This document shows, piece after piece, positions 1-64,000 of a stretch of 64,000 nucleotides of DNA. The stretch lies in sequence record MF327004; one strand, 5' to 3'. The notes under the pieces were generated by a model. That model saw nothing but the letters and a program-made list of their open reading frames with translations. It was not told the DNA's origin and made no database searches. The DNA comes from Shigella phage Sf17. Position 1 is the first letter of the stretch; the number at the start of each line of letters is the position of its first letter. The translations under genes were made by a program, and so were the position numbers.

Positions 1-2
1 TC

Positions 3-395
3 TTAAATAGACACAGCTTTGTAGTTAAAAGAAAGGTATCTGAAGATGGTCATTACAATGAAGATGGTGATTGGGTAGTTTCACAGGATATTGTATCAAT
101 TAACTGCAAAGGTAATATCCAACCTTATATTAAGGGTTCTGTAAAGAATGGTACACAGATTGTTTTACCTGAAGGTATCAGACTGACAGATACAAGAATC
201 CTTTTCACTGTAGCTGAGTTAAGAACGTCTGATGATGTTGATTGGACTGAAGCTGATATTGTCATGATTAAGGGACACGAATACGAAGTCTTTATGACAA
301 TGGATTGGTCTGAACAATTAGCTCACACATCCCATTATGAGTATATCATTATTAGAAGGGATAAGATGAATGCAGTTAGAAACAGCAGAACTTGA
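3..395 (+). CDS. hypothetical structural protein, C-terminal fragment (gene starts upstream of window)
   Basis: Frame 3 is open from the window edge to TGA at 393-395; same strand as, and overlapping, the next tail-module ORF. Confidence 0.35.
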   Translation, partial: LNRHSFVVKRKVSEDGHYNEDGDWVVSQDIVSINCKGNIQPYIKGSVKNGTQIVLPEGIRLTDTRILFTVAELRTSDDVDWTEADIVMIKGHEYEVFMTMDWSEQLAHTSHYEYIIIRRDKMNAVRNSRT

Positions 396-969
396 GAAAG
401 GTATTGTCCGAGTTTTGGTTGATGTTATTGGTCACCGTTTAGCGAGAGACAAGAATAACAGACCAAATGTTATTAGGGCTTACCCTTCAGATAATTCCAA
501 TGATAAAGGTCTGAAACCAGACCAACCTTTTATTACAGTATACTGTCAAGATGCTACCACACCTTATGGTTGGGTTCTTGATAAGTTCGTGGAAGATGAT
601 GTAGTTTGTTATAGAATTGCTTTTCAGATTCCTGTACTGATTACTGTAAATGGTAAAGGTGCTCACAGTATTATGCTTGAGCTAAAACAAAGATTAGAGA
701 TGAGTACTACAAGAGATTATCTAGCTGACATGACAGGTGCTTCAGTACTTGATACAGGGGCTATCCCGAATGATTATACTTATCTCAACACAGATTTTGA
801 AAATTCTGCACCTCTTGTTGTAACCCTTGTAAAAAATTCAGTATTAAAAGATGAGCGTGGAAGTATTATCGAGCGTATCATTGTGGATGGTGAATTGGTT
901 TACGAGGAAGGACAGGAGCCACCAGAATATACTATCCATCTAGATGTAGACTCCAAAGGGGTAAAATAA
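370..969 (+). CDS. hypothetical tail/neck structural protein
   Basis: 199-aa ORF directly before the sheath-like gene, stop abuts next start; function from position only. Confidence 0.4.
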   Translation: MQLETAELEKGIVRVLVDVIGHRLARDKNNRPNVIRAYPSDNSNDKGLKPDQPFITVYCQDATTPYGWVLDKFVEDDVVCYRIAFQIPVLITVNGKGAHSIMLELKQRLEMSTTRDYLADMTGASVLDTGAIPNDYTYLNTDFENSAPLVVTLVKNSVLKDERGSIIERIIVDGELVYEEGQEPPEYTIHLDVDSKGVK

Positions 970-2322
970 ATGTGGAATCCAATTGTTAATGTAGATATTA
1001 CATTGAACACAGCAGGAACTACAAGAGAAGGTTTTGGTTTACCATTATTCCTTGCTTCAACAGATAACTTTGAAGAAAGAATCCGTGGTTATACTTCATT
1101 AACAGAAGTAGCTGAAGACTTTGATGAAAGCACTGCTGCGTATAAAGCTGCAAAACAGCTATGGAGCCAAACTCCAAAAGTAACTCAACTGTATATTGGT
1201 AGAAGAACTATGCAATATACTGTTTCTATTCCCGACACAGTGGCTGAAGGGAGTGAATATTCATTGACAGTTGCTATTGGTGGTGGTGTTTCTCAGCCAT
1301 TCCAGTACACTGCAAAAGAAAGCGACACAGCACTTATTGTCTTGAATGAGTTTAAATCACAGATTGAAGCAAGCCCAACAATTAAAGATGGTGTTAATGT
1401 TAGTGTAACAGGTACTGGTGCTTCTGCGACGATGATTATTACTAAAGCTGGTGATAATGACTTCGTAAAAGTAACGTCTATTACACCTACAACATCTATT
1501 GCAGCAACAACTGCTGACACGGCTTCCGCTGCTCTGGCATCCATTGAAACATATTCAACAGATTGGTACTTCATCTCAGCAGAAGACAGAACTCAACAGT
1601 TTGTCTTAGCAATGGCTTCAGAGATTCAGGCTCGTAAGAAGATTTTCTTCACAGCTAATGCTGACGTTAAGGCTCTGCAAGGCACTGATTTGACCTCTGC
1701 AACAGATGTTCCAGCACAGTTAGCTAAGAGCAAGTACACTCGTACAGTTTGCTTGTGGCATCACACAGCCGAGTTTGACTACCCAGAAATGGCTTACATT
1801 GCATATGGTGCTCCATACGATGCAGGTTCAATTGCTTGGGGTAACGCTCAGTTAACTGGTGTTGCAGCATCCCTACAACCTGCTAACCAGAGACCACTGA
1901 CAAGCATTCAGAAGTCAGCTTTGGATACCCGTAGCTGTAACTTCATTGACCTCGATGGTGGGGTTCCTGTAGTGCGCAGAGGTATCACTTCTGGTGGTGA
2001 ATGGATTGATATTGTACGTGGTGTTGATTGGCTTGAATCTGATTTGAAAACATCTCTGAGAGACTTGCTAATTAATCAGAAGGGTGGTAAGATTACTTAT
2101 GATGATACTGGTATTACCCGTATTCGTCAGGTCATTGAAACATCTCTTCAGCGAGCAGTTAACAGAAACTTTTTGTCAACTTACACCGTTACTGTTCCTA
2201 AAGCCTCACAAGTTGCATTGGCAGATAAGAAAGCACGTATCCTGAAAGACATTACCTTCCACGGTATTCTTGCAGGGGCTATCTTGGATGTTGACTTGAA
2301 AGGCACAGTGGCTTACGAATAA
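970..2322 (+). CDS. putative tail sheath protein
   Basis: 450-aa ORF followed by a ~150-aa tube-like ORF, strong terminator, chaperone pair and tape measure gene: the conserved contractile-tail order; not confirmed by search. Confidence 0.5.
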   Translation: MWNPIVNVDITLNTAGTTREGFGLPLFLASTDNFEERIRGYTSLTEVAEDFDESTAAYKAAKQLWSQTPKVTQLYIGRRTMQYTVSIPDTVAEGSEYSLTVAIGGGVSQPFQYTAKESDTALIVLNEFKSQIEASPTIKDGVNVSVTGTGASATMIITKAGDNDFVKVTSITPTTSIAATTADTASAALASIETYSTDWYFISAEDRTQQFVLAMASEIQARKKIFFTANADVKALQGTDLTSATDVPAQLAKSKYTRTVCLWHHTAEFDYPEMAYIAYGAPYDAGSIAWGNAQLTGVAASLQPANQRPLTSIQKSALDTRSCNFIDLDGGVPVVRRGITSGGEWIDIVRGVDWLESDLKTSLRDLLINQKGGKITYDDTGITRIRQVIETSLQRAVNRNFLSTYTVTVPKASQVALADKKARILKDITFHGILAGAILDVDLKGTVAYE

Positions 2323-2336
2323 AGGAGTAATTAGGA

Positions 2337-2783
2337 ATGGCTATGTATCAGCAATATTCCCCTAAAGATGTAGTTTGTAGCTGGAATGGCATTGCCATTG
2401 AAGGTTTTGCACCAGACTCATTCTTGCGTCTTCAGAGAAACTCTCCACTTGTTACGCAAGTTGTAGGTGCAGGTGGTCAAGTGGCTCTGACAAGAAATGC
2501 AGACAAGACAGGTACGATTGAGATTGAGCTAATGCAGACTTCTCTATCAAACCAGATGCTTTCTGCAATTCAAGCTAAACAAGATGACATGGAACTTGAA
2601 GAAGATATCTCATCTAACTTTGTAATTTACGACCCATCTGGTTCAGTTCTGGCAACAGGTATTAATGCTTGGTTGCAAGAGCTTCCACAGATTGAATTAG
2701 GTCGTGACCAGAACTCGAAAACTTGGATTTTCGGTTGTGAGAAGTTAGACTACACTTCAACAATCCCTGCGTCAAGCGTTTAA
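2337..2783 (+). CDS. putative tail tube protein
   Basis: 148-aa ORF between sheath-like ORF and tail chaperones, followed by a terminator. Confidence 0.5.
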   Translation: MAMYQQYSPKDVVCSWNGIAIEGFAPDSFLRLQRNSPLVTQVVGAGGQVALTRNADKTGTIEIELMQTSLSNQMLSAIQAKQDDMELEEDISSNFVIYDPSGSVLATGINAWLQELPQIELGRDQNSKTWIFGCEKLDYTSTIPASSV

Positions 2784-2796
2784 CAAATCCTAATAA

Positions 2797-2830
2797 GGGG
2801 GAGACTGTAAAAGGTCTTCCCCTTTTGTGT
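2797..2830 (+). terminator. rho-independent terminator after tube gene
   Basis: GGGGGAGAC - 8-nt loop - GTCTTCCCC followed by TTTTGTGTTTTT. Confidence 0.5.
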
Positions 2831-2859
2831 TTTTATAGCATAACTTTTAAGGAATCACA

Positions 2860-3261
2860 ATGAAGACTGAAACTAAAATGATTAACGGCAAGAAGGTAAC
2901 TATTATTCTTCTTGGAGCAAGAGATGGTATCCGTATCTCTATGAAACTTGGTAAAGCAGTTGTACCAGCATTTGCACAGATGTTCTCTGGTTTAACCTCT
3001 AAAGATGGGGAAGCTAAAATCCCATTTAAAGAACTCGTTGAAGCTTGCTTTGAAAAGGTTGACGAACTAGATATTGATGCAATGGCAGAGACACTATTTC
3101 AGGGGGCAACAGTTAACGACTTCCCACTGAAAATTGATAGTTACTTCCAAGCGAACTACGGTGAATTTATTGACTTCTTAGCTTTTGCTTTGGAGGCAAA
3201 CTTCGGAAGTTTTTTCGAGGCAAGCATTTTCAAAAGCCTAACTTCTCAGCAGGAAGCTTAA
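2860..3261 (+). CDS. tail assembly chaperone (G-like, frame-0 product)
   Basis: 133-aa ORF immediately upstream of tape measure gene; carries slippery heptamer T_TTT_TTC about 45 nt before its stop. Confidence 0.5.
   Translation: MKTETKMINGKKVTIILLGARDGIRISMKLGKAVVPAFAQMFSGLTSKDGEAKIPFKELVEACFEKVDELDIDAMAETLFQGATVNDFPLKIDSYFQANYGEFIDFLAFALEANFGSFFEASIFKSLTSQQEA
3210..3216 (+). other. putative -1 programmed ribosomal frameshift site (T TTT TTC)
   Basis: X_XXY_YYZ heptamer in frame 0 of ORF 2860-3261; the -1 frame is stop-free from 3210 through ORF 3270-3497. Confidence 0.5.
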
Positions 3262-3269
3262 GTTATTCT

Positions 3270-3497
3270 ATGCAGACCCCGCTGACTGACGGGGCTGTAA
3301 AGGCAACTTATGATGAAGCAGATGAGATGAAATTTGTGCTTGCTATTTATGGTATGGATGGGTGTAAAGAAACACTCAACCAACTTTTTGATATGACCTT
3401 CGTTGATTTATTATCTCTACGTCAGTATTTAGAAATTCAGAAGTCATATAAAGAAGAAATGGCTTACAACGAACTCAGAAAAGCAGGTAAAATTTAA
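3270..3497 (+). CDS. tail assembly chaperone extension (T-like; probably made as G-T fusion)
   Basis: 75-aa ORF in the -1 frame relative to 2860-3261, open upstream across the slippery site; its stop overlaps the tape measure ATG. Confidence 0.45.
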   Translation: MQTPLTDGAVKATYDEADEMKFVLAIYGMDGCKETLNQLFDMTFVDLLSLRQYLEIQKSYKEEMAYNELRKAGKI

Positions 3498-5733
3498 TGG
3501 CACAATATACAGTTGATAGTTTTATTGTTGAACTTGGATTCAGTGAAAAGGTTGTTAAGGGTTTGCAAAGAGTTGAGAAAATGGCTATGCAGTCTGCTCA
3601 ACGTATCGAACGTAATATCAATAAAGCCTTTGATGTGAAGCCTAATAGAAGTTCACAAGACGCTCTAAACAGACTTGTAAAAAACGCTCAGACTGCTTCA
3701 GGCAGAATCAATAAATCCCTAAACAATGCTATGAATTTAGATTCACAAGGTGTAAAATCACTTCGTAGATTAGAAACACAGGGTAAGAAAACAGCCAAAG
3801 AAATTAATAAGGCTCTAAGACAAGCTATGAATGTTGAAGGTAAAGTCAATGTTCGTGGTGGAGTTGGTAGAGGCCGTGGTAATACTATCCCTCCGGTTGG
3901 AGGTGGTGGTTCACCTAGAGTTAGACCTGATATTGCTCAAAGACAGATGGAAAGAATGTTTAATAACAACTTCTACTCTGGTTTGACTCGTCGTCTTGAA
4001 ACAATTGGTGGACAAGGTAACCAAATGGCTACTTCCTTCAGAGGAAGCTTACAAGGAATCTATAATAAGTACAAAGGTAGTGGTAAAGTTGGTGAGTATG
4101 AGATGGAAGTCAAGAAACTCATTGACACTACCAAACGTTGGGTTATTGCAGAAAATGCTAGACTTAAGGCAGTCAGAGAGTCAGCTTGGTTACAAGACAG
4201 AGCAAACTCTTCACTAAGACAGCTTGTAGGTGGTTTTGTTTCAGCGTATGCTATGCTGGAATTAGCTCAGAAGACTATTGATGCAGGTGTAAAGAGACAG
4301 TCTGCACAGTTAGCCTCAACAGCTATCTTTGGAGGGGATACACAGCAAGCTAGAATGTTCGCTGCTACGTTCTCTCACCAGATTGGTCAGAACTACACAG
4401 ACACTATGAAGCAGTACTCAAACTTCGCTGCTGGTGCTCAACCAGAGTTAGGTTTTAAAGGGACTCAAGAGTTCTATAAGAATGCTGCTATGTTCTCACG
4501 TATTCGTGGTGCTTCTGATGAAGACTTGAAAGGTATCATGGTTGCTTTCCAGCAAATGGCATCTAAAGGTAAGATTCAGGCTGAAGAACTTCGTGGACAG
4601 TTAGGTGACCGTTTGGCAGGTGCTGTTCAGTTATTCTCTGATGCTATTGGTAAAACTCCACAAGAACTTGACAAGATGATGAAAGATGGTCAGCTTCTTG
4701 CTAAAGACGTTCTACCAAAAGTCTCAGAAAAAATGAGAGAGCTTGTTGAAGCAGCAGGTGGTATGAATGCAGTTTCTAAGCAGACAGCCACCTCTATGGG
4801 TCAAGCAAAAGCTATGTGGGATAACACTCTTGTAGCACTTTTCAACAACTCTAGCGAAGGTATTTCACAACTCTCTAACTCAGTTGCAATGTTCTTGCAA
4901 GGTTCCCTTGGTACATCTGAAGCACTTGGTACAGGTATTGGTTACCTTTTAAAAGGTGCTAGTAACCTTCTAGACTTCGTGACAGATATCATGTACCGCA
5001 TTTCTTCATTGTACTATACCTCAATGGGCTATTTCAAGGAATTAGATGCTAGTCAACAGAAACTAATCAAGGATTCTGCTGAGTTAGTTGCTACGTTCAC
5101 CGCTATTGGTGTCTCAATTGCAGCTATTACAAAAGTCGCTAAAATCTTTGGTGGTACTGTAGCATTTGTCAAGAGTATCTTTGAAGAAGGTATCTTAGCT
5201 AAGATTGCACAGAAGTTTGGATTAACTACAGCAGCAGAAACAGCAGCTACAACGGCTGGTGTATCAGCAACCAGAATGGCTCTTGGTGTAGGTGGTTCTG
5301 CATTAATGTTATCTGGTTCAGTTGACAAGAATGCTGGAAAGAGATTTAACGAGGTTAACACACCTAATCCTTTCAATGAAGCTATCTCAGGAATCACTAA
5401 TCCAAAACGTCCAATGTTCTTTGACCAGAATGGACAACTTCAGTTTGCACAATATACCACAGACACTTCTGGAAATATTCAGAGAGTTGATAATGGTTTG
5501 TCAAATTGGGATATTATCATGAACAACCTGTCTGAGTCTCTAAATAACTTTGCAAACAAGTTTAACCAGACACCTATGATGATGACTCCTTCTGGACTAC
5601 CATTGCAAACTAAGCAGACGCTTCACGTTTCCTTTAATCTGGATGGTAAGCAGATTGCTACTAAGATGGTGGATATCACTGATAAGAGTCAGGAAGATAT
5701 TCTGTTAAACTCTAGCTACCCAGAGGATGAATA

Positions 5734-5734
<1 letters not shown>
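3497..5734 (+). CDS. tail tape measure protein
   Basis: 745-aa ORF right after the chaperone pair; long helical-looking N-terminal half rich in A/K/Q/R, Gly-rich segment, hydrophobic C-terminal stretches; typical position and composition. Confidence 0.65.
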
Positions 5735-8495
<2,761 letters not shown>

Positions 8496-8496
<1 letters not shown>

Positions 8497-8912
8497 TGAA
8501 AACAGATTTTGCAATCAATCTTGGTGGTGACTACGTAGCTAAATTAGGAAATGATTCTGTATACGTTGCTCACGGAGATTTAAAAATTACGGGTAATCAG
8601 ATTAGAATTATCCCAGAAGACGATAAAGCTACTCAGGTAGCTCAAAGATTACATATTAGGTGTCTTCTAAGGGCTGGAGAAGTATTCTTTAATACATCTG
8701 CTGGATTCCCTTATTTACAGCTTGCGAAGTTCAAGCAGAAGACCTCTATTTTTGATAATTATATGAAAGGTTACCTTGTTGAAACGAGAGATGTAACAAA
8801 CATCTACAACTACTCTTCAACAATGGATAATGCAATGAGAAAAGTGTCAGTAAGATTTAATGCAACGACAACTGCTGACGATGTTGAAATTAATACAGAG
8901 GTAAACATTTAA
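8496..8912 (+). CDS. putative baseplate wedge protein (gp25/W-like size)
   Basis: 138-aa ORF between spike-like and J-like ORFs; position and size only. Confidence 0.35.
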
Positions 8913-10381
8913 TGGCTGGATTAACAACTACAGGTTTACAAACAAAAAGATATCAAGAAATCTTGGATGATGTTAAAGCAAGTCTGTATAGAGATATCTC
9001 ACCAAACCTTGATGTTTCTGAAGATAGCGAACTTGGGTTATTCTTAGCTTCTGTTTGCCGAGGTCTTGCAGACGTTCATGAAATCTTGTCAGAAATCTAT
9101 GATGGTGGTACTATTGACAAAGCTGAAGGATTCAGTTTAGATGATGTAACAGCTTTGAATGCTGTATACAGATATGTGGCACAGGCTACAAGAGGTCAAG
9201 CTGAGTTCACTGGTAATTCTGGTGCTCCTGTACCAGCCACTACAAGATTAAGAAGCACAGCAGGTAACATCTTTTACCCTGTGTCAACTTTCACACTGAC
9301 TCCATCTTACTGTGTAGAGGCAAACTTAGAAGTTAACTCTTTACGAACAGATGCAAACTATGTTATTATCATTGACAACATTGAGTATTCATATCAGCCG
9401 ACTAGTTCTGATACCATTACAACATTGCTACAGAAACTTGCAGATGCTATTAATGGTGGTATTATTGCAAAGGCTGAAGTTACTAATGATGGTTCAGTTC
9501 TGAGAATCTATAAAGACACTGGAGATATCATTGCCAGAACTAACCCTATGGTTGTTACTGCAACGACATTCTTAACATTTACAAAGATTACTTCAATCAG
9601 TGACGTTGTAGCAGATGAAACTGGAGCTATCCAGACTCTTGCAGGAACCTTGATTGAGATTGAAACAACTGTAGATGGTCTCGATAGTGTTTTCAACAGA
9701 TATGACTTGACAACAGGTCGTGATGAGGAAACTGACACAGAACTGAGACAACGTTACTTAGAATCTCTGGCTGTTACTGGTGTAGGTACTCTAGATGCTA
9801 TTGTAGCTGCTGTCAAGAGAGTTCAAGGTGTGTCTGATGCTTCTGGTGTAGAAAATGATACTGAGACAACAAACTCTGATGGTCTTCCTCCGAAGTCTTT
9901 TAAGATTGTTGTAGTTGGTGGTCAGAATGATAATATTGCACAGGCAATCTGGGACACGAAACCTGCTGGTATTCGCCCATATGGTTCAATCTTTGGGACT
10001 GCATATGACTTAGGTTCTCTCCCTCACGACGTTTACTTTAGTAGACCAATGCCTAAATACGTTTTTGTCAAGGTTACTTACTCTCTTTACGATGAAGAAA
10101 CTCTTAACATCCCTGAGCAGGATATTCATGACAGAATTGTTCAAGGTATTAATGCCTACGGTAGAACTTTGAAAGTTGGTAACGATGTAATCCCTAACAG
10201 AATCTATGGACATATCTATGATGTGATTCAAGGTATCGAGATTAATGAGATTAAGGTTGCACTTTCAAATAACCAAGCAATTCCACCTGCTGAGGGGCAG
10301 TACACAACCTCAAGAATCACTATTGATGGTGACCAGTACACTGTTTGGGAAAGCTCACAGTATACAATTACCAAGGAGTAA
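8912..10381 (+). CDS. putative baseplate J-like protein
   Basis: 489-aa ORF following the small wedge-like ORF, the usual position of J/gp6-type baseplate proteins. Confidence 0.4.
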
Positions 10382-10383
10382 CA

Positions 10384-11241
10384 ATGTTTAAAAAGATTGA
10401 AAACTTTTATGAGAAAACATTGGACGAAAGAACTGTAACTCAATTCAAAGATAAGTTTATTTACACAAGTCTATTGAAATCTATCACAGATGAGTTACAA
10501 TTATTAGAGGATATCAGTAATCAGTTATATACTGAAAGAAATATTCGTGTAGGTGTTGGCACACAACTTGATAACATCGGGGCTTTGATTAAAGTCCCTA
10601 GACCTATTGGTGCTGATGATGACACTTACAGAGCTATCCTCTACATTCAAATTTTCTTAAGACGTTCTGACACCACACCAAGCTTCTTACAAAGAGCTGT
10701 TATGACTCTTTACAACGCATCATTCAGCCAGATTTTTGAGCACATTACGCCAATGACTGGTGGAATTGTTATCCGTGTAAACACTCGTAATAACGTGTTA
10801 GATACAGCATACACACTTTCTAAGATTGCTGCAACAACTATTGGTTCAGCAGTTATCCTTAGAGATGTTACCTTAAATGGTACTGCTTGGACTCCTGTAG
10901 AGGTTGCTGATTCATCTCTGGCAATTACTGATGAGAACAATAACTGGTTTGTAACAAACACTAACAAGGGTCTTATTACGAACAACACAGGTGGCTCTCT
11001 AGAAGCAAATAAATTAGGTAGTTTTGCAGATGCAGGTGTAAGGGATGGTTATGTAAGAGTGGATAAAACTGGTGGAAGTACCAGTAAAGATTATTTAAAA
11101 GTCAGCAAAACAAACAATAGCAACGACTATTTCATTGCTGGTAAAGAAACAGTAGCAGGTGGTGATTATGGGATTATGGCAGAAGTCGCCCAAATCGTCA
11201 AAGGCAGAAAAGATAAATCTCAACAAGAAGGAAGTTCATAA
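10384..11241 (+). CDS. putative baseplate/tail-fibre-associated protein
   Basis: ATG at 10384 directly after previous stop (ORF-track start 10345 overlaps upstream gene); 285 aa. Confidence 0.35.
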
Positions 11242-11540
11242 TGTCTCTTTCATGGTCTACAGATACAGTTGATGCTGATGGTAACCAGCTTAAAGTTTTA
11301 CCACCTCCAGAAATTCAAGCCACTGGCCTATTAAGGGGTGAGCCTATGGGTCGTCAGTGGTTTAACTATATTATCAACTATTTGCTTAACAAAGTAAATG
11401 GTACGGTTGGAGAGGTTCGTTCATTTGCTACGGAGCAACCTGATTTAGTTTCCAATGGTTGGGAATTAATTGACACAGTAACAGGAACTGCACCCACTAG
11501 CACGACTAACCTTTACACATACGAATATAAAGGGAGCTAA
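11241..11540 (+). CDS. hypothetical tail protein
   Basis: 99-aa ORF coupled to neighbours, immediately upstream of fibre genes. Confidence 0.35.
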
Positions 11541-11542
11541 TA

Positions 11543-12718
11543 ATGCCAGTAGGTGAAATTCAAATTAGTGCATTGCCTCAAGCCTCGTTGCCTATTGATT
11601 TAAGTGATATCTTTCACCTTAAGCAAGGTATTGAGGATAAACGATGCACACTTGAGCAATTACTTGCTCCACACGCATCTTTAAGAAATAACCCACACGG
11701 TGTTACAAAGGTTCACGTAGAACTTGGTAATGTTGTTAACGCACTCCAATTAGTGGCTGCTAATAACTTGTCAGACGTGGTTAGTGTTGAAGAGGCTAGG
11801 CAGAACCTTAATATTCTATCAAGTGATGAAGTTAATGCTCTTATCCAGAATCACATTAATGACAAGAATAACCCTCACAACACTAACAAGATTCAAGTAG
11901 GTTTGTCTAATATTCAAAACTGGACATATTCAAACTCTTACTCTGAAGACGCTGATAAGTATGCTACTGCAAAAGCTGTGAATGCTTTATATAGAGCTAT
12001 CCAGAATAGCTATCCAATCGGTACTATTCATTTGTCAGTTAACCCTGCAAACCCATCTACATATTTACTTTGTGGTGGTACTTGGGAGTTAGTTTCTAAA
12101 GGAAGGTCTCTTGTCGGTTATGACACAGATACAAGACCTGTAGAATCAGTATTTGGTTCTGCTACTGTAACACTTACACAAAATAACATTCCAAGTCACA
12201 CACACTCTGTATTACTAACTGGTGGTGGACACTCCCACAATGCAACAGTAGTAATTTCTAACTTTGACTATGGGACTAAGAGCACATCAAGTTTTGATTA
12301 TGGTTCTAAGGCCACAAACGACTCTGGAAGCCACGCTCATAACGTTAATGGTTCTGTAAGCAGTGCTGGTAGTCACAGCCACAGGATTCCATTGAGGGGT
12401 TCTGACAGGGGTGGTGTGAATGCTATTACGGCAACGGCTGATGCAGGTGTTGGTAATGCGTCATATACAGACTTTGATGGGGTTCACACACATACCTTCA
12501 ACGTTAATTCTTCAGTTGGTGGTAACCACTCTCACAGTGTGTATATCGGAGCACATGGACACAGTGTTGCAATTGGTTCACATGGACACTCAGGTACTGT
12601 GACAGTTCAATCTTCTGAGCACACTCACTCAGGTACAACTGGTGCATTTGGTGCTGGACAAGCATTTAATATTGAGCAACCTTCTTATGTTGTATATGTT
12701 TGGAAGAGAACTGCGTAA
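11543..12718 (+). CDS. tail fibre protein (short) with His-rich distal domain
   Basis: 391 aa; C-terminal third carries repeated HxH motifs (GGGHSHNAT, GSHSHRI, GNHSHSVYIGAHGHSVAIGSHGHSG); ends ...VWKRTA like the next fibre. Confidence 0.55.
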   Translation: MPVGEIQISALPQASLPIDLSDIFHLKQGIEDKRCTLEQLLAPHASLRNNPHGVTKVHVELGNVVNALQLVAANNLSDVVSVEEARQNLNILSSDEVNALIQNHINDKNNPHNTNKIQVGLSNIQNWTYSNSYSEDADKYATAKAVNALYRAIQNSYPIGTIHLSVNPANPSTYLLCGGTWELVSKGRSLVGYDTDTRPVESVFGSATVTLTQNNIPSHTHSVLLTGGGHSHNATVVISNFDYGTKSTSSFDYGSKATNDSGSHAHNVNGSVSSAGSHSHRIPLRGSDRGGVNAITATADAGVGNASYTDFDGVHTHTFNVNSSVGGNHSHSVYIGAHGHSVAIGSHGHSGTVTVQSSEHTHSGTTGAFGAGQAFNIEQPSYVVYVWKRTA

Positions 12719-12729
12719 TTATTTTATAA

Positions 12730-12745
12730 GGGGCTACACAGCCCC
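12730..12745 (+). other. intercistronic hairpin GGGGCT-acac-AGCCCC
   Basis: Perfect 6-bp stem between the two fibre genes, no T-run; same stem sequence recurs at 46455 and 51519. Confidence 0.4.
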
Positions 12746-12763
12746 TAGAAAGAGGATTTATAA

Positions 12764-15142
12764 ATGGCTGAATATAAGCTAAGTGAGCTAAACAGTATTG
12801 ATACAGTTCGCTCAGAAGATTTACTTCACCTAAGAATTATCAAAAGGTCTGATATGCTAGGTGATGAAGACCGTAAAATGACCTATGCAAATTTCCTTGC
12901 CTCTTTCAAACTAGAAAGATTCTTACAACTAACTGGTGGGGATATGACAGGGAATCTTGGCATCGTTAAATTAAGATACGGTGGAAAAGACTTATTAGAC
13001 CCAACAGGTTCTTCTGAGGTTATTCTCGGTGACACTGCCAAGACCTTTAGAATTAATGCAAGTGCTTTAAGATTAACTGTAAATGATGCCACAAGGTCTG
13101 CAACAGTTTATCACACACTTAATAAACCATCTCCTAATGAATTAGGTATGAGAACTAACACTGAAAATGATGCAAGATATGCTATGAAGGAAACTGAAAA
13201 TACCTTCTTGGCAAGACAAATCATTAATATCAACGGTGTTGGTTTGACACTTAAAAGTATCTTACCAGATGGTGGAGCATATATTGAAGCAAGAGATTCA
13301 AATAATGCTTTGAGATTCACAGTTGGTAACTTGACTTCTGGTACTGATGTTACATTAGTTAACAGCAAAGGTGCTACGTTGACTCTTGGTACAAACTCTG
13401 TTAGTGTTGACAAGAACTTTGAAATCAATGGTCAGGTTCAGCCTAATAACTGGAATAACCTTGATGCAAGATTCTTTACACAGACTGCTGCTGACCAGAG
13501 ATTTGCACGACTTAATGCAAGTAATAACTTTGTTGGGGTTAACAACTTCAACGGGAAGACTTACGTTATTGCAGATAGTAATGCACTTAACTTAAGAGCG
13601 GCTACAGAGAATGCTGCATTATTTATGCGTGGTTATAACAGTGCTGGGACAGGTGCTTGGTATGTAGGTCAACCAGATGGTACGCAGTCTGAGGTTGTTT
13701 TAGCAAACCAGATGACAAATGTTAACTTGAAAATTGCTACAGAGTTTTCATTTAACAAAGCTATCAACGTAACTGGTCAGGTAAAACCAAGTGACTTTGC
13801 AAACTTTGATACAAGATATGTTCCAAGCTCTTTAACGAACGTTCTTGCAAGAACTAATGCTGCAAACGTTTTTACTAACCCACAAACTATTGTTACTACA
13901 GATGCGGCTTTCACATTGCAAAGTGGGACAGCTAATTCATCACTGTATATTGTTGGTGCTAATGCAGACGGCAATAGACGTTGGTATGTTGGTAACGGTG
14001 AAGGTAGCAGACCAAATTCCCTGTTCCTATACAACTATTCAAGTGGTGGTGTGCAGTTAGAAATTGCTGAGACTTTCATGTTTAATAGAAGCGTATCAGT
14101 ATCTGGTCAGGTTCAGCCTACAGATTGGACAAACTTTGACTCAAGATATTACACACAATCTGCTGCAAACTCAAGATATATGTTGTCTGGTGTGTCTGGA
14201 ACTGGAACAGAAGTAGGTGATGCAACAGGTATTGCTTGGAATTCAAAAACAGGTTTGTACAGTGTTACAAATTCAACTGGTGGGTCTACTCACTTAGTTT
14301 ACCAAATGCACCTTGGAGTTGGTACATCTACACCGACTGCACAGTTTAAATTTAACTACAAGAATACTGGAATCTATTATAGAACAGCAAGGGATGGATT
14401 TGGTTTTGAAGAGGTTTGGGCTAAAATCTACACAGACCAAGACAAACCTACACCCTCTGAACTTGGTGCTTACACCAAGGCTGAAGTAGACCAACGTATT
14501 GCCTCTGCGGTAACTGATTCTACAGACCTCAAGAAAGTGTATCCAGTAGGAATTGTGACGTTCTTTGCTTCTAATGTCAACCCAAATACAGCTTTCCCAG
14601 GCACTACTTGGACTTACTTGACAGAGGGTGCAAACAGAACTATTAGAATCGGTTCTGCAAATGGTTCCGATGTGAAAGGGCTTGGTGGTGCTGATACAGT
14701 TGCATTAAGTGTTGGTCATATTCCTGCACACACTCATAGCTTCTCTGGAACAACAAGTACATTTGATTATGGCACTAAGTACACAGACGCTCAAGGTGCT
14801 CACGACCATGACAGAGGTAACATGGAAATCTCTGGTGACTTTGGTTTCTTCAGAAGTGATGCAAATAGCTTCTATACAGCAAGTGGGGCATTCGCTATCT
14901 CAGGTTCACAAGCCTCTAGGGGTTATACTGGTTCACAATTCACTTATGGTACACCTGTCAACTTCTACGCATCAAGAACTTGGACAGGGAGAACAAGTTG
15001 GGTAGGTGCTCACGGTCACGGTGTAGGTATTGGTGCTCACAACCACACATTCAGTGGTAACACTGGTGCAACTGGTTCTGGTGCAGCATTCAGTGTTCTT
15101 AACACTTACATTAAATTAATGGCTTGGGTAAGAACTGCATAA
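12764..15142 (+). CDS. tail fibre protein (long), probable receptor-binding fibre
   Basis: 792 aa; three internal copies of a ~110-aa module (INGQVQPNNW.., VTGQVKPSDF.., VSGQVQPTDW..); C-terminal HxH tracts (AHTHSF, AHGHGVGIGAHNHTF); terminal WVRTA shared with ORF 11543-12718. Confidence 0.6.
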   Translation: MAEYKLSELNSIDTVRSEDLLHLRIIKRSDMLGDEDRKMTYANFLASFKLERFLQLTGGDMTGNLGIVKLRYGGKDLLDPTGSSEVILGDTAKTFRINASALRLTVNDATRSATVYHTLNKPSPNELGMRTNTENDARYAMKETENTFLARQIININGVGLTLKSILPDGGAYIEARDSNNALRFTVGNLTSGTDVTLVNSKGATLTLGTNSVSVDKNFEINGQVQPNNWNNLDARFFTQTAADQRFARLNASNNFVGVNNFNGKTYVIADSNALNLRAATENAALFMRGYNSAGTGAWYVGQPDGTQSEVVLANQMTNVNLKIATEFSFNKAINVTGQVKPSDFANFDTRYVPSSLTNVLARTNAANVFTNPQTIVTTDAAFTLQSGTANSSLYIVGANADGNRRWYVGNGEGSRPNSLFLYNYSSGGVQLEIAETFMFNRSVSVSGQVQPTDWTNFDSRYYTQSAANSRYMLSGVSGTGTEVGDATGIAWNSKTGLYSVTNSTGGSTHLVYQMHLGVGTSTPTAQFKFNYKNTGIYYRTARDGFGFEEVWAKIYTDQDKPTPSELGAYTKAEVDQRIASAVTDSTDLKKVYPVGIVTFFASNVNPNTAFPGTTWTYLTEGANRTIRIGSANGSDVKGLGGADTVALSVGHIPAHTHSFSGTTSTFDYGTKYTDAQGAHDHDRGNMEISGDFGFFRSDANSFYTASGAFAISGSQASRGYTGSQFTYGTPVNFYASRTWTGRTSWVGAHGHGVGIGAHNHTFSGNTGATGSGAAFSVLNTYIKLMAWVRTA

Positions 15143-15150
15143 TTACCTTG

Positions 15151-15179
15151 TTGACTAACTGTCAAGATGGTGTTAATAT
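15151..15179 (+). promoter_or_regulatory. sigma70-type promoter TTGACT-17-TAATAT overlapped by 10-bp inverted repeat
   Basis: -35/-10 hexamers with 17-bp spacer 9 nt after fibre stop; inverted repeat CAAGATGGTG (15163-15172) / CACCATCTTG (15197-15206) overlaps it; about 50 nt upstream of ORF 15229. Confidence 0.45.
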
Positions 15180-15228
15180 TTCTTAGTAGGTATTCTCACC
15201 ATCTTGGCTCAAGAAGTAAGGTGATTAA

Positions 15229-15423
15229 ATGCCAACCATTCTAGCAATCCTCATGAAAAACCTTGGGGCATTCTTTTGGAAGCTTCTTTTTTCTCTTCTC
15301 AGTGAATACATGATTGAAAAAGTGTTCTTTAAGCTTGCAAGATACCTTGCGAGTAAAACAGATACACCTATTGATGATGAATTTGTAGATACCTTGGAAA
15401 AGGCTTTTAAAGGTGAGAAATAA
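15229..15423 (+). CDS. small protein with hydrophobic N-terminal segment (possible membrane protein)
   Basis: 64-aa ORF with own promoter and GGTGA SD; N-terminal ILAILMKNLGAFFWKLLFSLL. Confidence 0.4.
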   Translation: MPTILAILMKNLGAFFWKLLFSLLSEYMIEKVFFKLARYLASKTDTPIDDEFVDTLEKAFKGEK

Positions 15424-15797
15424 TGAAGTGGCTTGAAGATGCTTTTAAGAATAATATTGGTGCAATCGTTGTAGGTATTTTCAGTGTAATTGGTATGTAC
15501 ACTACAATGCAGGTCTCTGATGGTAAACAGGAAGTGTCTATCACAAATAAGTTACAGCAGTTGGATGGTTACTCAAAAGGTAACTATTCAGCTATTCGTG
15601 ACTTACAATCTGATATGAAGCTCCTACAATTAGGGATGGAGAACCAGAAAGTTCAGCTAGAGAATGTTAAGGGAGAAAACGCTAAGTTGACTAAGACCCT
15701 TGATAAGTTCTCTGACAGTGTTAACAACTTAGCACAATCTGTATCAGCTTTGCAAGCAATTACAGAACAAAATACCCAAAGCACTAAAAAGAAATAA
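15423..15797 (+). CDS. membrane-anchored coiled-coil protein
   Basis: 124 aa; N-terminal hydrophobic helix IGAIVVGIFSVIGMYTT then heptad-like region; start overlaps previous stop. Confidence 0.4.
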   Translation: MKWLEDAFKNNIGAIVVGIFSVIGMYTTMQVSDGKQEVSITNKLQQLDGYSKGNYSAIRDLQSDMKLLQLGMENQKVQLENVKGENAKLTKTLDKFSDSVNNLAQSVSALQAITEQNTQSTKKK

Positions 15798-15802
15798 TTC
15801 TA

Positions 15803-15830
15803 AGGCTCCTTTTTACGGGAGCCTTTTTTG
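15803..15830. terminator. terminator at convergence of + and - blocks
   Basis: GGCTCC - loop - GGAGCC followed by T6; sits between the last + strand structural ORF and the thyA stop on the - strand. Confidence 0.55.
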
Positions 15831-15833
15831 TTT

Positions 15834-16733
15834 CTACTTACCTACTGATAAAGGTGCTTCAATCTTACCAGCATGTTTATACCCTTTCAACCCACCTAGG
15901 AAGTCATCTGCTGTCATATGTCTCAAGTCTTCAAGAGACTTCAAATCTTGATGAATTTCAAACTTAGGTGCTGGGAACTCTTCATTACCAAGAAGCTGAA
16001 AAACCTGTGACATATGGTTCTGGTAGATTTGAGTATCACCATAAGTCCCTACCAGATATCGCGGTGTATACCCCGTCAGTTTACACAACACTTCCAAGAT
16101 AAAGGCATAGGAAGCAATGTTAAATGGTAATCCTAAGAACGTATCACAAGAGCGCTGATACCATTTCAAATCTACCTCATTAGTGTTCGAGATGTAAATC
16201 TGAAAAAGTACATGGCAAGGTGCTAATGCCATAGAGTTACTTGATATATCTGCTGCATTCCATGCGTTAACGAGCATGTAACGGTCTGTAGGAGACTTTC
16301 TCATCTTCTCTACAAGATTACTCAACTGGTCTACAACAACTCCACCATGACCTTCGTAGGCTCTCCATTGGACTCCATAGATTCTTCCTCCAGCGTCCTC
16401 CAGCCAATCATTCTCTGTAGCATAGGTTGTTTTCAACCAACGTTTAAAATCATCTGTCCAGATAGTCCAACGCTCTCCGTCATTCTCCCCCCAAGTTCTG
16501 TAACGCAAATGGCCTAGTTGGTTTTCACCGTTCATAAACCATAATGCTTCACCGAGGACTTGACGCATAAACGTTTGTTTTGAGGTGATTAATGGAAATC
16601 CACTACGCATATCAAAACGGAACTCAGGTGGAGCAAAGGTAGAAATCACTGAGCCAGTTCTGGTTTTACGCAACTCACCAACTGATAAAACATGGTTTAA
16701 AATAGCTTTGTAGCTTACATCTGCTTGTGACAT
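15834..16733 (-). CDS. thyA: thymidylate synthase
   Basis: 299 aa; LAPCHVLFQIY and YQRSCDTFLGLPFNIASYA match the ThyA active-site signature; ATG at 16731-16733. Confidence 0.85.
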   Translation of the reverse strand: MSQADVSYKAILNHVLSVGELRKTRTGSVISTFAPPEFRFDMRSGFPLITSKQTFMRQVLGEALWFMNGENQLGHLRYRTWGENDGERWTIWTDDFKRWLKTTYATENDWLEDAGGRIYGVQWRAYEGHGGVVVDQLSNLVEKMRKSPTDRYMLVNAWNAADISSNSMALAPCHVLFQIYISNTNEVDLKWYQRSCDTFLGLPFNIASYAFILEVLCKLTGYTPRYLVGTYGDTQIYQNHMSQVFQLLGNEEFPAPKFEIHQDLKSLEDLRHMTADDFLGGLKGYKHAGKIEAPLSVGK

Positions 16734-16734
16734 A

Positions 16735-17280
16735 TTAGAAAAGCCCTCTTACTTGTGGAACATAGGTATCAAACACCACAGACTTATCTTCTGAAGGTTT
16801 GGACTGTACTTTAGCAAATAAATCTGTGTCATACAAGTACTGGAAGAAACCCTCATAAGGTAGCTTGACAGTAGCCTCTTCAGTAACTTCCTTAATAACA
16901 CTGTGGAAAACTACGTCAGCATACGGCAAAGCTGAGATTAAGATATTGGCTCCACCGATTACTAAAACATCTTCATCAATAGAGCTATCAATATACTTCA
17001 GGAAAGCCCCAAAAGCTTCAGGCTTAACTCTTGCTTTACAATGAGAGTCATCTTTAAAATCCAGACCATAAAAGTCAAGAGAGTTTGTCAAGACAATGTT
17101 CTCACGGTTTGGCAAAGGCTTGCTCCCAAGAGTCTTCCAAGTTTCGCTACCCATCAAGACTAACTGGTTAACAGTCTGCTTCTTAAACTCTGCCATATCT
17201 TGTTTATTACGAGGCCAAGGCATTCCAGTAGCTGTGCCAAACTCCCCGTTAATACCACTTGCAAAAATTAACTTAATCAT
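16735..17280 (-). CDS. frd: dihydrofolate reductase
   Basis: 181 aa; N-terminus IKLIFASGINGEFG..MPW and LMGSETW resemble DHFR; adjacent to thyA. Confidence 0.75.
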   Translation of the reverse strand: MIKLIFASGINGEFGTATGMPWPRNKQDMAEFKKQTVNQLVLMGSETWKTLGSKPLPNRENIVLTNSLDFYGLDFKDDSHCKARVKPEAFGAFLKYIDSSIDEDVLVIGGANILISALPYADVVFHSVIKEVTEEATVKLPYEGFFQYLYDTDLFAKVQSKPSEDKSVVFDTYVPQVRGLF

Positions 17281-17549
17281 TTTGTAAATCCTTTGATAAT
17301 GAACCAGTTCAGAACACGCTTCACAATCCTGTTTGGATGGTAAATAAGGTGGGGTTGTGGTTCATAACTTCCATAAGCCCAAAAAGATAAAATCTTTCCA
17401 CATCCACAGCAACGGGTGTACTCTTCAGCGATATTGCCAGAGACAATCTCTGAAACTTCACCTTGGAAGTTCTCACCTCCACAATGGCAGCATTTAACTG
17501 GCTCACCATCATTCATGTAACACTGTGATACTCCGCTTAAGATTTTCAT
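17277..17549 (-). CDS. small Cys-rich protein (putative zinc ribbon)
   Basis: 90 aa with CCHCGG ... CCGCGK cysteine clusters. Confidence 0.4.
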   Translation of the reverse strand: MKILSGVSQCYMNDGEPVKCCHCGGENFQGEVSEIVSGNIAEEYTRCCGCGKILSFWAYGSYEPQPHLIYHPNRIVKRVLNWFIIKGFTK

Positions 17550-18061
17550 TTTTTGTTTACCTTAAAAGTGCGTTCAAATTTTAGTATGAAATCAAGGTCA
17601 TCAACTTCACTTGACAGGAAGTCTTCAAAGTGTTTTGGAACAAAGTCTAAGAAACTCATAGAACCAAAATCACCTGTCAGCTTGATAGTGCCTTGTTCAC
17701 ACTCAGCAGTTACTACATGACCACCTTCAGTTTGCTTAACAATCTCTACAATATCAGCTATGAAGATGTTTAGCAATGCTTTAAAACTTCTTGGATACTG
17801 TGTATCTGAGTACAGTTCAATACTTGGCTCAAGATTAACTTCAATAGAACGACTATCCCGTAGCTCTGGAGTAAATAAGTGAGCAGGAAGAACACACAGA
17901 GAATCAGCAGTGTCTTCATCAATGAACTCAATAGTTCCTGCATCATAGTTAGTGTCAATCAAGAATGTCTTCTCAGTATGATTTGTGGACTTCATATGCT
18001 CAGACAACATTGATTTCAAGAACTCTGCTTCAGGCTGGCAAAGGGTAATTCCAATTTTCAT
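17546..18061 (-). CDS. hypothetical protein
   Basis: 171-aa ORF, co-oriented, overlapping stops/starts with neighbours. Confidence 0.4.
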   Translation of the reverse strand: MKIGITLCQPEAEFLKSMLSEHMKSTNHTEKTFLIDTNYDAGTIEFIDEDTADSLCVLPAHLFTPELRDSRSIEVNLEPSIELYSDTQYPRSFKALLNIFIADIVEIVKQTEGGHVVTAECEQGTIKLTGDFGSMSFLDFVPKHFEDFLSSEVDDLDFILKFERTFKVNKK

Positions 18062-18062
18062 G

Positions 18063-18566
18063 TTAAACCTCTACAAAAGTATCTTTGTCATTATCGTACT
18101 TGAAGAATTTTATACACTTTTGTGTCTTCCAGTCAACCTTTTCATCATAAGCAAGACCTTTTGCTACACGCTTTCCAATGGTCTGTATAATGATTTCACG
18201 GAGTTTTTCATATTCCTTCCAAGCTCTTGATACAACAGTTAGGTTATATTTGCGATAACTTTCAACAGATTGTTCGTTATAGCGTATCTCCATAGGGCTT
18301 GCAGGCTTGTACAGATGGGGTAGTAAATCCCAACCCATATGCCCTTCTTCTTTGGCTAGTTCTAGTTGGTGAAGATATTCATTCAACCGTCCATCTTCCT
18401 CAAGCCACCTGTGAAGTGTCTGCAAGCCTAAGATATTGTTGTTAAAGTGTGATGCACGTTTCACAGAACCTAAATCACAACGATAATCTGACTTTGGTAG
18501 TGATAGTATACTGCCTTGCAATACACTGTACCCAAAGTATAAATCGAGTTTTAAGGGAAGAGACAT
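18063..18566 (-). CDS. hypothetical protein
   Basis: 167-aa ORF, co-oriented in - strand early block. Confidence 0.4.
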   Translation of the reverse strand: MSLPLKLDLYFGYSVLQGSILSLPKSDYRCDLGSVKRASHFNNNILGLQTLHRWLEEDGRLNEYLHQLELAKEEGHMGWDLLPHLYKPASPMEIRYNEQSVESYRKYNLTVVSRAWKEYEKLREIIIQTIGKRVAKGLAYDEKVDWKTQKCIKFFKYDNDKDTFVEV

Positions 18567-18910
18567 TTGATATCCTCATTTTTAAACACAAAAGTTGTAT
18601 AGTTGTGACCATCAACATCTAACCAGACAGCCTTGACTTCAACACCATCTAGGTTCTCTGACAACTCTTTGATGAAGTGGTCTCGCACCTTTTTAGCACT
18701 TGTAGTTTCAAGTTTGATGTTAGAGATTGCAGAGCCAATTGCCATATAACCTCTTACACGATTTGCTTCAGTATGCTTCATACCACCAGTTGTGTAAACC
18801 TCTTTCAAGGTCTCCAGAATTGCATTACCATAAAGCTTCTCTGCTGGAGTTGGTTTACCATAGAAGCCAATTGCAAAGTTATCGTTAAAGATTGCATTTT
18901 CACGTTTCAT
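18551..18910 (-). CDS. hypothetical protein
   Basis: 119-aa ORF, co-oriented. Confidence 0.4.
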   Translation of the reverse strand: MKRENAIFNDNFAIGFYGKPTPAEKLYGNAILETLKEVYTTGGMKHTEANRVRGYMAIGSAISNIKLETTSAKKVRDHFIKELSENLDGVEVKAVWLDVDGHNYTTFVFKNEDIKCLFP

Positions 18911-18911
18911 A

Positions 18912-19211
18912 TTAATCTGCCAGCCTTAAGTTAAAGTTTACACCAAGTTTTGTACAAGCATTAAGCATGTACTCTAAAGAAATCTTTTGAGGGTCGTTAA
19001 TGATATTTGACACACGACTCTGTGAGATTTCACAAACAGTTGCTACTTGAGCCTGAGAAAGTTTTAGCTTCTCAATCTCTTTAGAGAATCTGAAAGATAC
19101 AAAATCTTTCATCTCTTCTATATCCATTGGACAGATATAACTCTCCATTTCCGCCTCTCTATCAGCCTCCCAAGAATCTTGAGGTGCATATGGGTCAAAG
19201 ACTTCATTCAT
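18912..19211 (-). CDS. helix-turn-helix domain protein (possible transcription regulator)
   Basis: Segment LKLSQAQVATVCEISQSRVSNII resembles an XRE/Cro-type HTH. Confidence 0.4.
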   Translation of the reverse strand: MNEVFDPYAPQDSWEADREAEMESYICPMDIEEMKDFVSFRFSKEIEKLKLSQAQVATVCEISQSRVSNIINDPQKISLEYMLNACTKLGVNFNLRLAD

Positions 19212-19407
19212 CTTTCTTTCTCCGTTTTCGAGAAGTGTCTATTAACGAATCAAGATTAGTTGCTCTGACGTTTTCACGAGTCCCATTGATGTAGTTATCT
19301 AAAGACTCTACAACGGTTGAATAATCACTTGCCCAAACTCTGTAAATAACTACTCCGTCATCATCGACTACTTCACCGTAGTCTACTCTACAGATGTTCT
19401 TCTTCAT
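19204..19407 (-). CDS. hypothetical protein
   Basis: 67-aa ORF, basic C-terminus (RKRRKKDE). Confidence 0.35.
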   Translation of the reverse strand: MKKNICRVDYGEVVDDDGVVIYRVWASDYSTVVESLDNYINGTRENVRATNLDSLIDTSRKRRKKDE

Positions 19408-19409
19408 GA

Positions 19410-19790
19410 TTATAAACCCATGCAGTGACGATTTTCAATAAAGTATTGAACACCTTTGAAAGACTCACGCATAAAATTATCTTTCACATCTTCTACAGTT
19501 TCGATACCTTTACTATCAAGAAGGTCAACGTTCTGAGTAACCATCTCATCTGCTAATCTGTCATAGTAATCTCCCATAAAATGGTAGTTGTAGTCAACCA
19601 TCTTATCAGTCATTTCTTGAACAGTCTGAGCAGATAACGGTTTAGTTAACTCTCCAGCATTTGATGCAATTTTCTGTACAATCTTACAAGATTCTAAAGC
19701 AACACCACTAAAGTTTGCTTCAGGCATCTTCATAGCTGCTGCACTAAAACTCATACCAAGAGCAATGATACCAACAAGTAACTTTTTCAT
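19410..19790 (-). CDS. secreted/periplasmic protein
   Basis: 126 aa; N-terminal signal-peptide-like MKKLLVGIIALGMSFSAAA. Confidence 0.45.
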   Translation of the reverse strand: MKKLLVGIIALGMSFSAAAMKMPEANFSGVALESCKIVQKIASNAGELTKPLSAQTVQEMTDKMVDYNYHFMGDYYDRLADEMVTQNVDLLDSKGIETVEDVKDNFMRESFKGVQYFIENRHCMGL

Positions 19791-19906
19791 AACTACCTCC
19801 TATATAAAATTTTGTATACATTTGAGTATAAAAATAAGCTATAACACCTGACTTGTCAACAGATTTTATAGCTTATTTGGCAGATTTTTTATAAGGCTAC
19901 TGCCAT

Positions 19907-19965
19907 CCTTCCGCACCCGACCTGACCTCGCCCAACCTTACCTGACTGAACCACACCCGACCAAA
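19907..19965. repeat. phased pentanucleotide (NNACC)n tract 1
   Basis: About 11 consecutive in-phase pentamers, + strand nearly G-free; left flank GGCTACTGCCATCC. Confidence 0.7.
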
Positions 19966-20004
19966 CATCACTTAAAAACCCTTTTCAAAGACTCTTAAGT
20001 GATG
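19966..20004. other. hairpin A (CATCACTTAA - 19 nt - TTAAGTGATG)
   Basis: Perfect 10-bp inverted repeat capping tract 1; second copy at 21499-21537. Confidence 0.6.
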
Positions 20005-20033
20005 TAATCGAATTTTTATGTAGCTCCGATTAA

Positions 20034-20084
20034 CTACCCATACCTAACCCCACCTTGCCACACCGAACCAGACCAAACCCAGCC
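20034..20084. repeat. phased pentanucleotide (NNACC)n tract 2
   Basis: About 10 in-phase pentamers (ctacc catac ctaac cccac ...); left flank GTAGCTCCGATTAACTACCC. Confidence 0.7.
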
Positions 20085-20104
20085 TCATTAAAAGACCCTT
20101 TTAA

Positions 20105-20136
20105 AGACCTTTTAAAAAGGAGCCTCCGAAGAGGCT
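20105..20136 (-). terminator. rho-independent terminator of - strand cassette (UUCG-tetraloop hairpin)
   Basis: On - strand: AGCCTC-TTCG-GAGGCT followed by CCTTTTTAAAAGG, 12 nt downstream of the stop of ORF 20148-20588. Confidence 0.5.
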
Positions 20137-20147
20137 ACCTAGTCAAC

Positions 20148-20588
20148 TTAGAAAGGTTTTCTACGTTGCTTGTTAATGTTAGCTTTCATGGCAGCTAAAT
20201 GGTTTTGCTGTTCAATCAGTCGTGAACGTTCTTGATGACTAAGTACCATAGTGTTCACATTCTCAATCGCTTGAGTGGCTTGTTTTAAAGCACGACCAAT
20301 CTTACTAGACATTTTACGTTTTGCAATAGTTGCTTGATGTTTAGGTTCCACCACACGATAACCAACACCCATTGAAGTGACCAGATAAATCTTCTCTTCT
20401 TTAAGAAGCTTCTCAATAAACTTCTCAAGTCGATTTAGGCGTGTAAGTGCGTAAGCTTTCATTTCATCTTCGTACTTAACAATGTCACCTTGATAAGTCG
20501 GCTTCACAATACCTAAGAAGGTGTCCATCTCAGAGTGTGATACAGTATCACCGTAACTGAACTTTGCTGCTAATGCTTTTGTATTCAT
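20148..20588 (-). CDS. hypothetical protein
   Basis: 146-aa ORF, ATG at 20586-20588, basic C-terminus (NKQRRKPF); no recognisable motif. Confidence 0.45.
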   Translation of the reverse strand: MNTKALAAKFSYGDTVSHSEMDTFLGIVKPTYQGDIVKYEDEMKAYALTRLNRLEKFIEKLLKEEKIYLVTSMGVGYRVVEPKHQATIAKRKMSSKIGRALKQATQAIENVNTMVLSHQERSRLIEQQNHLAAMKANINKQRRKPF

Positions 20589-20590
20589 AA

Positions 20591-21196
<606 letters not shown>

Positions 21197-21284
21197 TTAG
21201 TTGATTGTTAAGTTGTTTGTAAAGAACCCTCAACAGAAGACTCTTTAGAAACTTGGTAGATTTTTAACGTGGCTACTACCATCC

Positions 21285-21346
21285 ACCCTTACCTCACTTT
21301 ACCTAACCTGACCTTACCAGACCCAACCGGACACTACCCTACCTAG
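21285..21346. repeat. phased pentanucleotide (ACCNN)n tract 3
   Basis: In-phase pentamers accta acctg acctt accag accca accgg acact accct accta; left flank GGCTACTACCATCC. Confidence 0.7.
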
Positions 21347-21417
21347 CGAAACCTCATTAAAAGACCCTTTTAAAGACCTTTTAAAAAGGTGAGTCTCATT
21401 TTAATGTAGCTGAGACT

Positions 21418-21497
21418 AACTACCCTCACCAAACCGGACCAGACCCAACCCAGCCATACCAGACCATACCACACCCAACCGAACCGAACCTTACCGA
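21418..21497. repeat. phased pentanucleotide (NNACC)n tract 4
   Basis: 15 consecutive in-phase pentamers taccc tcacc aaacc ggacc agacc caacc cagcc atacc agacc atacc acacc caacc gaacc gaacc ttacc. Confidence 0.75.
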
Positions 21498-21498
21498 G

Positions 21499-21537
21499 CA
21501 TCACTTAAAAACCCTCTTAAAAGACTCTTAAGTGATG
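21499..21537. other. hairpin A, second copy
   Basis: CATCACTTAA - 19 nt - TTAAGTGATG, near-identical to 19966-20004. Confidence 0.6.
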
Positions 21538-21758
21538 CTGGTGAGTACCCGTTGGTTTATGCTGCTCAGTATACTCACCAAATTTTCTATGTCAACAACT
21601 TTATATTAAAAATTCTCTGACTACTGCATTTACTACAAATGATAACAGAGTAAGGGCTAAGGCTGATTTGTATGTTATGCTTAACAGTTTACTTATGAAG
21701 TAAGATAATGATAAAACAACAAAAACAAACAGGATAATTGCGCTAAACATGCTAACCT

Positions 21759-22859
21759 CTATTCATAATCTCGTATAACAAGCCCAACAGGGAACTGTAA
21801 AGACCCCTTACGAGTCATCTTCTGGAACTGAACCGTTAAAGGCTTCCCGATAAACTCTTCAGGATGTTCAGCAAGATACTTTTTCTTCTCGTGTGTAGTT
21901 TTCCATGAAACATCTACAAAGACGTTAGGAAGAGTCTCTACAACGAACTTACCATGACCACGTTTATCAGTCTTTACACCAGTTACTTTAAATTCCTGTG
22001 TGTGCATCTTCTTGTGCTTAATCAGGAAGTAAGAGCGATGACCACACTCATAGAACGAATCTGGTGAGATTGACCGATACATTGCCCCTTCAAACTTGAG
22101 TTTAACCCAGTTGTCATGAGCATTATCAAATTCTTCCCAAGAGTTAACACGGATTGTCTGAACAGGTACAACCCTGCAAGCATCACCGAGTTCAACGATT
22201 GGTGAATTATCAATAACTTCACGACGCTCAGGCCAAGATTTAGTCTTGTCACAGATATCATACCAGTAGAATTTAAGAAGGTGACGGTCTGGATTGTCAG
22301 CATTCTTAATCATAGATACAATATCTTCCAAGTCCCAACCATGAGCATAAATCTCCCCGTCGAAATCCTCAACATCTTTGTGCAGTTTCAGCATAAGAAG
22401 AACATCAGGAATCAACTCTACAGGAATGTTGTATACCGTGTTCTCACGAGAATATGCCGTAAAACTTTCTGAGTCAGCATCTCTTGAAATCCTGCAACGA
22501 ACACCATCAAGTTTAGGTTGAGCATCGGCAGGGAATACCAGATACTTCTTGTGACTTATCTTGGAAGCATCCTGAGCAAGCTGTACACCAACCTTCTCAA
22601 CATTCTCTGCTTCAGATTTTGTGTAAGCATATCCTTTACGGTCAACCTGCTTCTTGTACTTAGCAGCAACTTCAAAGAGAGCTTGCTGTTCAGCATTACG
22701 CTCATTCTTTTTACCGATGTTCTTAGGTTCTGCTGTGTACTCTTCAAACATCATCTTGCCATTTTCTTTACCATAAGTTGTGACGACTTTATCACCTACA
22801 GCAACACATGACCAGACGTTGAAAGAACCATCTTTATTTTGTTTGTACAGAATTGTCAT
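21759..22859 (-). CDS. ATP-dependent DNA ligase
   Basis: 366 aa; nucleotidyltransferase motif I PKLDGVRC (KxDG), motif III FDGEIYA, downstream LKFEGAMYR and KHKK; T7-type ligase size. Confidence 0.75.
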   Translation of the reverse strand: MTILYKQNKDGSFNVWSCVAVGDKVVTTYGKENGKMMFEEYTAEPKNIGKKNERNAEQQALFEVAAKYKKQVDRKGYAYTKSEAENVEKVGVQLAQDASKISHKKYLVFPADAQPKLDGVRCRISRDADSESFTAYSRENTVYNIPVELIPDVLLMLKLHKDVEDFDGEIYAHGWDLEDIVSMIKNADNPDRHLLKFYWYDICDKTKSWPERREVIDNSPIVELGDACRVVPVQTIRVNSWEEFDNAHDNWVKLKFEGAMYRSISPDSFYECGHRSYFLIKHKKMHTQEFKVTGVKTDKRGHGKFVVETLPNVFVDVSWKTTHEKKKYLAEHPEEFIGKPLTVQFQKMTRKGSLQFPVGLVIRDYE

Positions 22860-23113
22860 TTACGTTTCCCACCAATTTCTACATCAATAACTTGTGTGTC
22901 TCCACAAACATCAAACTTATGAATGATATTCTCTACAGTGTAAGTCCAACCATCAATCCTTACCCATTCACCTTCTCGTGGCACTATTGGGTTACGTTGT
23001 GCTACAGTTGTAGTTGAGTGAACAACGTCATACTTATAGATAAAATTTACCAGAACCTGCATATCAATATCCTCCATCAAAAACTGTGGTGTGTGACTGA
23101 CTATTCTTCCCAT
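22856..23113 (-). CDS. hypothetical protein
   Basis: 85-aa ORF, start overlaps ligase stop. Confidence 0.4.
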   Translation of the reverse strand: MGRIVSHTPQFLMEDIDMQVLVNFIYKYDVVHSTTTVAQRNPIVPREGEWVRIDGWTYTVENIIHKFDVCGDTQVIDVEIGGKRK

Positions 23114-23309
23114 ACTTGTAAGAAGTTGTAGTCTGAGAATTTGGGCAGCGAACTACAATAACATCCCTGCTAATGGCATCACCATTAAGCTTATAAATCT
23201 TGCAGTCTTGCATTTCTGGAGGAAGTCTGTAAGAGGCATCCTTATTCTCATAAGAAGGGTTGCACCCCACCAGTAAGACTACTAAAGCTGGTATCAATAA
23301 TTTTAACAT
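23064..23309 (-). CDS. putative lipoprotein
   Basis: 81 aa; MLKLLIPALVVLLVGC with lipobox LVGC then Cys-containing mature part. Confidence 0.5.
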   Translation of the reverse strand: MLKLLIPALVVLLVGCNPSYENKDASYRLPPEMQDCKIYKLNGDAISRDVIVVRCPNSQTTTSYKYGKNSQSHTTVFDGGY

Positions 23310-23319
23310 TTTAAACCTC

Positions 23320-23571
23320 TCAATAAAATAAGTCTGAAGCTTTTGAATTTACAGGATTCAAAGAACCTTCGTAATGTTCTTCATAACCCTCTTGGCAGAT
23401 ATTATACAGTTCTTTGAATCGGGTTTCATCAACTGGTTTAACATCTTTCTTAGCGCATAAGAAGAGATACCAATCATACCCCAAATCCCTGCACCAAGCC
23501 TCTGAGACAAAAGCTATTGATTTGTCTTCGCTCTTGAAGATTGCTAAAGCTTCTTGCTCTTTATTGCTCAC
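23320..23571 (-). CDS. hypothetical protein
   Basis: 83-aa ORF, co-oriented. Confidence 0.4.
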   Translation of the reverse strand: MSNKEQEALAIFKSEDKSIAFVSEAWCRDLGYDWYLFLCAKKDVKPVDETRFKELYNICQEGYEEHYEGSLNPVNSKASDLFY

Positions 23572-23782
23572 GATACTCTACCTCTCTAAAAGTTTTATGG
23601 TAATAGATTTTGTAGTAAGCTATCTCGTTACTTTTAACATTTGTTTTAAGAAGAGTCCAGTCATAACCTTCACCAACTCTTCCCCAAATGCTATAAAGTT
23701 TCATTAAAGATACTCCATCCAGTTTTCTGCCAAGGTTCCCCCTTGTACCATGCAGCCATTGGGTAACCCATTTCACATACAA
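23561..23782 (-). CDS. hypothetical protein
   Basis: 73-aa ORF; overlaps ORF 23691-23897 by 92 nt, internal ATG at 23704 would reduce overlap to 14 nt. Confidence 0.35.
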   Translation of the reverse strand: MYVKWVTQWLHGTRGNLGRKLDGVSLMKLYSIWGRVGEGYDWTLLKTNVKSNEIAYYKIYYHKTFREVEYREQ

Positions 23783-23897
23783 CCTTTCCGTCTTTTATTT
23801 CAAAGAACTCATCAGATGTGAAATTTTCATTTCGAACTTTCTTGCCCTGTTTCATAGCTTCGAGAGCTTCTTCGTATGTCATTTTTGGTGTCTCCAA
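23691..23897 (-). CDS. hypothetical protein
   Basis: 68-aa ORF, co-oriented. Confidence 0.4.
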   Translation of the reverse strand: METPKMTYEEALEAMKQGKKVRNENFTSDEFFEIKDGKVVCEMGYPMAAWYKGEPWQKTGWSIFNETL

Positions 23898-24088
23898 AAT
23901 TCAATGTCAATAAGTTCCTGTGCAATACTCTTCAGATTCCCTTTCAAGAAAACCTTTTCAGAGTTAGGTAGGCTTGCATTATCAATGAGTCTATTCATTC
24001 TGTCAAAAAGAGTTTTCTTCCGATTCTTGATAGTCTCTTTTGAAGCACCTTGCATCATGGCAAGATGAGTTCTTCCACGGTGGCTCAT
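23879..24088 (-). CDS. hypothetical protein
   Basis: 69-aa ORF, co-oriented. Confidence 0.4.
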   Translation of the reverse strand: MSHRGRTHLAMMQGASKETIKNRKKTLFDRMNRLIDNASLPNSEKVFLKGNLKSIAQELIDIEFWRHQK

Positions 24089-24285
24089 AGACGTTCACCT
24101 TTAAGGTAACCTGTCTTATCCTTGATAATCTTACCTCCAGCAATAAAAATATCAACCTTGCGAAGATTTTCATTAGAAAGCTTGAGGTGCTTATGGCTAC
24201 TGCAAATGATGATGCACATAGTCTCAATCTCACTTTGAGAATATCCAGCACATTGCAGTTGAACTTCAATTTCTGAAATAGTCAT
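24085..24285 (-). CDS. hypothetical protein
   Basis: 66-aa ORF directly downstream of DNA polymerase on - strand. Confidence 0.4.
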   Translation of the reverse strand: MTISEIEVQLQCAGYSQSEIETMCIIICSSHKHLKLSNENLRKVDIFIAGGKIIKDKTGYLKGERL

Positions 24286-24346
24286 ACAAGTCTCCTATAC
24301 AATATATAGTATAAGGTACTCTTCCATGAGCACCTTGTCAACACTA

Positions 24347-27046
24347 TTAGTGGACTTCAAGCCACGATTTACCAACTTTCCCTGCACCTGTGACCAATGT
24401 CTCTTTTCTTAGCCCAAGGTTCTTAGATGCTTGACCATAATACCAGTCAGTTACTGCTTTCACATCTGCTGTCATGCTCTCTGGACATTCCCAGCTTGTT
24501 TCATCGTGGTAAGCACAGAGTAAGCGAGCACCAATAGCTGGTTTACGACCATTCAACTTCATCAAACCTTCGTCAATCATACGACGACATGCAAGGTTGA
24601 TTGCTTCATTCTGAACTTGTGCTTCTGAACCCATCAGCAAATAGTTCAAGAGTTTGTGTGGAGACTTACACCACAGCCAAGCCCCAGCAACCTTCACAAA
24701 ACCACCTTTAGAGATTGCAGCAGTTTTACCAAACACCTCTTCAAGTGCTTTCTTAGTTGCTTTGAAATCAGCTTCCAAGTTGTCTAACAGTTTCTTAATC
24801 TTCGGCAAACGCACAAAGTAAGTCTGCTTAGTCAATGCACCTTCCTGAGTAGTTGCTGCTTTAATTGTCTTGGCAAACTTCTCATCACCTGCACCGAACA
24901 ACAAAGCATAGATACCATTCTTAGCTTTCTTACGTCCCTTGCTAATCTCATGAAGAAGATTCTCATCCTGAGTAGCACGACAAGTCAAGATATCTTGCTC
25001 ATCATTAAGGCTGAAGTAGATACTGTTCAGAGTGTGAGCATCAGTCCCTGAGTAAACTACGTACAAATCGTTTTCAGAGTCGTAACGCAGATACTTGTCA
25101 ATCTCTGGATTCAGATACTGGTCAAAGTGTTTACAGTAGTATCTTCCATCCTCTTGACGGACAAACTCAATCTCTTCTTTACCCTCTGTTACCGCTTTGG
25201 TGAAGTCTTTATCACCCATGAAGTTACAGAGTAGTACAAGCTGTGCAGAGTTCATATCAACAGATACTACGTTGGTTCCCTCTTCACAAATCCACACTGC
25301 CCTCATTGGCTCACCGTACACGGCAGCACCAGAAGGTACGTTTACAATACCATACTGAGTCATACGTCCAGTAGAAGTACCAAACACCATTGCACCTGCA
25401 CTCAAACGACCATCTGGACGAATCTGGTTCAGCCAACCTTTCTCATCATCCTTTGAGTTCTCAATAGTCCTGCGTCGGTGCATCAAAGTATAGTACTTCG
25501 CAATCTTCTGTCCAAGCTCACCTTCGATTGTATCATAAGAAGACTCTGTAAGCTTTGGTGAAGTCCTAATCAAGCAAGGCTCAAGCACATCTGTGTACTT
25601 CTTAACAGACCAGTTATGCTCAATGTAATAGACACCTTCATGCTCAATGTAATTCAATCCACAACGTTCAACCATCTCATCCCACTTAGGATGTTTGCGA
25701 ATCATCTTTTTGTTGTCTTTGAATCTGCAAACCTTGATAGGACGACCATCAGAATCTTTTTTATAGTTCCAATCATCAGGAATCCAACCAACGGATTTTA
25801 AGTAATCCTTCACCACAGCTACCTGAGTCATTCGTGAAACTTCAAACTCAATTGGTGTGAATGGTGCATCAATCAAACCAGTGTAGCGACTAGACTCTAA
25901 CTCAAAGTGGTTAACAACGTGAACATTGTAGTACTTCACAGTTTTCACAGTCTTAACTGGCTTCCAATCTTTACACTTCTTGCCAATCTTCTCATTCAGT
26001 TCATTACAAACTGCACGAGCATCTTTCATTGCTACAAAACCTTCAGGGTACTCTTCTTTTGTGACCGTGTTAGTTGGAGTGTAGCAGTTGCGTTTCTCAA
26101 CATTAAAAATCTTTGTAGTTGGCTTACCATACGGCTTGATAGGGTACTGCTTCAACTCGCCTTCACGCATCTGTTCACGATACTTTGTCTTAGGGTACTT
26201 GGTAATCCTTTTTAAACCGTCAACGTGACCAAATGTATCTACATACTCATTCCAAGACTTGGCAAATTCTTCACCTGTGACTTTACCTTTTGTCTTAATA
26301 GTTGGTGGAAGGTGTGGTTCAACCTCAGCAGCCAACTCATTAGTTAACTTGTCAAGCTCTTTAACGTGGAACTGCATAAGCTCTACATCAGCTTTCCAAC
26401 CGTTGATAGCTTGCTGACTCATCCAGAAAGATGTTTCTTTAGCTCGCATGTAGGTTTCATAAGTGTCAACACCACACTTCTTAAGCTTGAGGTACTCATT
26501 ATCAAGAGCACGTTTAGTTTTGGCGTTAATCTTAATATCTTCTACAACACGAGTAAGAATCTCTGCATTCCAGACACCCCACTCTTCAATCTCTGGTTTA
26601 CGGACACCTACACGAGCACCCCATGCAGCCAAACCATGAGCACCTTTGTAACCTTTTGGTGTAGGTCTATCCATCCACTGTACGCGAGATTGGATAAGTG
26701 AATCCTGAAAGAAGTCACCCCAAGGCTTACACTTAGGATTCTCAAAGTTCCACAGGTCAGGTGCAATGTGATTAAACACCCACCAGTCATAACCAAGACC
26801 ATTATGGATACAAAGACGTTTAGCTTTCAGTGCAAACTCAACCCCTTCACGCAGACCACCTTTGATGTACTTCGTGTACTTGTGACCAAGGATAGGCTCA
26901 TCAGTGAACACCCACACAGCAGGTTCGTCACTGTCATCTTTATAGTCTGCGAAAGCCATTACGTGTGCTTTTGTAAACTCAAGGAGCAACCCATCAGTTT
27001 CTGTATCACCAACCAAATGTAATTTTTCGAAATCTACATTGTCCAT
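24347..27046 (-). CDS. DNA polymerase, family A (T7 gp5-like)
   Basis: 899 aa; Exo I motif GDTETDG near N-terminus; polymerase segments GRMTQYGIVNVP, DMNSAQL, ALLFGAGDEKFA, AYHDE parallel T7 DNA polymerase. Confidence 0.85.
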   Translation of the reverse strand: MDNVDFEKLHLVGDTETDGLLLEFTKAHVMAFADYKDDSDEPAVWVFTDEPILGHKYTKYIKGGLREGVEFALKAKRLCIHNGLGYDWWVFNHIAPDLWNFENPKCKPWGDFFQDSLIQSRVQWMDRPTPKGYKGAHGLAAWGARVGVRKPEIEEWGVWNAEILTRVVEDIKINAKTKRALDNEYLKLKKCGVDTYETYMRAKETSFWMSQQAINGWKADVELMQFHVKELDKLTNELAAEVEPHLPPTIKTKGKVTGEEFAKSWNEYVDTFGHVDGLKRITKYPKTKYREQMREGELKQYPIKPYGKPTTKIFNVEKRNCYTPTNTVTKEEYPEGFVAMKDARAVCNELNEKIGKKCKDWKPVKTVKTVKYYNVHVVNHFELESSRYTGLIDAPFTPIEFEVSRMTQVAVVKDYLKSVGWIPDDWNYKKDSDGRPIKVCRFKDNKKMIRKHPKWDEMVERCGLNYIEHEGVYYIEHNWSVKKYTDVLEPCLIRTSPKLTESSYDTIEGELGQKIAKYYTLMHRRRTIENSKDDEKGWLNQIRPDGRLSAGAMVFGTSTGRMTQYGIVNVPSGAAVYGEPMRAVWICEEGTNVVSVDMNSAQLVLLCNFMGDKDFTKAVTEGKEEIEFVRQEDGRYYCKHFDQYLNPEIDKYLRYDSENDLYVVYSGTDAHTLNSIYFSLNDEQDILTCRATQDENLLHEISKGRKKAKNGIYALLFGAGDEKFAKTIKAATTQEGALTKQTYFVRLPKIKKLLDNLEADFKATKKALEEVFGKTAAISKGGFVKVAGAWLWCKSPHKLLNYLLMGSEAQVQNEAINLACRRMIDEGLMKLNGRKPAIGARLLCAYHDETSWECPESMTADVKAVTDWYYGQASKNLGLRKETLVTGAGKVGKSWLEVH

Positions 27047-27305
27047 TTTTACTCCCTCTCAAATCATTCTGGGTAATACCCTACAGCAATTTTCTGCAAA
27101 AAGCAAGTTGACAAACTGCTTGACAAGGTGTTAGTCTTTTCGAAGTGGGTTTTATCTTAATAGACTCCCTTTATAGATTAACTATACAGTTTCTTTAAAA
27201 GTCTTAAAAGATTTTTAATAGCTTTTAAAAAGCTTTAAAGTTATATGTATAACATACATAAAGATAAGAGATTAAAATCTTTATAGATACTTAACAGAGG
27301 CAATC

Positions 27306-27746
27306 ATGCAGAGGATGTACGTTCACCCAGATATCAATAACCTTGTCCAAGCTTTAGAAAGAGTTGAAGCACTTTACATCGAGGCTCAGAAGGAGTATGC
27401 TTATCAACATCGTCGAATGGTTGATGTTCAGCATGAGATAGAACTATCAAGTGGATACGACGAAGGTTTAAAGTGCTCGGTATTTGAGCACATGAAAGAG
27501 ATATCTTCAGAAAGACGTAAAGCGAAAGACACAATCTTTTTGATAGATACCTTAAAAAATAAGTTGCAAAATGGAACGGACTTAGATAGTCTATCCCAAC
27601 TGCTTCAGGATGCAGAGAATACATGGGACAGAAATTACTTCCCACGGTCTGAAAAAGGACTTGACTTCTCTTCACAAGAAAGCTTAAGATTGTCACGACT
27701 TACTATTAACAAAATGAGAGAGATTAAAGATGAAAACTGTAAATGA
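27306..27746 (+). CDS. hypothetical protein
   Basis: 146-aa ORF, first gene of + strand block after AT-rich strand-switch region. Confidence 0.45.
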   Translation: MQRMYVHPDINNLVQALERVEALYIEAQKEYAYQHRRMVDVQHEIELSSGYDEGLKCSVFEHMKEISSERRKAKDTIFLIDTLKNKLQNGTDLDSLSQLLQDAENTWDRNYFPRSEKGLDFSSQESLRLSRLTINKMREIKDENCK

Positions 27747-28524
27747 GATTCTTGAAGAAAAAGGTATTGACGAAGCATTCATGCTGAACACTGTTGAGAC
27801 TCTTGCTATCATTATGCGTAGCAACTCACTGTCAGGAAAATTTATCCCTGAATCTCTGCGTGTTGTAGAAAACGCTGTAGAGAATGACGAAGATTTCCGT
27901 AAAGAGGTTGAATACCTGCTGGCTAATAAGACTGATGCTCTGAAAACCATCCTCATTGGTGTTGATGCCTTTGCAACATACATCTTTGATGAAATGTATT
28001 CAGGTGGATACATCCAGATTACTGAGAAGGGTATTAAAGAGCTTGATAACATGAGTGATGAAGACCTTCTGAAAGCTATTTGTACGCCAGTTGCTGCTGT
28101 AATGGCATCGCTAGAGAAGCGTATGAATGATAAGTCACCACGTTATGCAAAACTGGATTGGGGCTTTGATGAAGTATCTGACAAGGCAATTCAGTATGCT
28201 GATGAGACAATGAATAAGCTGTCAGAGATTACTAATGGTCTCTCTTTAGACCCTATTCAGGTTAAGGTAACTTCACTGTTAAATGCTATCTTTAGCATCA
28301 TGGGTATCCATGCTTTACTTGAAGTGTCAAAAATGTTAGAGTCTGACCCAAGCTTTGTAGAGAGCATTTCACAAGGTGCTCATACAGCAGCACTCGGGGA
28401 TGTATTTAGCCAAACTGGTGCAGCAGTTCTTAGCACCAAGATTGCAATCAACTTCGGTGAAGAGTTTGTTCAGCAGTTAGAAGCAATGTCTGAGCGTGAA
28501 CTCACTGGTTCTAAACTACAATAA
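27730..28524 (+). CDS. hypothetical protein
   Basis: 264-aa ORF, overlaps previous stop; no recognisable motif. Confidence 0.45.
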   Translation: MKTVNEILEEKGIDEAFMLNTVETLAIIMRSNSLSGKFIPESLRVVENAVENDEDFRKEVEYLLANKTDALKTILIGVDAFATYIFDEMYSGGYIQITEKGIKELDNMSDEDLLKAICTPVAAVMASLEKRMNDKSPRYAKLDWGFDEVSDKAIQYADETMNKLSEITNGLSLDPIQVKVTSLLNAIFSIMGIHALLEVSKMLESDPSFVESISQGAHTAALGDVFSQTGAAVLSTKIAINFGEEFVQQLEAMSERELTGSKLQ

Positions 28525-28540
28525 TTGTGGCATACCCTTA

Positions 28541-28565
28541 AGCCTCCTTAATTGGGGGCTTTTTA
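28541..28565 (+). terminator. rho-independent terminator
   Basis: AGCCTCC - ttaatt - GGGGGCT (one G-U pair) followed by TTTTTATT. Confidence 0.4.
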
Positions 28566-28581
28566 TTATGGAGTGAACGAT

Positions 28582-29322
28582 ATGAAAAGTGTTATTGCAT
28601 TTACTGGAAAAGCTCGTTCTGGAAAGGATACATCTTGCAGCATTGTAAAAAATCTATTGAATGAGGCTGGATACACTGTTAAAGTGTTTGCGTTTGCCGA
28701 TAACTTAAAAGCAACTGCTGGATTTATCTTTGACTTGAACTGGCAAGACCTGTATGGTGATACGAAAGAAACACCTAAAAAGTTTAGCTTAGATTTTGAC
28801 AATCTTAACTCCCGTGTGGCATGGGCTTTCCAGCTAAACATGAAAAGTAAGGGCATCCATGAAGATGCAAAACTTTGTGGGGAAATCACAGACAGGCTTA
28901 TCAAAGAGTTAAAGAAAGTTGGTAAACCTACATTGCTTACAAAGCTTGGTTTGAAAAATGAATATATGATTTCCTCAAGACAAATACAGCAAGTCTGGGG
29001 TAGTGAGGTTATCCGTAAAATTCTTGGAGAGCGTTTCTGGATTACAGACTTGGCAGAACGTATTGAAAAATTCTATGGTGATTGTGTTAAGAAAAGTCAC
29101 ATAGGTATTGCACTGATATGTGATTTAAGGTTTGATATTGAAGCTGAGTTCCTTCAAAGCTATGATAGCCAGATAATTGAGATTACAAGAAAAGATGCTA
29201 TTCAGGTGGCTTCCCATAGCTCTGAACGTGGTATTTCCACTAACTTCTCTCGTGATATTATCCAGAATAATGGAACGATGGAAGAATTAGAGAGTAAACT
29301 TAAAACCATTATCAATCTATAA
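28582..29322 (+). CDS. deoxynucleoside monophosphate kinase (T4 gp1-like)
   Basis: P-loop GKARSGKDT; C-terminus IIQNNGTMEELESKLKTIINL parallels T4 dNMP kinase C-terminus; ATG 28582 after terminator (track start 28552 is TTG inside hairpin). Confidence 0.6.
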   Translation: MKSVIAFTGKARSGKDTSCSIVKNLLNEAGYTVKVFAFADNLKATAGFIFDLNWQDLYGDTKETPKKFSLDFDNLNSRVAWAFQLNMKSKGIHEDAKLCGEITDRLIKELKKVGKPTLLTKLGLKNEYMISSRQIQQVWGSEVIRKILGERFWITDLAERIEKFYGDCVKKSHIGIALICDLRFDIEAEFLQSYDSQIIEITRKDAIQVASHSSERGISTNFSRDIIQNNGTMEELESKLKTIINL

Positions 29323-29334
29323 AAGGTGTTGAAG

Positions 29335-29526
29335 ATGAGAGAGAATAACTTTAAAGTAATTGACCACCGTACAGTGGAACTCTCATCTCTTTCCAAAGAA
29401 GTTATGATGGAGCGACTTGAAAGGGTCGCTTCAAGAAGGAAAGAGATTGCAGAAGAAATCCATGAGCTTGATAAGATTGAAAACGGTCTTAAGGCAGAAC
29501 TACAACGAAGAGGTGTGAATGGCTAA
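29335..29526 (+). CDS. hypothetical coiled-coil protein
   Basis: ATG at 29335 with AAGGTG SD (track start 29326 is GTG); about 63 aa. Confidence 0.4.
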   Translation: MRENNFKVIDHRTVELSSLSKEVMMERLERVASRRKEIAEEIHELDKIENGLKAELQRRGVNG

Positions 29527-31510
29527 ACAGAGAAAACTGAAAGATGCTGGAACATTTGTAGGTCACTGTGCATGTCCACGCCATCAATGTTTATCTTCAG
29601 ATGCAGGTTCTATATATCGTCATGATGACGGTTCATATTCAATGACATGTTTCAGTTGTGGAAAAGGTTTTCCAGAGTGGGATTTTGATAAAGGGCAGAT
29701 TGTGAGTACTCATACTTCAGGTTCAGAGAATAAAAACCGTACATTTCGTGGTATGGATTTAGATGATGTGAAAGAAAACCTAGAAGCAATGGATTTAAAA
29801 GACAGGAAGATTCCTGCAAAAGTCCTTGAGCGTCTTGGTATTAAAGTTGATATTGATGATAACGGTGATATTGATGCACATTTCTATCCAACATACAAAA
29901 AGGATGAAGATGGGAAGTTGCAACATGTAGGTTATCGTGTTCGTCACAAATATCCAGATGACTATCATAAAGAGCACTTACGTGGGAAGTTGAAAGATTT
30001 TTCTGGTGGTGTCGGAGATATTAAAGGTGAACTGGCTATGTTCGGTTCATGGATTGCTCCAGAAGGTGGTAACCGTCTTTTCATCTGGGAAGGTGAGATG
30101 GAATGTGCTACAGCAATCTACATGACTTCTTTAGCAATTAAAGATAAGTCTAGACGTAAGAATTACTGCCACGTTTCTGTACCATCTGGTGCTAATGTTA
30201 AGTCTATCAAAGAGAACTATCAGTATATTACTTCCTTTGATGAAATCTACCTGTGCTTTGATAATGATGAAGCAGGGGCTAAAGCAACTAAGGAAGCTGC
30301 TGGTATCTTACCTATTGAGAAAGTAAGACTGTTCCAGTATCCTGAAGGTATTAAAGACCTTAGTGAGTGGTGGACTAAGTTCTTCAAAGACAAAGATACA
30401 GTCTTAGAAGGATTTAAACAACGAATCTACAATGCACCTCGTTACTGTCCTGCTGGTATCAAGAACTTTGCAGACGGTTTCGATGCTATGAAGAATCGTG
30501 GTCAGATTCCTTTAATTCCTTTCCCAGATTCTTTCGGGGATTTGAATAAGCTGACTTATGGCGGGTATGGTTTAGGTGAAATTACAACCCTTGCTGCACC
30601 TTCATCTGTAGGTAAATCTGCATATACTCGTGAGATGATTTACAAAGCATGGAAAGATACCGAGTACAACATTGGTGTGATTCCTGTAGAAGATACTTAC
30701 GAAGAACTCATGGAAATGCTCTGTGCAATCCATCTTAGTAAGCAGATTTCAGAGATTCCTTACGATGAGCGTAATTGGGATGAGATTAAGGTTGCACATG
30801 CTGAGTTATCAAAAGGTCGTCGTATTCACATCGTAGACCACCAAGGGGCAATTGACCAAGATAACCTGCTGGAGTTTGTTGACTATCTGGTTAACAGTCT
30901 CGATTGTAAGATTATCATCCTTGACCCTATTACATTGGCACTGTCACGCTCTGATACAGATGAAGAAGAAGTTCTGTCTGAGTTACTTCGTCGCTGTAAG
31001 CGTTATCAGTATGCTCAGGTAAACGTATGTCACGTTCGTAAGAGTGCAGGTGGTCAAAAGGCCAACTCTGAAGGTGGTGATATTTCTGAAGAAGATATCA
31101 AGGGTTCTGGTGCATACTTCCAGATTTCCATGAACAACATTTTGCTTATGCGTAACAAGGTTGACCCAGACCCTGTTAAAAAGAACTTGACAAAAATCAA
31201 GCTAACGAAGTGTCGTCGTCATGGTAAATCAACTGGTATTGCTGGTCACACTTGGTACAATCCAGATACAGGCCGTCTTGTAAAGGCTGCTGGATGCGGT
31301 GTTGATATTGATGGTGCAGCAGAGAATATTCGTCAGCAGTTTGGTATTGGTGAGGCTGAAGACCATTACGATGACTCTATGCCACACTATGAAGATGTTG
31401 ATTTTGACCGTGAATCTGGAGAGATTTACACACAAGAGCAACGTGAAAGCTCCACCATTCCACCTGTGATTAACGAGGATAATGATGACTGTCCGTTCGA
31501 AACTGATTGA
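29519..31510 (+). CDS. DNA primase-helicase (T7 gp4-like)
   Basis: 663 aa; N-terminal Cys cluster (CACPRHQC ... CFSCGK), TOPRIM-like acidic motifs (EGEMECATA, CFDNDEAG), helicase P-loop AAPSSVGKS. Confidence 0.8.
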   Translation: MAKQRKLKDAGTFVGHCACPRHQCLSSDAGSIYRHDDGSYSMTCFSCGKGFPEWDFDKGQIVSTHTSGSENKNRTFRGMDLDDVKENLEAMDLKDRKIPAKVLERLGIKVDIDDNGDIDAHFYPTYKKDEDGKLQHVGYRVRHKYPDDYHKEHLRGKLKDFSGGVGDIKGELAMFGSWIAPEGGNRLFIWEGEMECATAIYMTSLAIKDKSRRKNYCHVSVPSGANVKSIKENYQYITSFDEIYLCFDNDEAGAKATKEAAGILPIEKVRLFQYPEGIKDLSEWWTKFFKDKDTVLEGFKQRIYNAPRYCPAGIKNFADGFDAMKNRGQIPLIPFPDSFGDLNKLTYGGYGLGEITTLAAPSSVGKSAYTREMIYKAWKDTEYNIGVIPVEDTYEELMEMLCAIHLSKQISEIPYDERNWDEIKVAHAELSKGRRIHIVDHQGAIDQDNLLEFVDYLVNSLDCKIIILDPITLALSRSDTDEEEVLSELLRRCKRYQYAQVNVCHVRKSAGGQKANSEGGDISEEDIKGSGAYFQISMNNILLMRNKVDPDPVKKNLTKIKLTKCRRHGKSTGIAGHTWYNPDTGRLVKAAGCGVDIDGAAENIRQQFGIGEAEDHYDDSMPHYEDVDFDRESGEIYTQEQRESSTIPPVINEDNDDCPFETD

Positions 31511-31763
31511 TAGTTATCTGAAGGAGGGTTTTGAACCCTTCTATTCAGAAGAAAGCAGAGAAAAATTTGTAAAAGAGTGCTTGACTAAGATAGAGCAGTT
31601 CGGTAAAGTACTCATCAACAAGGGACATGAAGTAAAGTTTGAACACTTATCAAAAGATAATGTTGAGCAGTTTGCATTAGCGATTGATGGTTTATCTACA
31701 GTTTACATCTTTACCTTGACTAATAAACATTTTGAATATGAAATATATCGGAGAGATTCATGA
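31482..31763 (+). CDS. hypothetical protein
   Basis: 93-aa ORF overlapping the 3' end of the primase-helicase gene. Confidence 0.4.
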   Translation: MMTVRSKLIDSYLKEGFEPFYSEESREKFVKECLTKIEQFGKVLINKGHEVKFEHLSKDNVEQFALAIDGLSTVYIFTLTNKHFEYEIYRRDS

Positions 31764-31982
31764 AACATTCTAAAGCATTCGAGAAAGTATTTGGCGATTC
31801 CATGAAAGCAACTGCTGGTAAATCTGCTGAACACTATGTACAGAAGCGAGTTCGTACAGGTAAGACGGCTCGTAAAGCAGCTAAGAAATCTGCTTAAAGT
31901 GTTTGACAAGGGAGTACGAAGTCTGTAAGATTGTACTCCTTGATAGTTGAGTTGAAAGTTAATTTGAGAAAGAGGTATTAAA

Positions 31983-32846
31983 ATGTCTAAAGTTGTTAAA
32001 ATGAAAGCTCCGGTAGAGAAGTACAATGGTCAAGAACGTGAGACTCTGCGTTACCTGCTGAAAGATGTTTGGTTCTATTACCTGAACACTATTCCACGCC
32101 CTCAAAAGGGTAAATCTGTGGATAAGCATTTTCCGGGCAAAGATTGTAACTACAGCGTTTCAATTCTGGCAAAAGATGGTAACAAGCTCTTTAAAGAGTT
32201 CACCAAGTCTAAAAAGAGTCCTGAAGGTTGGGATAAAGTTACTACAGAGGCTGTTGATGCAGATGACTTCGAAGAGAAGTTTGGTTGTGAGCCTCCGTTT
32301 GAAGCTGACACCTATCACATCCTGAAGGTTAGCCGTTCAGCAGCATATAAAGATGGTGCTGTGTGGTCAGCAAAACAGAGTTTCCCTGTAATGCTGGTTG
32401 AAGAAATCAACGGTAAGCGTGTTGCAGTTAAGCAGCCTATGAAGAAAATCAAGGCAGCAAAATCTGATAAGCACGATGATGATAAGACTTACGATGTAAT
32501 TCATCCAGATATTGCAGTTGGTAACGGTTCATTTGGTAGTGTGATTCTGGCGACTCACTTCTACACATTTGAAGGTAACGTTCTGACCAAGCCAATTCAG
32601 GAACAATTTATCATTGATACTCTGGTTCCTTACACTGGTGGTACTGGTGGTGCTACTGAGACTGAACTGGATGAAGATGAACTGGCAATGCTTGGTCTTG
32701 CAGGTGTTGAAGACAACGGTGAAATCACTGAAGAAGATGCAAAAGATTCTGGTGATGAAGGTAAAGGTGGTGATGACGACGATGACGACGACCTGCCAAA
32801 CCCAGATGATGACGACGAAGATGATTTCGAAACTGACGACGAGTAA
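31983..32846 (+). CDS. ssDNA-binding protein (T7 gp2.5-like, acidic C-tail)
   Basis: 287 aa; long acidic C-terminal tail GDDDDDDDLPNPDDDDEDDFETDDE with aromatic residue; between helicase and exonuclease genes. Confidence 0.45.
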   Translation: MSKVVKMKAPVEKYNGQERETLRYLLKDVWFYYLNTIPRPQKGKSVDKHFPGKDCNYSVSILAKDGNKLFKEFTKSKKSPEGWDKVTTEAVDADDFEEKFGCEPPFEADTYHILKVSRSAAYKDGAVWSAKQSFPVMLVEEINGKRVAVKQPMKKIKAAKSDKHDDDKTYDVIHPDIAVGNGSFGSVILATHFYTFEGNVLTKPIQEQFIIDTLVPYTGGTGGATETELDEDELAMLGLAGVEDNGEITEEDAKDSGDEGKGGDDDDDDDLPNPDDDDEDDFETDDE

Positions 32847-32908
32847 TAGTCAGTAACTACTACAAAGCCCTGTACAGACGTATGGGGCTTTTTCGTATGG
32901 AGAGTACA

Positions 32909-33949
32909 ATGGAACAATACACCTTAACAAAGCTCCCAGAGAGCGTTACACACGTCTTTATTGACTCTGATAGCATTGCTTACAAAGGTGCTTGTGTAGT
33001 TGAAAAAGCAAAGTACAAGTATGTGAATAAAATCACTGCTGAAGAATCCGACGCTTTTGATAGTGCAAAACTGGCAGCACAATGGCTGTCTGACCAAAGA
33101 GTTTTAACTGAAGAGTTAGGACTTGACTTTGATGAAGATGAATGGGAAAGACAGACTTGGAAGGAGGCTAAGAGTGAAGCTGAAGCAATTATGGCTACAC
33201 AGCAAGTTCTTCAGGAGTGGTTGAAAGTCGTTGGTAAAGAACGCAAATGGATGGGTTACCTTACTGAGAAAGGTGTTCACAAACACAAGGATATCAAAGG
33301 TCTTGAACACCAATACCAAGGTAACAGAAAAGAAGCTGTAACACCTACACACCTAGTTGCTTGTCGTGAGTATCTTCTGTCACGACCAGAGTTTAAGCTC
33401 CTAAAGGGGGGCTTCGAAGCAGACTCTATCGTTATTGCAAAAGCTGAGAAGATGGGTAAAAAAGCTGCTCTGATGAGTATTGATAAAGACCTTCGTCAAG
33501 CTGAAGGAACTTACTGTATTGATATGACTTACGAGAAAGCTCCATTAATTTTCATTGCAGATAATAACGTTGGTGAGATTTGGGATTGCCCTATCAAATC
33601 TAAACCGAAAGCTAAGAAGACAGTCGGAGTAGGTTTTAAATTCCTCTGCTATCAAGCTGTAGCAGGTGATAATGCAGATAACTACTTCGGTTTAAAAGGT
33701 GCTGGTAAGGTTGCAGTGATGAATGCACTGGAAGGTAAAACTACCTACAAAGAGTGCTTAGACGCAATCTATGAGCTTTATGCTAAGAAAGAGTCATACA
33801 CCTATGAATCATGGGATGGTCAGATTGTGACAAGAACTCCACTAGAATTAATGGAGCAACACTTCTGGATTGCTTATCAAGAACGAAATCCTAAAGATGA
33901 TTTTACGTTTAAAAAATACAATTGGGAGCCAGTTATGAATGAAGATTAA
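32909..33949 (+). CDS. 5'-3' exonuclease / flap endonuclease
   Basis: N-terminal acidic cluster VFIDSDSIAYKG and GDNADNYFGLKGAGKVA (HhH-like) typical of FEN family; likely start ATG 32909 after GGAG (track start 32882). Confidence 0.6.
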   Translation: MEQYTLTKLPESVTHVFIDSDSIAYKGACVVEKAKYKYVNKITAEESDAFDSAKLAAQWLSDQRVLTEELGLDFDEDEWERQTWKEAKSEAEAIMATQQVLQEWLKVVGKERKWMGYLTEKGVHKHKDIKGLEHQYQGNRKEAVTPTHLVACREYLLSRPEFKLLKGGFEADSIVIAKAEKMGKKAALMSIDKDLRQAEGTYCIDMTYEKAPLIFIADNNVGEIWDCPIKSKPKAKKTVGVGFKFLCYQAVAGDNADNYFGLKGAGKVAVMNALEGKTTYKECLDAIYELYAKKESYTYESWDGQIVTRTPLELMEQHFWIAYQERNPKDDFTFKKYNWEPVMNED

Positions 33950-34439
33950 AGGATTTGGAAATTGCCCTGTTTATGGACATTGGGTTTCACTGTGCGGGGA
34001 AATTGACCCCGCTAACTATTTTGGTTTTGTCTATTTAGTATACTGTAAGAAAACTGGACAATATTATATTGGAAAGAAACAATTTAATAACGTCACTAAG
34101 AAAAAGGTTGCTGGAAAGACCAGACGTAAAGTCGTGACAAAAGAAAGTGATTGGATGACTTATCAAACATCTTCTGAATACATTAAGAAAGATATTGAAT
34201 CTTTTGGTGAAAAAGAGTTTGACTTCTACATCATCCAGACTTACTATACGCGAGGTGGCTTAGTTTATGGCGAAGCTAACCTACAACATAAGTTTGACGT
34301 CATGACAAAAAGGATTGACTCTAAGCTTCGACTCTTCTACAATGCAAACATTGCAGCAATCAAGTTTCTTACAAAAGAGACTTATGATGAAGCTGAGAAG
34401 AGAATCACTAAAATCATGAAACTTAATGAGAGAGTTTAA
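33939..34439 (+). CDS. GIY-YIG-type endonuclease-like protein
   Basis: Segment GFVYLVYCKKTGQYYIGKK fits GIY-(10-11)-YIG spacing; free-standing between replication genes. Confidence 0.45.
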   Translation: MKIKGFGNCPVYGHWVSLCGEIDPANYFGFVYLVYCKKTGQYYIGKKQFNNVTKKKVAGKTRRKVVTKESDWMTYQTSSEYIKKDIESFGEKEFDFYIIQTYYTRGGLVYGEANLQHKFDVMTKRIDSKLRLFYNANIAAIKFLTKETYDEAEKRITKIMKLNERV

Positions 34440-34656
34440 AATGTTTAATAAAATCAAAAATGACCATGTTTCTAAAATCCAGAGTGGTGTAGCAGCACTG
34501 AAGGAAACTATCAGTAAAGCTAAGTCAGCTACAGAAGCTGAGATGGATGCTCTGGAATCACAAATTCAACATCTGTTAAGCAAACGTGTTGAACTCAAAG
34601 AACGAATGGACTATATTGAGTCTCAACAAAAGTTGTTTGAAGATAAGGAGGCTTAA
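34426..34656 (+). CDS. hypothetical coiled-coil protein
   Basis: 76-aa ORF, overlapping neighbours. Confidence 0.4.
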   Translation: MREFKMFNKIKNDHVSKIQSGVAALKETISKAKSATEAEMDALESQIQHLLSKRVELKERMDYIESQQKLFEDKEA

Positions 34657-35411
34657 TGTTTAATTCCAGAGAATCCGTAAGAAATTGGAATCTACGTTGT
34701 GGCAATAATCCAAAAGAACCATACAGCACAGAGTATTGGGAATCACTGAAAAGCCAATCTCTGTGTATGCTTGAAGAAGCTAGAGAGTTAGTCGCAGCAG
34801 TAGAAGCCAAAGACCCTGTTGAGACCCTTGATGCTCAAGCTGATTTGCAGTATGTACTTGATGGTTTAATTTTCCTGACACAACATGACCATGATGGTGC
34901 TATCAAGGCTGTTTGTGAAAACAACAACCTCAAATACACAGACGACTATCAAGAAGCTCTACAGCGAATGTTTGATATTGAGAAACGTACTGGTGATGAA
35001 TGTTACCTGCGTCAATCAATCATCGAAGGTAAAGAGTGGTTTGCGATTATTCGCAAGTCTGATGGTAAGATTATGAAACAGTCTAATCTTCCAAAAGTTC
35101 AACTTGAAAGTTTTATTGCAGAAGTTGACGCAAAAGAATTATTTGTGGTAACATCTGACACATGCGTTATCTGCCAAGGACTGATTGGAAGTCTTGGTAG
35201 TCTTGGCATTAAAAACTTTTCTAAAGTTGAACCAATCTCTTCAAAAGCAGATAAAGATTTCTGCCGTGAGAATGGATTATGGCTTGCGGATATTGTGTAC
35301 TATGATGGTGAGAAGTTCCATGTAACCTCATATCCGAAATTGAATTATGATGCAATCAACCTCAAGCAGTGGTTGAAAGGAGTCGGTTATAATGGATTCA
35401 CAGAACATTAA
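34656..35411 (+). CDS. hypothetical protein (N-terminal region vaguely MazG/NTP-pyrophosphohydrolase-like)
   Basis: 251 aa; N-terminal helical region with conserved acidic residues (EEARELVAAVEAKD, LDGLIF); assignment unverified. Confidence 0.3.
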   Translation: MFNSRESVRNWNLRCGNNPKEPYSTEYWESLKSQSLCMLEEARELVAAVEAKDPVETLDAQADLQYVLDGLIFLTQHDHDGAIKAVCENNNLKYTDDYQEALQRMFDIEKRTGDECYLRQSIIEGKEWFAIIRKSDGKIMKQSNLPKVQLESFIAEVDAKELFVVTSDTCVICQGLIGSLGSLGIKNFSKVEPISSKADKDFCRENGLWLADIVYYDGEKFHVTSYPKLNYDAINLKQWLKGVGYNGFTEH

Positions 35412-35718
35412 TAAAGGTGAAGAAGTGGTGGCAAAAAGCCACTTCTCCAACTACAACCTCTCTATGACAGTGTTTATGAATGATTCACTGTTAGACAAGT
35501 ACGGAGAGAAGCCAGAAACGATTCTGGATAATGAACAAGTATTAGCAGCAGTGTTGTATAAGTATGGCTTAAATATTGATAAACCGTACTCTTACGAGAT
35601 TTGCCAGCACAGAAATACTTTTGGTAAAGTTGTTGTAGCCCCCCTGTTCATGGGTGTAGAGCGCACAGATGACCAGTGGATTTACTTGAAACGAAACTTG
35701 GATAGATATCATGTCTAA
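35392..35718 (+). CDS. hypothetical protein
   Basis: 108-aa ORF. Confidence 0.4.
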   Translation: MDSQNINKGEEVVAKSHFSNYNLSMTVFMNDSLLDKYGEKPETILDNEQVLAAVLYKYGLNIDKPYSYEICQHRNTFGKVVVAPLFMGVERTDDQWIYLKRNLDRYHV

Positions 35719-36046
35719 AATTAAGAAGTTAACTAAAGAAGAAATCAAAGCTGGTGAAGAACTAGGCAATGATAAGTTTGGTGAGACATTACATCATGGT
35801 GACTTTGTAATGTACACTGAAGATTGCAAAGGTCGCAGCGATATCAAATTTGGACGAGTTGTCTGCAAAGTACGTGGTAACTTTTCAATTGCAAGACTTG
35901 AAGAAGATATTAGTGAGAAACTTGACATGGCATTCGATGAAGGTAAACGTTACTGGTACATGAATACAATGTCTAAAGGTTCACTAACAAAAGTGTCACA
36001 GAAGTTCATTGAACTCTGGGAAAGTAAAAAGATTTTTAGCATTTAA
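35711..36046 (+). CDS. hypothetical protein
   Basis: 111-aa ORF followed by terminator. Confidence 0.4.
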   Translation: MSKIKKLTKEEIKAGEELGNDKFGETLHHGDFVMYTEDCKGRSDIKFGRVVCKVRGNFSIARLEEDISEKLDMAFDEGKRYWYMNTMSKGSLTKVSQKFIELWESKKIFSI

Positions 36047-36053
36047 TCTCTAA

Positions 36054-36078
36054 GGGGTCTCTTCGGAGACCCTTTTTC
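36054..36078 (+). terminator. rho-independent terminator (UUCG tetraloop)
   Basis: GGGTCTC-TTCG-GAGACCC followed by T5. Confidence 0.6.
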
Positions 36079-36097
36079 ACCTGTAGGATTTAATATA

Positions 36098-38332
36098 ATG
36101 ATTACTACTATTCGCAAATCAGACGGTACAATCGTACCATTCGAACCAGAACGTTTAAATAAGTGGGCTTCATGGGCTGACAAGAGAGGAATTATCTGGT
36201 CAGAAGTTGTAATGGAAGCTATGAAGCGTGTCTATGAAGGTTGCACAACAAAAGAAATGCACCAAGCTATGATTGACGTTTGTATTGATAAGCAAACTCA
36301 AGAGTACTCTGATATGGCTGGGAGACTACTTCTTGGCATTATCTACAAAGAAGCTTTTGGTGGATTTACAAAGGTTCCTCAATTACTTCCATTTGTGATG
36401 AAGATGGAGCAGATGGGGCTTTGGGAGCATATGGATTACACACCTGAAGAGATTGACTATTTACAAGGTCACATTGTACATTCAAAAGATATCTCTTATG
36501 GGTATGCAGTACTGAAGCAGTTCCGTGATAAGTATGGAATCCGTGACATTAAAAGTGGTAAGCTGTTTGAGTCTCCACAGTTTATGTTCATGGGTATGGC
36601 TATGAAATCCTTTGAAAGACAGCCTAAACAGCGCCGTTTAGATGATGTTATTAAGCTCTACACATATCTATCTGACCTGAAGATTAATGCCCCTACACCG
36701 TATCTGAATGGTCTGAGAGCTACAAAATCTGGCTATGCTTCATGCTGCCTAATTAAAGCAAACGATACTGCTGAATCTCTTGGCATTGCTACAAAAGTAG
36801 CTTATGACATGACCACTAAGCAAGCAGGTATTGGTATGCTGATGGAGACCAGAACAATTGGTGATGGAATCCGACAAAATACTATTGAGCATATGGGAAA
36901 ACTCCCTTATTATAAGCTTGTACGTGCTGCTGTAGAAGCTAATAAGCAGAAGAGTCGTGGTGGTTCAGCTAATAACTTCTTCACTGCATTAGACCCACAG
37001 ATTGAGGATTTGCTACGCTTGAAGCACCCTACAACGGTTCCTGCAAAGCGTATTAATGAAATGGATTACTCATTTGGTGCAAATGATTACTTCTGGCAAT
37101 GTGTACAGTACGATACAGATTGGTTGCTATTCTCTTACAAAGACGCACCAAGACTGTATGATATGTTCTACACAGCAAGTGCTGATGAATTTGCTATGGC
37201 AGTAGGTCACGCAGTTCATACAGGTGTTAAACATAAACGTGTAAAGGCTCGTGAGGTTGCCAAGTTGTTTATTCAGCAACGTTATGCTACAGGACGTGTT
37301 TACCCGTTCTTTACTAACAACGCAAACTATCATACACCTTTCAAAGAGCCTTTGAAAATGTCAAACCTGTGTATGGAGATTGTCTTACCAGTTCATGGTT
37401 TTGAGGATGAAAGAGACCTGTATAGCTACACAGCCAAGAAAGAAGATGGTGAAGTTGCTCTTTGCTTCCTAGCTAGTTTGGTTGCAGGGAGAATCACAGA
37501 AGATGAATACGCTGACGTTGCTTATTATGCTCTTGCAATGGTTGACTCCGTTATTGACCTTATGGATTATCCGTATCCGTCAATGCGTAACCATGTTCAG
37601 AAGCGTCGTTCTGTTGGTATTGGCCTTACTAATGTGGCTCATTACCTTGCGAAGAACTATGTGAACTACTCATCAAGGGCTGGTAAAACTAAACTTCATG
37701 AGTTGGCTGAGATGCACTCTTACTTCTTGCATGAAGCATCTTTAAGACTCGCAAAAGAGCGTGGTGTACCAGAGTACATGCAGTTTACTAAGTACCCTGA
37801 CGGTTGGGTTCCACCAAAGACTGCTAACAAGAAAATTGATGAAAAGCACGATGCAAAACTTCGTTATGATTGGGATGACCTGTCACATCGAATCAAAGAA
37901 AATGGAGGTATCCGTAACTCTGTGTTAGAGGCTTACATGCCTAATGAGAGTTCTTCTCTGGCAACTAACACGACAAACGGTCTGTACCCTATTCGTGACT
38001 TCATCTTAACTAAGAAGTCTGCAACTGGTAACGTTCTGTTTATTGTACCTGATTATGAAGAGTTGAAGTATGTATATGAAATTGCTTGGGATATTGATAC
38101 ATTTGATATGATTGATTGCTATGCAATTGTTCAAAAATTCACTGGTCAAGCTATCTCTTCAGATTTCTATGTTGACTACTCGAAGTCTAAGAAGGTATCA
38201 TTAGAGCAAGCTTTGAAGTACATGATTTATGCAAACCTTGTTGGTTTGAAAACTATGTACTACCTGAACAGTCGTATCGGTGTTGGCAAATCAGCACTAC
38301 AAGATGCCTACTGTGAGGGTTGCGGCGTTTAG
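36098..38332 (+). CDS. nrdA: ribonucleotide reductase class Ia large subunit
   Basis: 744 aa; segments NLCMEIVLP, SSSLATNTTNG, C-terminal KTMYYLNSR and thiol pair YCEGCGV as in NrdA. Confidence 0.9.
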   Translation: MITTIRKSDGTIVPFEPERLNKWASWADKRGIIWSEVVMEAMKRVYEGCTTKEMHQAMIDVCIDKQTQEYSDMAGRLLLGIIYKEAFGGFTKVPQLLPFVMKMEQMGLWEHMDYTPEEIDYLQGHIVHSKDISYGYAVLKQFRDKYGIRDIKSGKLFESPQFMFMGMAMKSFERQPKQRRLDDVIKLYTYLSDLKINAPTPYLNGLRATKSGYASCCLIKANDTAESLGIATKVAYDMTTKQAGIGMLMETRTIGDGIRQNTIEHMGKLPYYKLVRAAVEANKQKSRGGSANNFFTALDPQIEDLLRLKHPTTVPAKRINEMDYSFGANDYFWQCVQYDTDWLLFSYKDAPRLYDMFYTASADEFAMAVGHAVHTGVKHKRVKAREVAKLFIQQRYATGRVYPFFTNNANYHTPFKEPLKMSNLCMEIVLPVHGFEDERDLYSYTAKKEDGEVALCFLASLVAGRITEDEYADVAYYALAMVDSVIDLMDYPYPSMRNHVQKRRSVGIGLTNVAHYLAKNYVNYSSRAGKTKLHELAEMHSYFLHEASLRLAKERGVPEYMQFTKYPDGWVPPKTANKKIDEKHDAKLRYDWDDLSHRIKENGGIRNSVLEAYMPNESSSLATNTTNGLYPIRDFILTKKSATGNVLFIVPDYEELKYVYEIAWDIDTFDMIDCYAIVQKFTGQAISSDFYVDYSKSKKVSLEQALKYMIYANLVGLKTMYYLNSRIGVGKSALQDAYCEGCGV

Positions 38333-38387
38333 TTTTAATAACTATGAGGGTCGTAAAAGACCCTCTAAAATTAACTTGGAGAAAGGT

Positions 38388-38663
38388 ATGCTAGATTTAA
38401 TTCGCAATGCGAGAATACGTAGCAAAGACAACTCACTATATTTATTTTATATTCCAAGACGGTCTTTGTATTATATTGCAGACTTAGACTTAAAAGTTAA
38501 GATGCCAGATGGTTCTTGGAAAGAACATATACGATATATTGATTGTTTTAATCCAAAGCAAACATATGCAAGACCACTTGATATGTTCAACAAGGACAAA
38601 TGGGTTGTTATGACAACAACTGAAGCCAGAAACTTTCTAGATACAGGAATCTTACCAGAATGA
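38388..38663 (+). CDS. hypothetical protein between nrdA and nrdB
   Basis: ATG at 38388 after nrdA stop (track start 38280 overlaps nrdA); 91 aa. Confidence 0.35.
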   Translation: MLDLIRNARIRSKDNSLYLFYIPRRSLYYIADLDLKVKMPDGSWKEHIRYIDCFNPKQTYARPLDMFNKDKWVVMTTTEARNFLDTGILPE

Positions 38664-39733
38664 TTAACCCACATCCAATTTTCTTAGGCGGTGAACGGAA
38701 AACTTTCGATTCACTGAATAAACACTATCCAAAAATCTTTGAACTGTATAAGCAGCAGAAAGCACAAGACTGGTCTGAAGATGAGTTCCCATTTGAACAG
38801 TCACGTTTAGACTTTGAGAGTGTCCCTCAGTCAATGTCTGGTGTAATGCTTGAGATTCTGAAATGGCAATGGGAAGCAGATACACAAGTTGCTAAGAGTT
38901 TAGCTTTTGCCTTTGCACCATTCATCTCTGATGATATCTATGCAACTGCTATCATGAAGCAATCAGAAATTGAGAACCTTCATGCACTAACTTATTCAGA
39001 GATTGTTCGTCAGTGTATCAAGAACCCTGAAACAATCCTTGATGAGATTAACCAGAACGCTGCTGTACAGGACAGATTGAAGACTGTGAACAGAGCACTG
39101 GCAGAACTTCTTGACGAAGGTATTAACTATCGTTTAAGCTATGTTCGTCAAGAGCTAATGGAGAAAGACCCTTTACACTTCCACAAAGTAATCTTGAAAG
39201 GTCTCTTTGCAGTAACAGCACTTGAGGGTATTTCCTTCATGGCATCCTTTGCATGTACCTTTGCACTTGATGCACAAGATAAATTCCAAGGGATTGCACA
39301 AGCAGTACAGAAAATTATGCTTGACGAAATCATTCACACAAAGATTGATATCGAAGCATTAAAAGAAACTTTGAAAGATGAAGAGTGGCAAGAAGCTTTC
39401 CGTCAAGTACTACCAGAGATTAAAGTAATTCTGGATGAAGTAGTTGAAAGTGAAGAGAAATGGTCTTATTATATCTTCTCTGAAGGACGTGCTGTTGTAG
39501 GTTTGAATACAAAACTTCTTCACGAATGGGTTTACTACAACGCTGCTCCATTGTATGATATGTTTGGTATTCCAAGAGACTTCGTAGCTCCTAAAGAACC
39601 ACCTTTGAAATATATGATTAAGAAGATGGAAATTGATAAAGAGCAAAACGCTAACCAAGAACAACAAAATGGTGCGTACCTTTTGAATACCGTTGTTGAT
39701 GATTTAAATTCAGGATTTTTAGAGGTTCCTTAA
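38660..39733 (+). CDS. nrdB: ribonucleotide reductase class Ia small subunit
   Basis: 357 aa; diiron-site ExxH motifs (SEIENLHALTYSEIV, IMLDEIIH) and LEGISFMASFACTFA. Confidence 0.85.
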   Translation: MINPHPIFLGGERKTFDSLNKHYPKIFELYKQQKAQDWSEDEFPFEQSRLDFESVPQSMSGVMLEILKWQWEADTQVAKSLAFAFAPFISDDIYATAIMKQSEIENLHALTYSEIVRQCIKNPETILDEINQNAAVQDRLKTVNRALAELLDEGINYRLSYVRQELMEKDPLHFHKVILKGLFAVTALEGISFMASFACTFALDAQDKFQGIAQAVQKIMLDEIIHTKIDIEALKETLKDEEWQEAFRQVLPEIKVILDEVVESEEKWSYYIFSEGRAVVGLNTKLLHEWVYYNAAPLYDMFGIPRDFVAPKEPPLKYMIKKMEIDKEQNANQEQQNGAYLLNTVVDDLNSGFLEVP

Positions 39734-39975
39734 TGACTTATGTAATTTACTCAAAAGATGGATGCCCACAGTGTGTGACTGCTAAGAACTTTGCTCAGGC
39801 TCGTGGCTTAGACCATGTTGTTAGAATGCTTGGGAAAGATTATGAGCTAAGTGACCTGATGGATATTGCAAAGATACCTGTTCGTCAGATGCCTTTCATT
39901 ATGAAGGTTGAAGACAATGAAATGAAACCTGTTGGAACACTACAGAACTTTATGGCAGAGGTGAATAATGCTTAA
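39733..39975 (+). CDS. glutaredoxin/NrdH-like redoxin
   Basis: 80 aa with CPQC active-site motif near N-terminus; directly after nrdB. Confidence 0.6.
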   Translation: MTYVIYSKDGCPQCVTAKNFAQARGLDHVVRMLGKDYELSDLMDIAKIPVRQMPFIMKVEDNEMKPVGTLQNFMAEVNNA

Positions 39976-40168
39976 ACGTTTATGGGATGGTTTTGTTGAA
40001 GATGCTCCGATGATTGCTCTGGCATTCATGGTTACTAGCCTGTTTACTGATTTAAAACAAGGTGCTCTATTTGGAGCTATGCTAGTATGGGTTATCTTTG
40101 AGATATTAGATATCAAACATGATTTGAGTGGAAAGCTTAAAAAGCTTATTGAAAAGTTTTCTAAGTAG
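39968..40168 (+). CDS. small hydrophobic protein
   Basis: 66-aa ORF with hydrophobic core (IALAFMVTSLF ... LFGAMLVWVIF). Confidence 0.35.
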   Translation: MLKRLWDGFVEDAPMIALAFMVTSLFTDLKQGALFGAMLVWVIFEILDIKHDLSGKLKKLIEKFSK

Positions 40169-40178
40169 AATTAATATA

Positions 40179-40204
40179 AGGGTCTCTTCGGAGACCTTTT
40201 TTGT
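40179..40204 (+). terminator. rho-independent terminator (UUCG tetraloop)
   Basis: GGTCTC-TTCG-GAGACC followed by T7. Confidence 0.6.
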
Positions 40205-40217
40205 ATTAGGAGTCAGA

Positions 40218-42362
40218 ATGGTTAAAGTACAAATTATTAAGAAAGACGGTTCACTGGAAAAACCAAATGTAAATAAAATCGTCGAAGCAGTTACCAAGTC
40301 AGCTAATAGAGTTGGCTACAAAGAGTTACCACTAGAAGTTATCCATGCTCTTGAATCAGCCTTTATGAGACTGCTTGTCAGAGCAACTAATCAGAATGCT
40401 ATGCTCATCTCTGTAGATGATGTTCACAGTATTGTGGAAGGAACTCTGGCAGAGGTAAACCATGAAATCTATGAGTCATATTCAACCTACAGAAACTATC
40501 GTAAAGAGGTTGCACAGAATTGGGATGAACTTTACCAGAAAACTAAAGACACACTCTTCTTAGGTGACCGTGAGAATGCTAACTTTGACAGTAGCTTAAT
40601 CTCTACAAAAGGTTCAATCATCCGTGGGTATCTGACAAAAGAAATCTTTAAGCAGTATCACTTGACACCAGAAGAAGCAAGTGCTATTGAAGATGGATTC
40701 ATTTATATCCATGACTTAAGAGATTTAATCTTCGGTGGTATTAACTGTTGCTTGTTTGACATTGGAAGTGTCTTGAAAGGTGGTTTTGAAATGTCCGGCA
40801 TCGAATACTGTGAACCAAAGTCTGTACTTTCAGCTTTACAGGTTATTGGTGACGTTGTACTCTCAGCAACTGCACAGCAGTTTGGTGGGTTCACTATCCC
40901 AGAGATTGACAAGGTTCTTGTGCCATATGCTAAGAAGTCTTTTGAGTATCATCTGGAAAAAGCAAAGCAGTATAATATCACAGGGAGAGGTGGTGCATAC
41001 CACTATGCTAAAGAACAACTTCAGATTGAGCTAACCCAAGGCTTCCAATCTCTGGAAATGAAACTGAATACAGTTCCTTGCAGCCGTGGTGACTTTGCAT
41101 TCACAACCTTAACATTTGGTTTACTCGAACCAGATATGGCTAGTGAAGATAACCGCTTGCAATTTATGATTGCGAAGACTATTCTTGATGTGAGAATGAA
41201 TGGTCAAGGTAAATCTAAGAAGCCTGTTGTATTCCCTAAACTGGTTTACATTTATGATGAGACAAGACATATGCTAGACCCTTGGCAGGGAACTCTTTAT
41301 GACAAAGCTATTGAGTGCTGTTCTAAAGCTATGTACCCAGACTTCTTAAGTGTTTCTGGTCATGGTTCTGTTGCAGAAGCTTTTGAGCGTTCAGGTGCAG
41401 TCATCTCTCCAATGGGTTGCAGAGCTTTCTTATCTCCATATCATGATGAAGATGGTAAAGAGTTCTACACAGGGCGAGCAAATATCGGTGCAGTATCTCT
41501 TAATCTGCCAATGATTTACAAGTATTCTGAAGAGAATGGTTTAGACTTCTGGACAGAACTTGACAAGTATCTTGAGATGATTAGAAGCTTCCATAAAAAG
41601 CGTTATGAGATGATTGCTAATATGCCAGCAAGTTCTAACCCTCTGGCATTCACACAAGGTGGTTTGTATAAAGGTCATAAGAAGCCAACTGACAAGATTG
41701 GTTGGGATACTGTGAAGTCTTTTACAGCCTCTTTCGGTGTCACTGCATTGGATGAGTTGACAGTCCTTGCACAAGGTAAGAGATTACATGAGTCAGACGG
41801 TGATATTGCAAGTAAGGTTTTAAACTACCTGAATGGCAAACTGGAGCAGTTTAAACAGGAAGATGGTTTCTTGTATGCCCTCTATGGTACACCTGCTGAG
41901 AGCCTTTGTGGTACACAATTGAAGCAGTTTAGAAATATGTTTGGAGTTGTTAAAGGTGTATCTGATAAAGAATACTTTACAAACAGCTTCCACATGAATG
42001 TTGGTGCAGATATTACACCATTTGAAAAGCAAGACTTAGAAGAACCTTTCTTCCATGCTTGTAATGGTGGTCATATCCAGTACGTTCGTATTGCTAATCC
42101 AGAGAATCATAAAGCTATTAGGGCTTGTGTGACAAGAGGTATGGGTAAAGGCTTCTATCAAGGTGTTAACTTTGACTTGGCAATCTGTGAGAACTGTGGT
42201 CACCGTCCAAGTGCAGATGTTGAATTGTGTCCTAAGTGTAACTCACATGATATCTCTGTGATTAACCGTGTATGTGGATACCTTGGTTGGACTAAGATTA
42301 AAGGTACTTCCAGAATGAATGATGCAAAAATTGCTGAAATTCAGGATAGAAAATCTATGTAA
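40218..42362 (+). CDS. nrdD: anaerobic ribonucleoside-triphosphate reductase
   Basis: ATG 40218 after terminator and AGGAG SD; C-terminal glycyl-radical motif RVCGYLG and Zn-ribbon CENCGH ... CPKCN. Confidence 0.9.
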   Translation: MVKVQIIKKDGSLEKPNVNKIVEAVTKSANRVGYKELPLEVIHALESAFMRLLVRATNQNAMLISVDDVHSIVEGTLAEVNHEIYESYSTYRNYRKEVAQNWDELYQKTKDTLFLGDRENANFDSSLISTKGSIIRGYLTKEIFKQYHLTPEEASAIEDGFIYIHDLRDLIFGGINCCLFDIGSVLKGGFEMSGIEYCEPKSVLSALQVIGDVVLSATAQQFGGFTIPEIDKVLVPYAKKSFEYHLEKAKQYNITGRGGAYHYAKEQLQIELTQGFQSLEMKLNTVPCSRGDFAFTTLTFGLLEPDMASEDNRLQFMIAKTILDVRMNGQGKSKKPVVFPKLVYIYDETRHMLDPWQGTLYDKAIECCSKAMYPDFLSVSGHGSVAEAFERSGAVISPMGCRAFLSPYHDEDGKEFYTGRANIGAVSLNLPMIYKYSEENGLDFWTELDKYLEMIRSFHKKRYEMIANMPASSNPLAFTQGGLYKGHKKPTDKIGWDTVKSFTASFGVTALDELTVLAQGKRLHESDGDIASKVLNYLNGKLEQFKQEDGFLYALYGTPAESLCGTQLKQFRNMFGVVKGVSDKEYFTNSFHMNVGADITPFEKQDLEEPFFHACNGGHIQYVRIANPENHKAIRACVTRGMGKGFYQGVNFDLAICENCGHRPSADVELCPKCNSHDISVINRVCGYLGWTKIKGTSRMNDAKIAEIQDRKSM

Positions 42363-42371
42363 GTAGTTGAC

Positions 42372-42410
42372 AAGGTGGTGTAGGTCTTGATAGGCTTACA
42401 TCACCTTTTT
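42372..42410 (+). terminator. rho-independent terminator after nrdD
   Basis: AAGGTGGTG - 18-nt loop - CATCACCTT (one G-U pair) followed by T5. Confidence 0.45.
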
Positions 42411-42425
42411 ATTGGAGATAATAAA

Positions 42426-42608
42426 ATGTTGAAAATTGGCAAGGTTTACCTTTTCGTTGCAGGAAAGTCTAATCGCACACTTGAGGCTGTCCTCAAACAT
42501 GTATCTGAAAATAAATACACTGTGTCTTGGCAAGGTTCTAATGGGGTATGGTATGACGAGGACTTAACAAAAAACGTTTGGAAAGTGTATCAAGAGGTCA
42601 CAGCATGA
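42426..42608 (+). CDS. hypothetical protein
   Basis: ATG 42426 preceded by GGAGA SD (track start 42387 lies within terminator); about 60 aa. Confidence 0.4.
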   Translation: MLKIGKVYLFVAGKSNRTLEAVLKHVSENKYTVSWQGSNGVWYDEDLTKNVWKVYQEVTA

Positions 42609-42862
42609 GCTATGATTTTTGGCCTAAATTTTGGTTATGGTTTCTTGGGATTGCATTAGTAATTCTGATAGGTTTTGCTGTGTATGACAGTTACCACACT
42701 AAGCTTTGGATGACTGCAAACCATTGTCAGCAAACGTCACAGAGTAGAAATTACCTATACTATATGACAGTCATATCAGGCAACACTACAATCATCGTCC
42801 CACAAATCGGGACAGAGTACCTGTATGTTTGTGATAACAACCAAACAATATGGTGGTATTGA
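42578..42862 (+). CDS. putative membrane protein
   Basis: 94 aa; hydrophobic segment FWLWFLGIALVILIGFAVY. Confidence 0.4.
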   Translation: MESVSRGHSMSYDFWPKFWLWFLGIALVILIGFAVYDSYHTKLWMTANHCQQTSQSRNYLYYMTVISGNTTIIVPQIGTEYLYVCDNNQTIWWY

Positions 42863-42963
42863 TGATGATTAAGACATTCTTGTTAGTCACCTTAGTAGGC
42901 TCTGTCTTACTAGGTTTCTTGTTAGGGCTTTTATACAACACATTGAAAGGAAAGAGAAATGAC
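42862..42963 (+). CDS. small hydrophobic peptide
   Basis: 33-codon ORF MMIKTFLLVTLVGSVLLGFLLGLLYNTLKGKRND, start overlaps previous stop (TGATG), stop overlaps next start; below ORF-track cutoff. Confidence 0.3.
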
Positions 42964-43351
42964 TAAATTAAATAAAAATCAAATGGACTGGCTTAAAGAC
43001 TATGCTTTAGAGTGTGGCTCTTGTGAGAAAACTCACAGAAAATACTCAGAGTTTTACATAGCATGTACTCTTTTAATAACTGACTCTGTTATTGATGACG
43101 CAAAGGATGATGACATTGAACTCCCTACGGAGTTGAGTGATAAAGTCTTAGTAGTAACTGGAACATGGTCAGATTCATATGGTACAGAAATTGGTGACAT
43201 GTCTTTCTACAGTATTCAGCAAACAATGAATCCAAAGTATGTTGCTTTGATGACTCGTGCTCAGGAAGATGAACTGCTTCAGGAATTTATTAAAGAGCAT
43301 TGTGAAGAGTACGTCACAAAACATGTAAGTTTTGAAGTTGAGGTGTGCTAA
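42959..43351 (+). CDS. hypothetical protein
   Basis: 130-aa ORF between membrane ORFs and nrdG. Confidence 0.4.
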   Translation: MTKLNKNQMDWLKDYALECGSCEKTHRKYSEFYIACTLLITDSVIDDAKDDDIELPTELSDKVLVVTGTWSDSYGTEIGDMSFYSIQQTMNPKYVALMTRAQEDELLQEFIKEHCEEYVTKHVSFEVEVC

Positions 43352-43836
43352 TGAACTACATGGAAATACGAAAATTCGATACAGCGAACGGTGAAGGTGC
43401 TCGTGTCAGTCTTTTTGTAGCTGGCTGCAAACATCACTGTGAAGGTTGTTTTAACAAGGAATCTTGGAAGTTTAATGCTGGTAAAGAGTTTACTTATGCA
43501 AACCTTTATGGCATTATGCAGATAATGAATGATGATGGAATCAGTGGTCTATCTATCCTTGGTGGAGAGCCACTTGATGATAGGAATGTTCAGACAGTAA
43601 CAAATATCTGTAAGCGGATTAAAACCGTATACCCAGACAAATCTATATGGTTATGGACAGGTTACCAGCTACATGAAAAAATCAACTTAGAAGTGATGAA
43701 ATATGTTGACGTGGTAATAGATGGTAAGTATGATGCTTCTAAACCGACACACAAACCGTATCGTGGGTCTGACAATCAAATACTTTGGAGAAAAGAATAT
43801 GGCTGGCAAGGCGACTGTCAATGGAGAGCAGAATAG
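43351..43836 (+). CDS. nrdG: anaerobic ribonucleotide reductase activating protein (radical SAM)
   Basis: CxxxCxxC cluster CKHHCEGC near N-terminus; about 160 aa; ATG 43351 (track start 43345 is GTG). Confidence 0.8.
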   Translation: MNYMEIRKFDTANGEGARVSLFVAGCKHHCEGCFNKESWKFNAGKEFTYANLYGIMQIMNDDGISGLSILGGEPLDDRNVQTVTNICKRIKTVYPDKSIWLWTGYQLHEKINLEVMKYVDVVIDGKYDASKPTHKPYRGSDNQILWRKEYGWQGDCQWRAE

Positions 43837-43861
43837 AGCGGGTTTTCGAAGAGGTGAGATT

Positions 43862-44119
43862 ATGACCATCTCTTGCAATAGCTCACTGTTTGGAGAGTAT
43901 AAGGTTAACCCTAACACTCTTGAAGATTGGCAGAAGTACACAAAGAGTCTTTTTGATACAACTGGATTAGACGCTTTAAAAAAGCTTGCAGAAGTTGAAG
44001 TTTTCAGAGTAAAATATAAGTCACACATGTCAAACTTCTACGCAACAAATATTGTTGAAGATGACAAAGTGGTTTCCGTAACAGAAGAAGAACTGAAACA
44101 GTTCTGTATTAAACTTTAA
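43862..44119 (+). CDS. hypothetical protein
   Basis: ATG 43862 after nrdG stop (track ORF 43721 overlaps nrdG); about 85 aa. Confidence 0.35.
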   Translation: MTISCNSSLFGEYKVNPNTLEDWQKYTKSLFDTTGLDALKKLAEVEVFRVKYKSHMSNFYATNIVEDDKVVSVTEEELKQFCIKL

Positions 44120-44134
44120 TAGAGAGATATTAAA

Positions 44135-44392
44135 ATGGGAATTTTTTCAAACATGAAAGCAGGTTTCTTAGCAGCTCTGGCAAAAGCAGCAGCTATCGTT
44201 TCAATGACTGGTAAGCAGGTTGGAGTAGACGCTTCAGCAGTTGCACAGGTTCTTGCAAGCCAGATTGAACAGCAACCTTACATCCATGTTGGACGTGGTA
44301 AAGGTGGCAAGAAGCAAGCTCATCGCCAAACTGGTGCAGCAGCAATTAAACGTGCAGCTAAAAAAGCTCGCAACCGCAAACGTAGCAAGTAA
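44135..44392 (+). CDS. small basic protein
   Basis: 85 aa; Ala-rich N-terminus, strongly basic C-terminus (KRAAKKARNRKRSK). Confidence 0.4.
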   Translation: MGIFSNMKAGFLAALAKAAAIVSMTGKQVGVDASAVAQVLASQIEQQPYIHVGRGKGGKKQAHRQTGAAAIKRAAKKARNRKRSK

Positions 44393-44403
44393 GGATTATT
44401 AAA

Positions 44404-44715
44404 ATGGAAAAGATTTATAACACTCGTAAAATTCAGATTTCTATCCTGTGCCAGTTTATGGCTGATAAACACAAATCCCACTATTGTGGTACAGGTTTCC
44501 TTACTTTAGGTGGTGGCTACATTAGCTTTAAAGAAGCTGTGAAGATGTACAACGAGCACCCTGAAGATGACAAAGAGTTGAAACAACTGAAGCTTACTTA
44601 TGACAAGAAGCATAAGAAAATTGTATGCTTGAACAACCTTATCAAGCCAACTGAAAACGTTTATGATGCAATTGGTGAGGAAGGTTTCTTAAAAGTCTTG
44701 AAAATAGCTCAGTAA
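44404..44715 (+). CDS. hypothetical protein
   Basis: 103-aa ORF followed by terminator. Confidence 0.4.
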   Translation: MEKIYNTRKIQISILCQFMADKHKSHYCGTGFLTLGGGYISFKEAVKMYNEHPEDDKELKQLKLTYDKKHKKIVCLNNLIKPTENVYDAIGEEGFLKVLKIAQ

Positions 44716-44728
44716 ACGTATATGATTA

Positions 44729-44756
44729 GGGAACTGTAAAAGGTTCCCTTTTTATT
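44729..44756 (+). terminator. rho-independent terminator
   Basis: GGGAAC - tgtaaaag - GTTCCC followed by TTTTTATTTT. Confidence 0.55.
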
Positions 44757-44767
44757 TTGGAGAAATC

Positions 44768-45283
44768 ATGTACCATTCAAATCTGAAACGTGCTGCTGCA
44801 ATGTCTGTTCTTCGTCTTGATTTTGATGAGCGTCAAGAGTTCATCGATTCACATCAGTATGACCCTTCAAATTCTAACCACATGGTACTTTGGAACCGTG
44901 GTAAGTTTCGTGATAGTGCCTTGTTCCAGTACTACCCTCACTATACTATTGACAACCTCTATGAATACTGTGTTGTCAAGAACACTATTGCAACTCTTAA
45001 TAAGCTTTGTAGATATTCTGGAAAGAAAGCTTTCACATTAGGCCACCATAAGCCCGTGACAAAAGGTGGAGAGCACCATTGCTCGAACTGGTTTATCCAG
45101 ACTCAAGAAGATAACCAGAAGCAGGGAGAGAAGCTTCCAGAAGCCCCTAAGATGACTTGGGAGGAACAGAAAGCATATCTTAAAAATAATATGCCACCAA
45201 TGCTTGACAGGGAATATGCAGTTCTGGCAATATCACTCTTGTTGAAGCTTGAGACAGTTTATGAGGCAACTTATCATGGCTAG
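44768..45283 (+). CDS. HNH-type endonuclease-like protein
   Basis: His/Cys-rich core GHHKPVTKGGEHHCSNW resembles HNH motif; free-standing gene. Confidence 0.4.
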   Translation: MYHSNLKRAAAMSVLRLDFDERQEFIDSHQYDPSNSNHMVLWNRGKFRDSALFQYYPHYTIDNLYEYCVVKNTIATLNKLCRYSGKKAFTLGHHKPVTKGGEHHCSNWFIQTQEDNQKQGEKLPEAPKMTWEEQKAYLKNNMPPMLDREYAVLAISLLLKLETVYEATYHG

Positions 45284-45554
45284 AGAACAATGGGATATCA
45301 AAGAGCTTATTAGCGAAGCTGGAAATGGTAGTGAGATGTATATGATACGTGGTCACGTCCCAGATGCACTTGCTATTGAGATGATAGACCACTACTCCAA
45401 CGGATTCTATAAAGAGTTTGGAGAGCCAAATATTGAACGTACTTGGACAAAACCAGTACCAGACGGAACAGGAAACTGTTCAGTTATCTACCACATTGTA
45501 GACCCAAAGAAATGTAAATCAGCTATGGCTGTAACATTTGTAACTTTTGACTGA
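45276..45554 (+). CDS. hypothetical protein
   Basis: ATG 45276 overlapping HNH stop; about 92 aa. Confidence 0.35.
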   Translation: MAREQWDIKELISEAGNGSEMYMIRGHVPDALAIEMIDHYSNGFYKEFGEPNIERTWTKPVPDGTGNCSVIYHIVDPKKCKSAMAVTFVTFD

Positions 45555-45564
45555 GAGAGATATT

Positions 45565-46446
45565 ATGAAAACTACTATTCGAGTTCTACTTAATTCAAAT
45601 TCCAAAGGTTCTCATCAAGAGACCTTCAACATTATCCAGTTCCCTTCTGGGGAGATTGGTGGTAACTTCTCAGAAGACTTAGTAGGCTTTGTTGAACATG
45701 CTGCTGGTAAGATTGAAAATGTTATCTTCACTGTACAAGGCTATGACAAAGACACACTCTTTGCATTGGCTATGGCTAAAGAGGCTATTGACCGTTTGAT
45801 TCCTCAGAAAGCAACCATGAAAACTGTTCTTTTTGGATTCTTACCAAATGCTCGCTATGACCGTCACATGTTTAAAGGTGATTCAGCAGCACTTAAAGTC
45901 TTTGCAAATCTTGTAAATGCTATGGGGTTTGATGCAGTATGTGCTCTGGATACTCACAGTAATGTAGCAGAGAACTTGTTTAAGTGCTTCTACAACATCC
46001 CTCAAAAAGAGGCAGCAGTCCACTTTGCAAGTGACCCACGTATTGATTACTTAGTGGCTCCAGATGCAGGTGCAGCTAAGAAGACTGAAGAGGCTGCTAA
46101 AGAGGTTGAGAAACCTTATATTACAATGGCGAAGGTACGAAACCTGAAAACTGGTGAAATCACTGGTATGCGCATCCTTGATGATGTAGACTTAACAGGT
46201 AAGACTGTTATGATTCTGGATGATATCTGTGATGGTGGTCGAACCTTTATCGAGGCTGCAAAGTATCTTCGTGAAGCTGGAGCAGAACGTGTAGAGCTTT
46301 ATGTTACTCATGGGATTTTCTCTAAAGGTGTTGAAAATCTCCTTGACAATGGTATCGACCATATCTACACTACAAACTCACTAGGGGATGAAAAAGACCG
46401 TGGTCTTTCCCACTTCTCACAAGTGACCGTAGCAAATATTGAATAA
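45565..46446 (+). CDS. prs: ribose-phosphate pyrophosphokinase (PRPP synthetase)
   Basis: Segment GKTVMILDDICDGGRTFIEAAKYL matches the PRPP-binding loop; ATG 45565 after GAGAGAGA (track start 45547 is TTG). Confidence 0.75.
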   Translation: MKTTIRVLLNSNSKGSHQETFNIIQFPSGEIGGNFSEDLVGFVEHAAGKIENVIFTVQGYDKDTLFALAMAKEAIDRLIPQKATMKTVLFGFLPNARYDRHMFKGDSAALKVFANLVNAMGFDAVCALDTHSNVAENLFKCFYNIPQKEAAVHFASDPRIDYLVAPDAGAAKKTEEAAKEVEKPYITMAKVRNLKTGEITGMRILDDVDLTGKTVMILDDICDGGRTFIEAAKYLREAGAERVELYVTHGIFSKGVENLLDNGIDHIYTTNSLGDEKDRGLSHFSQVTVANIE

Positions 46447-46454
46447 CAACTTTA

Positions 46455-46470
46455 GGGGCTGAAAAGCCCC
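46455..46470 (+). other. intercistronic hairpin GGGGCT-gaaa-AGCCCC
   Basis: Perfect 6-bp stem with GAAA loop between prs and NAMPT genes; identical to the hairpin inside the rIIB promoter spacer. Confidence 0.4.
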
Positions 46471-46490
46471 ACTTTGAGAGAGATAAAAAG

Positions 46491-48308
46491 ATGACTAAAT
46501 CAATCTATGCAGTACCAGCAGGTCTTAATGCAGATGCTTATAAAGCGGGTCATATCTATCAGTATCCAGATGCTACACAGTATCTTATGCTGAACTTAAC
46601 ACCTCGTGGAGATAAATGGTTTAACTCTCCGTTAGAGATTGATGGTGTTGTAGCTTTTGGTATTCAGCGTTTTGTAAAAGACTATCTGGTAGACCACTGG
46701 AATGCAACGTTCTTTGAACGTGATAAGAAAGAAGCCATTGACGAAATCTTGGAAATCATGAATGGTGTCCTTGGTGCAGATGCTATTGGTCGTCAACATT
46801 GGGAAGAACTTCATGACTTGGGTTACCTGCCTGTTGAAGTCTACTCTGTAGAGGAAGGTACAATTGTCCCTATGCGTGTCCCGATGATTGTCTTCAAAAA
46901 CACTGTAGAAGGATTCCATTGGGTAGCTGGTTATCTTGAAGATGCTTTCTCTGCTGAAATCTGGAAGGCTTGTACGATTGCAACTATTGCACTGCATTAC
47001 AAACGTATCTGTAAGCAATGGGCTGATAAGACCTGTGACAATGACTTCCATTTACCTTGGCAGTGTCATGACTTTGCAATGCGTGGTATGTCTGGCTTCA
47101 CAGATGATGCGTTTAACGCAGTAGGTCACCTGACAAGTTTTAAAGGTACTGACAGCTTCCCTGCTGTATATACAGCTAAACGTGCATATGGTCAGTTTAT
47201 GAATGTAGGTGAGATTGGTAACTCTGTCCCGGCTACTGAGCACTCTGTGATGTGTGCAAACATCTCATGGAACAGTCTTAACAAAGAGGTAAGTGATTGG
47301 CATCTATCGCATTCTGACAACTTACTTGATGCAATGCGTTGGCGTGGTGAGGTAGAAACTTTCCATCGCCTTCTGACAGAAGTTTACCCAACTGGTATTG
47401 CAAGTGCCGTATCAGATACTTACAACTTCTGGCGTACTGTTACACAGATTCTGCCAGAGCTACGTAATGTAATCCTGAATCGTGATGGTAAGTTGGTAAT
47501 CCGTCCAGACTCTGGAGACCCTGTTCACATTGTCACAGGTTACAAAGCCATTGAATGGGAAACTGCTAAGTCAATGTTCTATAAGCACATGAAAGAGCTT
47601 GCACCGAACAATACACATCTGCATGACACAATCTTGAATTGTGAAATGTCTGATATTGGCTTTGGGTTCTCTGCTTGGCTAATCTCTGAAGGTTATGAGA
47701 TGGTTGTTGATAAAGAAGATTTTGAATCTGCTGATACAATCAACCTTATTACTGCTCAGAAGACTGGACAGTTTACTGTGAAGCGTATGTTAACAGCAGA
47801 AATTGATGGAGCTATCCACACGCTGTATAACATCTTTGGTGGCACTGTTAACTCCAAAGGGTACAAAGTACTGGATGAGCACATTGGGCTAATCTACGGT
47901 GATTCTATCACTCTGGAAAGGGCTAATGAGATTCTGTCACGTCTTGCTGATAAAGGTTTTGCAAGTTCTAACGTAGTGTTTGGTGTAGGCTCATACACCT
48001 ATCAGTACCTGACTCGTGACACCTTTGCATTTGCTGTTAAAGCAACTCTTGCACAGATGGACGGTCAAGAAATTATGCTGGCTAAAGACCCTAAAACTGA
48101 CAGCGGTCTTAAGAAGTCTGCTTTTGGTGGAGTTGTCCCTATGTGGGATGGTGACAAGCTGGTAGCTGTAGATGGTTTTGGCTTTGCAGAGTTTGAAGGT
48201 GCAATTGACAACTGTCATAGTGCTTTGAAACTGGTATTTAGCAACTCGCAACCTTATGGTTACATTAACCTGCGTGATGTTCGAAATACTATTGACAAGC
48301 AACTTTAA
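46491..48308 (+). CDS. nadV: nicotinamide phosphoribosyltransferase (NAMPT/NadV)
   Basis: 605 aa; segments LVIRPDSGDP and IYGDSITLERANEI match the NAMPT active-site region; about 100-aa insertion relative to canonical length. Confidence 0.75.
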   Translation: MTKSIYAVPAGLNADAYKAGHIYQYPDATQYLMLNLTPRGDKWFNSPLEIDGVVAFGIQRFVKDYLVDHWNATFFERDKKEAIDEILEIMNGVLGADAIGRQHWEELHDLGYLPVEVYSVEEGTIVPMRVPMIVFKNTVEGFHWVAGYLEDAFSAEIWKACTIATIALHYKRICKQWADKTCDNDFHLPWQCHDFAMRGMSGFTDDAFNAVGHLTSFKGTDSFPAVYTAKRAYGQFMNVGEIGNSVPATEHSVMCANISWNSLNKEVSDWHLSHSDNLLDAMRWRGEVETFHRLLTEVYPTGIASAVSDTYNFWRTVTQILPELRNVILNRDGKLVIRPDSGDPVHIVTGYKAIEWETAKSMFYKHMKELAPNNTHLHDTILNCEMSDIGFGFSAWLISEGYEMVVDKEDFESADTINLITAQKTGQFTVKRMLTAEIDGAIHTLYNIFGGTVNSKGYKVLDEHIGLIYGDSITLERANEILSRLADKGFASSNVVFGVGSYTYQYLTRDTFAFAVKATLAQMDGQEIMLAKDPKTDSGLKKSAFGGVVPMWDGDKLVAVDGFGFAEFEGAIDNCHSALKLVFSNSQPYGYINLRDVRNTIDKQL

Positions 48309-48322
48309 AACAGTATGATAAG

Positions 48323-48344
48323 AGGCTCCTACGGGAGCCTTTTT
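48323..48344 (+). terminator. rho-independent terminator (UACG tetraloop)
   Basis: AGGCTCC-TACG-GGAGCCT followed by TTTTT. Confidence 0.6.
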
Positions 48345-48349
48345 AATTT

Positions 48350-48577
48350 GTGGAGAATGATATGAGATTTAACACGGATTTATTTTATACAGATAGCACT
48401 GGATTTTTTGGTGGATATTGTGTAGCATCTTGGCAATTATGGTTCTCAGAAGAGTACAGGGGTGATATGCAGGTTTTTGTAGAAGACTATAAGTTCCCTG
48501 CAAAACCTACTAAACGCCAGATTAGAAAGCTTCGCAGAGAGTTTCGTAAAACTTGCAAAGGGATTAACAGGCTATGA
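48350..48577 (+). CDS. hypothetical protein
   Basis: 75-aa ORF with GTG start after GGAGAATGA; basic C-terminus. Confidence 0.35.
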   Translation: MENDMRFNTDLFYTDSTGFFGGYCVASWQLWFSEEYRGDMQVFVEDYKFPAKPTKRQIRKLRREFRKTCKGINRL

Positions 48578-48909
48578 AAATTAAACAGATGAATGTTAAT
48601 TTAATCATTGAAGAACGTTGGGAAAACATCAATCGCCCTGAAGATGGTCATAAGTTTATCAATGAACTGTTTCAAGCAGCACAATCAGAGTTAGCTTCTG
48701 AGATTTATACAACGGTTACTTTGAAGGTCTATATCAAAGGTCTTCCACAGAACCATCAAGAAGCTCTTGATTTGTTTCAAGAAAGGTTTTACAATCCAAA
48801 CAAAAAGATACTTGAGAATAGTTTTGCAGTATCTTCGAGTATTGTTCATGACAGGAGTTTTGTCCTATTCAGAACTATAGGAGATAAGGTATGCAAGGTT
48901 ATTGGTTAG
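48574..48909 (+). CDS. hypothetical protein
   Basis: 111-aa ORF overlapping previous stop. Confidence 0.4.
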   Translation: MKIKQMNVNLIIEERWENINRPEDGHKFINELFQAAQSELASEIYTTVTLKVYIKGLPQNHQEALDLFQERFYNPNKKILENSFAVSSSIVHDRSFVLFRTIGDKVCKVIG

Positions 48910-49070
48910 AAATTGTTCTTTCACTCGGTTGTATAGTTGCTATTGCAGTGTTACTATGCAAGTACTTCTCAGAGACTGAACCTTGTGATGAATGTGAAGG
49001 TTCTGGGGTAGTTGGTATAGGGCATTGTTGCCCTTACTGTAATGGAACTGGAAAGAAATTTAAAAAGTAA
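48891..49070 (+). CDS. small membrane-anchored Cys-rich protein (zinc-ribbon-like)
   Basis: 59-codon ORF MQGYWLEIVLSLGCIVAIAVLLCKYF..CDECEGSG..CCPYCNGTG; below ORF-track cutoff. Confidence 0.3.
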   Translation: MQGYWLEIVLSLGCIVAIAVLLCKYFSETEPCDECEGSGVVGIGHCCPYCNGTGKKFKK

Positions 49071-49071
49071 C

Positions 49072-49099
49072 TTGACAGTGGCATCTATAAAATTATATA
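49072..49099 (+). promoter_or_regulatory. sigma70-type promoter TTGACA-16-TATATA upstream of rIIA
   Basis: Starts 2 nt after preceding stop; GTGGCA (49078-49083) / TGCCAC (49103-49108) inverted repeat overlaps it; AAGGAG SD precedes rIIA ATG. Confidence 0.5.
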
Positions 49100-49132
49100 G
49101 TTTGCCACATCGACAACTAAGGAGATATTCTT

Positions 49133-51505
49133 ATGCGCATGGTAAATGACCACGCAACGGTAATTAAAAGCTCAAGTACACTGGAAACCTCTCAGGCTCA
49201 GATTAAGATGACACCTGAAATGTTCAGTCTTCTAAGCTCAGGTGTTTACACATATAAAGAACGTGCTGTAATTCGTGAATTGTCATGTAACGCAGTAGAT
49301 GCTCACATTGATTCTGGTAACGTTGATAAACCTTTCTTGGTTCACTTACCAACTCGTTTCGAGCCATTCTTTGAAGTTCGTGACTTTGGTACAGGACTGA
49401 CTCATGATAAAGTTATGAAACTTTACATGACCTATGGAGAATCTACAAAGAACGATTCAAACGACTACATTGGTGCTATGGGTATCGGTTCAAAGTCCCC
49501 ATTTGCAATTGCTCAGTCATTCACTGTATCAAGCTATGTTGATGGTGTAGTTAACAAATACTCAGTTTACCTTGAGAATGGTATCCCTCAAGTAACTAAG
49601 TTGACTACTAACCCAACTACAGAGCCAAATGGTTTAGCTGTTCGAGTAGCGGTATCCGATAACCGTATCAACAAGTTTCATGAAGAAGCGAGCAATGTAT
49701 ACTCGTACTTTAAAGTTAAGCCAGAGTGTAATGTTGAGTACTATGACATTCTTGAAGCAATGACTTCCATTTCTCGTGAAGATGGTGTCTATGATGCAAT
49801 GAAGTACAAAGAGAACTGGCGTTCAAATAGTAACAGTGTCCATTTCAATGTAATCATGGGTAATATTGCTTATCCTGTTGAAATGGGTGAGTTGCTTGGT
49901 TCAGAGTTTACAAGCATTCTGCCTCAGTTCTTCCGTAGTGCTGTAGACCTTGTTAACATCTACATGCCAATTGGTTCAGTGGCTATTGCTGCATCTCGTG
50001 AAGCATTGCAGATGAATGAGACCACTAAGACCAAGATTGTTGAAGCTGTGAAGAAAATCACTAAGACAATCGTAGAAGATGTGGTAAAAGAGATTGCTAA
50101 CAAGCCAACTCTGATTGATGCTGCTCAAGCCTATGATACCATGAGGAAGGAGGCTCGTGAAATCTTTATTCACGTCCAAGATTCTCTGGAATGGCAAGGC
50201 CAGAACTTGAAAAAACTTGAACAAAAACTGTTAGGTATCCGTCGTGGTCAGTTAACTGAAGCAGATGGTTCTCCGTCATTCTTGAAAGATGATGCAGGTA
50301 ACTTGAGGCTTGACAAAGATGGTAATCCAGTTCCTAATATTGGTAATCTGTATGAACCTGTAGCATACTACAAGTACAGCAGTCTGGAGAACCGTATTCG
50401 AGCAACTTCAGCAACTTATTCACAAGATGCAGCAATGTTTAGTATCTTTGGTGCAATGAGTAAAGATAAGTTGAGCAACTATTTGTTCCTTATCAATGAC
50501 CGTCGAAACAAGAACGGGTCTGAGAAGACAACTGGTAAAAACCAGATTATCCGTGGAGCTTGCCGTGACCGTGAACAGGAAGACTCTAACTTCCGTCGCT
50601 ACAACGGTATTGCTTTCTTGTTCAGCAGTCAGCAGCAATTCGATGAGTTTGTAGATTTGCATATGCTTGACAAGAGTCTGTTAAGTGTGCATACAATGTC
50701 ATCTAAAGAGCACCACTATGAGAAACGTACTATTGTACGTGGTGTTGTAAAACTGTATAAAGCATTTATATGTCCAAATACTGACATGATTCGCTATACA
50801 GAGGTTAAAGAGAACTTTGATGAGATTGAAGAACCACAACTGTATATCAAAGCACAGAGTGATGAAGTGATTGGTGGAATCTTCTCATGTTCACCAGAAC
50901 GTGCTGCAACGTTGATGACAGAGTTAACTGGACAGTCAGTTTATGTCTTCCGTAAAGCCAACTGGAAAAAGATTCCTGAAGACTGGACAGAAGTCAATGA
51001 ACAAGTGATGAAAGATTTTATTGATAATACTCATTGGATTGAGTATCACCGTTACTTGACTCACCAATATATGACTAATAATCATGATATCACTGATTGT
51101 AATGTGATTTCTCGAAACTTTATGTTTGCTGATAAGCGTAAGTCCAGAGGCCACATTTACAGTAAAGACTTTAAGAAGACTATTTTCTTAGAGGGGAATG
51201 AAGAGGCTATAGAAGCAATGTTTGGACGCTTGGCATATACTGCTGCACCAGTTGCTTACAAAGATATTACCAGCACTCTTGATACCATTCGTAGGAATAT
51301 GAGAGGTTCTTGTAAGCCAAGAAAGGTTCTGGATAATGCTAAGAAGCGTCTTGAAAGCAAGTTCAAAGATTACTTTGAGAAACGCCGTAAAGAAAACTTC
51401 TTGCTTTCTAATCTGGATTGGAATAAAGTATCACCAGTCGAAGTTGGTAAGTTTTTAGGTTTTGACACTAAGAGCATTCCAGAAGATACTGTATGCTGGG
51501 ATTAA
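49133..51505 (+). CDS. rIIA: rIIA-like protein
   Basis: 790 aa; N-terminal GHKL-ATPase-like motifs RAVIRELSCNAVDAH, RDFGTGL, IGAMGIGSKSPF parallel T4 rIIA. Confidence 0.8.
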   Translation: MRMVNDHATVIKSSSTLETSQAQIKMTPEMFSLLSSGVYTYKERAVIRELSCNAVDAHIDSGNVDKPFLVHLPTRFEPFFEVRDFGTGLTHDKVMKLYMTYGESTKNDSNDYIGAMGIGSKSPFAIAQSFTVSSYVDGVVNKYSVYLENGIPQVTKLTTNPTTEPNGLAVRVAVSDNRINKFHEEASNVYSYFKVKPECNVEYYDILEAMTSISREDGVYDAMKYKENWRSNSNSVHFNVIMGNIAYPVEMGELLGSEFTSILPQFFRSAVDLVNIYMPIGSVAIAASREALQMNETTKTKIVEAVKKITKTIVEDVVKEIANKPTLIDAAQAYDTMRKEAREIFIHVQDSLEWQGQNLKKLEQKLLGIRRGQLTEADGSPSFLKDDAGNLRLDKDGNPVPNIGNLYEPVAYYKYSSLENRIRATSATYSQDAAMFSIFGAMSKDKLSNYLFLINDRRNKNGSEKTTGKNQIIRGACRDREQEDSNFRRYNGIAFLFSSQQQFDEFVDLHMLDKSLLSVHTMSSKEHHYEKRTIVRGVVKLYKAFICPNTDMIRYTEVKENFDEIEEPQLYIKAQSDEVIGGIFSCSPERAATLMTELTGQSVYVFRKANWKKIPEDWTEVNEQVMKDFIDNTHWIEYHRYLTHQYMTNNHDITDCNVISRNFMFADKRKSRGHIYSKDFKKTIFLEGNEEAIEAMFGRLAYTAAPVAYKDITSTLDTIRRNMRGSCKPRKVLDNAKKRLESKFKDYFEKRRKENFLLSNLDWNKVSPVEVGKFLGFDTKSIPEDTVCWD

Positions 51506-51512
51506 AAATAGT

Positions 51513-51541
51513 TTGACAGGGGCTGAAAAGCCCCTTAGAAT
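51513..51541 (+). promoter_or_regulatory. sigma70-type promoter TTGACA-17-TAGAAT with hairpin filling the spacer
   Basis: Spacer is GGGGCT-gaaa-AGCCCC-T; 44 nt upstream of rIIB ATG. Confidence 0.5.
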
Positions 51542-51584
51542 ACGAACCACTAAGTAATTTTAAACAACAAAGAGAGATATTGAA

Positions 51585-52715
51585 ATGACTACTAAGACTA
51601 AAGCACAAATCGACGCAGAAATCTATGCACTGGTTAAAGAAGGTAAACTGACCAAAACTGCAATCGCTCTGAAGTATAACACTTCAACCCGTTCGGTAGG
51701 TCGTGCTGTAGAGCGTCATGAAGCAACGCTGCTGTCAGGGAAAACCAAAGCAAAACCTGCAAAGACTCTGAAAGATATTGCAAAGAGTGCAAAGAGTGCT
51801 AAGAAAGCTAAAGCGACCAAGAAAGTATCTAAGCAGAAACCTGTTACAAAAGCTGTTAAAGAAGCAGTCAAAGCAGAACCTGTAAATGCTCTGCATGAAG
51901 CAATGCAGAATAACAGCCAGATTGAATACATGATTACTGGTGATTCTGTTATCATGACTTTCGGTGCAGAGTCTGAGATTGTTGAGTCAACTCATCCTAA
52001 CTACACTGATATTGTAATGGCTGTTGTTTCAGGTGAGTACAAGAAAGCTTTTGAACTGATGAACATTCGCAAGTCTATTGAGAACTTCACTCAAGGTGCT
52101 GTAACCATCAAAGGTGACAACCTGTATTACGGTGCTGTTCAGATGCGCTCAACTCTGGTAGACCGTATTCTGGATATGATGAAGAAAGGTGATAATGGTT
52201 TTGTTCGACTGATTGCATTCTTCGAAAAACTGATGGAAAACCCATCAAAAGATTCTGTAGAACAACTTTGGGGCTTCGTATCACACCTTGATGTTGAAAT
52301 TGATGAAGAAGGTTATATCATCGGCTGGAAGAAAGTCACAACTCGTGGTGGTAAACTGTTTGACTCTCGTACCTGCAAAGTTCCAAATGATTTGGGTAAC
52401 ATTGTAGAGATGCCACGTTGGATGGTTGATAATAACCGTCATGTAACCTGCTCTCAGGGTCTGCACGTTGGTGCTTGGGATTATGTAACTAGCTTCTCTG
52501 GTGACACTATCCTAAAAGTTCGTGTTCATCCTCGTGATGTTGTTTCAGTACCAACTGACTACAACGACATGAAAATGCGAGCTTCCCGCTATGAAGTTGC
52601 AGCGATTGTAAATAGTCGCCGTGAAGTCATCAAAGAGTGGGATGGTTCAGAAGCACTCCACGTAGTTGTAGGTACTGCTGGTGAACTAATTTCTCAGCGT
52701 AAACGTGAAGTTTAA
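51585..52715 (+). CDS. rIIB: rIIB-like protein
   Basis: 376 aa; segments RSTLVDRILDMMKKGDN, CSQGLHVG, VRVHPRDVVSVPTDYNDMKMRA parallel T4 rIIB; directly downstream of rIIA. Confidence 0.8.
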   Translation: MTTKTKAQIDAEIYALVKEGKLTKTAIALKYNTSTRSVGRAVERHEATLLSGKTKAKPAKTLKDIAKSAKSAKKAKATKKVSKQKPVTKAVKEAVKAEPVNALHEAMQNNSQIEYMITGDSVIMTFGAESEIVESTHPNYTDIVMAVVSGEYKKAFELMNIRKSIENFTQGAVTIKGDNLYYGAVQMRSTLVDRILDMMKKGDNGFVRLIAFFEKLMENPSKDSVEQLWGFVSHLDVEIDEEGYIIGWKKVTTRGGKLFDSRTCKVPNDLGNIVEMPRWMVDNNRHVTCSQGLHVGAWDYVTSFSGDTILKVRVHPRDVVSVPTDYNDMKMRASRYEVAAIVNSRREVIKEWDGSEALHVVVGTAGELISQRKREV

Positions 52716-52731
52716 TAAGTAAATTCCTAAA

Positions 52732-52756
52732 GGGGCTGCTTCGGCAGCCTTTTTTA
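52732..52756 (+). terminator. rho-independent terminator (UUCG tetraloop)
   Basis: GGCTGC-TTCG-GCAGCC followed by T6. Confidence 0.6.
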
Positions 52757-52757
52757 T

Positions 52758-52785
52758 TTGAAAAATGTGCAGGTTAGTGTATAAT
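52758..52785 (+). promoter_or_regulatory. sigma70-type promoter TTGAAA-16-TATAAT
   Basis: Consensus -10 TATAAT; spacer contains TGTGCAGGT, the core of the 56.9-57.2 kb repeats. Confidence 0.5.
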
Positions 52786-52816
52786 TGTCTGCATGTTTAA
52801 CAAAATAGGAGTGCAA

Positions 52817-53365
52817 ATGAAGAAATTTGTTTTAGGTTTGTGCTTATTCTTTACAGCACATTTAGCTACAGCATCTGACTGTCCAGAGCTTACAATCAGC
52901 CAGAAAGTTAATATGTTAAAAGCATATAACTATGGCGAAGGGCAGATGGGAAAAGGTTGGGGAATCCCTTTAGCAGCTATAGCCTTACAAGAGTCACAAT
53001 TAGGTGTCATGTTAGAAAATAAAAAGACTCATGATTATGGTGTTTTCCAGAATCACTTGAAGACTGTTGTAAAGCGTAACAAGGTATCTCCAAAGGTTGC
53101 TAAGAAGAAGCTAGTAAGTGACTTCCATTACTCAGCGAAAGAGGCTCATAAGGAGCTATTATTCTGGACTAAGGTTCATGGTAACCCAGATGGAAAGTAC
53201 TCTATGAAGCGTGTCCTAGCTTCTTATAATGCTGGTTACAAATACAAGATTCCAAAGGCTAGACAATACTCTCAAGATGTGTACAATAACATGAAACTGC
53301 TGGCTCAATGTGAGTTTGCAACAAACATTAAAAAGGTAAAATATGAGCGAATCAAAACAATTTGA
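52817..53365 (+). CDS. lytic transglycosylase-like protein with signal peptide
   Basis: ATG 52817 after AGGAG; signal-peptide-like MKKFVLGLCLFFTAHLATA; motifs ALQESQLG, YGVFQ, SYNAG resemble lytic transglycosylase catalytic region. Confidence 0.45.
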   Translation: MKKFVLGLCLFFTAHLATASDCPELTISQKVNMLKAYNYGEGQMGKGWGIPLAAIALQESQLGVMLENKKTHDYGVFQNHLKTVVKRNKVSPKVAKKKLVSDFHYSAKEAHKELLFWTKVHGNPDGKYSMKRVLASYNAGYKYKIPKARQYSQDVYNNMKLLAQCEFATNIKKVKYERIKTI

Positions 53366-54038
53366 TATGGTTCTGTGTCATGCTTATGATATTAAGCCAC
53401 TTGATTTAGATATCAGTTCTGCAAGTTGGTCAGATATTGCTAAAGCTGACTTTGCAGATACAGCAAGAGATGTTGTGTGTAGCTTTGAAGACTTCCACTC
53501 AACAAAGACACAGATTCCTTGTCAGGATTTGCTAACAGGTAAAACTGTATATGTTGGTCGTAACAGCCTTATCTTGGTTGCAAAGAACTTGGAAGAAAAA
53601 CGTAAAATGGTCTTAGCAGACATTGATGGTGTTCTTACAAGTTTTGACAAGAAACTTAATGCAACTTTGTTAGATGATGGTACTTACTCACAGTATACTA
53701 ACTTGGTAGACTCTCGCAGAGCTAAACCAACATATGTTTTTAACATTCTGTGTGGTATATCAAGAAATGCTGATATAGGATTCTTAACTGCTCGTGGTGA
53801 ATCACAAAGAGTTGTCACACATCTTTTCCTGAATGAGAATGTAGACAGTGATTTCCTACTGTTTATGCGTGGATTTGGTGACAATGAGATTAGTGCAGAA
53901 AGTTTGAAAGTTCGTATGCTTCAGTCTTGCATTCTACCTTACTATGATGTAGTATGCTTTATAGAAGATACAGTGAAGAACGTGGAGAAGGTTGAAAGAA
54001 TCTTACCACACATCAAAACAATGCTTGTTAAAAACTGA
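53343..54038 (+). CDS. HAD-superfamily hydrolase-like protein
   Basis: 231 aa; motif LADIDGVLT (DxDG[TV]) typical of HAD phosphatases/nucleotidases. Confidence 0.4.
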   Translation: MSESKQFDMVLCHAYDIKPLDLDISSASWSDIAKADFADTARDVVCSFEDFHSTKTQIPCQDLLTGKTVYVGRNSLILVAKNLEEKRKMVLADIDGVLTSFDKKLNATLLDDGTYSQYTNLVDSRRAKPTYVFNILCGISRNADIGFLTARGESQRVVTHLFLNENVDSDFLLFMRGFGDNEISAESLKVRMLQSCILPYYDVVCFIEDTVKNVEKVERILPHIKTMLVKN

Positions 54039-54049
54039 GAGAGTAAACC

Positions 54050-54514
54050 ATGCAAAACATTATTACAGTAGCTATCGATGCTTCCGGTAACAAATCACAG
54101 GTAGTTCGTGAGATTATCAAAAGTAATTTCGATGGTAAAATCTTTCGTGCAGTAAACGTGAAAGCTGATGGTAACATTCGTGAGTATCGTGCAATGTTGA
54201 ATGTCACAAAACACGTTAAGGGTGTTGGTTCAACTACTGCTCATAAAGAAAATCTGATGACTATCTATGATATGGGTATGGCTTCAGAGTTAGGTGCAAA
54301 AGGGATTGTACAATCCGGTGCTCCTTACCGTTCTTTCAATCTGGAAACTGCTCTTATGCTTTCCTTTACAAGTGGTTCTCAAACTACCACTTACCTCTTC
54401 ACAGATACTGCAACGGTTTCTGCGATTAAGGACAATACCATTAAGGCTGGCGTAGCTGCTGCTTCAAAAGCCTCAACAATGGCAGCAAATGTCCTTGCGA
54501 AAGTTCTTGGTTAA
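54050..54514 (+). CDS. hypothetical protein
   Basis: 154-aa ORF followed by terminator; N-terminus ITVAIDASGNKSQVV. Confidence 0.4.
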   Translation: MQNIITVAIDASGNKSQVVREIIKSNFDGKIFRAVNVKADGNIREYRAMLNVTKHVKGVGSTTAHKENLMTIYDMGMASELGAKGIVQSGAPYRSFNLETALMLSFTSGSQTTTYLFTDTATVSAIKDNTIKAGVAAASKASTMAANVLAKVLG

Positions 54515-54525
54515 AGTTATTATAG

Positions 54526-54548
54526 AGGCTCCTTCGGGAGCCTTTTTC
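54526..54548 (+). terminator. rho-independent terminator (UUCG tetraloop)
   Basis: AGGCTCC-TTCG-GGAGCCT followed by T5. Confidence 0.6.
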
Positions 54549-54566
54549 ATTTCTAGGAGAAGTTAA

Positions 54567-54914
54567 ATGACGTTTAAAGAATTTTGTCAAGCAGCTTTTG
54601 TAATCATCTTCTTAACAGGTGTTGGTGCTTGGGGAGGTTACACTTACAAGACCAGCCAAGTTAATGAAAAGGAGCTAACTAACCAGAGACTGGTAAGTGT
54701 TGCTAAAGATGCTTATCAAGAAGGTTTATCAAATCTTAGCTCCAATTACAAAAATGATTTGAAAGATGTGCTTGCTAAAAACAAACACACCAAAGAGGTA
54801 TTGAACTATGAAAAAACTAAGACAGTCTTTATTAATGATTGTGCTACTGAGCCTTATGTCAGGGTGTTCAACGAGCAAAGTGAGCAGTACCTTCAAAAAC
54901 TCCCAAGTAAGTGA
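54567..54914 (+). CDS. putative i-spanin (inner-membrane spanin subunit)
   Basis: 115 aa; N-terminal transmembrane segment AAFVIIFLTGVGAWGGY then charged helical periplasmic part; o-spanin-like lipoprotein gene starts inside it in another frame. Confidence 0.45.
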   Translation: MTFKEFCQAAFVIIFLTGVGAWGGYTYKTSQVNEKELTNQRLVSVAKDAYQEGLSNLSSNYKNDLKDVLAKNKHTKEVLNYEKTKTVFINDCATEPYVRVFNEQSEQYLQKLPSK

Positions 54915-55077
54915 GAGTGACAAGTACACTCAAGAAGAAGCACGATATGAGGTTAAAGGCACTAAAGGTGCAGACCTTGCAAGTGCTCTTGAGTTTTATC
55001 GTGATGGTTACTATGAATGTACTATTAAGGCAAACAATTTGATTGATATGATTTTGTTAGGGAATAAGCAGCAATGA
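54808..55077 (+). CDS. putative o-spanin (outer-membrane lipoprotein subunit)
   Basis: 89 aa; MKKLRQSLLMIVLLSLMSGC lipobox (MSGC); starts within the i-spanin gene (+1 frame) and extends beyond it, with AAGAGG SD. Confidence 0.45.
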   Translation: MKKLRQSLLMIVLLSLMSGCSTSKVSSTFKNSQVSESDKYTQEEARYEVKGTKGADLASALEFYRDGYYECTIKANNLIDMILLGNKQQ

Positions 55078-55343
55078 CAGAGAAGAATGAAACATTTTTT
55101 GTGGAAGGTTATCTTCTGTTACCAAGACCAAGTAACACTTACATGAGATTTGACATTATGCCAACGGTTATGGATGATGTAACTTGTCACATCTTTATGC
55201 AGGGTGTTTCTGCACAACTTAAACATGTTGGAAGAGATTGCAAAATACGTGTTGACAACCATCCTGAAATCAACGAGAATCACTACACATGGTTCGGAGA
55301 AGATTCTAAAGAAATCTATGCAGTCCTTAAAACGAGGAAGTGA
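55074..55343 (+). CDS. hypothetical protein
   Basis: 89-aa ORF overlapping previous stop. Confidence 0.4.
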   Translation: MTEKNETFFVEGYLLLPRPSNTYMRFDIMPTVMDDVTCHIFMQGVSAQLKHVGRDCKIRVDNHPEINENHYTWFGEDSKEIYAVLKTRK

Positions 55344-55352
55344 GGTTTAGTG

Positions 55353-55679
55353 ATGCAACTAGATGGTAAGAATTATGTAGCCGTCTTTTCAGACGGTGAG
55401 AAAGAAATTGGTACAGCACAAGTCTGTCACAGTGGTAAAGAGTTTCTCTATGGGGTTGTTGCATTCATTGGTACTCGTGGAGATATGAAGTCTTTTAAAG
55501 ATTGTGTTGACAAGCTTGAAGAATCCATAGAGAATCATTGGTGTCTGATATGGCTTAATGCAGAGAATGTTAAAGAACGCTATGCAAAAGTTGGTATCCA
55601 TATTGAAAGCATCGAACATGTTGACCTGTTTGAGCTAACTGAAAAGGTGATGTATGAAAGCAATTCTGGTAAGAAGTAA
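55353..55679 (+). CDS. hypothetical protein
   Basis: ATG 55353 after GAGG (track start 55350 is GTG); about 108 aa. Confidence 0.4.
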   Translation: MQLDGKNYVAVFSDGEKEIGTAQVCHSGKEFLYGVVAFIGTRGDMKSFKDCVDKLEESIENHWCLIWLNAENVKERYAKVGIHIESIEHVDLFELTEKVMYESNSGKK

Positions 55680-55914
55680 AGTTACACGTCAAGTATTAGC
55701 AGGGGCTATATTTGTTGGAAGGGATGAGGTGATGCCATTTGGTTCACGAATCTATAAAGGTTCTGTACTATCACATAGCCACTTTAAGGCTGGTGATTTT
55801 TGTCACTATATTAACAGGGGCTATCTAAGAGAGGAACTTGGATATTGGAAGACCCGCATTAAGGAAAGATACGGTGACAGAGTATTCTTACAAGAGGTAA
55901 TTTCAAATGGCTGA
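55654..55914 (+). CDS. hypothetical protein
   Basis: 86-aa ORF with AAAGGTG SD. Confidence 0.4.
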   Translation: MKAILVRSKVTRQVLAGAIFVGRDEVMPFGSRIYKGSVLSHSHFKAGDFCHYINRGYLREELGYWKTRIKERYGDRVFLQEVISNG

Positions 55915-56107
55915 TTTCTGCACTAAGTGTTCTGTTGAGATGTTTGGAAAAGATACAGGAGACTTAAAAGGTCTCTTTACAAAAGCAGAGTTTGAAGCTG
56001 GTTCAGCAATGCCAGTAATCTGTGAAGGCTGTGGTGCTTTATGGGTAGACCATGAAGGTAACCGAGTTAAACCCTCTGAAGATAACGAACGTTGGGAGCA
56101 TTACTAA
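55907..56107 (+). CDS. small Cys-rich protein (zinc-ribbon-like)
   Basis: 66 aa with CTKCS ... CEGCG cysteine pairs. Confidence 0.4.
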   Translation: MADFCTKCSVEMFGKDTGDLKGLFTKAEFEAGSAMPVICEGCGALWVDHEGNRVKPSEDNERWEHY

Positions 56108-56108
56108 T

Positions 56109-56903
56109 ATGGGTATCGTAAAAATTATTAAAGGTGATATCTTTAAAGACTTTGATGGTAAGAAGTTTGATATCATTGGTCACGGTTGTAACTGCATGAA
56201 CTTGATGGGTTCAGGTATCGCAGCAACAATTGCTAAACGCTACCCAAAAGCTTATGAAACTGACGCTGAGGTTTATGCTACAGTAGGTGGTGAAAATCAT
56301 AACCCTAAGCACCTAATGCTTGGTAACATCTCTGTAGCACGTTTTAAGCAGGGTCGGATTGCTAACCTTTATACTCAGGTTATCACTGGCAAAGATGCAC
56401 GGTACAATGCTTTAGAAGCAGCTTTGCAGCGTCTGAATAATTACTGCAAAGTCAACCAACTTAAGAAAGTTGGGCTTCCTATGATTTGTGCAGGGATTGG
56501 TGGTCTTGATAGTATGGCTGTGCTGTCCATTATTAATCAGACTATGAAAGATGTTGACGTATATATGTATGTCTATGAAGATAAGATGTACAGTCAGTTG
56601 ACTAGTCCTGTTACTGGTTGGGAGAACTTCAGTGAGCCTCAATATTTTGATGGTGTTGCTGTGGTAGGCAAGGATAAAGTTACCCTCAAGGTGAAGCGTA
56701 ATGGCAAGGTACACACCAGTTACCCTCCGGTTGAGAAGTACAATCGAAGTAACGCTCAAGTTACCCACCCGTTACAAGGTCACCACCACAGAGCGGTAAC
56801 GTTTGGTGATGATGCAAGTGTGTATATCAATGCGACTACAGAAGAGTTTGCAGAAGATTATATCACACATGAAAACGTAAACTATGTTGAAGCACGTAAC
56901 TAA
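56109..56903 (+). CDS. macro-domain protein (Poa1p-like ADP-ribose-phosphate phosphatase family) with C-terminal extension
   Basis: ATG 56109; motifs KGDIFK, DIIGHGCNC, GSGIAATIAKRYP, GLPMICAGIGGLD parallel yeast Poa1p (IHSCNC ... GGGIAYQLALRYP); about 100 extra C-terminal residues. Confidence 0.5.
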   Translation: MGIVKIIKGDIFKDFDGKKFDIIGHGCNCMNLMGSGIAATIAKRYPKAYETDAEVYATVGGENHNPKHLMLGNISVARFKQGRIANLYTQVITGKDARYNALEAALQRLNNYCKVNQLKKVGLPMICAGIGGLDSMAVLSIINQTMKDVDVYMYVYEDKMYSQLTSPVTGWENFSEPQYFDGVAVVGKDKVTLKVKRNGKVHTSYPPVEKYNRSNAQVTHPLQGHHHRAVTFGDDASVYINATTEEFAEDYITHENVNYVEARN

Positions 56904-56930
56904 TAAGTTACCCAGATAAACATAGACAAG

Positions 56931-57156
56931 CCCTCCAAAGTTTGAGTTTAAAATCTCAGGTAAGGGGGGCTTTTTCATTTTAAATTTGTGCAGGTATAGT
57001 TGCATAGAACTCTGGACAGATTTCTTTAGCTGAACTCCAAAGGGAAAATTCATTTCAAATTTGTGCAGGTTTAGACTCCAAAGAGCTTTTTCATTTTCAA
57101 TCTGTGCAGATGCAGTTGGACTCCAAAGGGAAAATTCATTTTCAAATTGTGCAGGT
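56931..57156. repeat. tandem direct repeats (4 copies, about 36-bp unit at 41-45-bp period)
   Basis: CTCCAAAG-N-TTCATTT(T)CAAAT(T)TGTGCAGRT at 56931/56971-56995 (split copy), 57035-57070, 57076-57111, 57121-57156. Confidence 0.65.
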
Positions 57157-57173
57157 AGGTAGCTGTAGGAAAC

Positions 57174-57208
57174 CAGCCCCACCATCCCCTCTTACTCCCC
57201 TTCCTCCC
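57174..57208. other. C-rich polypyrimidine tract
   Basis: AGCCCCACCATCCCCTCTTACTCCCCTTCCTCCC, G-free on + strand, directly after the repeat array. Confidence 0.4.
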
Positions 57209-57250
57209 AAAAGTCAAGAGAAAAATTTGTAGAGAACTGAAAAATAATTC

Positions 57251-57279
57251 TTGACTAGATTTCTGTTTTAGTGTATTCG
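57251..57279 (+). promoter_or_regulatory. possible sigma70-type promoter (TTGACT-17-TATTCG)
   Basis: Good -35, weak -10. Confidence 0.3.
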
Positions 57280-57329
57280 CATACGTGCGTTCTATTCACG
57301 AAACATCAAAAATATTTTAAAAATTTTTG

Positions 57330-57358
57330 TTGACTTCATAAATCCAGTCTTATAGTAT
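57330..57358 (+). promoter_or_regulatory. sigma70-type promoter TTGACT-17-TAGTAT
   Basis: In AT-rich region; followed by CATCAACGGGAAACATCCC hairpin and the conserved leader CAATCCTAAACTGGAGAATCTAAAAATG. Confidence 0.5.
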
Positions 57359-57407
57359 TTGCATCAACGGGAAACATCCCAACAATCCTAAACTGGAGAA
57401 TCTAAAA

Positions 57408-57614
57408 ATGTTATATCAACGTGAGTTAATGATTGTTGACAACAACAAAACAAATAAACGTCGTTTCTATATGCTAATTTGTGATGTTTGGCAACGTATC
57501 TCAGAAAAGGATTTTGATGAATATGTTGATACGTCAATCAGGTCTGATTGTTATTTGACAACTCATACAAGACAGTTTACAAGGCATACAGCAATTTATT
57601 ATTATAACGTTTAA
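57408..57614 (+). CDS. hypothetical early protein
   Basis: 68-aa ORF behind conserved leader/SD CTGGAGAATCTAAAAATG. Confidence 0.45.
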   Translation: MLYQRELMIVDNNKTNKRRFYMLICDVWQRISEKDFDEYVDTSIRSDCYLTTHTRQFTRHTAIYYYNV

Positions 57615-57619
57615 AGTGC

Positions 57620-57648
57620 TTTACATGGGGTTTAAAAGCTAGTATATT
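57620..57648 (+). promoter_or_regulatory. early-cassette promoter TTTACA-17-TATATT
   Basis: Spacer starts TGGGG, -10 followed by AAGCCCCA (inverted repeat spanning the -10), then conserved leader. Confidence 0.5.
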
Positions 57649-57698
57649 AAGCCCCAGATAAAGAGCTTTACCAACAATCCTAAACTGGAGACTCTAAA

Positions 57699-58079
57699 AT
57701 GAAATATCGTGCGCCTAAATTTATCAACAAAGAAAACTTTCGTAGTATCTTAGAAGAAACTATGAAAGAAAACTTCAAAGGAAAAATAATTGTTGTTCAC
57801 GCTTACAATTTTAAGTATGATGTTAATGGTAACCGTATTAACCACTACAAAGCTACTATGCTTGACGGTACATTATCCGGTGAAAAAGCTATCATAAATG
57901 CTATTGCAGGACGTGGTAAAACTGTGATACGATGCGAAAAAAGACGCTATCAAGGCGGTAAATATGGGTATGAAGATGCAATGTACCATCTTGATAAAAT
58001 GGGGTATGATGTAGAGAAAGCTGGAGTATCTCAAACTATTGGTAGTGACGGCTACGTTACAGTTTTCAAAATTAACTAA
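57699..58079 (+). CDS. hypothetical early protein
   Basis: 126-aa ORF behind conserved cassette leader. Confidence 0.45.
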   Translation: MKYRAPKFINKENFRSILEETMKENFKGKIIVVHAYNFKYDVNGNRINHYKATMLDGTLSGEKAIINAIAGRGKTVIRCEKRRYQGGKYGYEDAMYHLDKMGYDVEKAGVSQTIGSDGYVTVFKIN

Positions 58080-58088
58080 ATAAAGTCC

Positions 58089-58117
58089 TTTACATGGGGT
58101 TTATAATTAGATAAGAT
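58089..58117 (+). promoter_or_regulatory. early-cassette promoter TTTACA-17-TAAGAT
   Basis: Same cassette architecture. Confidence 0.5.
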
Positions 58118-58170
58118 AAGCCCCAGATAAAGAGCTTTACCAAACAATAACCTAAACTGGAGTATCAAAA

Positions 58171-58428
58171 ATGGCTACTATCAAAAACATCATTGTATCT
58201 GCAAAATCTCGTGATGACGCTCGCGCAACTGCTAAAAAATTAAATGGTAAGGTGGTTGACAACGGAAAAGAATCTGCTGTAAGATGGGGCGTAAAATGTG
58301 ATAAGGAAATTACTTTAAAACGTAGTTCCTATGACCTTTTCAAAGGTGTAAAAGCAATCGGTAGAACTAACGTCTACACGAAGAAAGGTTATAAAATGCA
58401 CTTATCATTAACTGACAATTTAATCTGA
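58171..58428 (+). CDS. hypothetical early protein
   Basis: 85-aa ORF behind cassette leader. Confidence 0.45.
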   Translation: MATIKNIIVSAKSRDDARATAKKLNGKVVDNGKESAVRWGVKCDKEITLKRSSYDLFKGVKAIGRTNVYTKKGYKMHLSLTDNLI

Positions 58429-58436
58429 TAAAGTGC

Positions 58437-58465
58437 TTTACATGGGGTTTATAGTTAGATAAGAT
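58437..58465 (+). promoter_or_regulatory. early-cassette promoter TTTACA-17-TAAGAT
   Basis: Same cassette architecture. Confidence 0.5.
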
Positions 58466-58519
58466 AAGCCCCAGATAAAGAGCTTTACTAACCAATAGTC
58501 CTAAACTGGAGAATCTAAA

Positions 58520-59032
58520 ATGAATTTTGTTGAAGCTACCTTTGAAGTTCAAAAAGAAAAATTCACTATCATCTATGAAGCTGTTAATATTTGTGAAGCA
58601 TCCCATTGTGTGGAAAATTGGAAGTTTACCGATGAGCACAAAGGCGGGGTTACAATCAAACTTAAAAATCCAGAGCGTAACGGGTACAAATATGCAATTC
58701 CACAGCATTACAGCCTTTCACAATTGATGAGTGATTATGCTAAACAAGGCCGCGAAAATCCATCTATAGAGGCTTACAAGAGCTTACAAGATGAATTACA
58801 AAGAGATTTAGAGGCTAACAGCTACGTGCTATTTGCAAAGGTAGAAGATAAAGAAGGTAATACAGTATTAAATAGCTTTTCTCTTGCTTATGGCTTCGAT
58901 TGGTGCTATCTTGACGGGGAAGATTTAGATTCACGATTAGAAGAGGAAGTGTCGAACTCCGATGGAGAATCTGAAGTAATGGAACGTTTAGAAGCCTTGA
59001 AAGATTCTGTTATGAATATCTTTAATATCTAA
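58520..59032 (+). CDS. hypothetical early protein
   Basis: 170-aa ORF behind cassette leader. Confidence 0.45.
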   Translation: MNFVEATFEVQKEKFTIIYEAVNICEASHCVENWKFTDEHKGGVTIKLKNPERNGYKYAIPQHYSLSQLMSDYAKQGRENPSIEAYKSLQDELQRDLEANSYVLFAKVEDKEGNTVLNSFSLAYGFDWCYLDGEDLDSRLEEEVSNSDGESEVMERLEALKDSVMNIFNI

Positions 59033-59037
59033 AGTGC

Positions 59038-59066
59038 TTTACATGGGGTTATCAAGTTGATAAGAT
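59038..59066 (+). promoter_or_regulatory. early-cassette promoter TTTACA-17-TAAGAT
   Basis: Same cassette architecture. Confidence 0.5.
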
Positions 59067-59115
59067 AGCCCCAGATAAAGAGCTTTACCAACAATCCTAA
59101 ACTGGAGAATCTAAA

Positions 59116-59412
59116 ATGTTTATTGCCGCAAACGTTAGAACTAAATTAAGCCAGCTATTAAGTAATATTCAATTCATTGAATCCATGCGCCGTACTTCTG
59201 AAGCCGTAGAGTGGTATCATGGAAAGATTAACAAAAAAGAAGTAATAATTTGTGTATGGAACTTTTGCAAAGAATACAAAAAACCATTGCTTCAGGTTGA
59301 TATATATGATAACACTAATAAGTCATCGATTAAGACTACTAGAGATATGGTTGATTCATATGAAATTAGTCACACTGGTAAACTATTTCACAAAGGCGTG
59401 AACAAATGTTAA
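59116..59412 (+). CDS. hypothetical early protein
   Basis: 98-aa ORF behind cassette leader. Confidence 0.45.
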   Translation: MFIAANVRTKLSQLLSNIQFIESMRRTSEAVEWYHGKINKKEVIICVWNFCKEYKKPLLQVDIYDNTNKSSIKTTRDMVDSYEISHTGKLFHKGVNKC

Positions 59413-59780
59413 TCACATACACTGCAATTTTTATCTCTATTGTGGCGCTCTATAAAGCCTTGCAAGCGCACAGTATAGCTAATAAGGCACTTACAAGGGA
59501 TTTAAAAATAAATCTTGTACGGGGCTTTTTAGAGCGTTTGAGCTTAGAACAATTGAAACGTTTAGAGATGAGCTTTCGATTCAAAGCAGAAACATACCGG
59601 ATTGATAACATCCTAGATGGTGATTTTAAATTAATCAGTGATTATGACATACTTCTTGAGTCAATTCAAGATATAAACCTGAAAGATTATTATATCGTGA
59701 TAGCGCAAGAAATTAATAAAAAAGAGCTTGCAATGCGGGGCAAGATAGAAGCCCCAACAATCCTAAACTGGAGAATCTGA
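59406..59780 (+). CDS. hypothetical early protein
   Basis: 124-aa ORF with hydrophobic N-terminus; its 3' end encodes a leader-only cassette copy (59748-59782). Confidence 0.4.
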   Translation: MLITYTAIFISIVALYKALQAHSIANKALTRDLKINLVRGFLERLSLEQLKRLEMSFRFKAETYRIDNILDGDFKLISDYDILLESIQDINLKDYYIVIAQEINKKELAMRGKIEAPTILNWRI

Positions 59781-59782
59781 AA

Positions 59783-60055
59783 ATGTATACTACTAATGAC
59801 GGTCGAACTTTGAACGTAACTTTAAAACACTATATAGACGGTGTATTAAACTTTGAAGAGTTAAGAGCAGAACAGCACCTATTAGATTGGCAAGTAGCAG
59901 GTTTACAAAAACCCGCCACAGGATATGGAAAGAAAATTCCTACATCTTGGAAAGTTCGATACCTTGGAAAGTTACGCAGAATTTATCAAGATGTTTATAG
60001 TAATAGCGGTGTAAGTTACATTATTGTTAGCGGTAAAAAATTGTATTTAGTCTAA
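59783..60055 (+). CDS. hypothetical early protein
   Basis: 90-aa ORF behind leader-only cassette copy. Confidence 0.45.
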   Translation: MYTTNDGRTLNVTLKHYIDGVLNFEELRAEQHLLDWQVAGLQKPATGYGKKIPTSWKVRYLGKLRRIYQDVYSNSGVSYIIVSGKKLYLV

Positions 60056-60063
60056 TAAATTGC

Positions 60064-60092
60064 TTTACATGGGGTTATCAAGTTGATAAGAT
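60064..60092 (+). promoter_or_regulatory. early-cassette promoter TTTACA-17-TAAGAT
   Basis: Same cassette architecture, leader variant AACCTAAACTGGAGACTAGAAAATG. Confidence 0.5.
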
Positions 60093-60144
60093 AGCCCCAG
60101 ATAAAGAGATTTATCTAAAACTAACCTAAACTGGAGACTAGAAA

Positions 60145-60552
60145 ATGACTAATGTTAATCACAAAGAAGTTGCAATTTTGAAAGCACGTTTGACCATTAA
60201 CCGCATCAACATTGTAACATCAGCAGCACCAGACGAAACACTACATAATATCATCGGTAAAATTCAGGGCGCAGTAGTAGACACAAAACAGCTTAAAGAA
60301 TCCTTGCAAGATGTAGCAGCAGGAGCTATAATTGACGGTGCTCAGTATGAGATGAAAGAAATGCTGTCAAAGTCAAAAGTAATGAATAAAGAACTTGACT
60401 TGAAAATGTTTAGATTTGCTGTTAAAGTGTGGCTATGTGTTGATTTTGATGCAAACTTTGCAATTGCTGATTTCTTTGCAACATGGTTACAGCGTAACTT
60501 ACCGGTTGAAGTTTTCCGTGAAATCTGCGATGCAATTTATTCAGAGATTTGA
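60145..60552 (+). CDS. hypothetical early protein
   Basis: 135-aa ORF behind cassette leader. Confidence 0.45.
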   Translation: MTNVNHKEVAILKARLTINRINIVTSAAPDETLHNIIGKIQGAVVDTKQLKESLQDVAAGAIIDGAQYEMKEMLSKSKVMNKELDLKMFRFAVKVWLCVDFDANFAIADFFATWLQRNLPVEVFREICDAIYSEI

Positions 60553-60581
60553 TTGACATTGCAAAAGCATAGTAGTAGAGT
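60553..60581 (+). promoter_or_regulatory. sigma70-type promoter TTGACA-17-TAGAGT
   Basis: Begins immediately after preceding stop; followed by ACTCATCAACGGGGCAAG motif. Confidence 0.5.
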
Positions 60582-60658
60582 ACTCATCAACGGGGCAAGC
60601 TGATACATGCCGACTCTTAACACAACTTGATAACCTTGGCAAGCCGTTTTTATATCAT

Positions 60659-60826
60659 ATGCCAGATAACACTGCAAAAACTTACAGTTACATTGTAAAC
60701 CGTTTTACGGCTTATGGTTCAAAGTATGGCTATAATGTCAAGACTCAAAAAGTGACTTTGTTCACAAGTATTGAAGAGTTACCAACTGTTGCCGTTAAAC
60801 TAATCTTTACAAAGAAAACTAAATAA
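60659..60826 (+). CDS. possible small ORF
   Basis: 55-codon ATG ORF downstream of promoter 60553-60581, no clear SD; below ORF-track cutoff. Confidence 0.25.
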   Translation: MPDNTAKTYSYIVNRFTAYGSKYGYNVKTQKVTLFTSIEELPTVAVKLIFTKKTK

Positions 60827-60831
60827 AGTGC

Positions 60832-60860
60832 TTTACATGGGGTTTATAGTTAGATAAGAT
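60832..60860 (+). promoter_or_regulatory. early-cassette promoter TTTACA-17-TAAGAT
   Basis: Same cassette architecture. Confidence 0.5.
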
Positions 60861-60910
60861 AAGCCCCAGATAAAGAGCTTTACCAACAATCCTAAACTGG
60901 AGAATCTAAA

Positions 60911-61468
60911 ATGAAATGCTTTCATGGTACTACACAAGAAAACTTTGTAAACCTTATCAATGGCGGTGATAAACCATCAGGAGCTTGGAATTGCTCTGAT
61001 ATGGATGGATGTTTTTACGTCTACCCTGTTAACAAGTTCTATGATGTAGAGAATCTGGATGACGAACAAATCACAGATGAAGGTATTAGAAACGCGCTTG
61101 ATAGCGCAAGCATTACAGCAGCCTATCAAATGAAGTCACAAAAGCTTGTTATCTTGGAACTGGATATTCCAGAAGATGATTTACAAGATGACTGGAGCTG
61201 TGAGAACATGAGCGACGTAGCAAGCTTTACAGAATATTTCGATAAAGAATGGATTAAAAAGGTTTACACAACTGAATTTAATGCTATGTATGCACCTTTC
61301 TTTGTCCCTAACCTAAACAATAGAAATTTAGGATATGTACCAGACGAACTACGCAACATTGCAGAAATAGTCCAACGTAGTGATGGGATGAGTAATGTAT
61401 ATTGTGATATCTTTGACACCATGCAATGCAACGTAACAGAAACGGTTATAAACGACTTAACAGCATAA
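60911..61468 (+). CDS. hypothetical early protein
   Basis: 185-aa ORF behind cassette leader. Confidence 0.45.
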   Translation: MKCFHGTTQENFVNLINGGDKPSGAWNCSDMDGCFYVYPVNKFYDVENLDDEQITDEGIRNALDSASITAAYQMKSQKLVILELDIPEDDLQDDWSCENMSDVASFTEYFDKEWIKKVYTTEFNAMYAPFFVPNLNNRNLGYVPDELRNIAEIVQRSDGMSNVYCDIFDTMQCNVTETVINDLTA

Positions 61469-61531
61469 ACCATAGAATCACACCAGTTCACTAGAAAAGC
61501 CCCGCACAGGGGCTTACAAGAGGCTTAAAAG

Positions 61532-61762
61532 ATGCTTACAACAATCTATCTTATCTTATCTATCTGCAATGGTTCACAATGTGACTTTAAAGGTTTAGAA
61601 GAGTTTACAGGTAGCGAAAATAATGCTATTGTTGCTTGTCAGATAGCAAGGCAAGACTACCCTACATCAGATGATATCCAATGTTACTATAAATCAGAAG
61701 ATGAATACGGGATTTATTTTGATAGTGTGAATGGTGATTATGAAATTCTTATAGAAAAGTAG
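61532..61762 (+). CDS. hypothetical early protein
   Basis: 76-aa ORF with AAGAGG SD, preceded by hairpin AAGCCCC-gcaca-GGGGCTT. Confidence 0.4.
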   Translation: MLTTIYLILSICNGSQCDFKGLEEFTGSENNAIVACQIARQDYPTSDDIQCYYKSEDEYGIYFDSVNGDYEILIEK

Positions 61763-61791
61763 TTGACACTGAAAACGCAAACCAGTAGAGT
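61763..61791 (+). promoter_or_regulatory. sigma70-type promoter TTGACA-17-TAGAGT
   Basis: Begins right after preceding stop; followed by ACTCATCAACGGGGCAAG and cassette leader. Confidence 0.5.
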
Positions 61792-61847
61792 ACTCATCAA
61801 CGGGGCAAGTTAGAAGCCCCAACAATCCTAAACTGGAGATTCAAAAA

Positions 61848-62069
61848 ATGTTGCAAGTTCTTAACGTAAAAACCATTGATTTTAAATTCTCAAATGTTCG
61901 TCGTACCTATTTACAACCGTTTAATAACCCTGTTAGAATTCCCAATGATGACGCTAAAAAGTTGATTGATGAAATTCTAGCTAATGGCGGTTATCTGGCT
62001 AGTCATAAGCAGTATAATGATGAGGCTGGAAGCCTGATAAATGAGTTTACATATTATTACTACAAATAA
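61848..62069 (+). CDS. hypothetical early protein
   Basis: 73-aa ORF behind cassette leader. Confidence 0.45.
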   Translation: MLQVLNVKTIDFKFSNVRRTYLQPFNNPVRIPNDDAKKLIDEILANGGYLASHKQYNDEAGSLINEFTYYYYK

Positions 62070-62081
62070 CTAATAAAGTGC

Positions 62082-62110
62082 TTTACATGGGGTAAACTGG
62101 AGAATCTAAA
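62082..62110 (+). other. truncated early cassette (-35 and GGGG joined directly to SD)
   Basis: AAAGTGCTTTACATGGGGTAAACTGGAGAATCTAAAATG: the -10, CCCC arm and leader body are missing. Confidence 0.5.
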
Positions 62111-62308
62111 ATGTTATCACTGATGCAAAAACTTTCTACCTTGTGGTGTTTAAAAGGTGTAGAGTGTAACCTTAACATGGAAGGTTCAAAGATAGACCTA
62201 AAAATAGTATACAATGGAGAAATACTATTCTCACAGAATAGCAGTCATCCACACTTCAAAGATAATGCAATTATGGCCGTGAATAATCTGATGGATAGAA
62301 TTTATTAA
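62111..62308 (+). CDS. hypothetical early protein
   Basis: 65-aa ORF behind truncated cassette. Confidence 0.4.
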   Translation: MLSLMQKLSTLWCLKGVECNLNMEGSKIDLKIVYNGEILFSQNSSHPHFKDNAIMAVNNLMDRIY

Positions 62309-62313
62309 AGTGC

Positions 62314-62342
62314 TTTACATGGGGTTTAAAAGCTAGTATCTT
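62314..62342 (+). promoter_or_regulatory. early-cassette promoter TTTACA-17-TATCTT
   Basis: Same cassette architecture, weaker -10. Confidence 0.45.
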
Positions 62343-62393
62343 AAGCCCCAAAGAAAGAGCTTTACCAACAATCCTAAACTGGAGAATCTGAAA

Positions 62394-62735
62394 ATGGCCT
62401 ATGTAACAATTATCACCGATAAAGAAAATTCGTCATGGTCTACCCAAGTTAACGACAAAATGAAACCTATGCAGTGTCTCAAGTACTTTGAGCAATGGAA
62501 CAGGGGAGAAGATGTAAGCCCGTTTCAAGTGATGCAGATTGTACATGTTGACAATGAAGGGAATAAAACTACCCTTAACACTGAATACTATGCTACACGT
62601 TTCGAAACTCGCAAATCAGCTATGCAGGAGTTAAGAGAAAAGGGATATAGTCACATTGCCGCGCTCATTTGGTCTGATTTGCTTAAAAAACAGTCATTAA
62701 CCTATGTTAAGCCAGAAAAAATCTTTATAAGCTAA
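62394..62735 (+). CDS. hypothetical early protein
   Basis: 113-aa ORF behind cassette leader. Confidence 0.45.
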   Translation: MAYVTIITDKENSSWSTQVNDKMKPMQCLKYFEQWNRGEDVSPFQVMQIVHVDNEGNKTTLNTEYYATRFETRKSAMQELREKGYSHIAALIWSDLLKKQSLTYVKPEKIFIS

Positions 62736-62862
62736 TCAACAACTTATAAAAATCTTTTGAAAAACTATTGACAATGCCCCTTGACAAGTGTAACTTTGTT
62801 CGAGGGGGTTTATCTAAAAGGGATTAACTTAATAGATTCTTTATAGATAAGCGTAAAAAGTA

Positions 62863-62891
62863 CTTGCAAAGGTCTAATCATATCTATATAG
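62863..62891 (+). promoter_or_regulatory. sigma70-type promoter TTGCAA-17-TATAGT
   Basis: Upstream of leader TTCCTAAACTGGAGAATCACTAAATG. Confidence 0.45.
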
Positions 62892-62931
62892 TATCTTCAA
62901 AAGGCAACTTCCTAAACTGGAGAATCACTAA

Positions 62932-63063
62932 ATGTTAGATATCATTAAAAACCCTATCCTTTGCGGTATGATTGTTTCTGTTGTGTTGCCATTAGCAATG
63001 CTCATCATTGGTGAAATCTCAGATAAACTTTTTGATAAAAAACTAGGGAGACTTCCCCACTAA
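62932..63063 (+). CDS. small hydrophobic peptide
   Basis: 43-codon ORF MLDIIKNPILCGMIVSVVLPLAMLIIG... behind cassette leader; its last codons are the GGGAGACTTCCCCACTAA element. Confidence 0.35.
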   Translation: MLDIIKNPILCGMIVSVVLPLAMLIIGEISDKLFDKKLGRLPH

Positions 63064-63092
63064 AACAAAATTCCTAAACTGGAGAATCTAGA

Positions 63093-63620
63093 ATGAATAA
63101 GTTTAATGCTGTTAATGCAATCCGTAGCCGTGAAGTGATGAGCAAGCCTTGTAAAGATACTTGGGAATTTACCTTAAAGAGCAAAGTTTTTGCAGTTATC
63201 ACAAAAGGGGAAGATAAGAAGTTTTATGTACACCGACCAAATGTAAAAGCGGTAACAGCCAACAACTTTATGGGGGCTATTTCTCTTATTCTGAATGATT
63301 ATATGGCTATAGTCGCAGAAATTCACGAAATGGCTATTAAGGCAACTAAAAACGAGTTAAACCGCTTTAAAATGGCTTATGAGCGCTCTATTAAGTCCCA
63401 TAATCTTTTTATTGCAATCCACTATACAGGCATGTATGCTATGGGAACGGGTAACCAACAATACCCACTCTATGAAGTGGAAAACATCTTTACAAGTGAC
63501 TACCCAACAACTAATTTTAAAATTACGTTAGGGGAAGCATTAAGTAGGGGAATTAGGCTTTACGAACAATCTTTAAAAAACTTAGAAAATTCCCTTGACG
63601 AAATCATCACAAATCTATAA
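63093..63620 (+). CDS. hypothetical early protein
   Basis: 175-aa ORF behind cassette leader. Confidence 0.45.
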   Translation: MNKFNAVNAIRSREVMSKPCKDTWEFTLKSKVFAVITKGEDKKFYVHRPNVKAVTANNFMGAISLILNDYMAIVAEIHEMAIKATKNELNRFKMAYERSIKSHNLFIAIHYTGMYAMGTGNQQYPLYEVENIFTSDYPTTNFKITLGEALSRGIRLYEQSLKNLENSLDEIITNL

Positions 63621-63623
63621 AGT
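63595..63623 (+). promoter_or_regulatory. sigma70-type promoter TTGACG-17-TAAAGT inside 3' end of ORF 63093-63620
   Basis: Followed by ACTTATCAACGGGGAGGGAGACTTCCCC hairpin and leader. Confidence 0.45.
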
Positions 63624-63685
63624 ACTTATCAACGGGGAGGGAGACTTCCCCACTAAAACAAAATTCCTAAACTGGAGAATCTAGA

Positions 63686-63949
63686 ATGAATAATCAAGAA
63701 ATCACTATCCTGTTACAAATCGGTACTGACAAAGAAGATATCCAACTTTGCAAACGTATTGAAAGTGATTGGTTCAACGGTGAAATCATCGCAGAATCTT
63801 ATGAAGTAGTTGGATTTATGAATGGTGCAATTGTAAGCCATTTCGGTTTAACTAAATCTGAAGCCGTTGCAAAGTATGACGTTTTATCTTGTGAGATTCT
63901 TACAAAATACAATGAAAAAAGACTTGCAACTTATGCAGCAATGAATTAA
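63686..63949 (+). CDS. hypothetical early protein
   Basis: 87-aa ORF behind cassette leader. Confidence 0.45.
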   Translation: MNNQEITILLQIGTDKEDIQLCKRIESDWFNGEIIAESYEVVGFMNGAIVSHFGLTKSEAVAKYDVLSCEILTKYNEKRLATYAAMN

Positions 63950-63952
63950 TAT
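63924..63952 (+). promoter_or_regulatory. sigma70-type promoter TTGCAA-17-TAATAT inside 3' end of ORF 63686-63949
   Basis: Followed by TTTCAACGGGGAGGGAGACTTCCCC hairpin and start of another leader at window edge. Confidence 0.45.
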
Positions 63953-64000
63953 TACTTTCAACGGGGAGGGAGACTTCCCCACTAACCTAAATTCCTAAAC

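What the first reader, a model, noticed from the sequence alone, without database searches (positions are those of the whole stretch)
56109..56903. Poa1p-type macro-domain protein with novel C-terminal extension
The N-terminal ~160 aa carry the macro-domain signature in its Poa1p-like form (DIIGHGCNC...GSGIAATIAKRYP), a family that hydrolyses ADP-ribose 1-phosphate derivatives and de-ADP-ribosylates substrates. In a phage that also encodes NAMPT and PRPP synthetase, a macro domain could reverse ADP-ribosylation-based defence (DarT-like toxins), destroy ADP-ribose-derived immune signals (Thoeris-type cyclic ADPR), or process ADP-ribose phosphate produced during RNA repair. The ~100-aa C-terminal part has no motif I recognise.
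Basis: partly seen in the sequence, partly recalled or inferred. Interest (0 to 1): 0.65.

Follow-up and report, generated by a model that had tools for sequence, protein, structure and literature searches.

The report
Phage macrodomain with orphan C-terminal domain
This phage gene encodes an ADP-ribose-removing "macro" enzyme, closest to phage T4 Tk.4, which lets T4 escape a bacterial defence that tags phage DNA with ADP-ribose; it is fused to a roughly 100-residue tail domain found only in this phage subfamily, and that tail's role is unknown.

Summary
Window 56109-56903(+) is a real 264-aa gene in a Mooglevirus (Ounavirinae) phage 99.7% identical to Shigella phage Sf19.

**Macro domain (residues 1-160).** It passes the Pfam Macro threshold. 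The AlphaFold model matches TARG1, DarG and Poa1p about equally. "Poa1p-type" is only partly right: the H-x-C-N-C motif is shared, but Poa1p S30 and F152 are not.

**Closest characterised relative.** This is T4 Tk.4 (40% identity, E=1e-18, same PHROG 335). A 2025 preprint shows genetically that Tk.4 is T4's anti-DarTG2 factor, "AdfM". PhiKZ AdfM, which removes DarT2-made ADP-ribose from DNA in vitro, is in the same PHROG. DarG is the only hit among 5027 defence-system models.

**Best reading.** The protein is an orphan DarG-like eraser of thymidine-linked ADP-ribose on phage ssDNA. One caveat applies: like Tk.4, it has Gln where DarG and TARG1 have the catalytic Lys.

**C-terminal domain (161-264).** It is a genuine orphan:
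- An exhaustive HMMER search of 1.84 billion proteins found only its own family.
- It is conserved across Ounavirinae, under purifying selection, and evolves faster than the macro domain.

**Verdict.** A new variant of a known kind, of moderate interest.

The parts
56109..56903 (+). Complete gene: 264-aa two-domain protein (macro domain plus Ounavirinae-specific C-terminal domain); stop TAA at 56901-56903
   Evidence: ORF list, sequence and translation. PHROG 335 matches at E=2e-105 over residues 1-263. Orthologues with the same start and length occur in 28 viral contigs.
56109..56588 (+). Macro domain, residues 1-160, TARG1/DarG/Poa1p-like class, T4 Tk.4 (AdfM) subgroup
   Evidence: Pfam Macro 30.7 bits, above the cut-off of 22. 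AF2 model with Foldseek hits to TARG1 at 1.1e-9, DarG at 4.5e-9 and Poa1p at 7e-9. 40% identity to T4 Tk.4, E=1e-18. NCBIfam DarG 49 bits and PADLOC DarG 1.6e-13, macro part only.
56181..56222 (+). H25-G-C-N28-C ... G34-S-G36-I-A38: N-terminal active-site motif and first ADP-ribose/phosphate-binding loop
   Evidence: H25, G26, C27, N28, G34, G36 and A38 are invariant in a 16-sequence family alignment. N28 aligns with PhiKZ AdfM N23 and with the DarG Asn shown as an active-site residue (Taq N22) (PMC13309987). H25 aligns with Poa1p H23.
56364..56378 (+). N86-L-Y-T89-Q90 motif: Q90 occupies the position of the catalytic lysine of TARG1 (K84) and DarG (Taq K80)
   Evidence: N86, T89 and Q90 are invariant in the family. 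In alignment A4 and in the HMMER alignment to TARG1, the residue after the invariant Thr is K in TARG1, both DarGs and PhiKZ AdfM; it is Q in the window, T4 Tk.4, P0009 and P0014; it is S in Poa1p.
56472..56504 (+). G-L-P124-M-I-C127-A-G129-I-G-G: second phosphate-binding loop. C127 replaces the Gly found in at least 90% of aligned family members. G131 aligns with TARG1 D125 and Poa1p F152
   Evidence: Alignments A1 and A4 and the HMMER alignment to TARG1.
56589..56900 (+). C-terminal domain, residues 161-264: beta-rich orphan domain restricted to Ounavirinae macro proteins
56094..56098 (+). GGGAG Shine-Dalgarno-like sequence 10 nt upstream of the ATG, inside the 3' end of the preceding gene
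   Evidence: Read directly from the sequence.
55907..56107 (+). Upstream 66-aa CxxC...CxxC mini-protein (phrog_2210) whose stop lies 1 nt before the macro ATG; possible co-translated partner (association only)
   Evidence: ORF list. The same 0-1 nt junction is kept in Felixounavirus, Mooglevirus and Suspvirus relatives, including phiWec172. It matches a PHROG of unknown function and has no Pfam hit.

Best explanation
The gene encodes a phage counter-defence enzyme of the AdfM (anti-DarT factor, macrodomain) kind. It sits in a block with rIIA/rIIB and many small genes, which I infer to be the early region. The N-terminal macro domain binds the ADP-ribose that a host DarT2-type toxin attaches to thymidines in single-stranded phage DNA. 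It hydrolyses the ribose-base bond, so that replication and packaging can go on. It therefore acts as an 'orphan antitoxin' with no toxin gene beside it. What is shown here: the macro fold, the conserved ADP-ribose-binding loops, and specific homology to T4 Tk.4. What is shown elsewhere: Tk.4 is needed for T4 to plate on DarTG2 cells, and PhiKZ AdfM (same PHROG) removes DarT2-made ADP-ribose from DNA in vitro. What is inferred: this protein has the same substrate. The chemistry cannot be identical to DarG/TARG1, because the catalytic lysine is replaced by an invariant glutamine (Q90), as in Tk.4. A water-activating or substrate-assisted mechanism using N28, H25 and Q90 is my guess. The C-terminal 104 residues form a separate, non-catalytic beta-rich module. 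Only scattered hydrophobic, Gly and Pro positions are conserved in it. It is specific to Ounavirinae and evolves faster than the macro domain. I infer an accessory role, such as binding ssDNA, the toxin or another partner, or oligomerisation, but nothing here tests that.
For: Macro fold. Closest characterised homologue is T4 Tk.4: 40% identity over 136 aa, E=1e-18, with shared motifs HGCNC, MGSG[IV]A, NLYTQ and P-x-I-G-A-G-I-G; it is also the reciprocal best and only macro hit in the window. Tk.4 knockout sensitises T4 to DarTG2, and tk.4 was the single significant HIDEN-SEQ hit. The window macro, Tk.4 and PhiKZ AdfM all fall in phrog_335, at E=2e-70, 1e-65 and 8e-43. PhiKZ AdfM de-ADP-ribosylates DarT2-modified DNA and rescues DarT2 toxicity. 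DarG is the only hit among 5027 PADLOC models and the top NCBIfam hit, and the window scores higher than Tk.4 does: 48.9 against 36.0 bits, and 49.2 against 30.3 bits. Thymidine-ADPr hydrolysis was found in the TARG1/DarG-class enzymes tested (PMC12879935). Standalone relatives P0009 and P0014 sit next to PolA and SSB genes in phage replication modules. The CTD is real and constrained: it is conserved from Mooglevirus to Erwinia Kolesnikvirus, with dN/dS 0.10-0.41 against 0.07-0.22 for the macro domain.
Against: There is no experiment on this protein or on any Ounavirinae orthologue. Identity to Tk.4 is only 40%, and macro domains change substrate at that distance. The DarG/TARG1 catalytic Lys is absent (Q90), and TARG1 D125 aligns to Gly. 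Evidence for Tk.4 itself is genetic only; its authors write that enzymatic removal 'seems likely'. The window protein carries C127 where other members have Gly in the second binding loop, with unknown effect. NCBIfam DarG scores 49 bits, far below the family cut-off of 250, and covers only the macro part. The CTD has no counterpart in Tk.4 or PhiKZ AdfM, so the full protein may do something extra or different.
Confidence: 0.5

Rival explanations
1. A small-molecule ADP-ribose-derivative hydrolase, as the public annotation 'phosphatase' implies. This would be a Poa1p-like ADP-ribose-1''-phosphate phosphatase or an O-acetyl-ADP-ribose deacetylase that clears by-products of RNA repair or NAD+ turnover, possibly feeding the phage NAMPT/PRPP-synthetase NAD+ salvage route.
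For: Poa1p is the best PDB sequence hit (E=5e-5) with a near-identical H-x-C-N-C...G-x-G-I-A...R-Y-P-K-A stretch. Like Poa1p, the protein lacks the TARG1/DarG lysine. A Pnkp-like gene lies 2 kb upstream, and NAMPT plus PRPP synthetase lie about 8-10 kb upstream. Iyer and colleagues argue that phage macros mainly target soluble ADPr derivatives (PMC9503650).
Against: The Poa1p match covers only residues 4-60. Poa1p S30 and F152 align to L32 and G131. No Tpt1/KptA, 2H phosphoesterase or RNA ligase is annotated in the relatives' regions I inspected (Sf19 26000-75000, Sf14 66000-87575, the Sf18 locus), so the source of ADP-ribose-1''-phosphate is missing there. The nearer homologue Tk.4 has a DNA-defence phenotype.
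Confidence: 0.2
2. An eraser of ADP-ribose on protein or RNA. It would reverse host ADP-ribosyltransferase defences such as CmdT-like mRNA modification or other ART toxins, or tune a phage-encoded ART.
For: TARG1-class macros also remove protein-linked ADP-ribose (established knowledge). The fold match to TARG1 is the best in the PDB. Macros and ARTs co-occur widely in myoviruses.
Against: T4 carries the homologous Tk.4 yet is strongly restricted by CmdTAC, so that macro does not neutralise CmdT. No ART gene is annotated in the relatives' regions I inspected. The catalytic Lys/Asp pair of TARG1 is absent.
Confidence: 0.15
3. An anti-Thoeris factor: the macro domain hydrolyses or sequesters TIR-made signals (2'cADPR, 3'cADPR, His-ADPR), with the C-terminal domain helping to bind them.
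For: Macro domains can bind His-ADPR, as Thoeris II ThsA does. The phage invests in NAD+ salvage, which counters NADase effectors. The idea was proposed on comparative grounds for phage macros in general.
Against: No PADLOC Thoeris macro model is hit; only DarG is. A lysate screen of 72 phages found cADPR cleavage only from an unrelated RyR-domain enzyme, and its authors state that no other cADPR-degrading proteins were known (PMC13232231). The phage list is not in the text I read, so this is weak evidence. No homologue has an anti-Thoeris phenotype.
Confidence: 0.08

Closest known systems
Phage T4 Tk.4 = AdfM (anti-DarT factor, macrodomain; NP_049723)
   Same: Same PHROG (335). 40% identity, E=1e-18. 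Identical signature motifs (HGCNC, MGSG[IV]A, NLYTQ, P-x-I-G-A-G-I-G), including Gln in place of the DarG lysine. Both are orphan macro genes in lytic myoviruses of enterobacteria.
   Different: Tk.4 is a bare 155-aa macro domain, whereas this protein has an extra 104-aa C-terminal domain. Only Tk.4 has a demonstrated DarTG2 phenotype, and that evidence is genetic and from a preprint.
PhiKZ gp104 AdfM (chimallivirus DarG2-like macrodomain)
   Same: A phage-encoded orphan macro in phrog_335. The Asn of the N-terminal motif is conserved (N23 there, N28 here).
   Different: PhiKZ AdfM is a true DarG2-type sequence: E=9e-25 to M. tuberculosis DarG, with an F-P-T-K motif carrying the lysine. It is only 21% identical to the window protein in alignment A4. 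It has no C-terminal domain and is imported into a phage nucleus.
Bacterial DarG (DarTG2 antitoxin; PDB 5m31, 5m3e, 5m3i)
   Same: Macro fold (Foldseek E=4.5e-9, target TM 0.82). The only defence-system profile hit. A two-domain layout of N-terminal macro plus a C-terminal domain.
   Different: The catalytic Lys is replaced by Gln. The DarG profiles match only their macro part. The C-terminal domains are not detectably related. There is no adjacent darT gene.
Human TARG1/OARD1 (PDB 4j5s)
   Same: The best structural match (E=1.1e-9, target TM 0.83-0.87). It belongs to the same macro class, which hydrolyses thymidine-linked ADP-ribose on DNA.
   Different: K84 aligns to Q90 and D125 aligns to G131. 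Identity is about 22-24%.
Yeast Poa1p (ADP-ribose-1''-phosphate phosphatase; PDB 6lfq)
   Same: The best PDB sequence hit. It shares H-x-C-N-C...G-x-G-I-A...R-Y-P-K-A and has no lysine after the invariant Thr.
   Different: Similarity is confined to about 60 N-terminal residues. S30 and F152 are not conserved. Poa1p has a long insertion that is absent here. No tRNA-splicing-type pathway that would produce its substrate was seen.

Membership tests
Macro domain superfamily (Pfam PF01661) | Profile match above the curated gathering score | tested here: met
   30.7 bits against a cut-off of 22, E=3.3e-7, residues 25-141 on profile positions 2-117 of 118.
Macro domain superfamily (Pfam PF01661) | Three-layer alpha/beta/alpha fold superposable on solved macro domains | tested here: met
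   AF2 full-length model has mean pLDDT 79.4. Foldseek gave 244 PDB hits at E<=1e-3, and every one of the 50 listed but a single designed protein (4etj) is a macro domain. Target TM is 0.83-0.87 to TARG1.
Macro domain superfamily (Pfam PF01661) | Glycine-rich ADP-ribose/phosphate-binding loops (G-x-G after strand 2; G-x-G-x-G-G after the P-x-I strand) | tested here: met
   G34-S-G36-I-A38 and P124-M-I-C-A-G129-I-G-G are present, and these Gly/Pro positions are invariant in the family. C127 is an unusual replacement of a Gly.
Phage AdfM, T4 Tk.4 type | Specific sequence homology to Tk.4, with its signature motifs | tested here: met
   BLASTP 40% identity over 136 aa, E=1e-18. tblastn of Tk.4 on the window hits only 56115-56501. 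Both fall in phrog_335.
Phage AdfM, T4 Tk.4 type | Required for phage growth on DarTG2-carrying hosts, or removes DarT2-made ADP-ribose from DNA | not testable with these tools
   This needs knockout plating and an in vitro de-ADP-ribosylation assay. It is known only for T4 Tk.4 (genetic) and PhiKZ gp104 (biochemical).
DarG (DarTG2 antitoxin) | Whole-protein match to the curated DarG equivalog model | tested here: not met
   NF048014 scores 49.2 bits against a cut-off of 250, and only profile positions 2-153 of 338 are matched. PADLOC DarG matches positions 5-147 of 329.
DarG (DarTG2 antitoxin) | Catalytic lysine after the invariant Thr (T. aquaticus K80; TARG1 K84) | tested here: not met
   Q90 occupies this position and is invariant in the Tk.4-type group. 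K is present in both DarGs, in TARG1 and in PhiKZ AdfM.
DarG (DarTG2 antitoxin) | C-terminal DarT-binding domain and an adjacent darT gene | tested here: not met
   The CTD gives no hit to DarG profiles or to any PDB fold. The neighbours are small phage genes of unknown function.
Poa1p-type ADP-ribose-1''-phosphate phosphatase | Poa1p active-site residues probed in PDB entries 6lfs, 6lft and 6lfu (H23, S30, F152) | tested here: inconclusive
   H23 aligns to H25 and is conserved. S30 aligns to L32 and F152 aligns to G131, so neither is conserved. Which of these residues is essential rests on a paper that is not in the held library.
Poa1p-type ADP-ribose-1''-phosphate phosphatase | Pathway context that produces ADP-ribose-1''-phosphate (Tpt1/KptA plus a cyclic phosphodiesterase) | tested here: not met
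   No such genes are annotated in the inspected regions of the closely related genomes Sf19, Sf18 and Sf14. Annotation-based only: the window was not scanned with profiles for these families.

The most novel reading that the evidence does not exclude
The fast-evolving, Ounavirinae-only C-terminal domain, perhaps together with the translationally coupled 66-aa CxxC...CxxC mini-protein upstream, is a second counter-defence module. For example, it could bind and block the DarT2 toxin itself, or tether the enzyme to replicating ssDNA. Either would make the protein a convergent two-domain analogue of bacterial DarG built from an unrelated new fold. In addition, the Tk.4-type macro group would use a lysine-independent chemistry for removing ADP-ribose from thymidine.
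Probability: 0.15. Interest if true: 0.6.

Novelty: new variant of a known kind. Interest (0 to 1): 0.38.

Why it matters
Felix-O1-like phages (Ounavirinae) are used for Salmonella, E. coli and Shigella typing, biocontrol and therapy. Knowing which host defences they carry antidotes for helps predict host range.

If this protein is an AdfM, DarTG2 counter-defence would extend to a third large phage group. It would also offer a natural "macro plus accessory domain" variant for asking what limits orphan-antitoxin efficiency.

The Gln-for-Lys replacement it shares with T4 Tk.4 marks an unresolved mechanistic question about how these macros cleave the thymidine-ADP-ribose bond.

The C-terminal domain is a clean example of a lineage-restricted domain with no detectable relatives in 1.84 billion proteins. 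That makes it a good target for structure determination.

Tried and rejected
- **Word-indexed search with the CTD alone.** It returned nothing, not even the CTD's own family, so that tool was uninformative here. I replaced it with the exhaustive HMMER search.
- **Two long proteins hit by the CTD profile (P0018, P0019).** They are TPR-type repeat proteins that match through a repeated 'RAVTLGDIARIY' string. I rejected them as spurious.
- **Family scans of the CTD from three divergent members.** Pfam, NCBIfam and PHROG found nothing beyond phrog_335. DUF4767 at E=0.071 was dismissed.
- **CTD charge pattern as a clue to DNA binding or DNA mimicry.** Net charge varies from -4 to +4 among orthologues, so there is no consistent signal.
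- **Pfam on ten neighbouring ORFs for pathway context.** No hits.
- **Rfam on the repeat-rich spacer downstream.** No credible hit.
- **Upstream in-frame ATG at 56052 (283 aa).** Rejected as the start, because all orthologues begin at MGIVK and that stretch overlaps the preceding gene.
- **Literature on Ounavirinae macro proteins or DarTG sensitivity of these phages.** None found. LeRoux et al. 2022 is not held.
Full report
**1. The observation**

Window 56109-56903 (+) is an intact ORF of 264 codons plus a stop. Its ATG lies 1 nt after the stop of the preceding 66-aa gene, and a GGGAG sits 10 nt upstream. The quoted strings DIIGHGCNC and GSGIAATIAKRYP are at residues 21-29 and 34-46.

The window is a Mooglevirus (Ounavirinae, Felix-O1-like) genome. 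The 3 kb around the gene is 99.7% identical to Shigella phage Sf19 and 93-98% identical to other Shigella, Citrobacter and Escherichia phages. In those records the orthologue is annotated 'hypothetical protein', 'phosphatase' or 'macro domain-containing protein'. The same start (MGIVK...) and a length of 259-264 aa recur in 28 viral contigs. An in-frame ATG at 56052 is therefore not the start.

**2. The N-terminal domain is a macro domain**

- Pfam Macro passes its gathering score: 30.7 against 22 bits, E=3.3e-7.
- An AlphaFold2 model built on a 16-sequence alignment has mean pLDDT 79.4.
- Foldseek against the PDB returns 244 hits at E<=1e-3. Every one of the 50 listed but a single designed protein (4etj) is a macro domain. 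The top hits are TARG1 (1.1e-9, target TM 0.83-0.87), T. aquaticus DarG (4.5e-9, 0.82) and yeast Poa1p (7e-9, 0.77).
- The family alignment has these invariant residues: G9, H25-G-C-N28, G34, G36, A38, L71, N86, T89-Q90, P124 and G129. These cover the two ADP-ribose-binding loops and the residues around the distal ribose.

**3. Is it 'Poa1p-type'?**

Only partly.

| Point | Result |
|---|---|
| Best PDB sequence hit | Poa1p, E=5e-5, residues 4-60 only |
| Poa1p H23 | aligns to H25 (conserved) |
| Poa1p S30 | aligns to L32 (not conserved) |
| Poa1p F152 | aligns to G131 (not conserved) |

I recalled the Poa1p and TARG1 sequences from memory and then checked them against PDB chains, where they matched exactly. 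S30 and F152 are two of the three residues mutated in the deposited Poa1p structures. By fold, TARG1 and DarG are equally close.

One feature does set this protein apart from TARG1 and DarG and resembles Poa1p. After the invariant Thr, TARG1 (K84), both DarGs (Taq K80) and PhiKZ AdfM (K78) have the catalytic lysine, whereas this protein has Gln (Q90). TARG1 D125 aligns to Gly.

**4. The closest characterised relative**

A tblastn search of phage genomes finds this macro type in 2427 records. These include T-even phages, where the match falls in the tk region.

T4 Tk.4 (155 aa) is 40% identical over 136 aa (E=1e-18). It shares every signature motif, including NLYTQ. In the reverse direction, Tk.4 hits only this ORF in the window.

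A 2025 preprint using transposon sequencing of T4 found tk.4 as the single gene depleted on DarTG2-expressing E. coli. It showed that a clean knockout is sensitised, and named the gene adfM. Enzymatic removal of ADP-ribose from DNA was inferred, not shown (bioRxiv 10.1101/2025.11.20.689424).

Independently, PhiKZ gp104 'AdfM' was shown to remove DarT2-made ADP-ribose from a DNA oligonucleotide, to rescue DarT2 toxicity, and to be needed against DarTG2 (PMC13309987). PhiKZ AdfM is a true DarG2-type sequence (E=9e-25 to M. tuberculosis DarG) and only 21% identical to the window protein in alignment A4.

All three proteins fall in phrog_335: window macro 2e-70, Tk.4 1e-65, PhiKZ 8e-43.

Among 5027 PADLOC defence models, the only hit for both the window protein and Tk.4 is DarG (1.6e-13 and 1.3e-9). 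NCBIfam's DarG model is likewise the top hit, at 49 bits for the window protein and 30 bits for Tk.4. Both are far below the 250-bit cut-off, and both cover only the macro part.

**5. The C-terminal domain (residues 161-264)**

*No detectable relatives.*
- An HMM of eight orthologous CTDs was searched exhaustively against 1.84 billion representative proteins. It found only its own family: a full-length member, a 54-aa fragment and a 114-aa fragment.
- It also hit two TPR-type repeat proteins, through a repeated 'RAVTLGDIARIY' string. These are spurious.
- Pfam, NCBIfam and PHROG give nothing except phrog_335 itself.

*The fold is not settled.*
- AF2 predicts a six-strand, one-helix module with pLDDT about 75-87 in the full-length context.
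- Modelled alone, only 2 of 5 models exceed pLDDT 70.
- The only BFVD match is the SUSP2 orthologue, whose model differs by 16 Å rmsd.

*The domain is nevertheless real.*
- It is kept in phiWec172 (40% overall identity) and in Erwinia phage phiEa104 (Kolesnikvirus, 31%).
- Codon analysis shows purifying selection: dN/dS 0.10-0.41 in informative pairs, against 0.07-0.22 for the macro domain.
- Amino-acid change is much faster. Between the window and L010, the macro domain is 91% identical and the CTD 61%, at similar dS.
- Residues conserved across 26 sequences are P, G-V, V-T-L, K, S-x-P-x-V, N, V-x-F and Y. This is a structural pattern, not a catalytic one.
- Net charge is not conserved.

**6. 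Context**

The gene is the last of a run of small same-strand genes downstream of PRPP synthetase (45565-46446), NAMPT (46491-48308), rIIA/rIIB, a lysozyme-like gene, a Pnkp-like gene (53343-54038) and the spanins. All ten neighbouring ORFs lack Pfam hits. No Tpt1/KptA, 2H phosphoesterase, RNA ligase or ADP-ribosyltransferase is annotated in the regions of the close relatives that I inspected. Standalone relatives of the macro domain in two metagenomic phage contigs lie next to DNA polymerase A and SSB genes. That fits a DNA-directed role, but weakly.

**7. Mechanism and rivals**

*Best-supported reading (confidence about 0.5).* This is an orphan, DarG-like eraser of thymidine-linked ADP-ribose on phage ssDNA, that is, an Ounavirinae AdfM carrying an added accessory domain.
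- Shown here: fold, binding loops, and homology to Tk.4.
- Shown elsewhere: the DarTG2 phenotype of Tk.4, and the biochemistry of PhiKZ AdfM.
- Inferred: the same substrate here, and a lysine-independent chemistry.

*Rivals.*
- A small-molecule hydrolase (Appr-1''-p phosphatase or OAADPr deacetylase), about 0.2. The Poa1p-like motif and the public annotation favour it. The lack of a substrate-producing pathway and of Poa1p S30 and F152 argue against it.
- A protein or RNA ADP-ribose eraser, about 0.15. T4 is still restricted by the mRNA ADP-ribosyltransferase system CmdTAC despite carrying Tk.4.
- An anti-Thoeris signal hydrolase or sponge, about 0.08. There is no profile or homologue support. 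A 72-phage lysate screen found cADPR cleavage only from an unrelated RyR-domain enzyme, though I could not see which phages were screened.

**8. Membership versus analogy**

- Macro superfamily: a member, with all three features met.
- DarG: not a member. The lysine, the DarT-binding domain, the equivalog score and an adjacent toxin gene are all unmet.
- T4 Tk.4-type AdfM group: a sequence-level member. The defining phenotype is untestable here.
- Poa1p-type: inconclusive.

**9. Novelty and score**

The macro domain is a known and very common phage family whose function has just been assigned in two other phage groups. The gene is already annotated as a macro protein in public records.

What is new is modest but real:
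- an Ounavirinae-restricted orphan C-terminal domain with no sequence or fold relatives, evolving faster than the catalytic domain;
- the point that the Tk.4-type group, including this protein, lacks the catalytic lysine considered essential in DarG and TARG1 (the essentiality rests on established knowledge, not on a test here).

I rate it a new variant of a known kind, with interest 0.38.

Noticed in passing
window 55907-56107 (+): A 66-aa mini-protein with two CxxC pairs (phrog_2210, unknown function, no Pfam hit) ends 1 nt before the macro ATG. The same 0-1 nt junction is kept across Felixounavirus, Mooglevirus and Suspvirus relatives. In phiWec172 the mini-protein looks much better conserved by eye than the macro protein, which is only 40% identical. 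It is absent upstream of the Erwinia phiEa104 orthologue. It may be a co-translated partner.
   Followed up: partly
window 56953-57156 (+), plus one copy at 52753-52774: Four imperfect 43-nt direct repeats ending in TTCATTTnnAAnTTGTGCAGGT lie immediately downstream of the macro stop codon, inside a spacer of about 480 nt with no annotated gene. The core pattern has 5 matches in the window against 0 expected by chance. There is no Rfam match. A spacer of similar length follows the orthologue in phiWec172 and phiEa104.
   Followed up: partly
window 57379-57407 and 57671-57699 (+): A 29-nt leader, CCAACAATCCTAAACTGGAGAnTCTAAAA, lies directly in front of the ATGs of two consecutive small genes (57408 and 57699). 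It looks like a repeated 5' leader and ribosome-binding cassette. A promoter-like TTGACT-17-TAGTAT sits at 57330-57358.
   Followed up: no
window 56487-56489 (codon 127 of the macro gene): This phage has Cys at position 127 in the second ADP-ribose-binding loop (P-M-I-C-A-G). At least 90% of the aligned family members have Gly there, as does TARG1. The effect on activity is unknown. tblastn shows Sf19 is 100% identical over residues 25-264, so it shares the Cys.
   Followed up: no
window 53343-54038 (+): The ORF annotated 'polynucleotide kinase' in relatives has no Pfam hit at E<=0.01. By PHROG it matches phrog_3970 strongly, and residues 77-217 match only the C-terminal half of a Pnkp-like family (phrog_505) weakly. 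It may therefore be a phosphatase-only end-healing protein rather than a kinase.
   Followed up: partly
L035 5001-5486 and L036 3499-3939 (metagenomic phage contigs): Standalone Tk.4-type macro genes (P0009, P0014) sit inside phage DNA-replication modules. One lies one small gene upstream of a family-A DNA polymerase; the other is separated from an SSB gene by one small ORF.
   Followed up: no
window 56589-56900 compared with L010 3001-3792: Between this phage and the metagenomic relative L010, the macro domain is 91% identical but the C-terminal domain only 61%, at similar synonymous divergence (dS 0.81 and 1.05). This points to accelerated protein evolution of the tail domain rather than a recent domain swap.
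   Followed up: partly

What the first reader, a model, noticed from the sequence alone, without database searches (positions are those of the whole stretch)
56931..57208. Tandem ~45-bp direct repeats (GTGCAGGT core) plus C-rich tract immediately upstream of the early promoters
Four copies of CTCCAAAG-(N)-TTCATTT(T)CAAAT(T)TGTGCAGRT at 41-45-bp spacing (56931-57156; first copy split by a hairpin-containing insert), then a 35-nt G-free tract (57174-57208), then AT-rich DNA with two TTGACT promoters. The TGTGCAGGT core also sits in the spacer of the promoter at 52758-52785. The region lies between the macro-domain gene and the early small-ORF cluster and is non-coding. The arrangement resembles iteron-type origins or a clustered transcription-factor binding site.
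Basis: seen in the sequence. Interest (0 to 1): 0.6.

Follow-up and report, generated by a model that had tools for sequence, protein, structure and literature searches.

The report
Conserved four-repeat DNA array in Felix-O1-like phages
Just upstream of its early genes this Felix-O1-like phage has four copies of a two-part DNA motif, kept in every related genus examined, that most likely binds an unidentified protein; its function is unknown.

Summary
The window is a Mooglevirus (99.4% identical to Shigella phage Sf19). Four same-strand units lie at 56971-57156. Each has an A/T run, TCATTT(T), six free bases, then GTGCAG(G/A)T. They start at the intrinsic terminator of the macro-domain gene and lie 100-300 bp upstream of the early-gene promoters.

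The array is an undescribed hallmark of the subfamily Ounavirinae. It sits at the same place in Felixounavirus, Suspvirus and Mooglevirus, with 39-45-bp and 73-77-bp spacing. Erwinia phage Fifi318 (Kolesnikvirus) also has it, as GTGCATA, although most of the surrounding non-coding DNA no longer aligns.

The motif occurs five times in about 90 kb. The fifth copy (52750-52774) covers the -35/spacer of an extended -10 promoter after rIIB, and is conserved in most enteric relatives examined.

Tests gave no support for coding, a structured RNA, tandem sigma-70 promoters, DnaA boxes, a GC-skew switch or a Rep-type initiator. The known genome end of a relative lies several kb away.

Best reading (about 0.45): clustered sites for an unidentified sequence-specific DNA-binding factor that controls transcription at module boundaries. 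An origin (about 0.18) remains possible. Moderately interesting; the function needs experiments.

The parts
56930..56975 (+). Intrinsic terminator of the macro-domain gene operon: hairpin GCCCTCC...GGGGGGC followed by T5. Its T-run is the A/T run of unit 1.
   Evidence: The fold shows the hairpin. The 3' arm AGGTAAGGrGGGC plus T-run is invariant or nearly so in relatives, and the 5' arm varies while pairing is kept. It is annotated as a terminator in phages Barry and XTG1.
56971..56995 (+). Unit 1: TTTTTCATTTTAAATTTGTGCAGGT (GTGCAG at 56988-56993)
   Evidence: conserved in all relatives
57034..57070 (+). Unit 2: ACTCCAAAGGGAAAATTCATTTCAAATTTGTGCAGGT (GTGCAG at 57063-57068)
   Evidence: This unit is missing in a minority of relatives: 5 of 32 phages have three units, including VpaE1_ev035 and ECML-1.
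57075..57111 (+). Unit 3: ACTCCAAAGAGCTTTTTCATTTTCAATCTGTGCAGAT (GTGCAG at 57104-57109)
57120..57156 (+). Unit 4: ACTCCAAAGGGAAAATTCATTTTCAAATTGTGCAGGT (GTGCAG at 57149-57154). It lies 45 bp from unit 3 in every enteric relative.
   Evidence: The Felix O1 version of this unit is 31/34 identical to unit 3 of Erwinia phage Fifi318 (sequences).
57177..57212 (+). C-rich, G-free tract. Its complement (57177-57208, minus strand) is the only canonical G-quadruplex motif in the 64-kb window. The core GCCCACCnTCCCCTCTwAC is also present in Fifi318. The tract is absent from the Barry/Mushroom/SP116/REP10 group.
57209..57256 (.). Block that is nearly invariant in the enteric genera: AAAAGTCAAGAGAAAAATTTGTAGAGAACTGAAAAATAATTCTTGACT. 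It holds the inverted repeat AGTCAAGA(N29)TCTTGACT, that is, two back-to-back TTGACT hexamers around an A/T-rich core. It is not conserved in Fifi318.
57330..57358 (+). Main early promoter TTGACT-17-TAGTAT, preceded by an A/T-rich upstream stretch. It drives the first small early ORF (57408).
   Evidence: conserved in relatives; Fifi318 has the equivalent TTGACT-17-TATATT
52750..52785 (+). Fifth copy of the motif: TTTTTTATTTGAAAAATGTGCAGGT, directly after the rIIB terminator (about 52732-52755). It fills the -35/spacer of an extended -10 promoter (TGTATAAT, hexamer 52780-52785) for the operon that runs from the signal-peptide gene (52793) through the polynucleotide kinase and spanin genes to the macro-domain gene.
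   Evidence: The same site is in Felix O1 at 3520-3537 and in 13 IMG/VR relatives, where ATTTG, TGTGCAG and TGTATAAT stay fixed and the bases between them vary.

Best explanation
The four units are clustered recognition sites on double-stranded DNA for one sequence-specific DNA-binding factor. The factor is most likely phage-encoded and has not been identified.

Each unit offers two fixed contact patches, (A/T)5-TCATTT and GTGCAG, separated by six free bases. That is about one and a half helical turns, and all units point the same way. The array begins exactly where transcription of the rII-lysis-macro operon terminates. It ends 100-300 bp upstream of the promoters of the terminal cluster of small early genes. 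A fifth site covers the -35/spacer of the promoter at the head of that same upstream operon.

Inferred mechanism: when the factor occupies these sites it sets transcription at the two module boundaries. At the fifth site it would repress or replace -35 recognition. At the array it would form a multi-protein complex that insulates, shuts off or boosts the early promoters.

Shown: the sites, their conservation pattern, their positions and their genome-wide uniqueness. Inferred: that a protein binds them, and the direction of the effect.
For: (1) Conservation has the shape of a protein footprint. In 62 distinct units from 32 phages, ATTT and GTGCA carry 2.0 bits per position, while the N6 spacer and the flanks vary (alignments).

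(2) The array survives where most of the surrounding non-coding DNA has diverged beyond alignment. Erwinia phage Fifi318 (macro-domain protein about 34% identical, primase-helicase 71%) has four units at the same place.

(3) The motif is rare and strand-specific. It occurs exactly five times in about 90 kb, always on the + strand and always in intergenic DNA. Felix O1 has the same five sites in its first 22 kb. Fifi318 has the four array units plus one dissimilar match inside a coding region in 44.5 kb.

(4) The fifth site lies in a promoter whose -35 hexamer is not conserved. The motif and the extended -10 TGTATAAT are conserved there.

(5) Spacing is tightly kept: 45 bp between units 3 and 4 in all enteric relatives, 39 or 41 between units 2 and 3, and 73-77 between units 1 and 2 in the 27 relatives with four units.

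(6) The second half-site shifts from GTGCAGGT to GTGCATAG between the enteric and Erwinia phages. This fits a co-evolving phage factor better than a shared host factor. No array was found in any Enterobacterales genome.

(7) RNA-level and coding readings failed. Fold z-scores are 0.10 and -0.02, Rfam gave no credible match, and relatives carry frame-breaking indels.
Against: No binding protein was identified. The neighbouring genes and 16 early ORFs scanned have no Pfam or PHROG function. The one HTH protein found (18915-19211, minus strand) is an XRE-type protein, and such proteins usually bind palindromes rather than direct repeats.

The array units lie too far upstream of the robust early promoter for ordinary activation or repression: unit 4 ends about 176 bp before its -35. 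They carry no -10 element at the spacing seen at the fifth site.

The fifth site was not found in Fifi318, and it was absent from two or three enteric relatives that had enough upstream sequence.

Such deep conservation is more typical of sites read by core machinery (replication, packaging) than of sites for fast-evolving regulators.

No transcriptome or binding data for this phage group were found in the literature searched.
Confidence: 0.45

Rival explanations
1. Replication origin. The four direct repeats act like iterons that recruit a phage replication factor. The adjacent A/T-rich promoter region melts, and the G-rich/C-rich tract stabilises an R-loop or primer, as in origins activated by transcription.
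For: There are four same-orientation repeats with roughly helical phasing next to A/T-rich DNA and strong promoters. Very deep conservation would fit recognition by conserved core replication proteins; the primase-helicase is 71% identical between genera. The only G-quadruplex-type tract in the window abuts the array. Origins of T7-like replisomes are promoter-linked (established knowledge for T7, from my own knowledge and not checked here).
Against: There is no GC-skew inflection at 57 kb; skew follows gene direction. No DnaA box lies within one mismatch. No Rep/O/alpha-type initiator was found among the neighbouring and early genes scanned, and the helicase-primase is the T7 gp4 type, which needs no iterons. 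The unit period of 39-45 bp is twice that of classical iterons. The flanking DNA is no more A/T-rich than the whole early region. The C tract is missing in one clade. A fifth copy inside a promoter for a signal-peptide protein with a weak, sub-threshold transglycosylase (SLT) match is not the autoregulated initiator gene expected for iteron systems.
Confidence: 0.18
2. Genome-entry checkpoint. The array marks the inner boundary of the terminal block of early genes and pauses DNA delivery there until early proteins are made, by analogy with the injection stop signal of phage T5.
For: The array always bounds the terminal cluster of small early genes. That cluster runs to the non-coding region holding the 613-bp direct terminal repeat found in Felixounavirus Ro111lw (PMC6454146). 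The block is about 5-9 kb by my estimate, or roughly 6-10% of the genome, compared with 7.9% first-step DNA in T5 (bioRxiv 10.1101/866236). T5-like phages also conserve an untranslated repeat region more strictly than the neighbouring ORFs. In Fifi318 the units are one mismatch from a DnaA box.
Against: The enteric phages have no DnaA box within one mismatch in the region. The array has none of the nested palindromes or inverted repeats of the T5 signal. Nothing in the papers found reports two-step entry for Felix O1-like phages. Which end enters first is unknown, and the early genes are transcribed towards the end, not away from it. The fifth site inside a promoter is unexplained by this model.
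Confidence: 0.06
3. Tandem weak promoters, or decayed terminator-promoter cassettes. The units would be duplicated copies of the terminator-plus-promoter module seen at 52732-52785, with little present function beyond unit 1.
For: Unit 1 and the fifth site both follow a terminator. Unit 1 scores as TTTTCA-17-TATAGT (9/12). In several relatives a TAnnnT hexamer follows GTGCAGG in units 1 and 2.
Against: The invariant bases fall in what would be the spacer, while the would-be -10 hexamers are the variable part and often lack the final T. Fifi318 units have no -10 at any sensible spacing. Decayed duplicates would not keep number, order and spacing across four genera.
Confidence: 0.1
4. RNA-level element. 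The array would be transcribed, either leftward from the TTGACT on the minus strand at 57212-57217 or rightward by read-through. It would then act as an unstructured RNA, for example a protein sponge, or with the C-rich tract as a Rho loading site.
For: A minus-strand TTGACT-17-TAAGAG (TAGCCT in the Barry group) is conserved in the enteric genera. The + strand RNA would be unstructured and would end in a 36-nt G-free, C-rich stretch, which is rut-like.
Against: Neither strand folds better than shuffles (z 0.10 and -0.02). Rfam gave no credible match. The leftward promoter is absent in Fifi318 and its -10 is poor. The C tract is missing in one clade. The fifth copy sits upstream of a transcription start, so it cannot act as RNA from that promoter.
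Confidence: 0.08

Closest known systems
Operator or regulator-site clusters in phage control regions, for example the four p4 sites between the early and late promoters of phage phi29, or P2 Cox boxes (recalled from my own knowledge, not tested here)
   Same: Several same-sequence sites for one small DNA-binding protein are packed into a few hundred bp of intergenic DNA at the junction of temporal gene classes. A further site overlaps a promoter.
   Different: No binding protein is known here. The sites are asymmetric direct repeats with a 39-45-bp period rather than dyads or contiguous boxes. Most sites do not overlap a promoter.
Iteron-type replication origins (lambda ori with O protein; plasmid Rep-iteron origins; P4 ori/crr with alpha protein)
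   Same: Four directly repeated protein-sized motifs, all in one orientation, lie beside A/T-rich DNA. As with P4 ori and crr, a related site lies about 4.2-4.9 kb away in most relatives.
   Different: No initiator gene, no DnaA boxes and no skew signal were found. The period is twice the usual 20-22 bp. The replisome is the T7 type, which in T7 starts at promoters without iterons.
Injection stop signal region of T5-like phages (Davison, bioRxiv 10.1101/866236)
   Same: It is an untranslated repeat region conserved more strictly than the neighbouring small ORFs, at the inner edge of a terminal block of host-takeover genes.
   Different: The T5 region is about 1.2 kb of nested palindromes and inverted repeats with paired DnaA boxes, inside a 10-kb terminal repeat. 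Here there are four simple direct repeats, no DnaA boxes in the enteric phages, and a terminal repeat of only about 0.6 kb several kb away. Two-step entry is not known for these phages.
T4 middle promoters (MotA box at -30 plus a sigma-70 -10 element)
   Same: At the fifth site a conserved non-sigma motif occupies the -35/spacer position of a promoter that keeps a strong (extended) -10 element.
   Different: There is only one such promoter per genome rather than dozens. The array units lack a -10 element. No MotA or AsiA homologue is annotated in Felix O1, according to its authors (PMC3185647).

Membership tests
Iteron-type replication origin | Three or more direct repeats of one motif in one orientation | tested here: met
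   Four units on the + strand, spaced 75, 41 and 45 bp. The period is about twice that of classical iterons.
Iteron-type replication origin | A cognate initiator (Rep/O/alpha-type) encoded nearby or elsewhere in the genome | tested here: not met
   Neighbouring genes and 16 early ORFs have no Pfam or PHROG DNA-binding or Rep domain. The helicase-primase is Toprim plus DnaB_C and the polymerase is family A. Not every ORF in the genome was scanned.
Iteron-type replication origin | Adjacent, distinctly A/T-rich unwinding element and/or DnaA boxes | tested here: not met
   GC is 0.29-0.34 to the right of the array, the same as the rest of the early region. No DnaA box lies within one mismatch in 56900-57420 or in the Felix O1 array.
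Iteron-type replication origin | Strand-composition switch at the origin | tested here: not met
   Cumulative GC skew rises steadily through 57 kb. Switches occur only where gene direction changes, at about 15-16 kb and 27 kb. Skew is a weak test in phages.
Iteron-type replication origin | Origin activity | not testable with these tools
   This needs marker-frequency sequencing, 2D gels or a plasmid replication assay in infected cells.
Clustered transcription-factor or operator sites | Fixed recognition bases with free spacer and flanks across relatives | tested here: met
   ATTT and GTGCA carry 2.0 bits per position while N6 and the flanks vary, in 62 distinct units from 32 phages.
Clustered transcription-factor or operator sites | Sites overlap or adjoin promoter elements | tested here: inconclusive
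   The fifth site covers the -35/spacer of TGTATAAT. The array units lie about 95-280 bp upstream of the first TTGACT and about 175-360 bp upstream of the scan-grade promoter.
Clustered transcription-factor or operator sites | An identified binding protein | not testable with these tools
   No candidate emerged. This needs DNA pull-down, EMSA or ChIP.
Tandem sigma-70 promoters | -35 and -10 hexamers conserved, 16-18 bp apart, with a free spacer | tested here: not met
   The invariant bases lie in the would-be spacer, and the would-be -10 hexamers vary and often lack the final T.
Structured non-coding RNA | Stable fold, covariation, or a match to a known family | tested here: not met
   z = 0.10 (minus strand) and -0.02 (plus strand). 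Rfam gave only two chance-level microRNA matches, both elsewhere in the region. Only the terminator hairpin is supported.
T5-type injection stop signal | Paired DnaA boxes within nested inverted repeats and palindromes in the terminal untranslated region | tested here: not met
   There are no DnaA boxes in the enteric arrays. The inverted repeats found are short and imperfect. The array is not inside the terminal repeat.
Terminal-repeat or packaging-site repeats | Location at or beside the physical genome ends | tested here: not met
   In Felixounavirus Ro111lw the 613-bp direct terminal repeat lies in the convergent non-coding region beyond the early cluster, about 0.7 kb past the right end of this window. 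The physical ends of a Mooglevirus itself were not checked.
Intrinsic terminator (for 56930-56975 only) | G+C-rich hairpin followed by a T-run, at the end of a gene | tested here: met
   The hairpin plus T5 starts 27 nt after the macro-domain gene's stop codon. It is conserved with pairing kept and is annotated as a terminator in two relatives.

The most novel reading that the evidence does not exclude
The array, with the adjacent C-rich box, is a cis-acting checkpoint read by conserved phage or host core machinery rather than by an ordinary regulator. One version is a signal that pauses genome entry at the inner edge of the terminal host-takeover gene block, which would be two-step DNA delivery in a contractile-tailed phage. 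The other is the long-unknown replication start site of Felix O1-like phages.
Probability: 0.2. Interest if true: 0.7.

Novelty: new member of a known kind. Interest (0 to 1): 0.5.

Why it matters
Felix O1 and its relatives are classic typing phages and widely used biocontrol phages. Its genome paper states that how their transcription is timed is not known (PMC3185647), and the papers searched describe no replication start site.

This array is the most deeply conserved non-coding element I saw in the region. It sits exactly at the junction between the rII-lysis-macro operon and the host-takeover genes. It therefore gives a defined, mutable handle of five sites and two short half-motifs for finding the missing regulator or initiator.

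It is also a practical landmark. It marks the left edge of the variable early-gene cluster, which is where engineered payloads or deletions are most likely to be tolerated.

Tried and rejected
- Coding on the minus strand (annotated as hypothetical proteins in Moogle, Mordin, Silverhawkium and Fifi318): rejected. Relatives differ by 2- and 4-nt indels, and unit spacings (73/75, 39/41, 37) are not consistently multiples of three.
- Structured RNA: rejected.
- Repeats beside the genome ends, or a packaging site: rejected for Felixounavirus, because the Ro111lw record carries its 613-bp terminal repeat elsewhere. The unverified TH10 record happens to end at the equivalent of 57254. I treat that as an assembly break.
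- DnaA boxes: none within one mismatch in the enteric arrays.
- Host-genome counterpart: one scan of 185,579 species genomes for two spaced units gave 44 hits, none in Enterobacterales.
- Known host-factor consensus sequences (IHF, Fis, CRP, Fur, ArgR, marbox, sigma-54, sigma-E, Ter, ops): compared from memory only. None fitted both half-motifs, and this is not a formal test.
- Type I restriction target (EcoKI AAC-N6-GTGC): the first half does not match.
- Array in more distant relatives: Pakpunavirus K8 has no intergenic gap after its macro-domain gene.
- Candidate binder: Pfam and PHROGs on 16 early ORFs and several neighbours gave nothing.
- Literature searches for Felix O1 transcription start sites, transcriptomes or origins found nothing relevant.
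- An IMG/VR outlier (L028) has two similar non-coding repeats upstream of what, by ORF sizes alone, looks like a packaging and head gene operon. It has no similarity to any phage in the collection searched, so I could not tell homology from chance.

Full report
IDENTITY OF THE WINDOW. The region 56700-57500 is 99.4% identical to Shigella phage Sf19 and 90-98% identical to other Mooglevirus and SUSP1-like phages. The window corresponds to about the last 64 kb of the Sf19 record. In Sf19 and Mordin the ORF ending at 56903 is annotated as a macro-domain protein. It closes a co-directional run of genes that includes polynucleotide kinase and the spanins. The next gene (57408) opens a run of small ORFs of unknown function.

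THE OBSERVATION.
- Tandem Repeats Finder reports 57034-57155, period 45, score 131, the best score in the window.
- The repeat finder places four copies in register at 56953, 57028, 57069 and 57114, with spacings of 75, 41 and 45.
- The 22-mer TTCATTTTCAAATTGTGCAGGT with up to 3 mismatches hits four times, against none in 100 shuffles.
- TGTGCAGGT occurs a fourth time at 52766, in the spacer of TTGAAA-16-TATAAT.

Four small corrections apply.
- The G-free run is 57177-57212 (36 nt, 21 C).
- The CTCCAAAG assigned to 'copy 1' is the 5' arm of a terminator hairpin.
- The first TTGACT (57251) has no acceptable -10 hexamer (TATTCG) and was not called by the scan. The second (57330-57358, TTGACT-17-TAGTAT) was called.
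- The stretch is non-coding. Relatives differ by 2- and 4-nt indels, and unit spacings are not consistently divisible by three.

CONSERVATION. A sensitive BLAST of 56905-57260 finds 254 phage records, all Ounavirinae by name or genus. In Felixounavirus the match is almost always the same length (299 bp) at 71-80% identity, comparable to the flanking coding DNA at 72-76%.

I aligned 16 phages and then made a profile of 31 distinct sequences. These show where the constraint lies:
- the 3' arm and T-run of the terminator;
- in each unit, an A/T run, then TCATTT(T), six unconstrained bases, then GTGCAG(G/A)T;
- in the enteric genera only, a 48-nt block just before the first TTGACT.

Across 62 distinct unit variants from 32 phages, ATTT and GTGCA are invariant (2.0 bits per position). 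Twenty-seven phages have four units and five have three. Spacings are (73, 39, 45) in 19 phages and (75, 41, 45) in 5. The last interval is 45 in every enteric phage.

A DISTANT GENUS. Erwinia phage Fifi318 (Kolesnikvirus) has a macro-domain protein only about 34% identical and a primase-helicase 71% identical to those of the window. Directly after its macro-domain gene terminator it has four direct repeats, spaced 37, 37 and 39 bp, of W5-YATTTT-N6-GTGCATA.

In a four-way alignment, the units and a short C-rich box (GCCCACCnTCCCCTCTwAC) are the clearest conserved elements. The 48-nt block is not conserved. One Fifi318 unit is 31/34 identical to Felix O1 unit 4, including the flank GGTC(G/T)GGCAAG. 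The array is therefore ancestral to the subfamily. Pseudomonas phage K8 (Pakpunavirus) has a macro-domain gene but no intergenic gap or array after it.

GENOME-WIDE DISTRIBUTION. I scanned the window plus the remaining 26.5 kb of Sf19. [TC]ATTT-N5-8-GTGCAG occurs exactly five times, always on the + strand: the four units and 52755-52772. Felix O1 has the same five sites in its first 22 kb. Fifi318 has only the four array units plus one dissimilar match inside a coding region in 44.5 kb.

The fifth site follows the rIIB terminator and precedes a gene for a signal-peptide protein with a weak, sub-threshold SLT-domain match. In 13 further relatives from IMG/VR the fifth site reads CTTTTTTATTTG-N6-TGTGCAG-N5-TGTATAAT. 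The variable parts differ between phages and there is no conserved -35 hexamer. Two or three relatives with enough upstream sequence lack it.

WHAT IT IS NOT.
- Structured RNA: fold z-scores are 0.10 and -0.02, and Rfam gave no credible match. Only the terminator hairpin is supported.
- Tandem sigma-70 promoters: the invariant bases fall in the would-be spacer and the would-be -10 hexamers vary.
- An element at the genome ends: the Felixounavirus Ro111lw record carries its 613-bp direct terminal repeat at both ends, as reported in PMC6454146. That repeat lies in the convergent non-coding region beyond the early cluster.
- DnaA boxes: none within one mismatch in the enteric arrays. The Fifi318 units come within one mismatch only because of their GTGCATA variant.
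- A copy of a host locus: none was found in Enterobacterales genomes.

ORIGIN HYPOTHESIS. The anatomy (direct repeats, A/T-rich DNA, promoters) is compatible with an origin, but every test available here was negative or neutral.
- GC skew follows gene direction and does not turn at 57 kb.
- The flank is no more A/T-rich than the rest of the early region.
- No initiator-like protein was found near the array or among the early genes scanned.
- The replisome is the T7 type: Toprim plus DnaB_C helicase-primase and a family A polymerase. In T7, from my own knowledge, such a replisome starts at promoters without iterons.

One fact keeps a promoter-linked origin alive. The complement of the C-rich tract is the only canonical G-quadruplex motif in the window and in the other Sf19 and Felix O1 DNA scanned. 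G-rich non-template DNA next to a promoter favours R-loops. However, the tract is absent in the Barry/Mushroom/SP116/REP10 group.

BEST EXPLANATION. The footprint-like conservation, the rarity and strand bias of the motif, and its presence in a promoter's -35/spacer point to one thing. So does the shift of the second half-site between host groups. Together they indicate clustered sites for a single sequence-specific DNA-binding factor, probably phage-encoded, acting on transcription at module boundaries.

The array begins at the end of the rII-lysis-macro operon, and the fifth site sits at that operon's promoter. To the right of the array the genome changes character. GC drops from 0.39 to 0.35. 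Thirteen copies of the translation-start cassette TCCTAAACTGGAGA and seven promoter-in-hairpin cassettes occur only there.

I put this reading at about 0.45. The binder is unidentified, most units are too far from a promoter for textbook regulation, and such deep conservation would also suit core machinery. Rivals: origin 0.18, decayed or weak tandem promoters 0.10, RNA-level element 0.08, and a T5-like entry checkpoint 0.06 (compared with bioRxiv 10.1101/866236). The remainder is unassigned.

NOVELTY. The Felix O1 genome paper lists direct repeats of at least 24 bp. The repeats it names do not include this array, and it states that temporal control of transcription is unknown (PMC3185647). 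Some GenBank records annotate the hairpin as a terminator or call spurious ORFs across the array. I found no description of the array in the papers searched. It is a new, well-defined member of a familiar kind of element (clustered direct-repeat protein sites). Its function can only be settled experimentally.

Noticed in passing
window 57177-57208 (minus strand): GGGAGGAAGGGGAGTAAGAGGGGATGGTGGGG is the only canonical G-quadruplex motif (four runs of at least three G, loops of 1-7 nt) on either strand of the 64-kb window. Felix O1 has its only such motif (within 1-22 kb) at the same place, and Sf19 1-26.5 kb has none. Ten of 200 shuffles of the window contain any such motif.
   Followed up: partly
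window 57386-63678 (+ strand): There are thirteen copies of TCCTAAACTGGAGA (up to 2 mismatches; 0.65 expected), most of them just upstream of the start codon of a small early ORF, and none elsewhere in the window. This is a shared leader and ribosome-binding cassette confined to the early cluster. It is annotated as a 14-bp repeat_region in phage Mordin.
   Followed up: partly
window 57619, 58088, 58436, 59037, 60063, 60831, 62313 (+ strand): There are seven copies of CTTTACATGGGG..., a TTTACA-17-TAAGAT/TATATT promoter embedded in a GGGG...CCCC hairpin, between early ORFs. They correspond to the 57-bp direct repeats reported for Felix O1 (PMC3185647). They resemble the promoter stem-loop cassettes described for T4-type phages (from my own knowledge).
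   Followed up: partly
window 57209-57256: This 48-nt block is nearly invariant in all enteric Ounavirinae examined. It is built as the inverted repeat AGTCAAGA(N29)TCTTGACT, that is, two divergent TTGACT hexamers around an A/T-rich core. Neither hexamer has a good -10 partner (TATTCG rightward, TAAGAG leftward). The block is not conserved in Erwinia phage Fifi318.
   Followed up: partly
L028 6253-6320 (IMG/VR contig 3300018080_002802, 10.2 kb): An unrelated, unclassified viral contig has two non-coding direct repeats, GGAGGCAATTTAAAAAyCAATCATTTTAACATAGTGCAGTG. They lie upstream of what, by ORF sizes (151, 543, 127, 535, 92 and 330 aa), looks like a small-terminase, large-terminase, portal and capsid operon. 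I could not tell whether this is the same motif or chance.
   Followed up: partly
L003/L004 (Ro111lw ends) and L020 12300-13930 (Felix O1); just beyond window position 64000: The convergent non-coding region of about 1.6-2.3 kb that holds the 613-bp direct terminal repeat is packed with short repeats (CTTGTTAG, CTGTTAAG, CTATAGAG). The window's own TRF hits at 58772 and 61511 (GCTTACAAGA) look related.
   Followed up: no
A1 columns 285-366 (Barry, Mushroom, SP116, REP10): One Felixounavirus clade replaces the C-rich tract with unrelated sequence. The G-rich start of that replacement (GGTGGGTGTAGGTGGGGCTG) is, in reverse complement, identical over 10 nt (CAGCCCCACC) to the start of the Mooglevirus C tract. 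This may be a small inversion (11 of 1000 shuffles score as well).
   Followed up: partly
L005 (Escherichia virus TH10, MT446388, unverified record): The record ends at the equivalent of window 57254, inside the invariant block just before the first TTGACT. This is probably an assembly break, but it was the only record seen to end in this region.
   Followed up: no
Its target is unknown, and nothing links it to the array.
   Followed up: partly
PQ051114 (Fifi318) record layout: Its authors set base 1 from PhageTerm output (PMC11984208). The record starts and ends next to the tRNA cluster, not in the convergent non-coding region where Ro111lw has its terminal repeat. So the position of the physical ends may differ between genera, or one of the calls is wrong.
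   Followed up: no

Follow-up and report, generated by a model that had tools for sequence, protein, structure and literature searches.

Promoter–hairpin–leader cassettes between the small genes of Shigella phage Sf17 resemble the PeSL cassettes of T4-like phages

The window analyzed here comprises 64,000 nucleotides of Shigella phage Sf17 (record MF327004), a Mooglevirus-like phage of the Ounavirinae with ∼97% identity to the Shigella phages Sf13 and Sf18. It encodes a family-A polymerase and a Toprim+DnaB fusion, and the "T7-type replisome" ascribed to it in a preliminary description is therefore a fair term. The ∼7 kb between 57.3 and 64.0 kb of this Felix-O1-like phage carry small genes of unknown function. 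These cargo ORFs are mutually unrelated: no two share a blastp family, their PHROGs are distinct, and no Pfam domain was found in them. Between them lie repeated cassettes, all on the + strand and in numbers far above chance; none was found outside this block within the whole window. As the genes next to the cassettes share no relationship, gene duplication does not account for the repeats. The block contains seven full and one truncated cassette of class 1, five of class 2, one hairpin-less promoter, and two remnants with deleted promoters (Table 1).

Table 1. Cassettes, related elements, and genes in the Sf17 window (positions in the window; ATG, first base of the start codon)
Feature	Position	Strand	–35	–10	Hairpin	Predicted +1	SD	ATG
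Family-A polymerase	24347–27046	–
Toprim+DnaB fusion	29519–31510
17 cargo ORFs (43–185 aa)	57408–63949	+						57408, 57699, 58171, 58520, 59116, 59406, 59783, 60145, 60659, 60911, 61532, 61848, 62111, 62394, 62932, 63093, 63686
Class 2, first promoter of block, shared leader	57330–57410	+	TTGACT 57330–57335	TAGTAT 57353–57358	GGGAAACATCCC 57369–57380		57395	57408
Class 1	57610–57701	+	57620–57625	TATATT 57643–57648	57627–57655 (–13.1 kcal/mol)	A 57656	57687	57699
Class 1	58079–58173	+	58089–58094	TAAGAT 58112–58117	58096–58124 (–13.5 kcal/mol, z –5.0)	A 58125	58159	58171
Class 1	58427–58522	+	58437–58442	58460–58465	58444–58472	A 58473		58520
Class 1, 28-nt hairpin variant	59028–59118	+	59038–59043	59061–59066	GGGGTTATC..GATAGCCCC 59045–59072 (–16.1 kcal/mol, z –4.7)	A 59073		59116
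Class-2 remnant, leader kept	59728–59785	+	TTGCAA	lost	GGGGCAAGATAGAAGCCCC 59737–59755			59783
Class 1, leader variant GAGATTTATCT	60054–60147	+	60064–60069	60087–60092	60071–60098	A 60099		60145
Class-2 promoter, partial hairpin (TTGACA-17-TAGAGT 60553–60581)	60553–60599	+	TTGACA	TAGAGT	5′ arm and part of loop, from 60592		lost	lost
Class 1	60822–60913	+	60832–60837	60855–60860	60839–60867	A 60868		60911
Promoter-less hairpin, in 63-nt gap before ORF 61532	61499–61513	+			GCCCCGCACAGGGGC (–13.4 kcal/mol)
Class 2	61763–61850	+	TTGACA 61763–61768	TAGAGT 61786–61791	61802–61820		61835	61848
Truncated class 1	62072–62113	+	kept	lost	GGGG kept		kept	62111
Class 1	62304–62396	+	62314–62319	TATCTT 62337–62342	62321–62349	A 62350		62394
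Hairpin-less promoter, shared leader (TTGCAA-17-TATAGT 62864–62892)	62864–62934	+	TTGCAA	TATAGT				62932
Class-2 remnant, leader kept	63046–63095	+	lost	lost	rest, GGGAGACTTCCCC 63046–63058			63093
Class 2	63595–63688	+	TTGACG 63595–63600	TAAAGT 63618–63623, overlapping upstream stop codon	GGGGAGGGAGACTTCCCC 63634–63651 (–13.4 kcal/mol)		63674	63686
Class 2, cut by window end, leader start	63924–64000	+	TTGCAA 63924–63929	TAATAT 63947–63952	63963–63980

A repeat search of the sequence revealed a 65–89-nt family with six to seven copies and a 31-nt leader with 11 copies. GCTTTACATGGGG has eight matches with ≤2 mismatches, compared with 0.91 expected (0 of 100 shuffles), and CCCCAGATAAAGAGCTTTA has seven matches (0.00 expected), while the shared leader CCTAAACTGGAG matches 13 times, always on the + strand and within 57387–63677 (0.33 expected). 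All seven full class-1 cassettes carry the –35 element TTTACA, a 17-nt spacer, a –10 element (TAAGAT, TATATT or TATCTT), a 28–29-nt GGGG...CCCC hairpin running from the spacer through the –10 element, and a 43–47-nt leader with GGAG 8–9 nt upstream of the ATG. This anatomy had been proposed before for at least eight copies; with the truncated one, eight were indeed located, and every ORF start listed for them is correct. In the cassette at 57610, the TAA of the upstream ORF (57612–57614) lies inside the TAAAG box, and the cassette at 60822 recurs with 100% identity in Mordin and Sf13. The truncated cassette lost its loop, –10 element, 3′ arm, and most of the leader by a 50-nt deletion, whose junction is spanned by no phage record.

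A second promoter type had been assigned to five positions. It is present as described at 61763, 63595, and 63924, the last of which is followed by an 83-aa ORF in relatives. At 60553, the promoter was found, but its hairpin is cut in the loop by a 60-nt deletion, which also removed the 3′ arm, leader, SD, ATG, and seven codons of an 82-aa ORF, leaving a 55-aa ORF (60659–60826). The promoter listed at 62863 starts at 62864 and lacks the TCAACGGGG hairpin. Additional to that listing are the class-2 copy before ORF 57408, kept in all Mooglevirus relatives, and the two remnants. At 59728, a 30-nt deletion took the spacer and –10 element; the ORF upstream (59406–59780) has 14 extra codons, and its PHROG profile stops at residue 110 of 124. 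At 63046, a 45-nt deletion removed the –35 element, spacer, –10 element, and part of the 5′ arm.

Conservation of the promoter was assessed in 11 phages with 56 distinct copies. TTTACA, the G/C clamps, and –10 positions 1, 2, and 6 (T, A, and T) do not vary, in contrast to the remainder of the spacer and loop, and the spacing is 17 throughout. The variable spacer interiors between fixed –35 and –10 elements noted earlier are seen across 11 relatives as well as in IMG/VR contigs. In a σ70 scan, the cassette sites score 9–10 of 12, all on the + strand, with –10 hexamers that match only four of six consensus positions. A class-1 cassette begins with the A-rich box TAAAG, often providing the stop codon of the preceding ORF, followed by a putative host σ70 promoter (TTTACA, 17-nt spacer, TAnnnT). 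Transcription is predicted to start at the A directly after CCCC, which would give an mRNA with an unstructured 43–47-nt leader at its 5′ end and GGAG 8 nt upstream of the ATG.

This AT-rich region has many promoter-like hexamers, with 26.7 expected by chance in 7.5 kb, and the cassettes could be intrinsic terminators between genes with fortuitous –35 and –10 matches. However, members of different genera share an unchanged TTTACA, 17-nt spacing, and TAnnnT within a loop that otherwise varies, and no T-run follows any cassette hairpin, which makes this explanation extremely unlikely. The conserved hairpin at the promoter in every copy could also mean that these are hairpin promoters, comparable to those of phage N4 and read by a phage-specific RNA polymerase or one carried in the virion, instead of host σ70 promoters. 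Early promoters of phage N4 have short stems and 3-nt loops; the 10–11-nt loops of the cassettes hold the σ70 –10 element, with a canonical –35 element at 17 nt. Together with the Felix O1 genome, for which the authors report no phage RNA polymerase (PMC3185647), this leaves such promoters a next to negligible probability. In the literature searched, the sole experimental hint on timing is RT-PCR in Felix O1, in which ORFs 16, 20, 21, and 22 reach their maximum at 5 min, on a coarse scale on which some structural genes are also called early; ORFs 16 and 20 come after the two "57-bp repeats".

The hairpin itself is maintained by compensatory changes. Among 70 copies, 32 distinct hairpins keep nine pairs via G-C↔T-A, T-A↔A-T, and C-G/G-C changes, a pattern replicated by 49 distinct hairpins among 138 IMG/VR copies. 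In 41 hairpins, pairing amounts to 99.2%, compared with 93.0 ± 0.9% in shuffles, and the covariation score is 0.212, compared with 0.099 (0 of 500 shuffles in both cases); slid controls are 28–66% paired. Folding energies of the hairpins range from –13 to –16 kcal/mol (z –2.8 to –5.0), and no structure is predicted for the leader (z +0.8). Roughly half of the variants have T-G at pair 5, which thus forms on the + strand only.

These data also bear on whether the inverted repeat acts as DNA, either as an operator at which a dimeric regulator of phage or host origin silences early promoters or as a supercoil-driven cruciform. Its position over the –10 element would be typical of an operator, highly conserved palindromic boxes, TAAAG-NN-CTTTA, flank it on both sides, and how transcription is timed in Felix O1 is stated as unknown in its genome paper (PMC3185647). 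Yet the arm sequences change while pairing stays, and one repressor could not follow such changes across the sites of a single genome; in a cruciform, the G-T wobbles at pair 5, present in about half of the variants, would leave C-A mismatches in the opposite strand. We therefore regard a DNA-level element as very unlikely.

A role of the hairpin in RNA would differ between the classes. The class-1 hairpin (9–10 bp, GGGG...CCCC) is encoded across the spacer and –10 element; it would therefore be missing from its own transcript and form only in RNA entering from the upstream gene. There, it would most likely act as a 3′ attenuator or stabilizer, insulating neighboring units. Because no U-tract lies downstream, it is not a classical terminator. 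The promoter-less hairpin at 61499 likewise has no T-tract after it, and no promoter of its own was found for the downstream ORF 61532 in any relative; a similar hairpin must hence be read through, which makes strong termination unlikely. The class-2 hairpin is predicted to lie 2–3 nt past the start and would thus be a 5′-terminal stem-loop on its own mRNA.

The preliminary description had also expected cassettes at the boundaries of gene gain and loss. Every internal homology breakpoint relative to the five close relatives Sf18, Sf13, KPS64, Henu11, and Mordin falls in cassettes, and while a core segment of equal size is aligned in one piece in 40 records, this holds for the cassette block in none. 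Indels between close relatives comprise one ORF and one cassette-equivalent, with hybrid cassettes left behind: KPS64 and Mordin lack ORF 62111 plus one cassette-equivalent, and their junction cassette combines the hairpin of the left copy with the ATG context of the right copy. Cassette variants are also exchanged between positions. ORFs that are 99–100% identical differ in cassette variant or class, and what precedes the ORF 62394 family is one of three class-1 variants in some phages and class 2 in others. Genome-specific leaders indicate concerted evolution.

Alternatively, the cassettes could be expression signals kept alike by selection, with genes turning over through illegitimate intergenic events and no causal part of the cassettes in shuffling. 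Since cassettes make up almost all gaps between genes in the block, any break that is tolerated will fall in one, and the location of the breakpoints is partly forced by selection against breaks within ORFs. Moreover, the four small deletions in Sf17 show microhomology of ≤1 nt and thus represent illegitimate events, not homologous exchange. Selection alone, however, does not readily account for indels of one ORF and exactly one cassette-equivalent that leave hybrids, for hairpin variants that change place although their flanking ORFs are 99–100% identical, or for the homogenization of non-functional leader positions within genomes, and we consider it unlikely. Instead, recombination between cassettes would delete, insert, or swap single ORFs and homogenize the cassettes.

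The proposed resemblance to PeSL cassettes extends to their defining sequence features and order of parts (RB49/phi1, T4, KVP40). As in RB49/phi1 (Arbiol et al. 2010; PMC2839356), the stop codon of the preceding gene lies within an A-rich sequence and is followed by σ70-type –35 and –10 boxes 17 nt apart, by a GGGG...CCCC stem-loop that contains G-T pairs and lies between these boxes or across the –10 element, and then by an SD and an ATG; many co-oriented copies occur among small ORFans in a hyperplastic region, where they bound indels of single ORFs in closely related genomes. The published order also holds in RB49 itself, whose hyperplastic region (106–132 kb) was read directly, for example ...TTGACAATGATTAAATGGAGTAGTAAGATACTCCC...GGAGAATCAAAATG, with a G-run/C-run stem-loop over the –10 element or just past it. 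No sequence homology to T4-type PeSLs was found beyond a 19-nt SD-to-ATG stretch. The –35 element is TTTACA in Sf17 and TTGACA there, and Sf17 class 1 is one tightly homogeneous family with the hairpin always over the spacer and –10 element and an initial transcribed box, AGATAAAGAGCTTTAC, that does not vary. For RB49/phi1, promoter and terminator activity as well as mini-circles have been demonstrated experimentally (PMC2839356). The T4/PST PeSL promoter TTTACW-N17-TAYWAT is close to TTTACA-17-TAAGAT of Sf17, and the incomplete copies at 62072, 59728, and 63046 look like the degraded "1/2" PeSLs (–35 or stem only) that adjoin indels in T4/PST and KVP40/nt-1 (Comeau et al. 2014; PMC4122927). 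In both of these phage pairs, the stem-loop, called a terminator, lies just upstream of the promoter, in contrast to its position over the –10 element (class 1) or past the start (class 2) in Sf17. Morons likewise consist of a single accessory gene with its own promoter and a downstream stem-loop, but lack conserved flanks for exchange (Hendrix et al. 2000, in PMC2839356), whereas the Sf17 flanks are a repeated family.

The same elements have been recorded in relatives as repeats only, with no promoter, hairpin, or recombination role assigned. The "57-bp" and "39-bp" direct repeats of Felix O1 (Whichard et al. 2010; PMC3185647) correspond to class 1 (CTTTACATGGGGCTTAAAAGTCTGTAAAGTAAGCCCCAGATAAAGAGCTTTACCACT) and the class-2 promoter (TTGACACTGG...CATCAAC), and the 14-nt "repeat_region" features of Citrobacter phage Mordin to the shared leader.

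Taken together, each cassette probably forms the entire link between two genes and drives, as an autonomous and presumably early unit, the expression of the small ORF that follows. With ∼90 bp repeated ∼17 times in a single orientation, the cassettes would also serve as portable homology and may be mobile. Because Sf17 is not T4-like, we suggest that they work like PeSLs and fit their definition, not that they share common descent. PeSL cassettes were previously known only from T4-like phages (RB49 and phi1 belong to the Straboviridae); a system resembling them would thus be present in a phage of the Ounavirinae, whose relatives appear to use near-identical linkers as recombination points for single-gene swaps.

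The cassette block at 57.3–64.0 kb was analyzed by direct reading of the sequence, mechanical scans, and a scripted parse. A repeat search identified two families, one of 65–89 nt with six to seven copies and one of 31 nt with 11. In the window, the words GCTTTACATGGGG, CCCCAGATAAAGAGCTTTA, and CCTAAACTGGAG match 8, 7, and 13 times, compared with 0.91, 0.00, and 0.33 matches expected, and ATCAACGGGG is found five times within the block. Every cassette copy lies on the + strand, with ∼17 copies in these 6.7 kb; the remainder of the 64-kb window has none. Repeat search, word counts, and scripted parse thus bear out, with small corrections, the preliminary description of repeated promoter-hairpin-leader units in front of small ORFs. 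Its second promoter type, described as followed by a hairpin, is present in this form at 61763, 63595, and 63924, but the hairpin is truncated at 60553 and absent at 62864.

Cassettes and cassette derivatives of the early block
Feature	Position (nt)	Number	Strand	Source
Full class-1 cassettes		7	+	scripted parse
Truncated class-1 copy	62072–62113		+	
Class-2 cassettes	57330, 60553 (truncated), 61763, 63595, 63924		+	
Hairpin-less promoter with the shared leader	62864		+	
Promoter-deleted remnants	59728, 63046	2	+	

A class-1 unit consists of a –35 region TTTACA, a 17-nt spacer, and a –10 region TAAGAT, TATATT, or TATCTT, with a hairpin of 28–29 nt reaching from the spacer through the –10 region. 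Transcription is predicted to start at the A that forms the first base past the stem. The leader is 43–47 nt long and carries GGAG 8–9 nt 5′ of the ATG; a small stem considered within it, in AGAUAAAGAGCUUUAC, was rejected (–1.2 kcal/mol, z +0.8), leaving the leader unstructured. The upstream stop codon is located 5–13 nt ahead of the –35 region, in four of eight copies within a TAAAG box. Class-2 cassettes show the order TTGACA/TTGCAA/TTGACG-17-TAnnnT, ACTCATCAAC, a G-run/C-run hairpin, and the same leader as in class 1.

An alignment covered 56 distinct class-1 copies, taken from the window and from ten relatives (Sf18, Sf13, KPS64, Henu11, Mordin, Silverhawkium, SUSP2, PK6, Felix O1, and Erwinia phage Rouille). 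No variation was seen in TTTACA, in the G/C stem clamps, or at positions 1, 2, and 6 of the –10 region (T, A, and T), around which the loop is otherwise variable. The distance between –35 and –10 is always 17 nt, and the one-base difference between hairpins of 28 and 29 nt lies 3′ of the –10 region, so that the spacer is unaffected. These constraints support the prediction of a σ70 promoter in class 1. Invariant boxes are present on either side of the hairpin, upstream TAAAG-N-GCTTTACA/TAAAGNGCTTTACA and, at +1 to +16, AGATAAAGAGCTTTAC. In every class-1 cassette, one box occurs as a direct repeat on both sides of the hairpin (for example, 57613–57625 with 57659–57671): the upstream box AAAGTGCTTTACA includes the –35 region, the downstream box AAAGAGCTTTACC lies at about +4 to +16, and the palindrome TAAAG-NN-CTTTA is found in both. 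Of all cassette parts, the downstream box is best conserved, and it is also found in Erwinia phages with an otherwise different leader. In Citrobacter phage Mordin (6410–6529), two class-1 cassettes stand in tandem 5′ of the homologue of ORF 57699 (ORFs are named by their start coordinate); the junction ...GAGCTTTACCAA|CTTTACATGGGG... represents a duplicated cassette lacking an intervening ORF.

The stem of the class-1 hairpin comprises 9–10 bp, with a predicted stability of –13 to –16 kcal/mol and z-scores of –2.8 to –5.0. With end-anchored arms, nine pairs are retained in 32 distinct hairpins (70 copies), with exchanges at pairs 3, 5, 7, 8, and 9 that include G-C to T-A, T-A to A-T, and C-G or G-C. 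Hairpin positions 5–10 are 86% paired, compared with 18–47% if the partner is slid, and hairpins collected independently from IMG/VR (49 distinct of 138) show the same pairing pattern. The combined MAFFT alignment offsets the 28-nt and 29-nt classes; therefore, the formal count was confined to 29-nt hairpins, and both classes together were counted by script on end-anchored arms. Among 41 distinct 29-nt hairpins, 99.2% of the cells are paired compared with 93.0 ± 0.9% after shuffling (0/500), the covariation score is 0.212 compared with 0.099 (0/500 shuffles), and slid controls reach 28–66% pairing. In Erwinia phages, the clamp GGGG/CCCC is replaced by GGTG/CACC. In about half of the variants, pair 5 consists of T-G; this forms a wobble on the + strand, but the opposite strand has a C-A mismatch there, so that the species that folds is the + strand, most simply as RNA. 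By this evidence, the inverted repeat is a hairpin under selection, probably at the level of RNA. A search with the Rfam 15 covariance models returned only two chance miRNA matches (E 0.29 and 0.62).

Since the predicted start is the base past the stem, the class-1 hairpin would be missing from its own transcript and would form solely in RNA coming from the upstream gene. The hairpins do not qualify as intrinsic (Rho-independent) terminators: no U-tract was found after them, as they are followed by AGATAAAG in class 1 and by AACAAT/ACTAAA in class 2, and a terminator scan returned none on the + strand at the cassettes. Moreover, ORF 61532 is promoter-less in every relative and is located behind a similar hairpin. 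Because of this ORF and the lack of a U-tract, the class-1 hairpin would act as an attenuator or 3′-end stabilizer rather than as an efficient terminator. The class-2 hairpin begins 2–3 nt past the predicted start, which, in view of mRNA decay in general, would be the geometry of a 5′-terminal stabilizing stem-loop.

The cargo of the block comprises 17 ORFs that fall into separate blastp families and separate PHROGs, all of “unknown function”; no Pfam domains were found in them. As the ORFs belong to different families, the repeats did not arise as a side effect of gene duplication. A comparison of the block in ten phages shows at least 13 presence/absence or replacement events, each affecting one or two ORFs. 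In agreement with the expectation that cassettes mark the boundaries of gene gain and loss, every internal homology breakpoint in five close relatives is located within a cassette. In the same phages, a core segment of equal size aligns unbroken at 98–99%, while the block is fragmented. The location of the breakpoints alone is not an independent test because nearly all intergenic DNA in this region is cassette, and cassette-free junctions are few as a control.

The argument for exchange is instead carried by hybrid cassettes and by the swapping of variants. In Sf13, the order is ORF 61848, cassette a, ORF 62111, cassette b, ORF 62394. KPS64 and Mordin carry between ORF 61848 and ORF 62394 a single hybrid cassette with the flank and hairpin of a and the ATG context of b. 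Similarly, 3′ of ORF 61532 the promoter half of a class-2 cassette stays constant with the upstream gene, whereas the hairpin/leader half varies with the following ORF. A table of ORF families by phage reveals the same protein (99–100% identity) behind differing hairpin variants or even cassette classes: the ORF 62394 family is preceded by three class-1 variants or by class 2, the ORF 61848 family by two class-2 variants or by class 1. The leaders carry signatures specific for the genome (GGAGAATCT in Mooglevirus, GGAGATTCA in SUSP2 and Felix O1, CCCTTAAACTAGGAG in PK6, and AAAGGAAT in Erwinia phages), indicating concerted evolution. Taken together, the comparative evidence appears to support well that the cassettes mediate gene exchange. 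Mixed cassettes are found in Rouille (4186–4254, 6676–6753, and 7081–7153), which combine a class-1-type A-box and either TTTACA or TTGCAA with another hairpin (GGGGTTA..TAACCCC), an extended –10 region (TGAGACTAT), and a class-2-like leader without the AGATAAAGAG box. They show that cassette halves can recombine between classes.

Compared with Sf13, the window carries four deletions of 30, 60, 50, and 45 nt at 59736, 60599, 62093, and 63045. All are located inside cassettes, with microhomology of at most 1 nt and one end at the 5′ G-run of the hairpin, and three of the four remove the promoter. The 30-nt deletion is shared with Sf18; the junctions at 62093 and 63045 are spanned by no record in the phage collection. 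A foreign replacement at 60600, represented by ORF 60659–60826, was considered and rejected, as this ORF aligns with the 3′ part of an 82-aa ORF of the relatives after the 60-nt deletion. The four deletions, a small sample viewed post hoc, suggest that the hairpins are fragile points. It is conceivable, though unlikely, that a dedicated phage or host factor recognizes the invariant boxes flanking the class-1 hairpin, or the hairpin itself; such a factor would time early shut-off, or would initiate gene exchange by cutting or stalling at the hairpin. Hairpin-directed breakage fits the G-run end of all four deletions.

On sequence grounds, the window phage is a member of the Ounavirinae, genus Mooglevirus. 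The block has matches in 208 phage records, the closest being Shigella phages Sf13, Sf15, and Sf18 (∼97%) and Citrobacter phage Mordin (∼88%). Genes for rIIA/rIIB, a lysozyme-like ORF, polynucleotide kinase, spanins, and a macro-domain protein are located 5′ of it. The label “T7-type replisome” given to this phage is fair, because a family-A DNA polymerase is encoded in the window together with a Toprim-DnaB fusion. A blastn search with a single cassette found 1484 places in 286 phage records; the matches listed are Escherichia, Salmonella, Shigella, Citrobacter, and Erwinia phages of the Ounavirinae. Staphylococcus phage SA1 (GU169904.1, 147,303 bp) contains six cassette copies at 88% identity together with early-block matches; the record thus apparently includes Felix O1-like sequence and may be mixed or mislabelled. 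An occurrence in other phage types was rejected, as the 20-mer CCCCAGATAAAGAGCTTTAC is restricted to contigs of 54–94 kb in IMG/VR. Bacterial cassettes were likewise rejected: the 20-mer occurs once in 185,579 bacterial genomes, a chance match without flanking homology. The cassette is a hallmark of the Ounavirinae and was not found in hosts among these genomes.

Two further elements accompany the block. The 196-nt gap between ORF 62394 and ORF 62932 (62736–62931) is almost invariant in Mooglevirus, Suspvirus, and Felixounavirus, while the flanking ORFs are just 75–80% identical. It contains TTGACA-17-TAACTT (62768–62796), overlapping a hairpin CCCCTTGACA..TTCGAGGGG, and a 17-bp imperfect hairpin (62809–62851) with four G-U pairs that folds on the + strand only. 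The RNA fold of the gap has a z-score of –3.5, no Rfam match was found for it, and covariation is not seen because the sequence does not vary. The gap may represent a small RNA or regulatory site. Just 5′ of the first early promoter, a 500-nt non-coding stretch carries four ∼42-nt repeats ending in TTTTCATTTTCAAATTGTGCAGGT (56953–57156). The same four boxes are present in Rouille (2088–2546) and are therefore conserved across the subfamily. An ORF on the – strand (56772–57185), which varies in length among relatives and lacks a Pfam match, overlies these repeats.

PeSLs (promoter-early stem-loop cassettes) were defined in RB49/phi1 (PMC2839356) and extended to T4/PST and KVP40/nt-1 (PMC4122927). 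They consist of a σ70-type early promoter and a G-run/C-run stem-loop in AT-rich context, limited by an upstream stop codon at the 5′ and by an SD and ATG at the 3′ end; the stem-loop, which includes G-T pairs, mostly lies between the boxes or over the –10 region, and the cassettes cluster in hyperplastic regions at indel boundaries (PMC2839356, PMC4122927). Their functional hallmarks are promoter and terminator/attenuator activity in reporter fusions and the generation of mini-circles containing an ORF when neighbouring cassettes recombine. The window cassettes resemble them in each of these respects. Classes 1 and 2 both carry predicted σ70-like promoters with boxes ∼17 nt apart and a stable G-run/C-run stem-loop in or beside the promoter. 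The upstream stop lies in the AT-rich 5′ part and the SD and start codon at the 3′ end; the copies are numerous and grouped in a hyperplastic region made up of small ORFans, and indels or replacements are bounded by cassettes, leaving chimeric ones behind. Our direct reading of the RB49 hyperplastic region revealed the same order of parts, with some hairpins spanning a TAAGAT or TAATAT –10 region. Unlike PeSLs, the window cassettes reside in an Ounavirinae and not in a T4-like (Straboviridae) genome. We regard T4-like occurrence as historical context and not as a functional criterion, because PeSLs of the T4 subgroups also differ from each other in sequence. By this measure, the window cassettes have every feature that defines PeSLs at the sequence level, and the resemblance first proposed from the sequence alone is supported.

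RB49 PeSLs and window cassettes share this architecture without detectable homology, matching only in a 19-nt SD-to-ATG stretch. This match (RB49 12245–12263 and window 60895–60913; ACTGGAGAATCAAAAATG and ACTGGAGAATCTAAAATG) is nearly exact, and CGAAAC is common to the leaders of Erwinia phages and RB49. Because the cassettes are otherwise unrelated, the likeness may reflect convergence on an efficient ribosome site. A RegB-type cleavage of the GGAG leaders was considered because of a nearby Mordin ORF annotated as “similar to T4 RegB” and was rejected: the window homologue (52793–53365) has only a weak SLT lysozyme-like match and no match to a RegB family.

The authors who described PeSLs saw no evidence yet of such plasticity outside T4-like phages and considered the question worth investigating. 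In the searched literature, we found no paper linking PeSLs to Felix O1-like phages and no transcriptome of these phages. The repeat itself was already known: the Felix O1 paper lists the same elements only as direct repeats, two of 57 bp and two of 39 bp (PMC3185647), and the Mordin record annotates part of the repeat as a 14-nt repeat_region. New relative to this literature is the PeSL-type setting outside the T4-like phages. For Felix O1, both a phage RNA polymerase and a known σ modifier were reported to be absent and temporal control was stated to be unknown (PMC3185647). In RT-PCR, ORFs 16 and 20 (located after the two 57-bp repeats), 21, and 22 peak at 5 min (PMC3185647), which lends weak, independent support to early expression.

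The cassette block provides a clean second PeSL-type case, in an unrelated myovirus subfamily, and the cassette is carried by ∼290 sequenced relatives. It seems unlikely to us that “plug-and-play” cassettes of this type are no T4 peculiarity but a convergent, general device of virulent phages which in the Ounavirinae is recognized by a factor instead of serving as passive homology. For the engineering of Felix O1-like phages, which are applied in biocontrol of Salmonella, E. coli, and Shigella, the cassettes could offer naturally occurring insertion points as well as strong, ready-made units for early expression. To the open point of how early genes of Felix O1 are transcribed without a phage polymerase, the cassettes suggest a concrete, testable answer and predict exact start sites. 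The ∼20 exchangeable early ORFs are likely cargo for host takeover or anti-defence.
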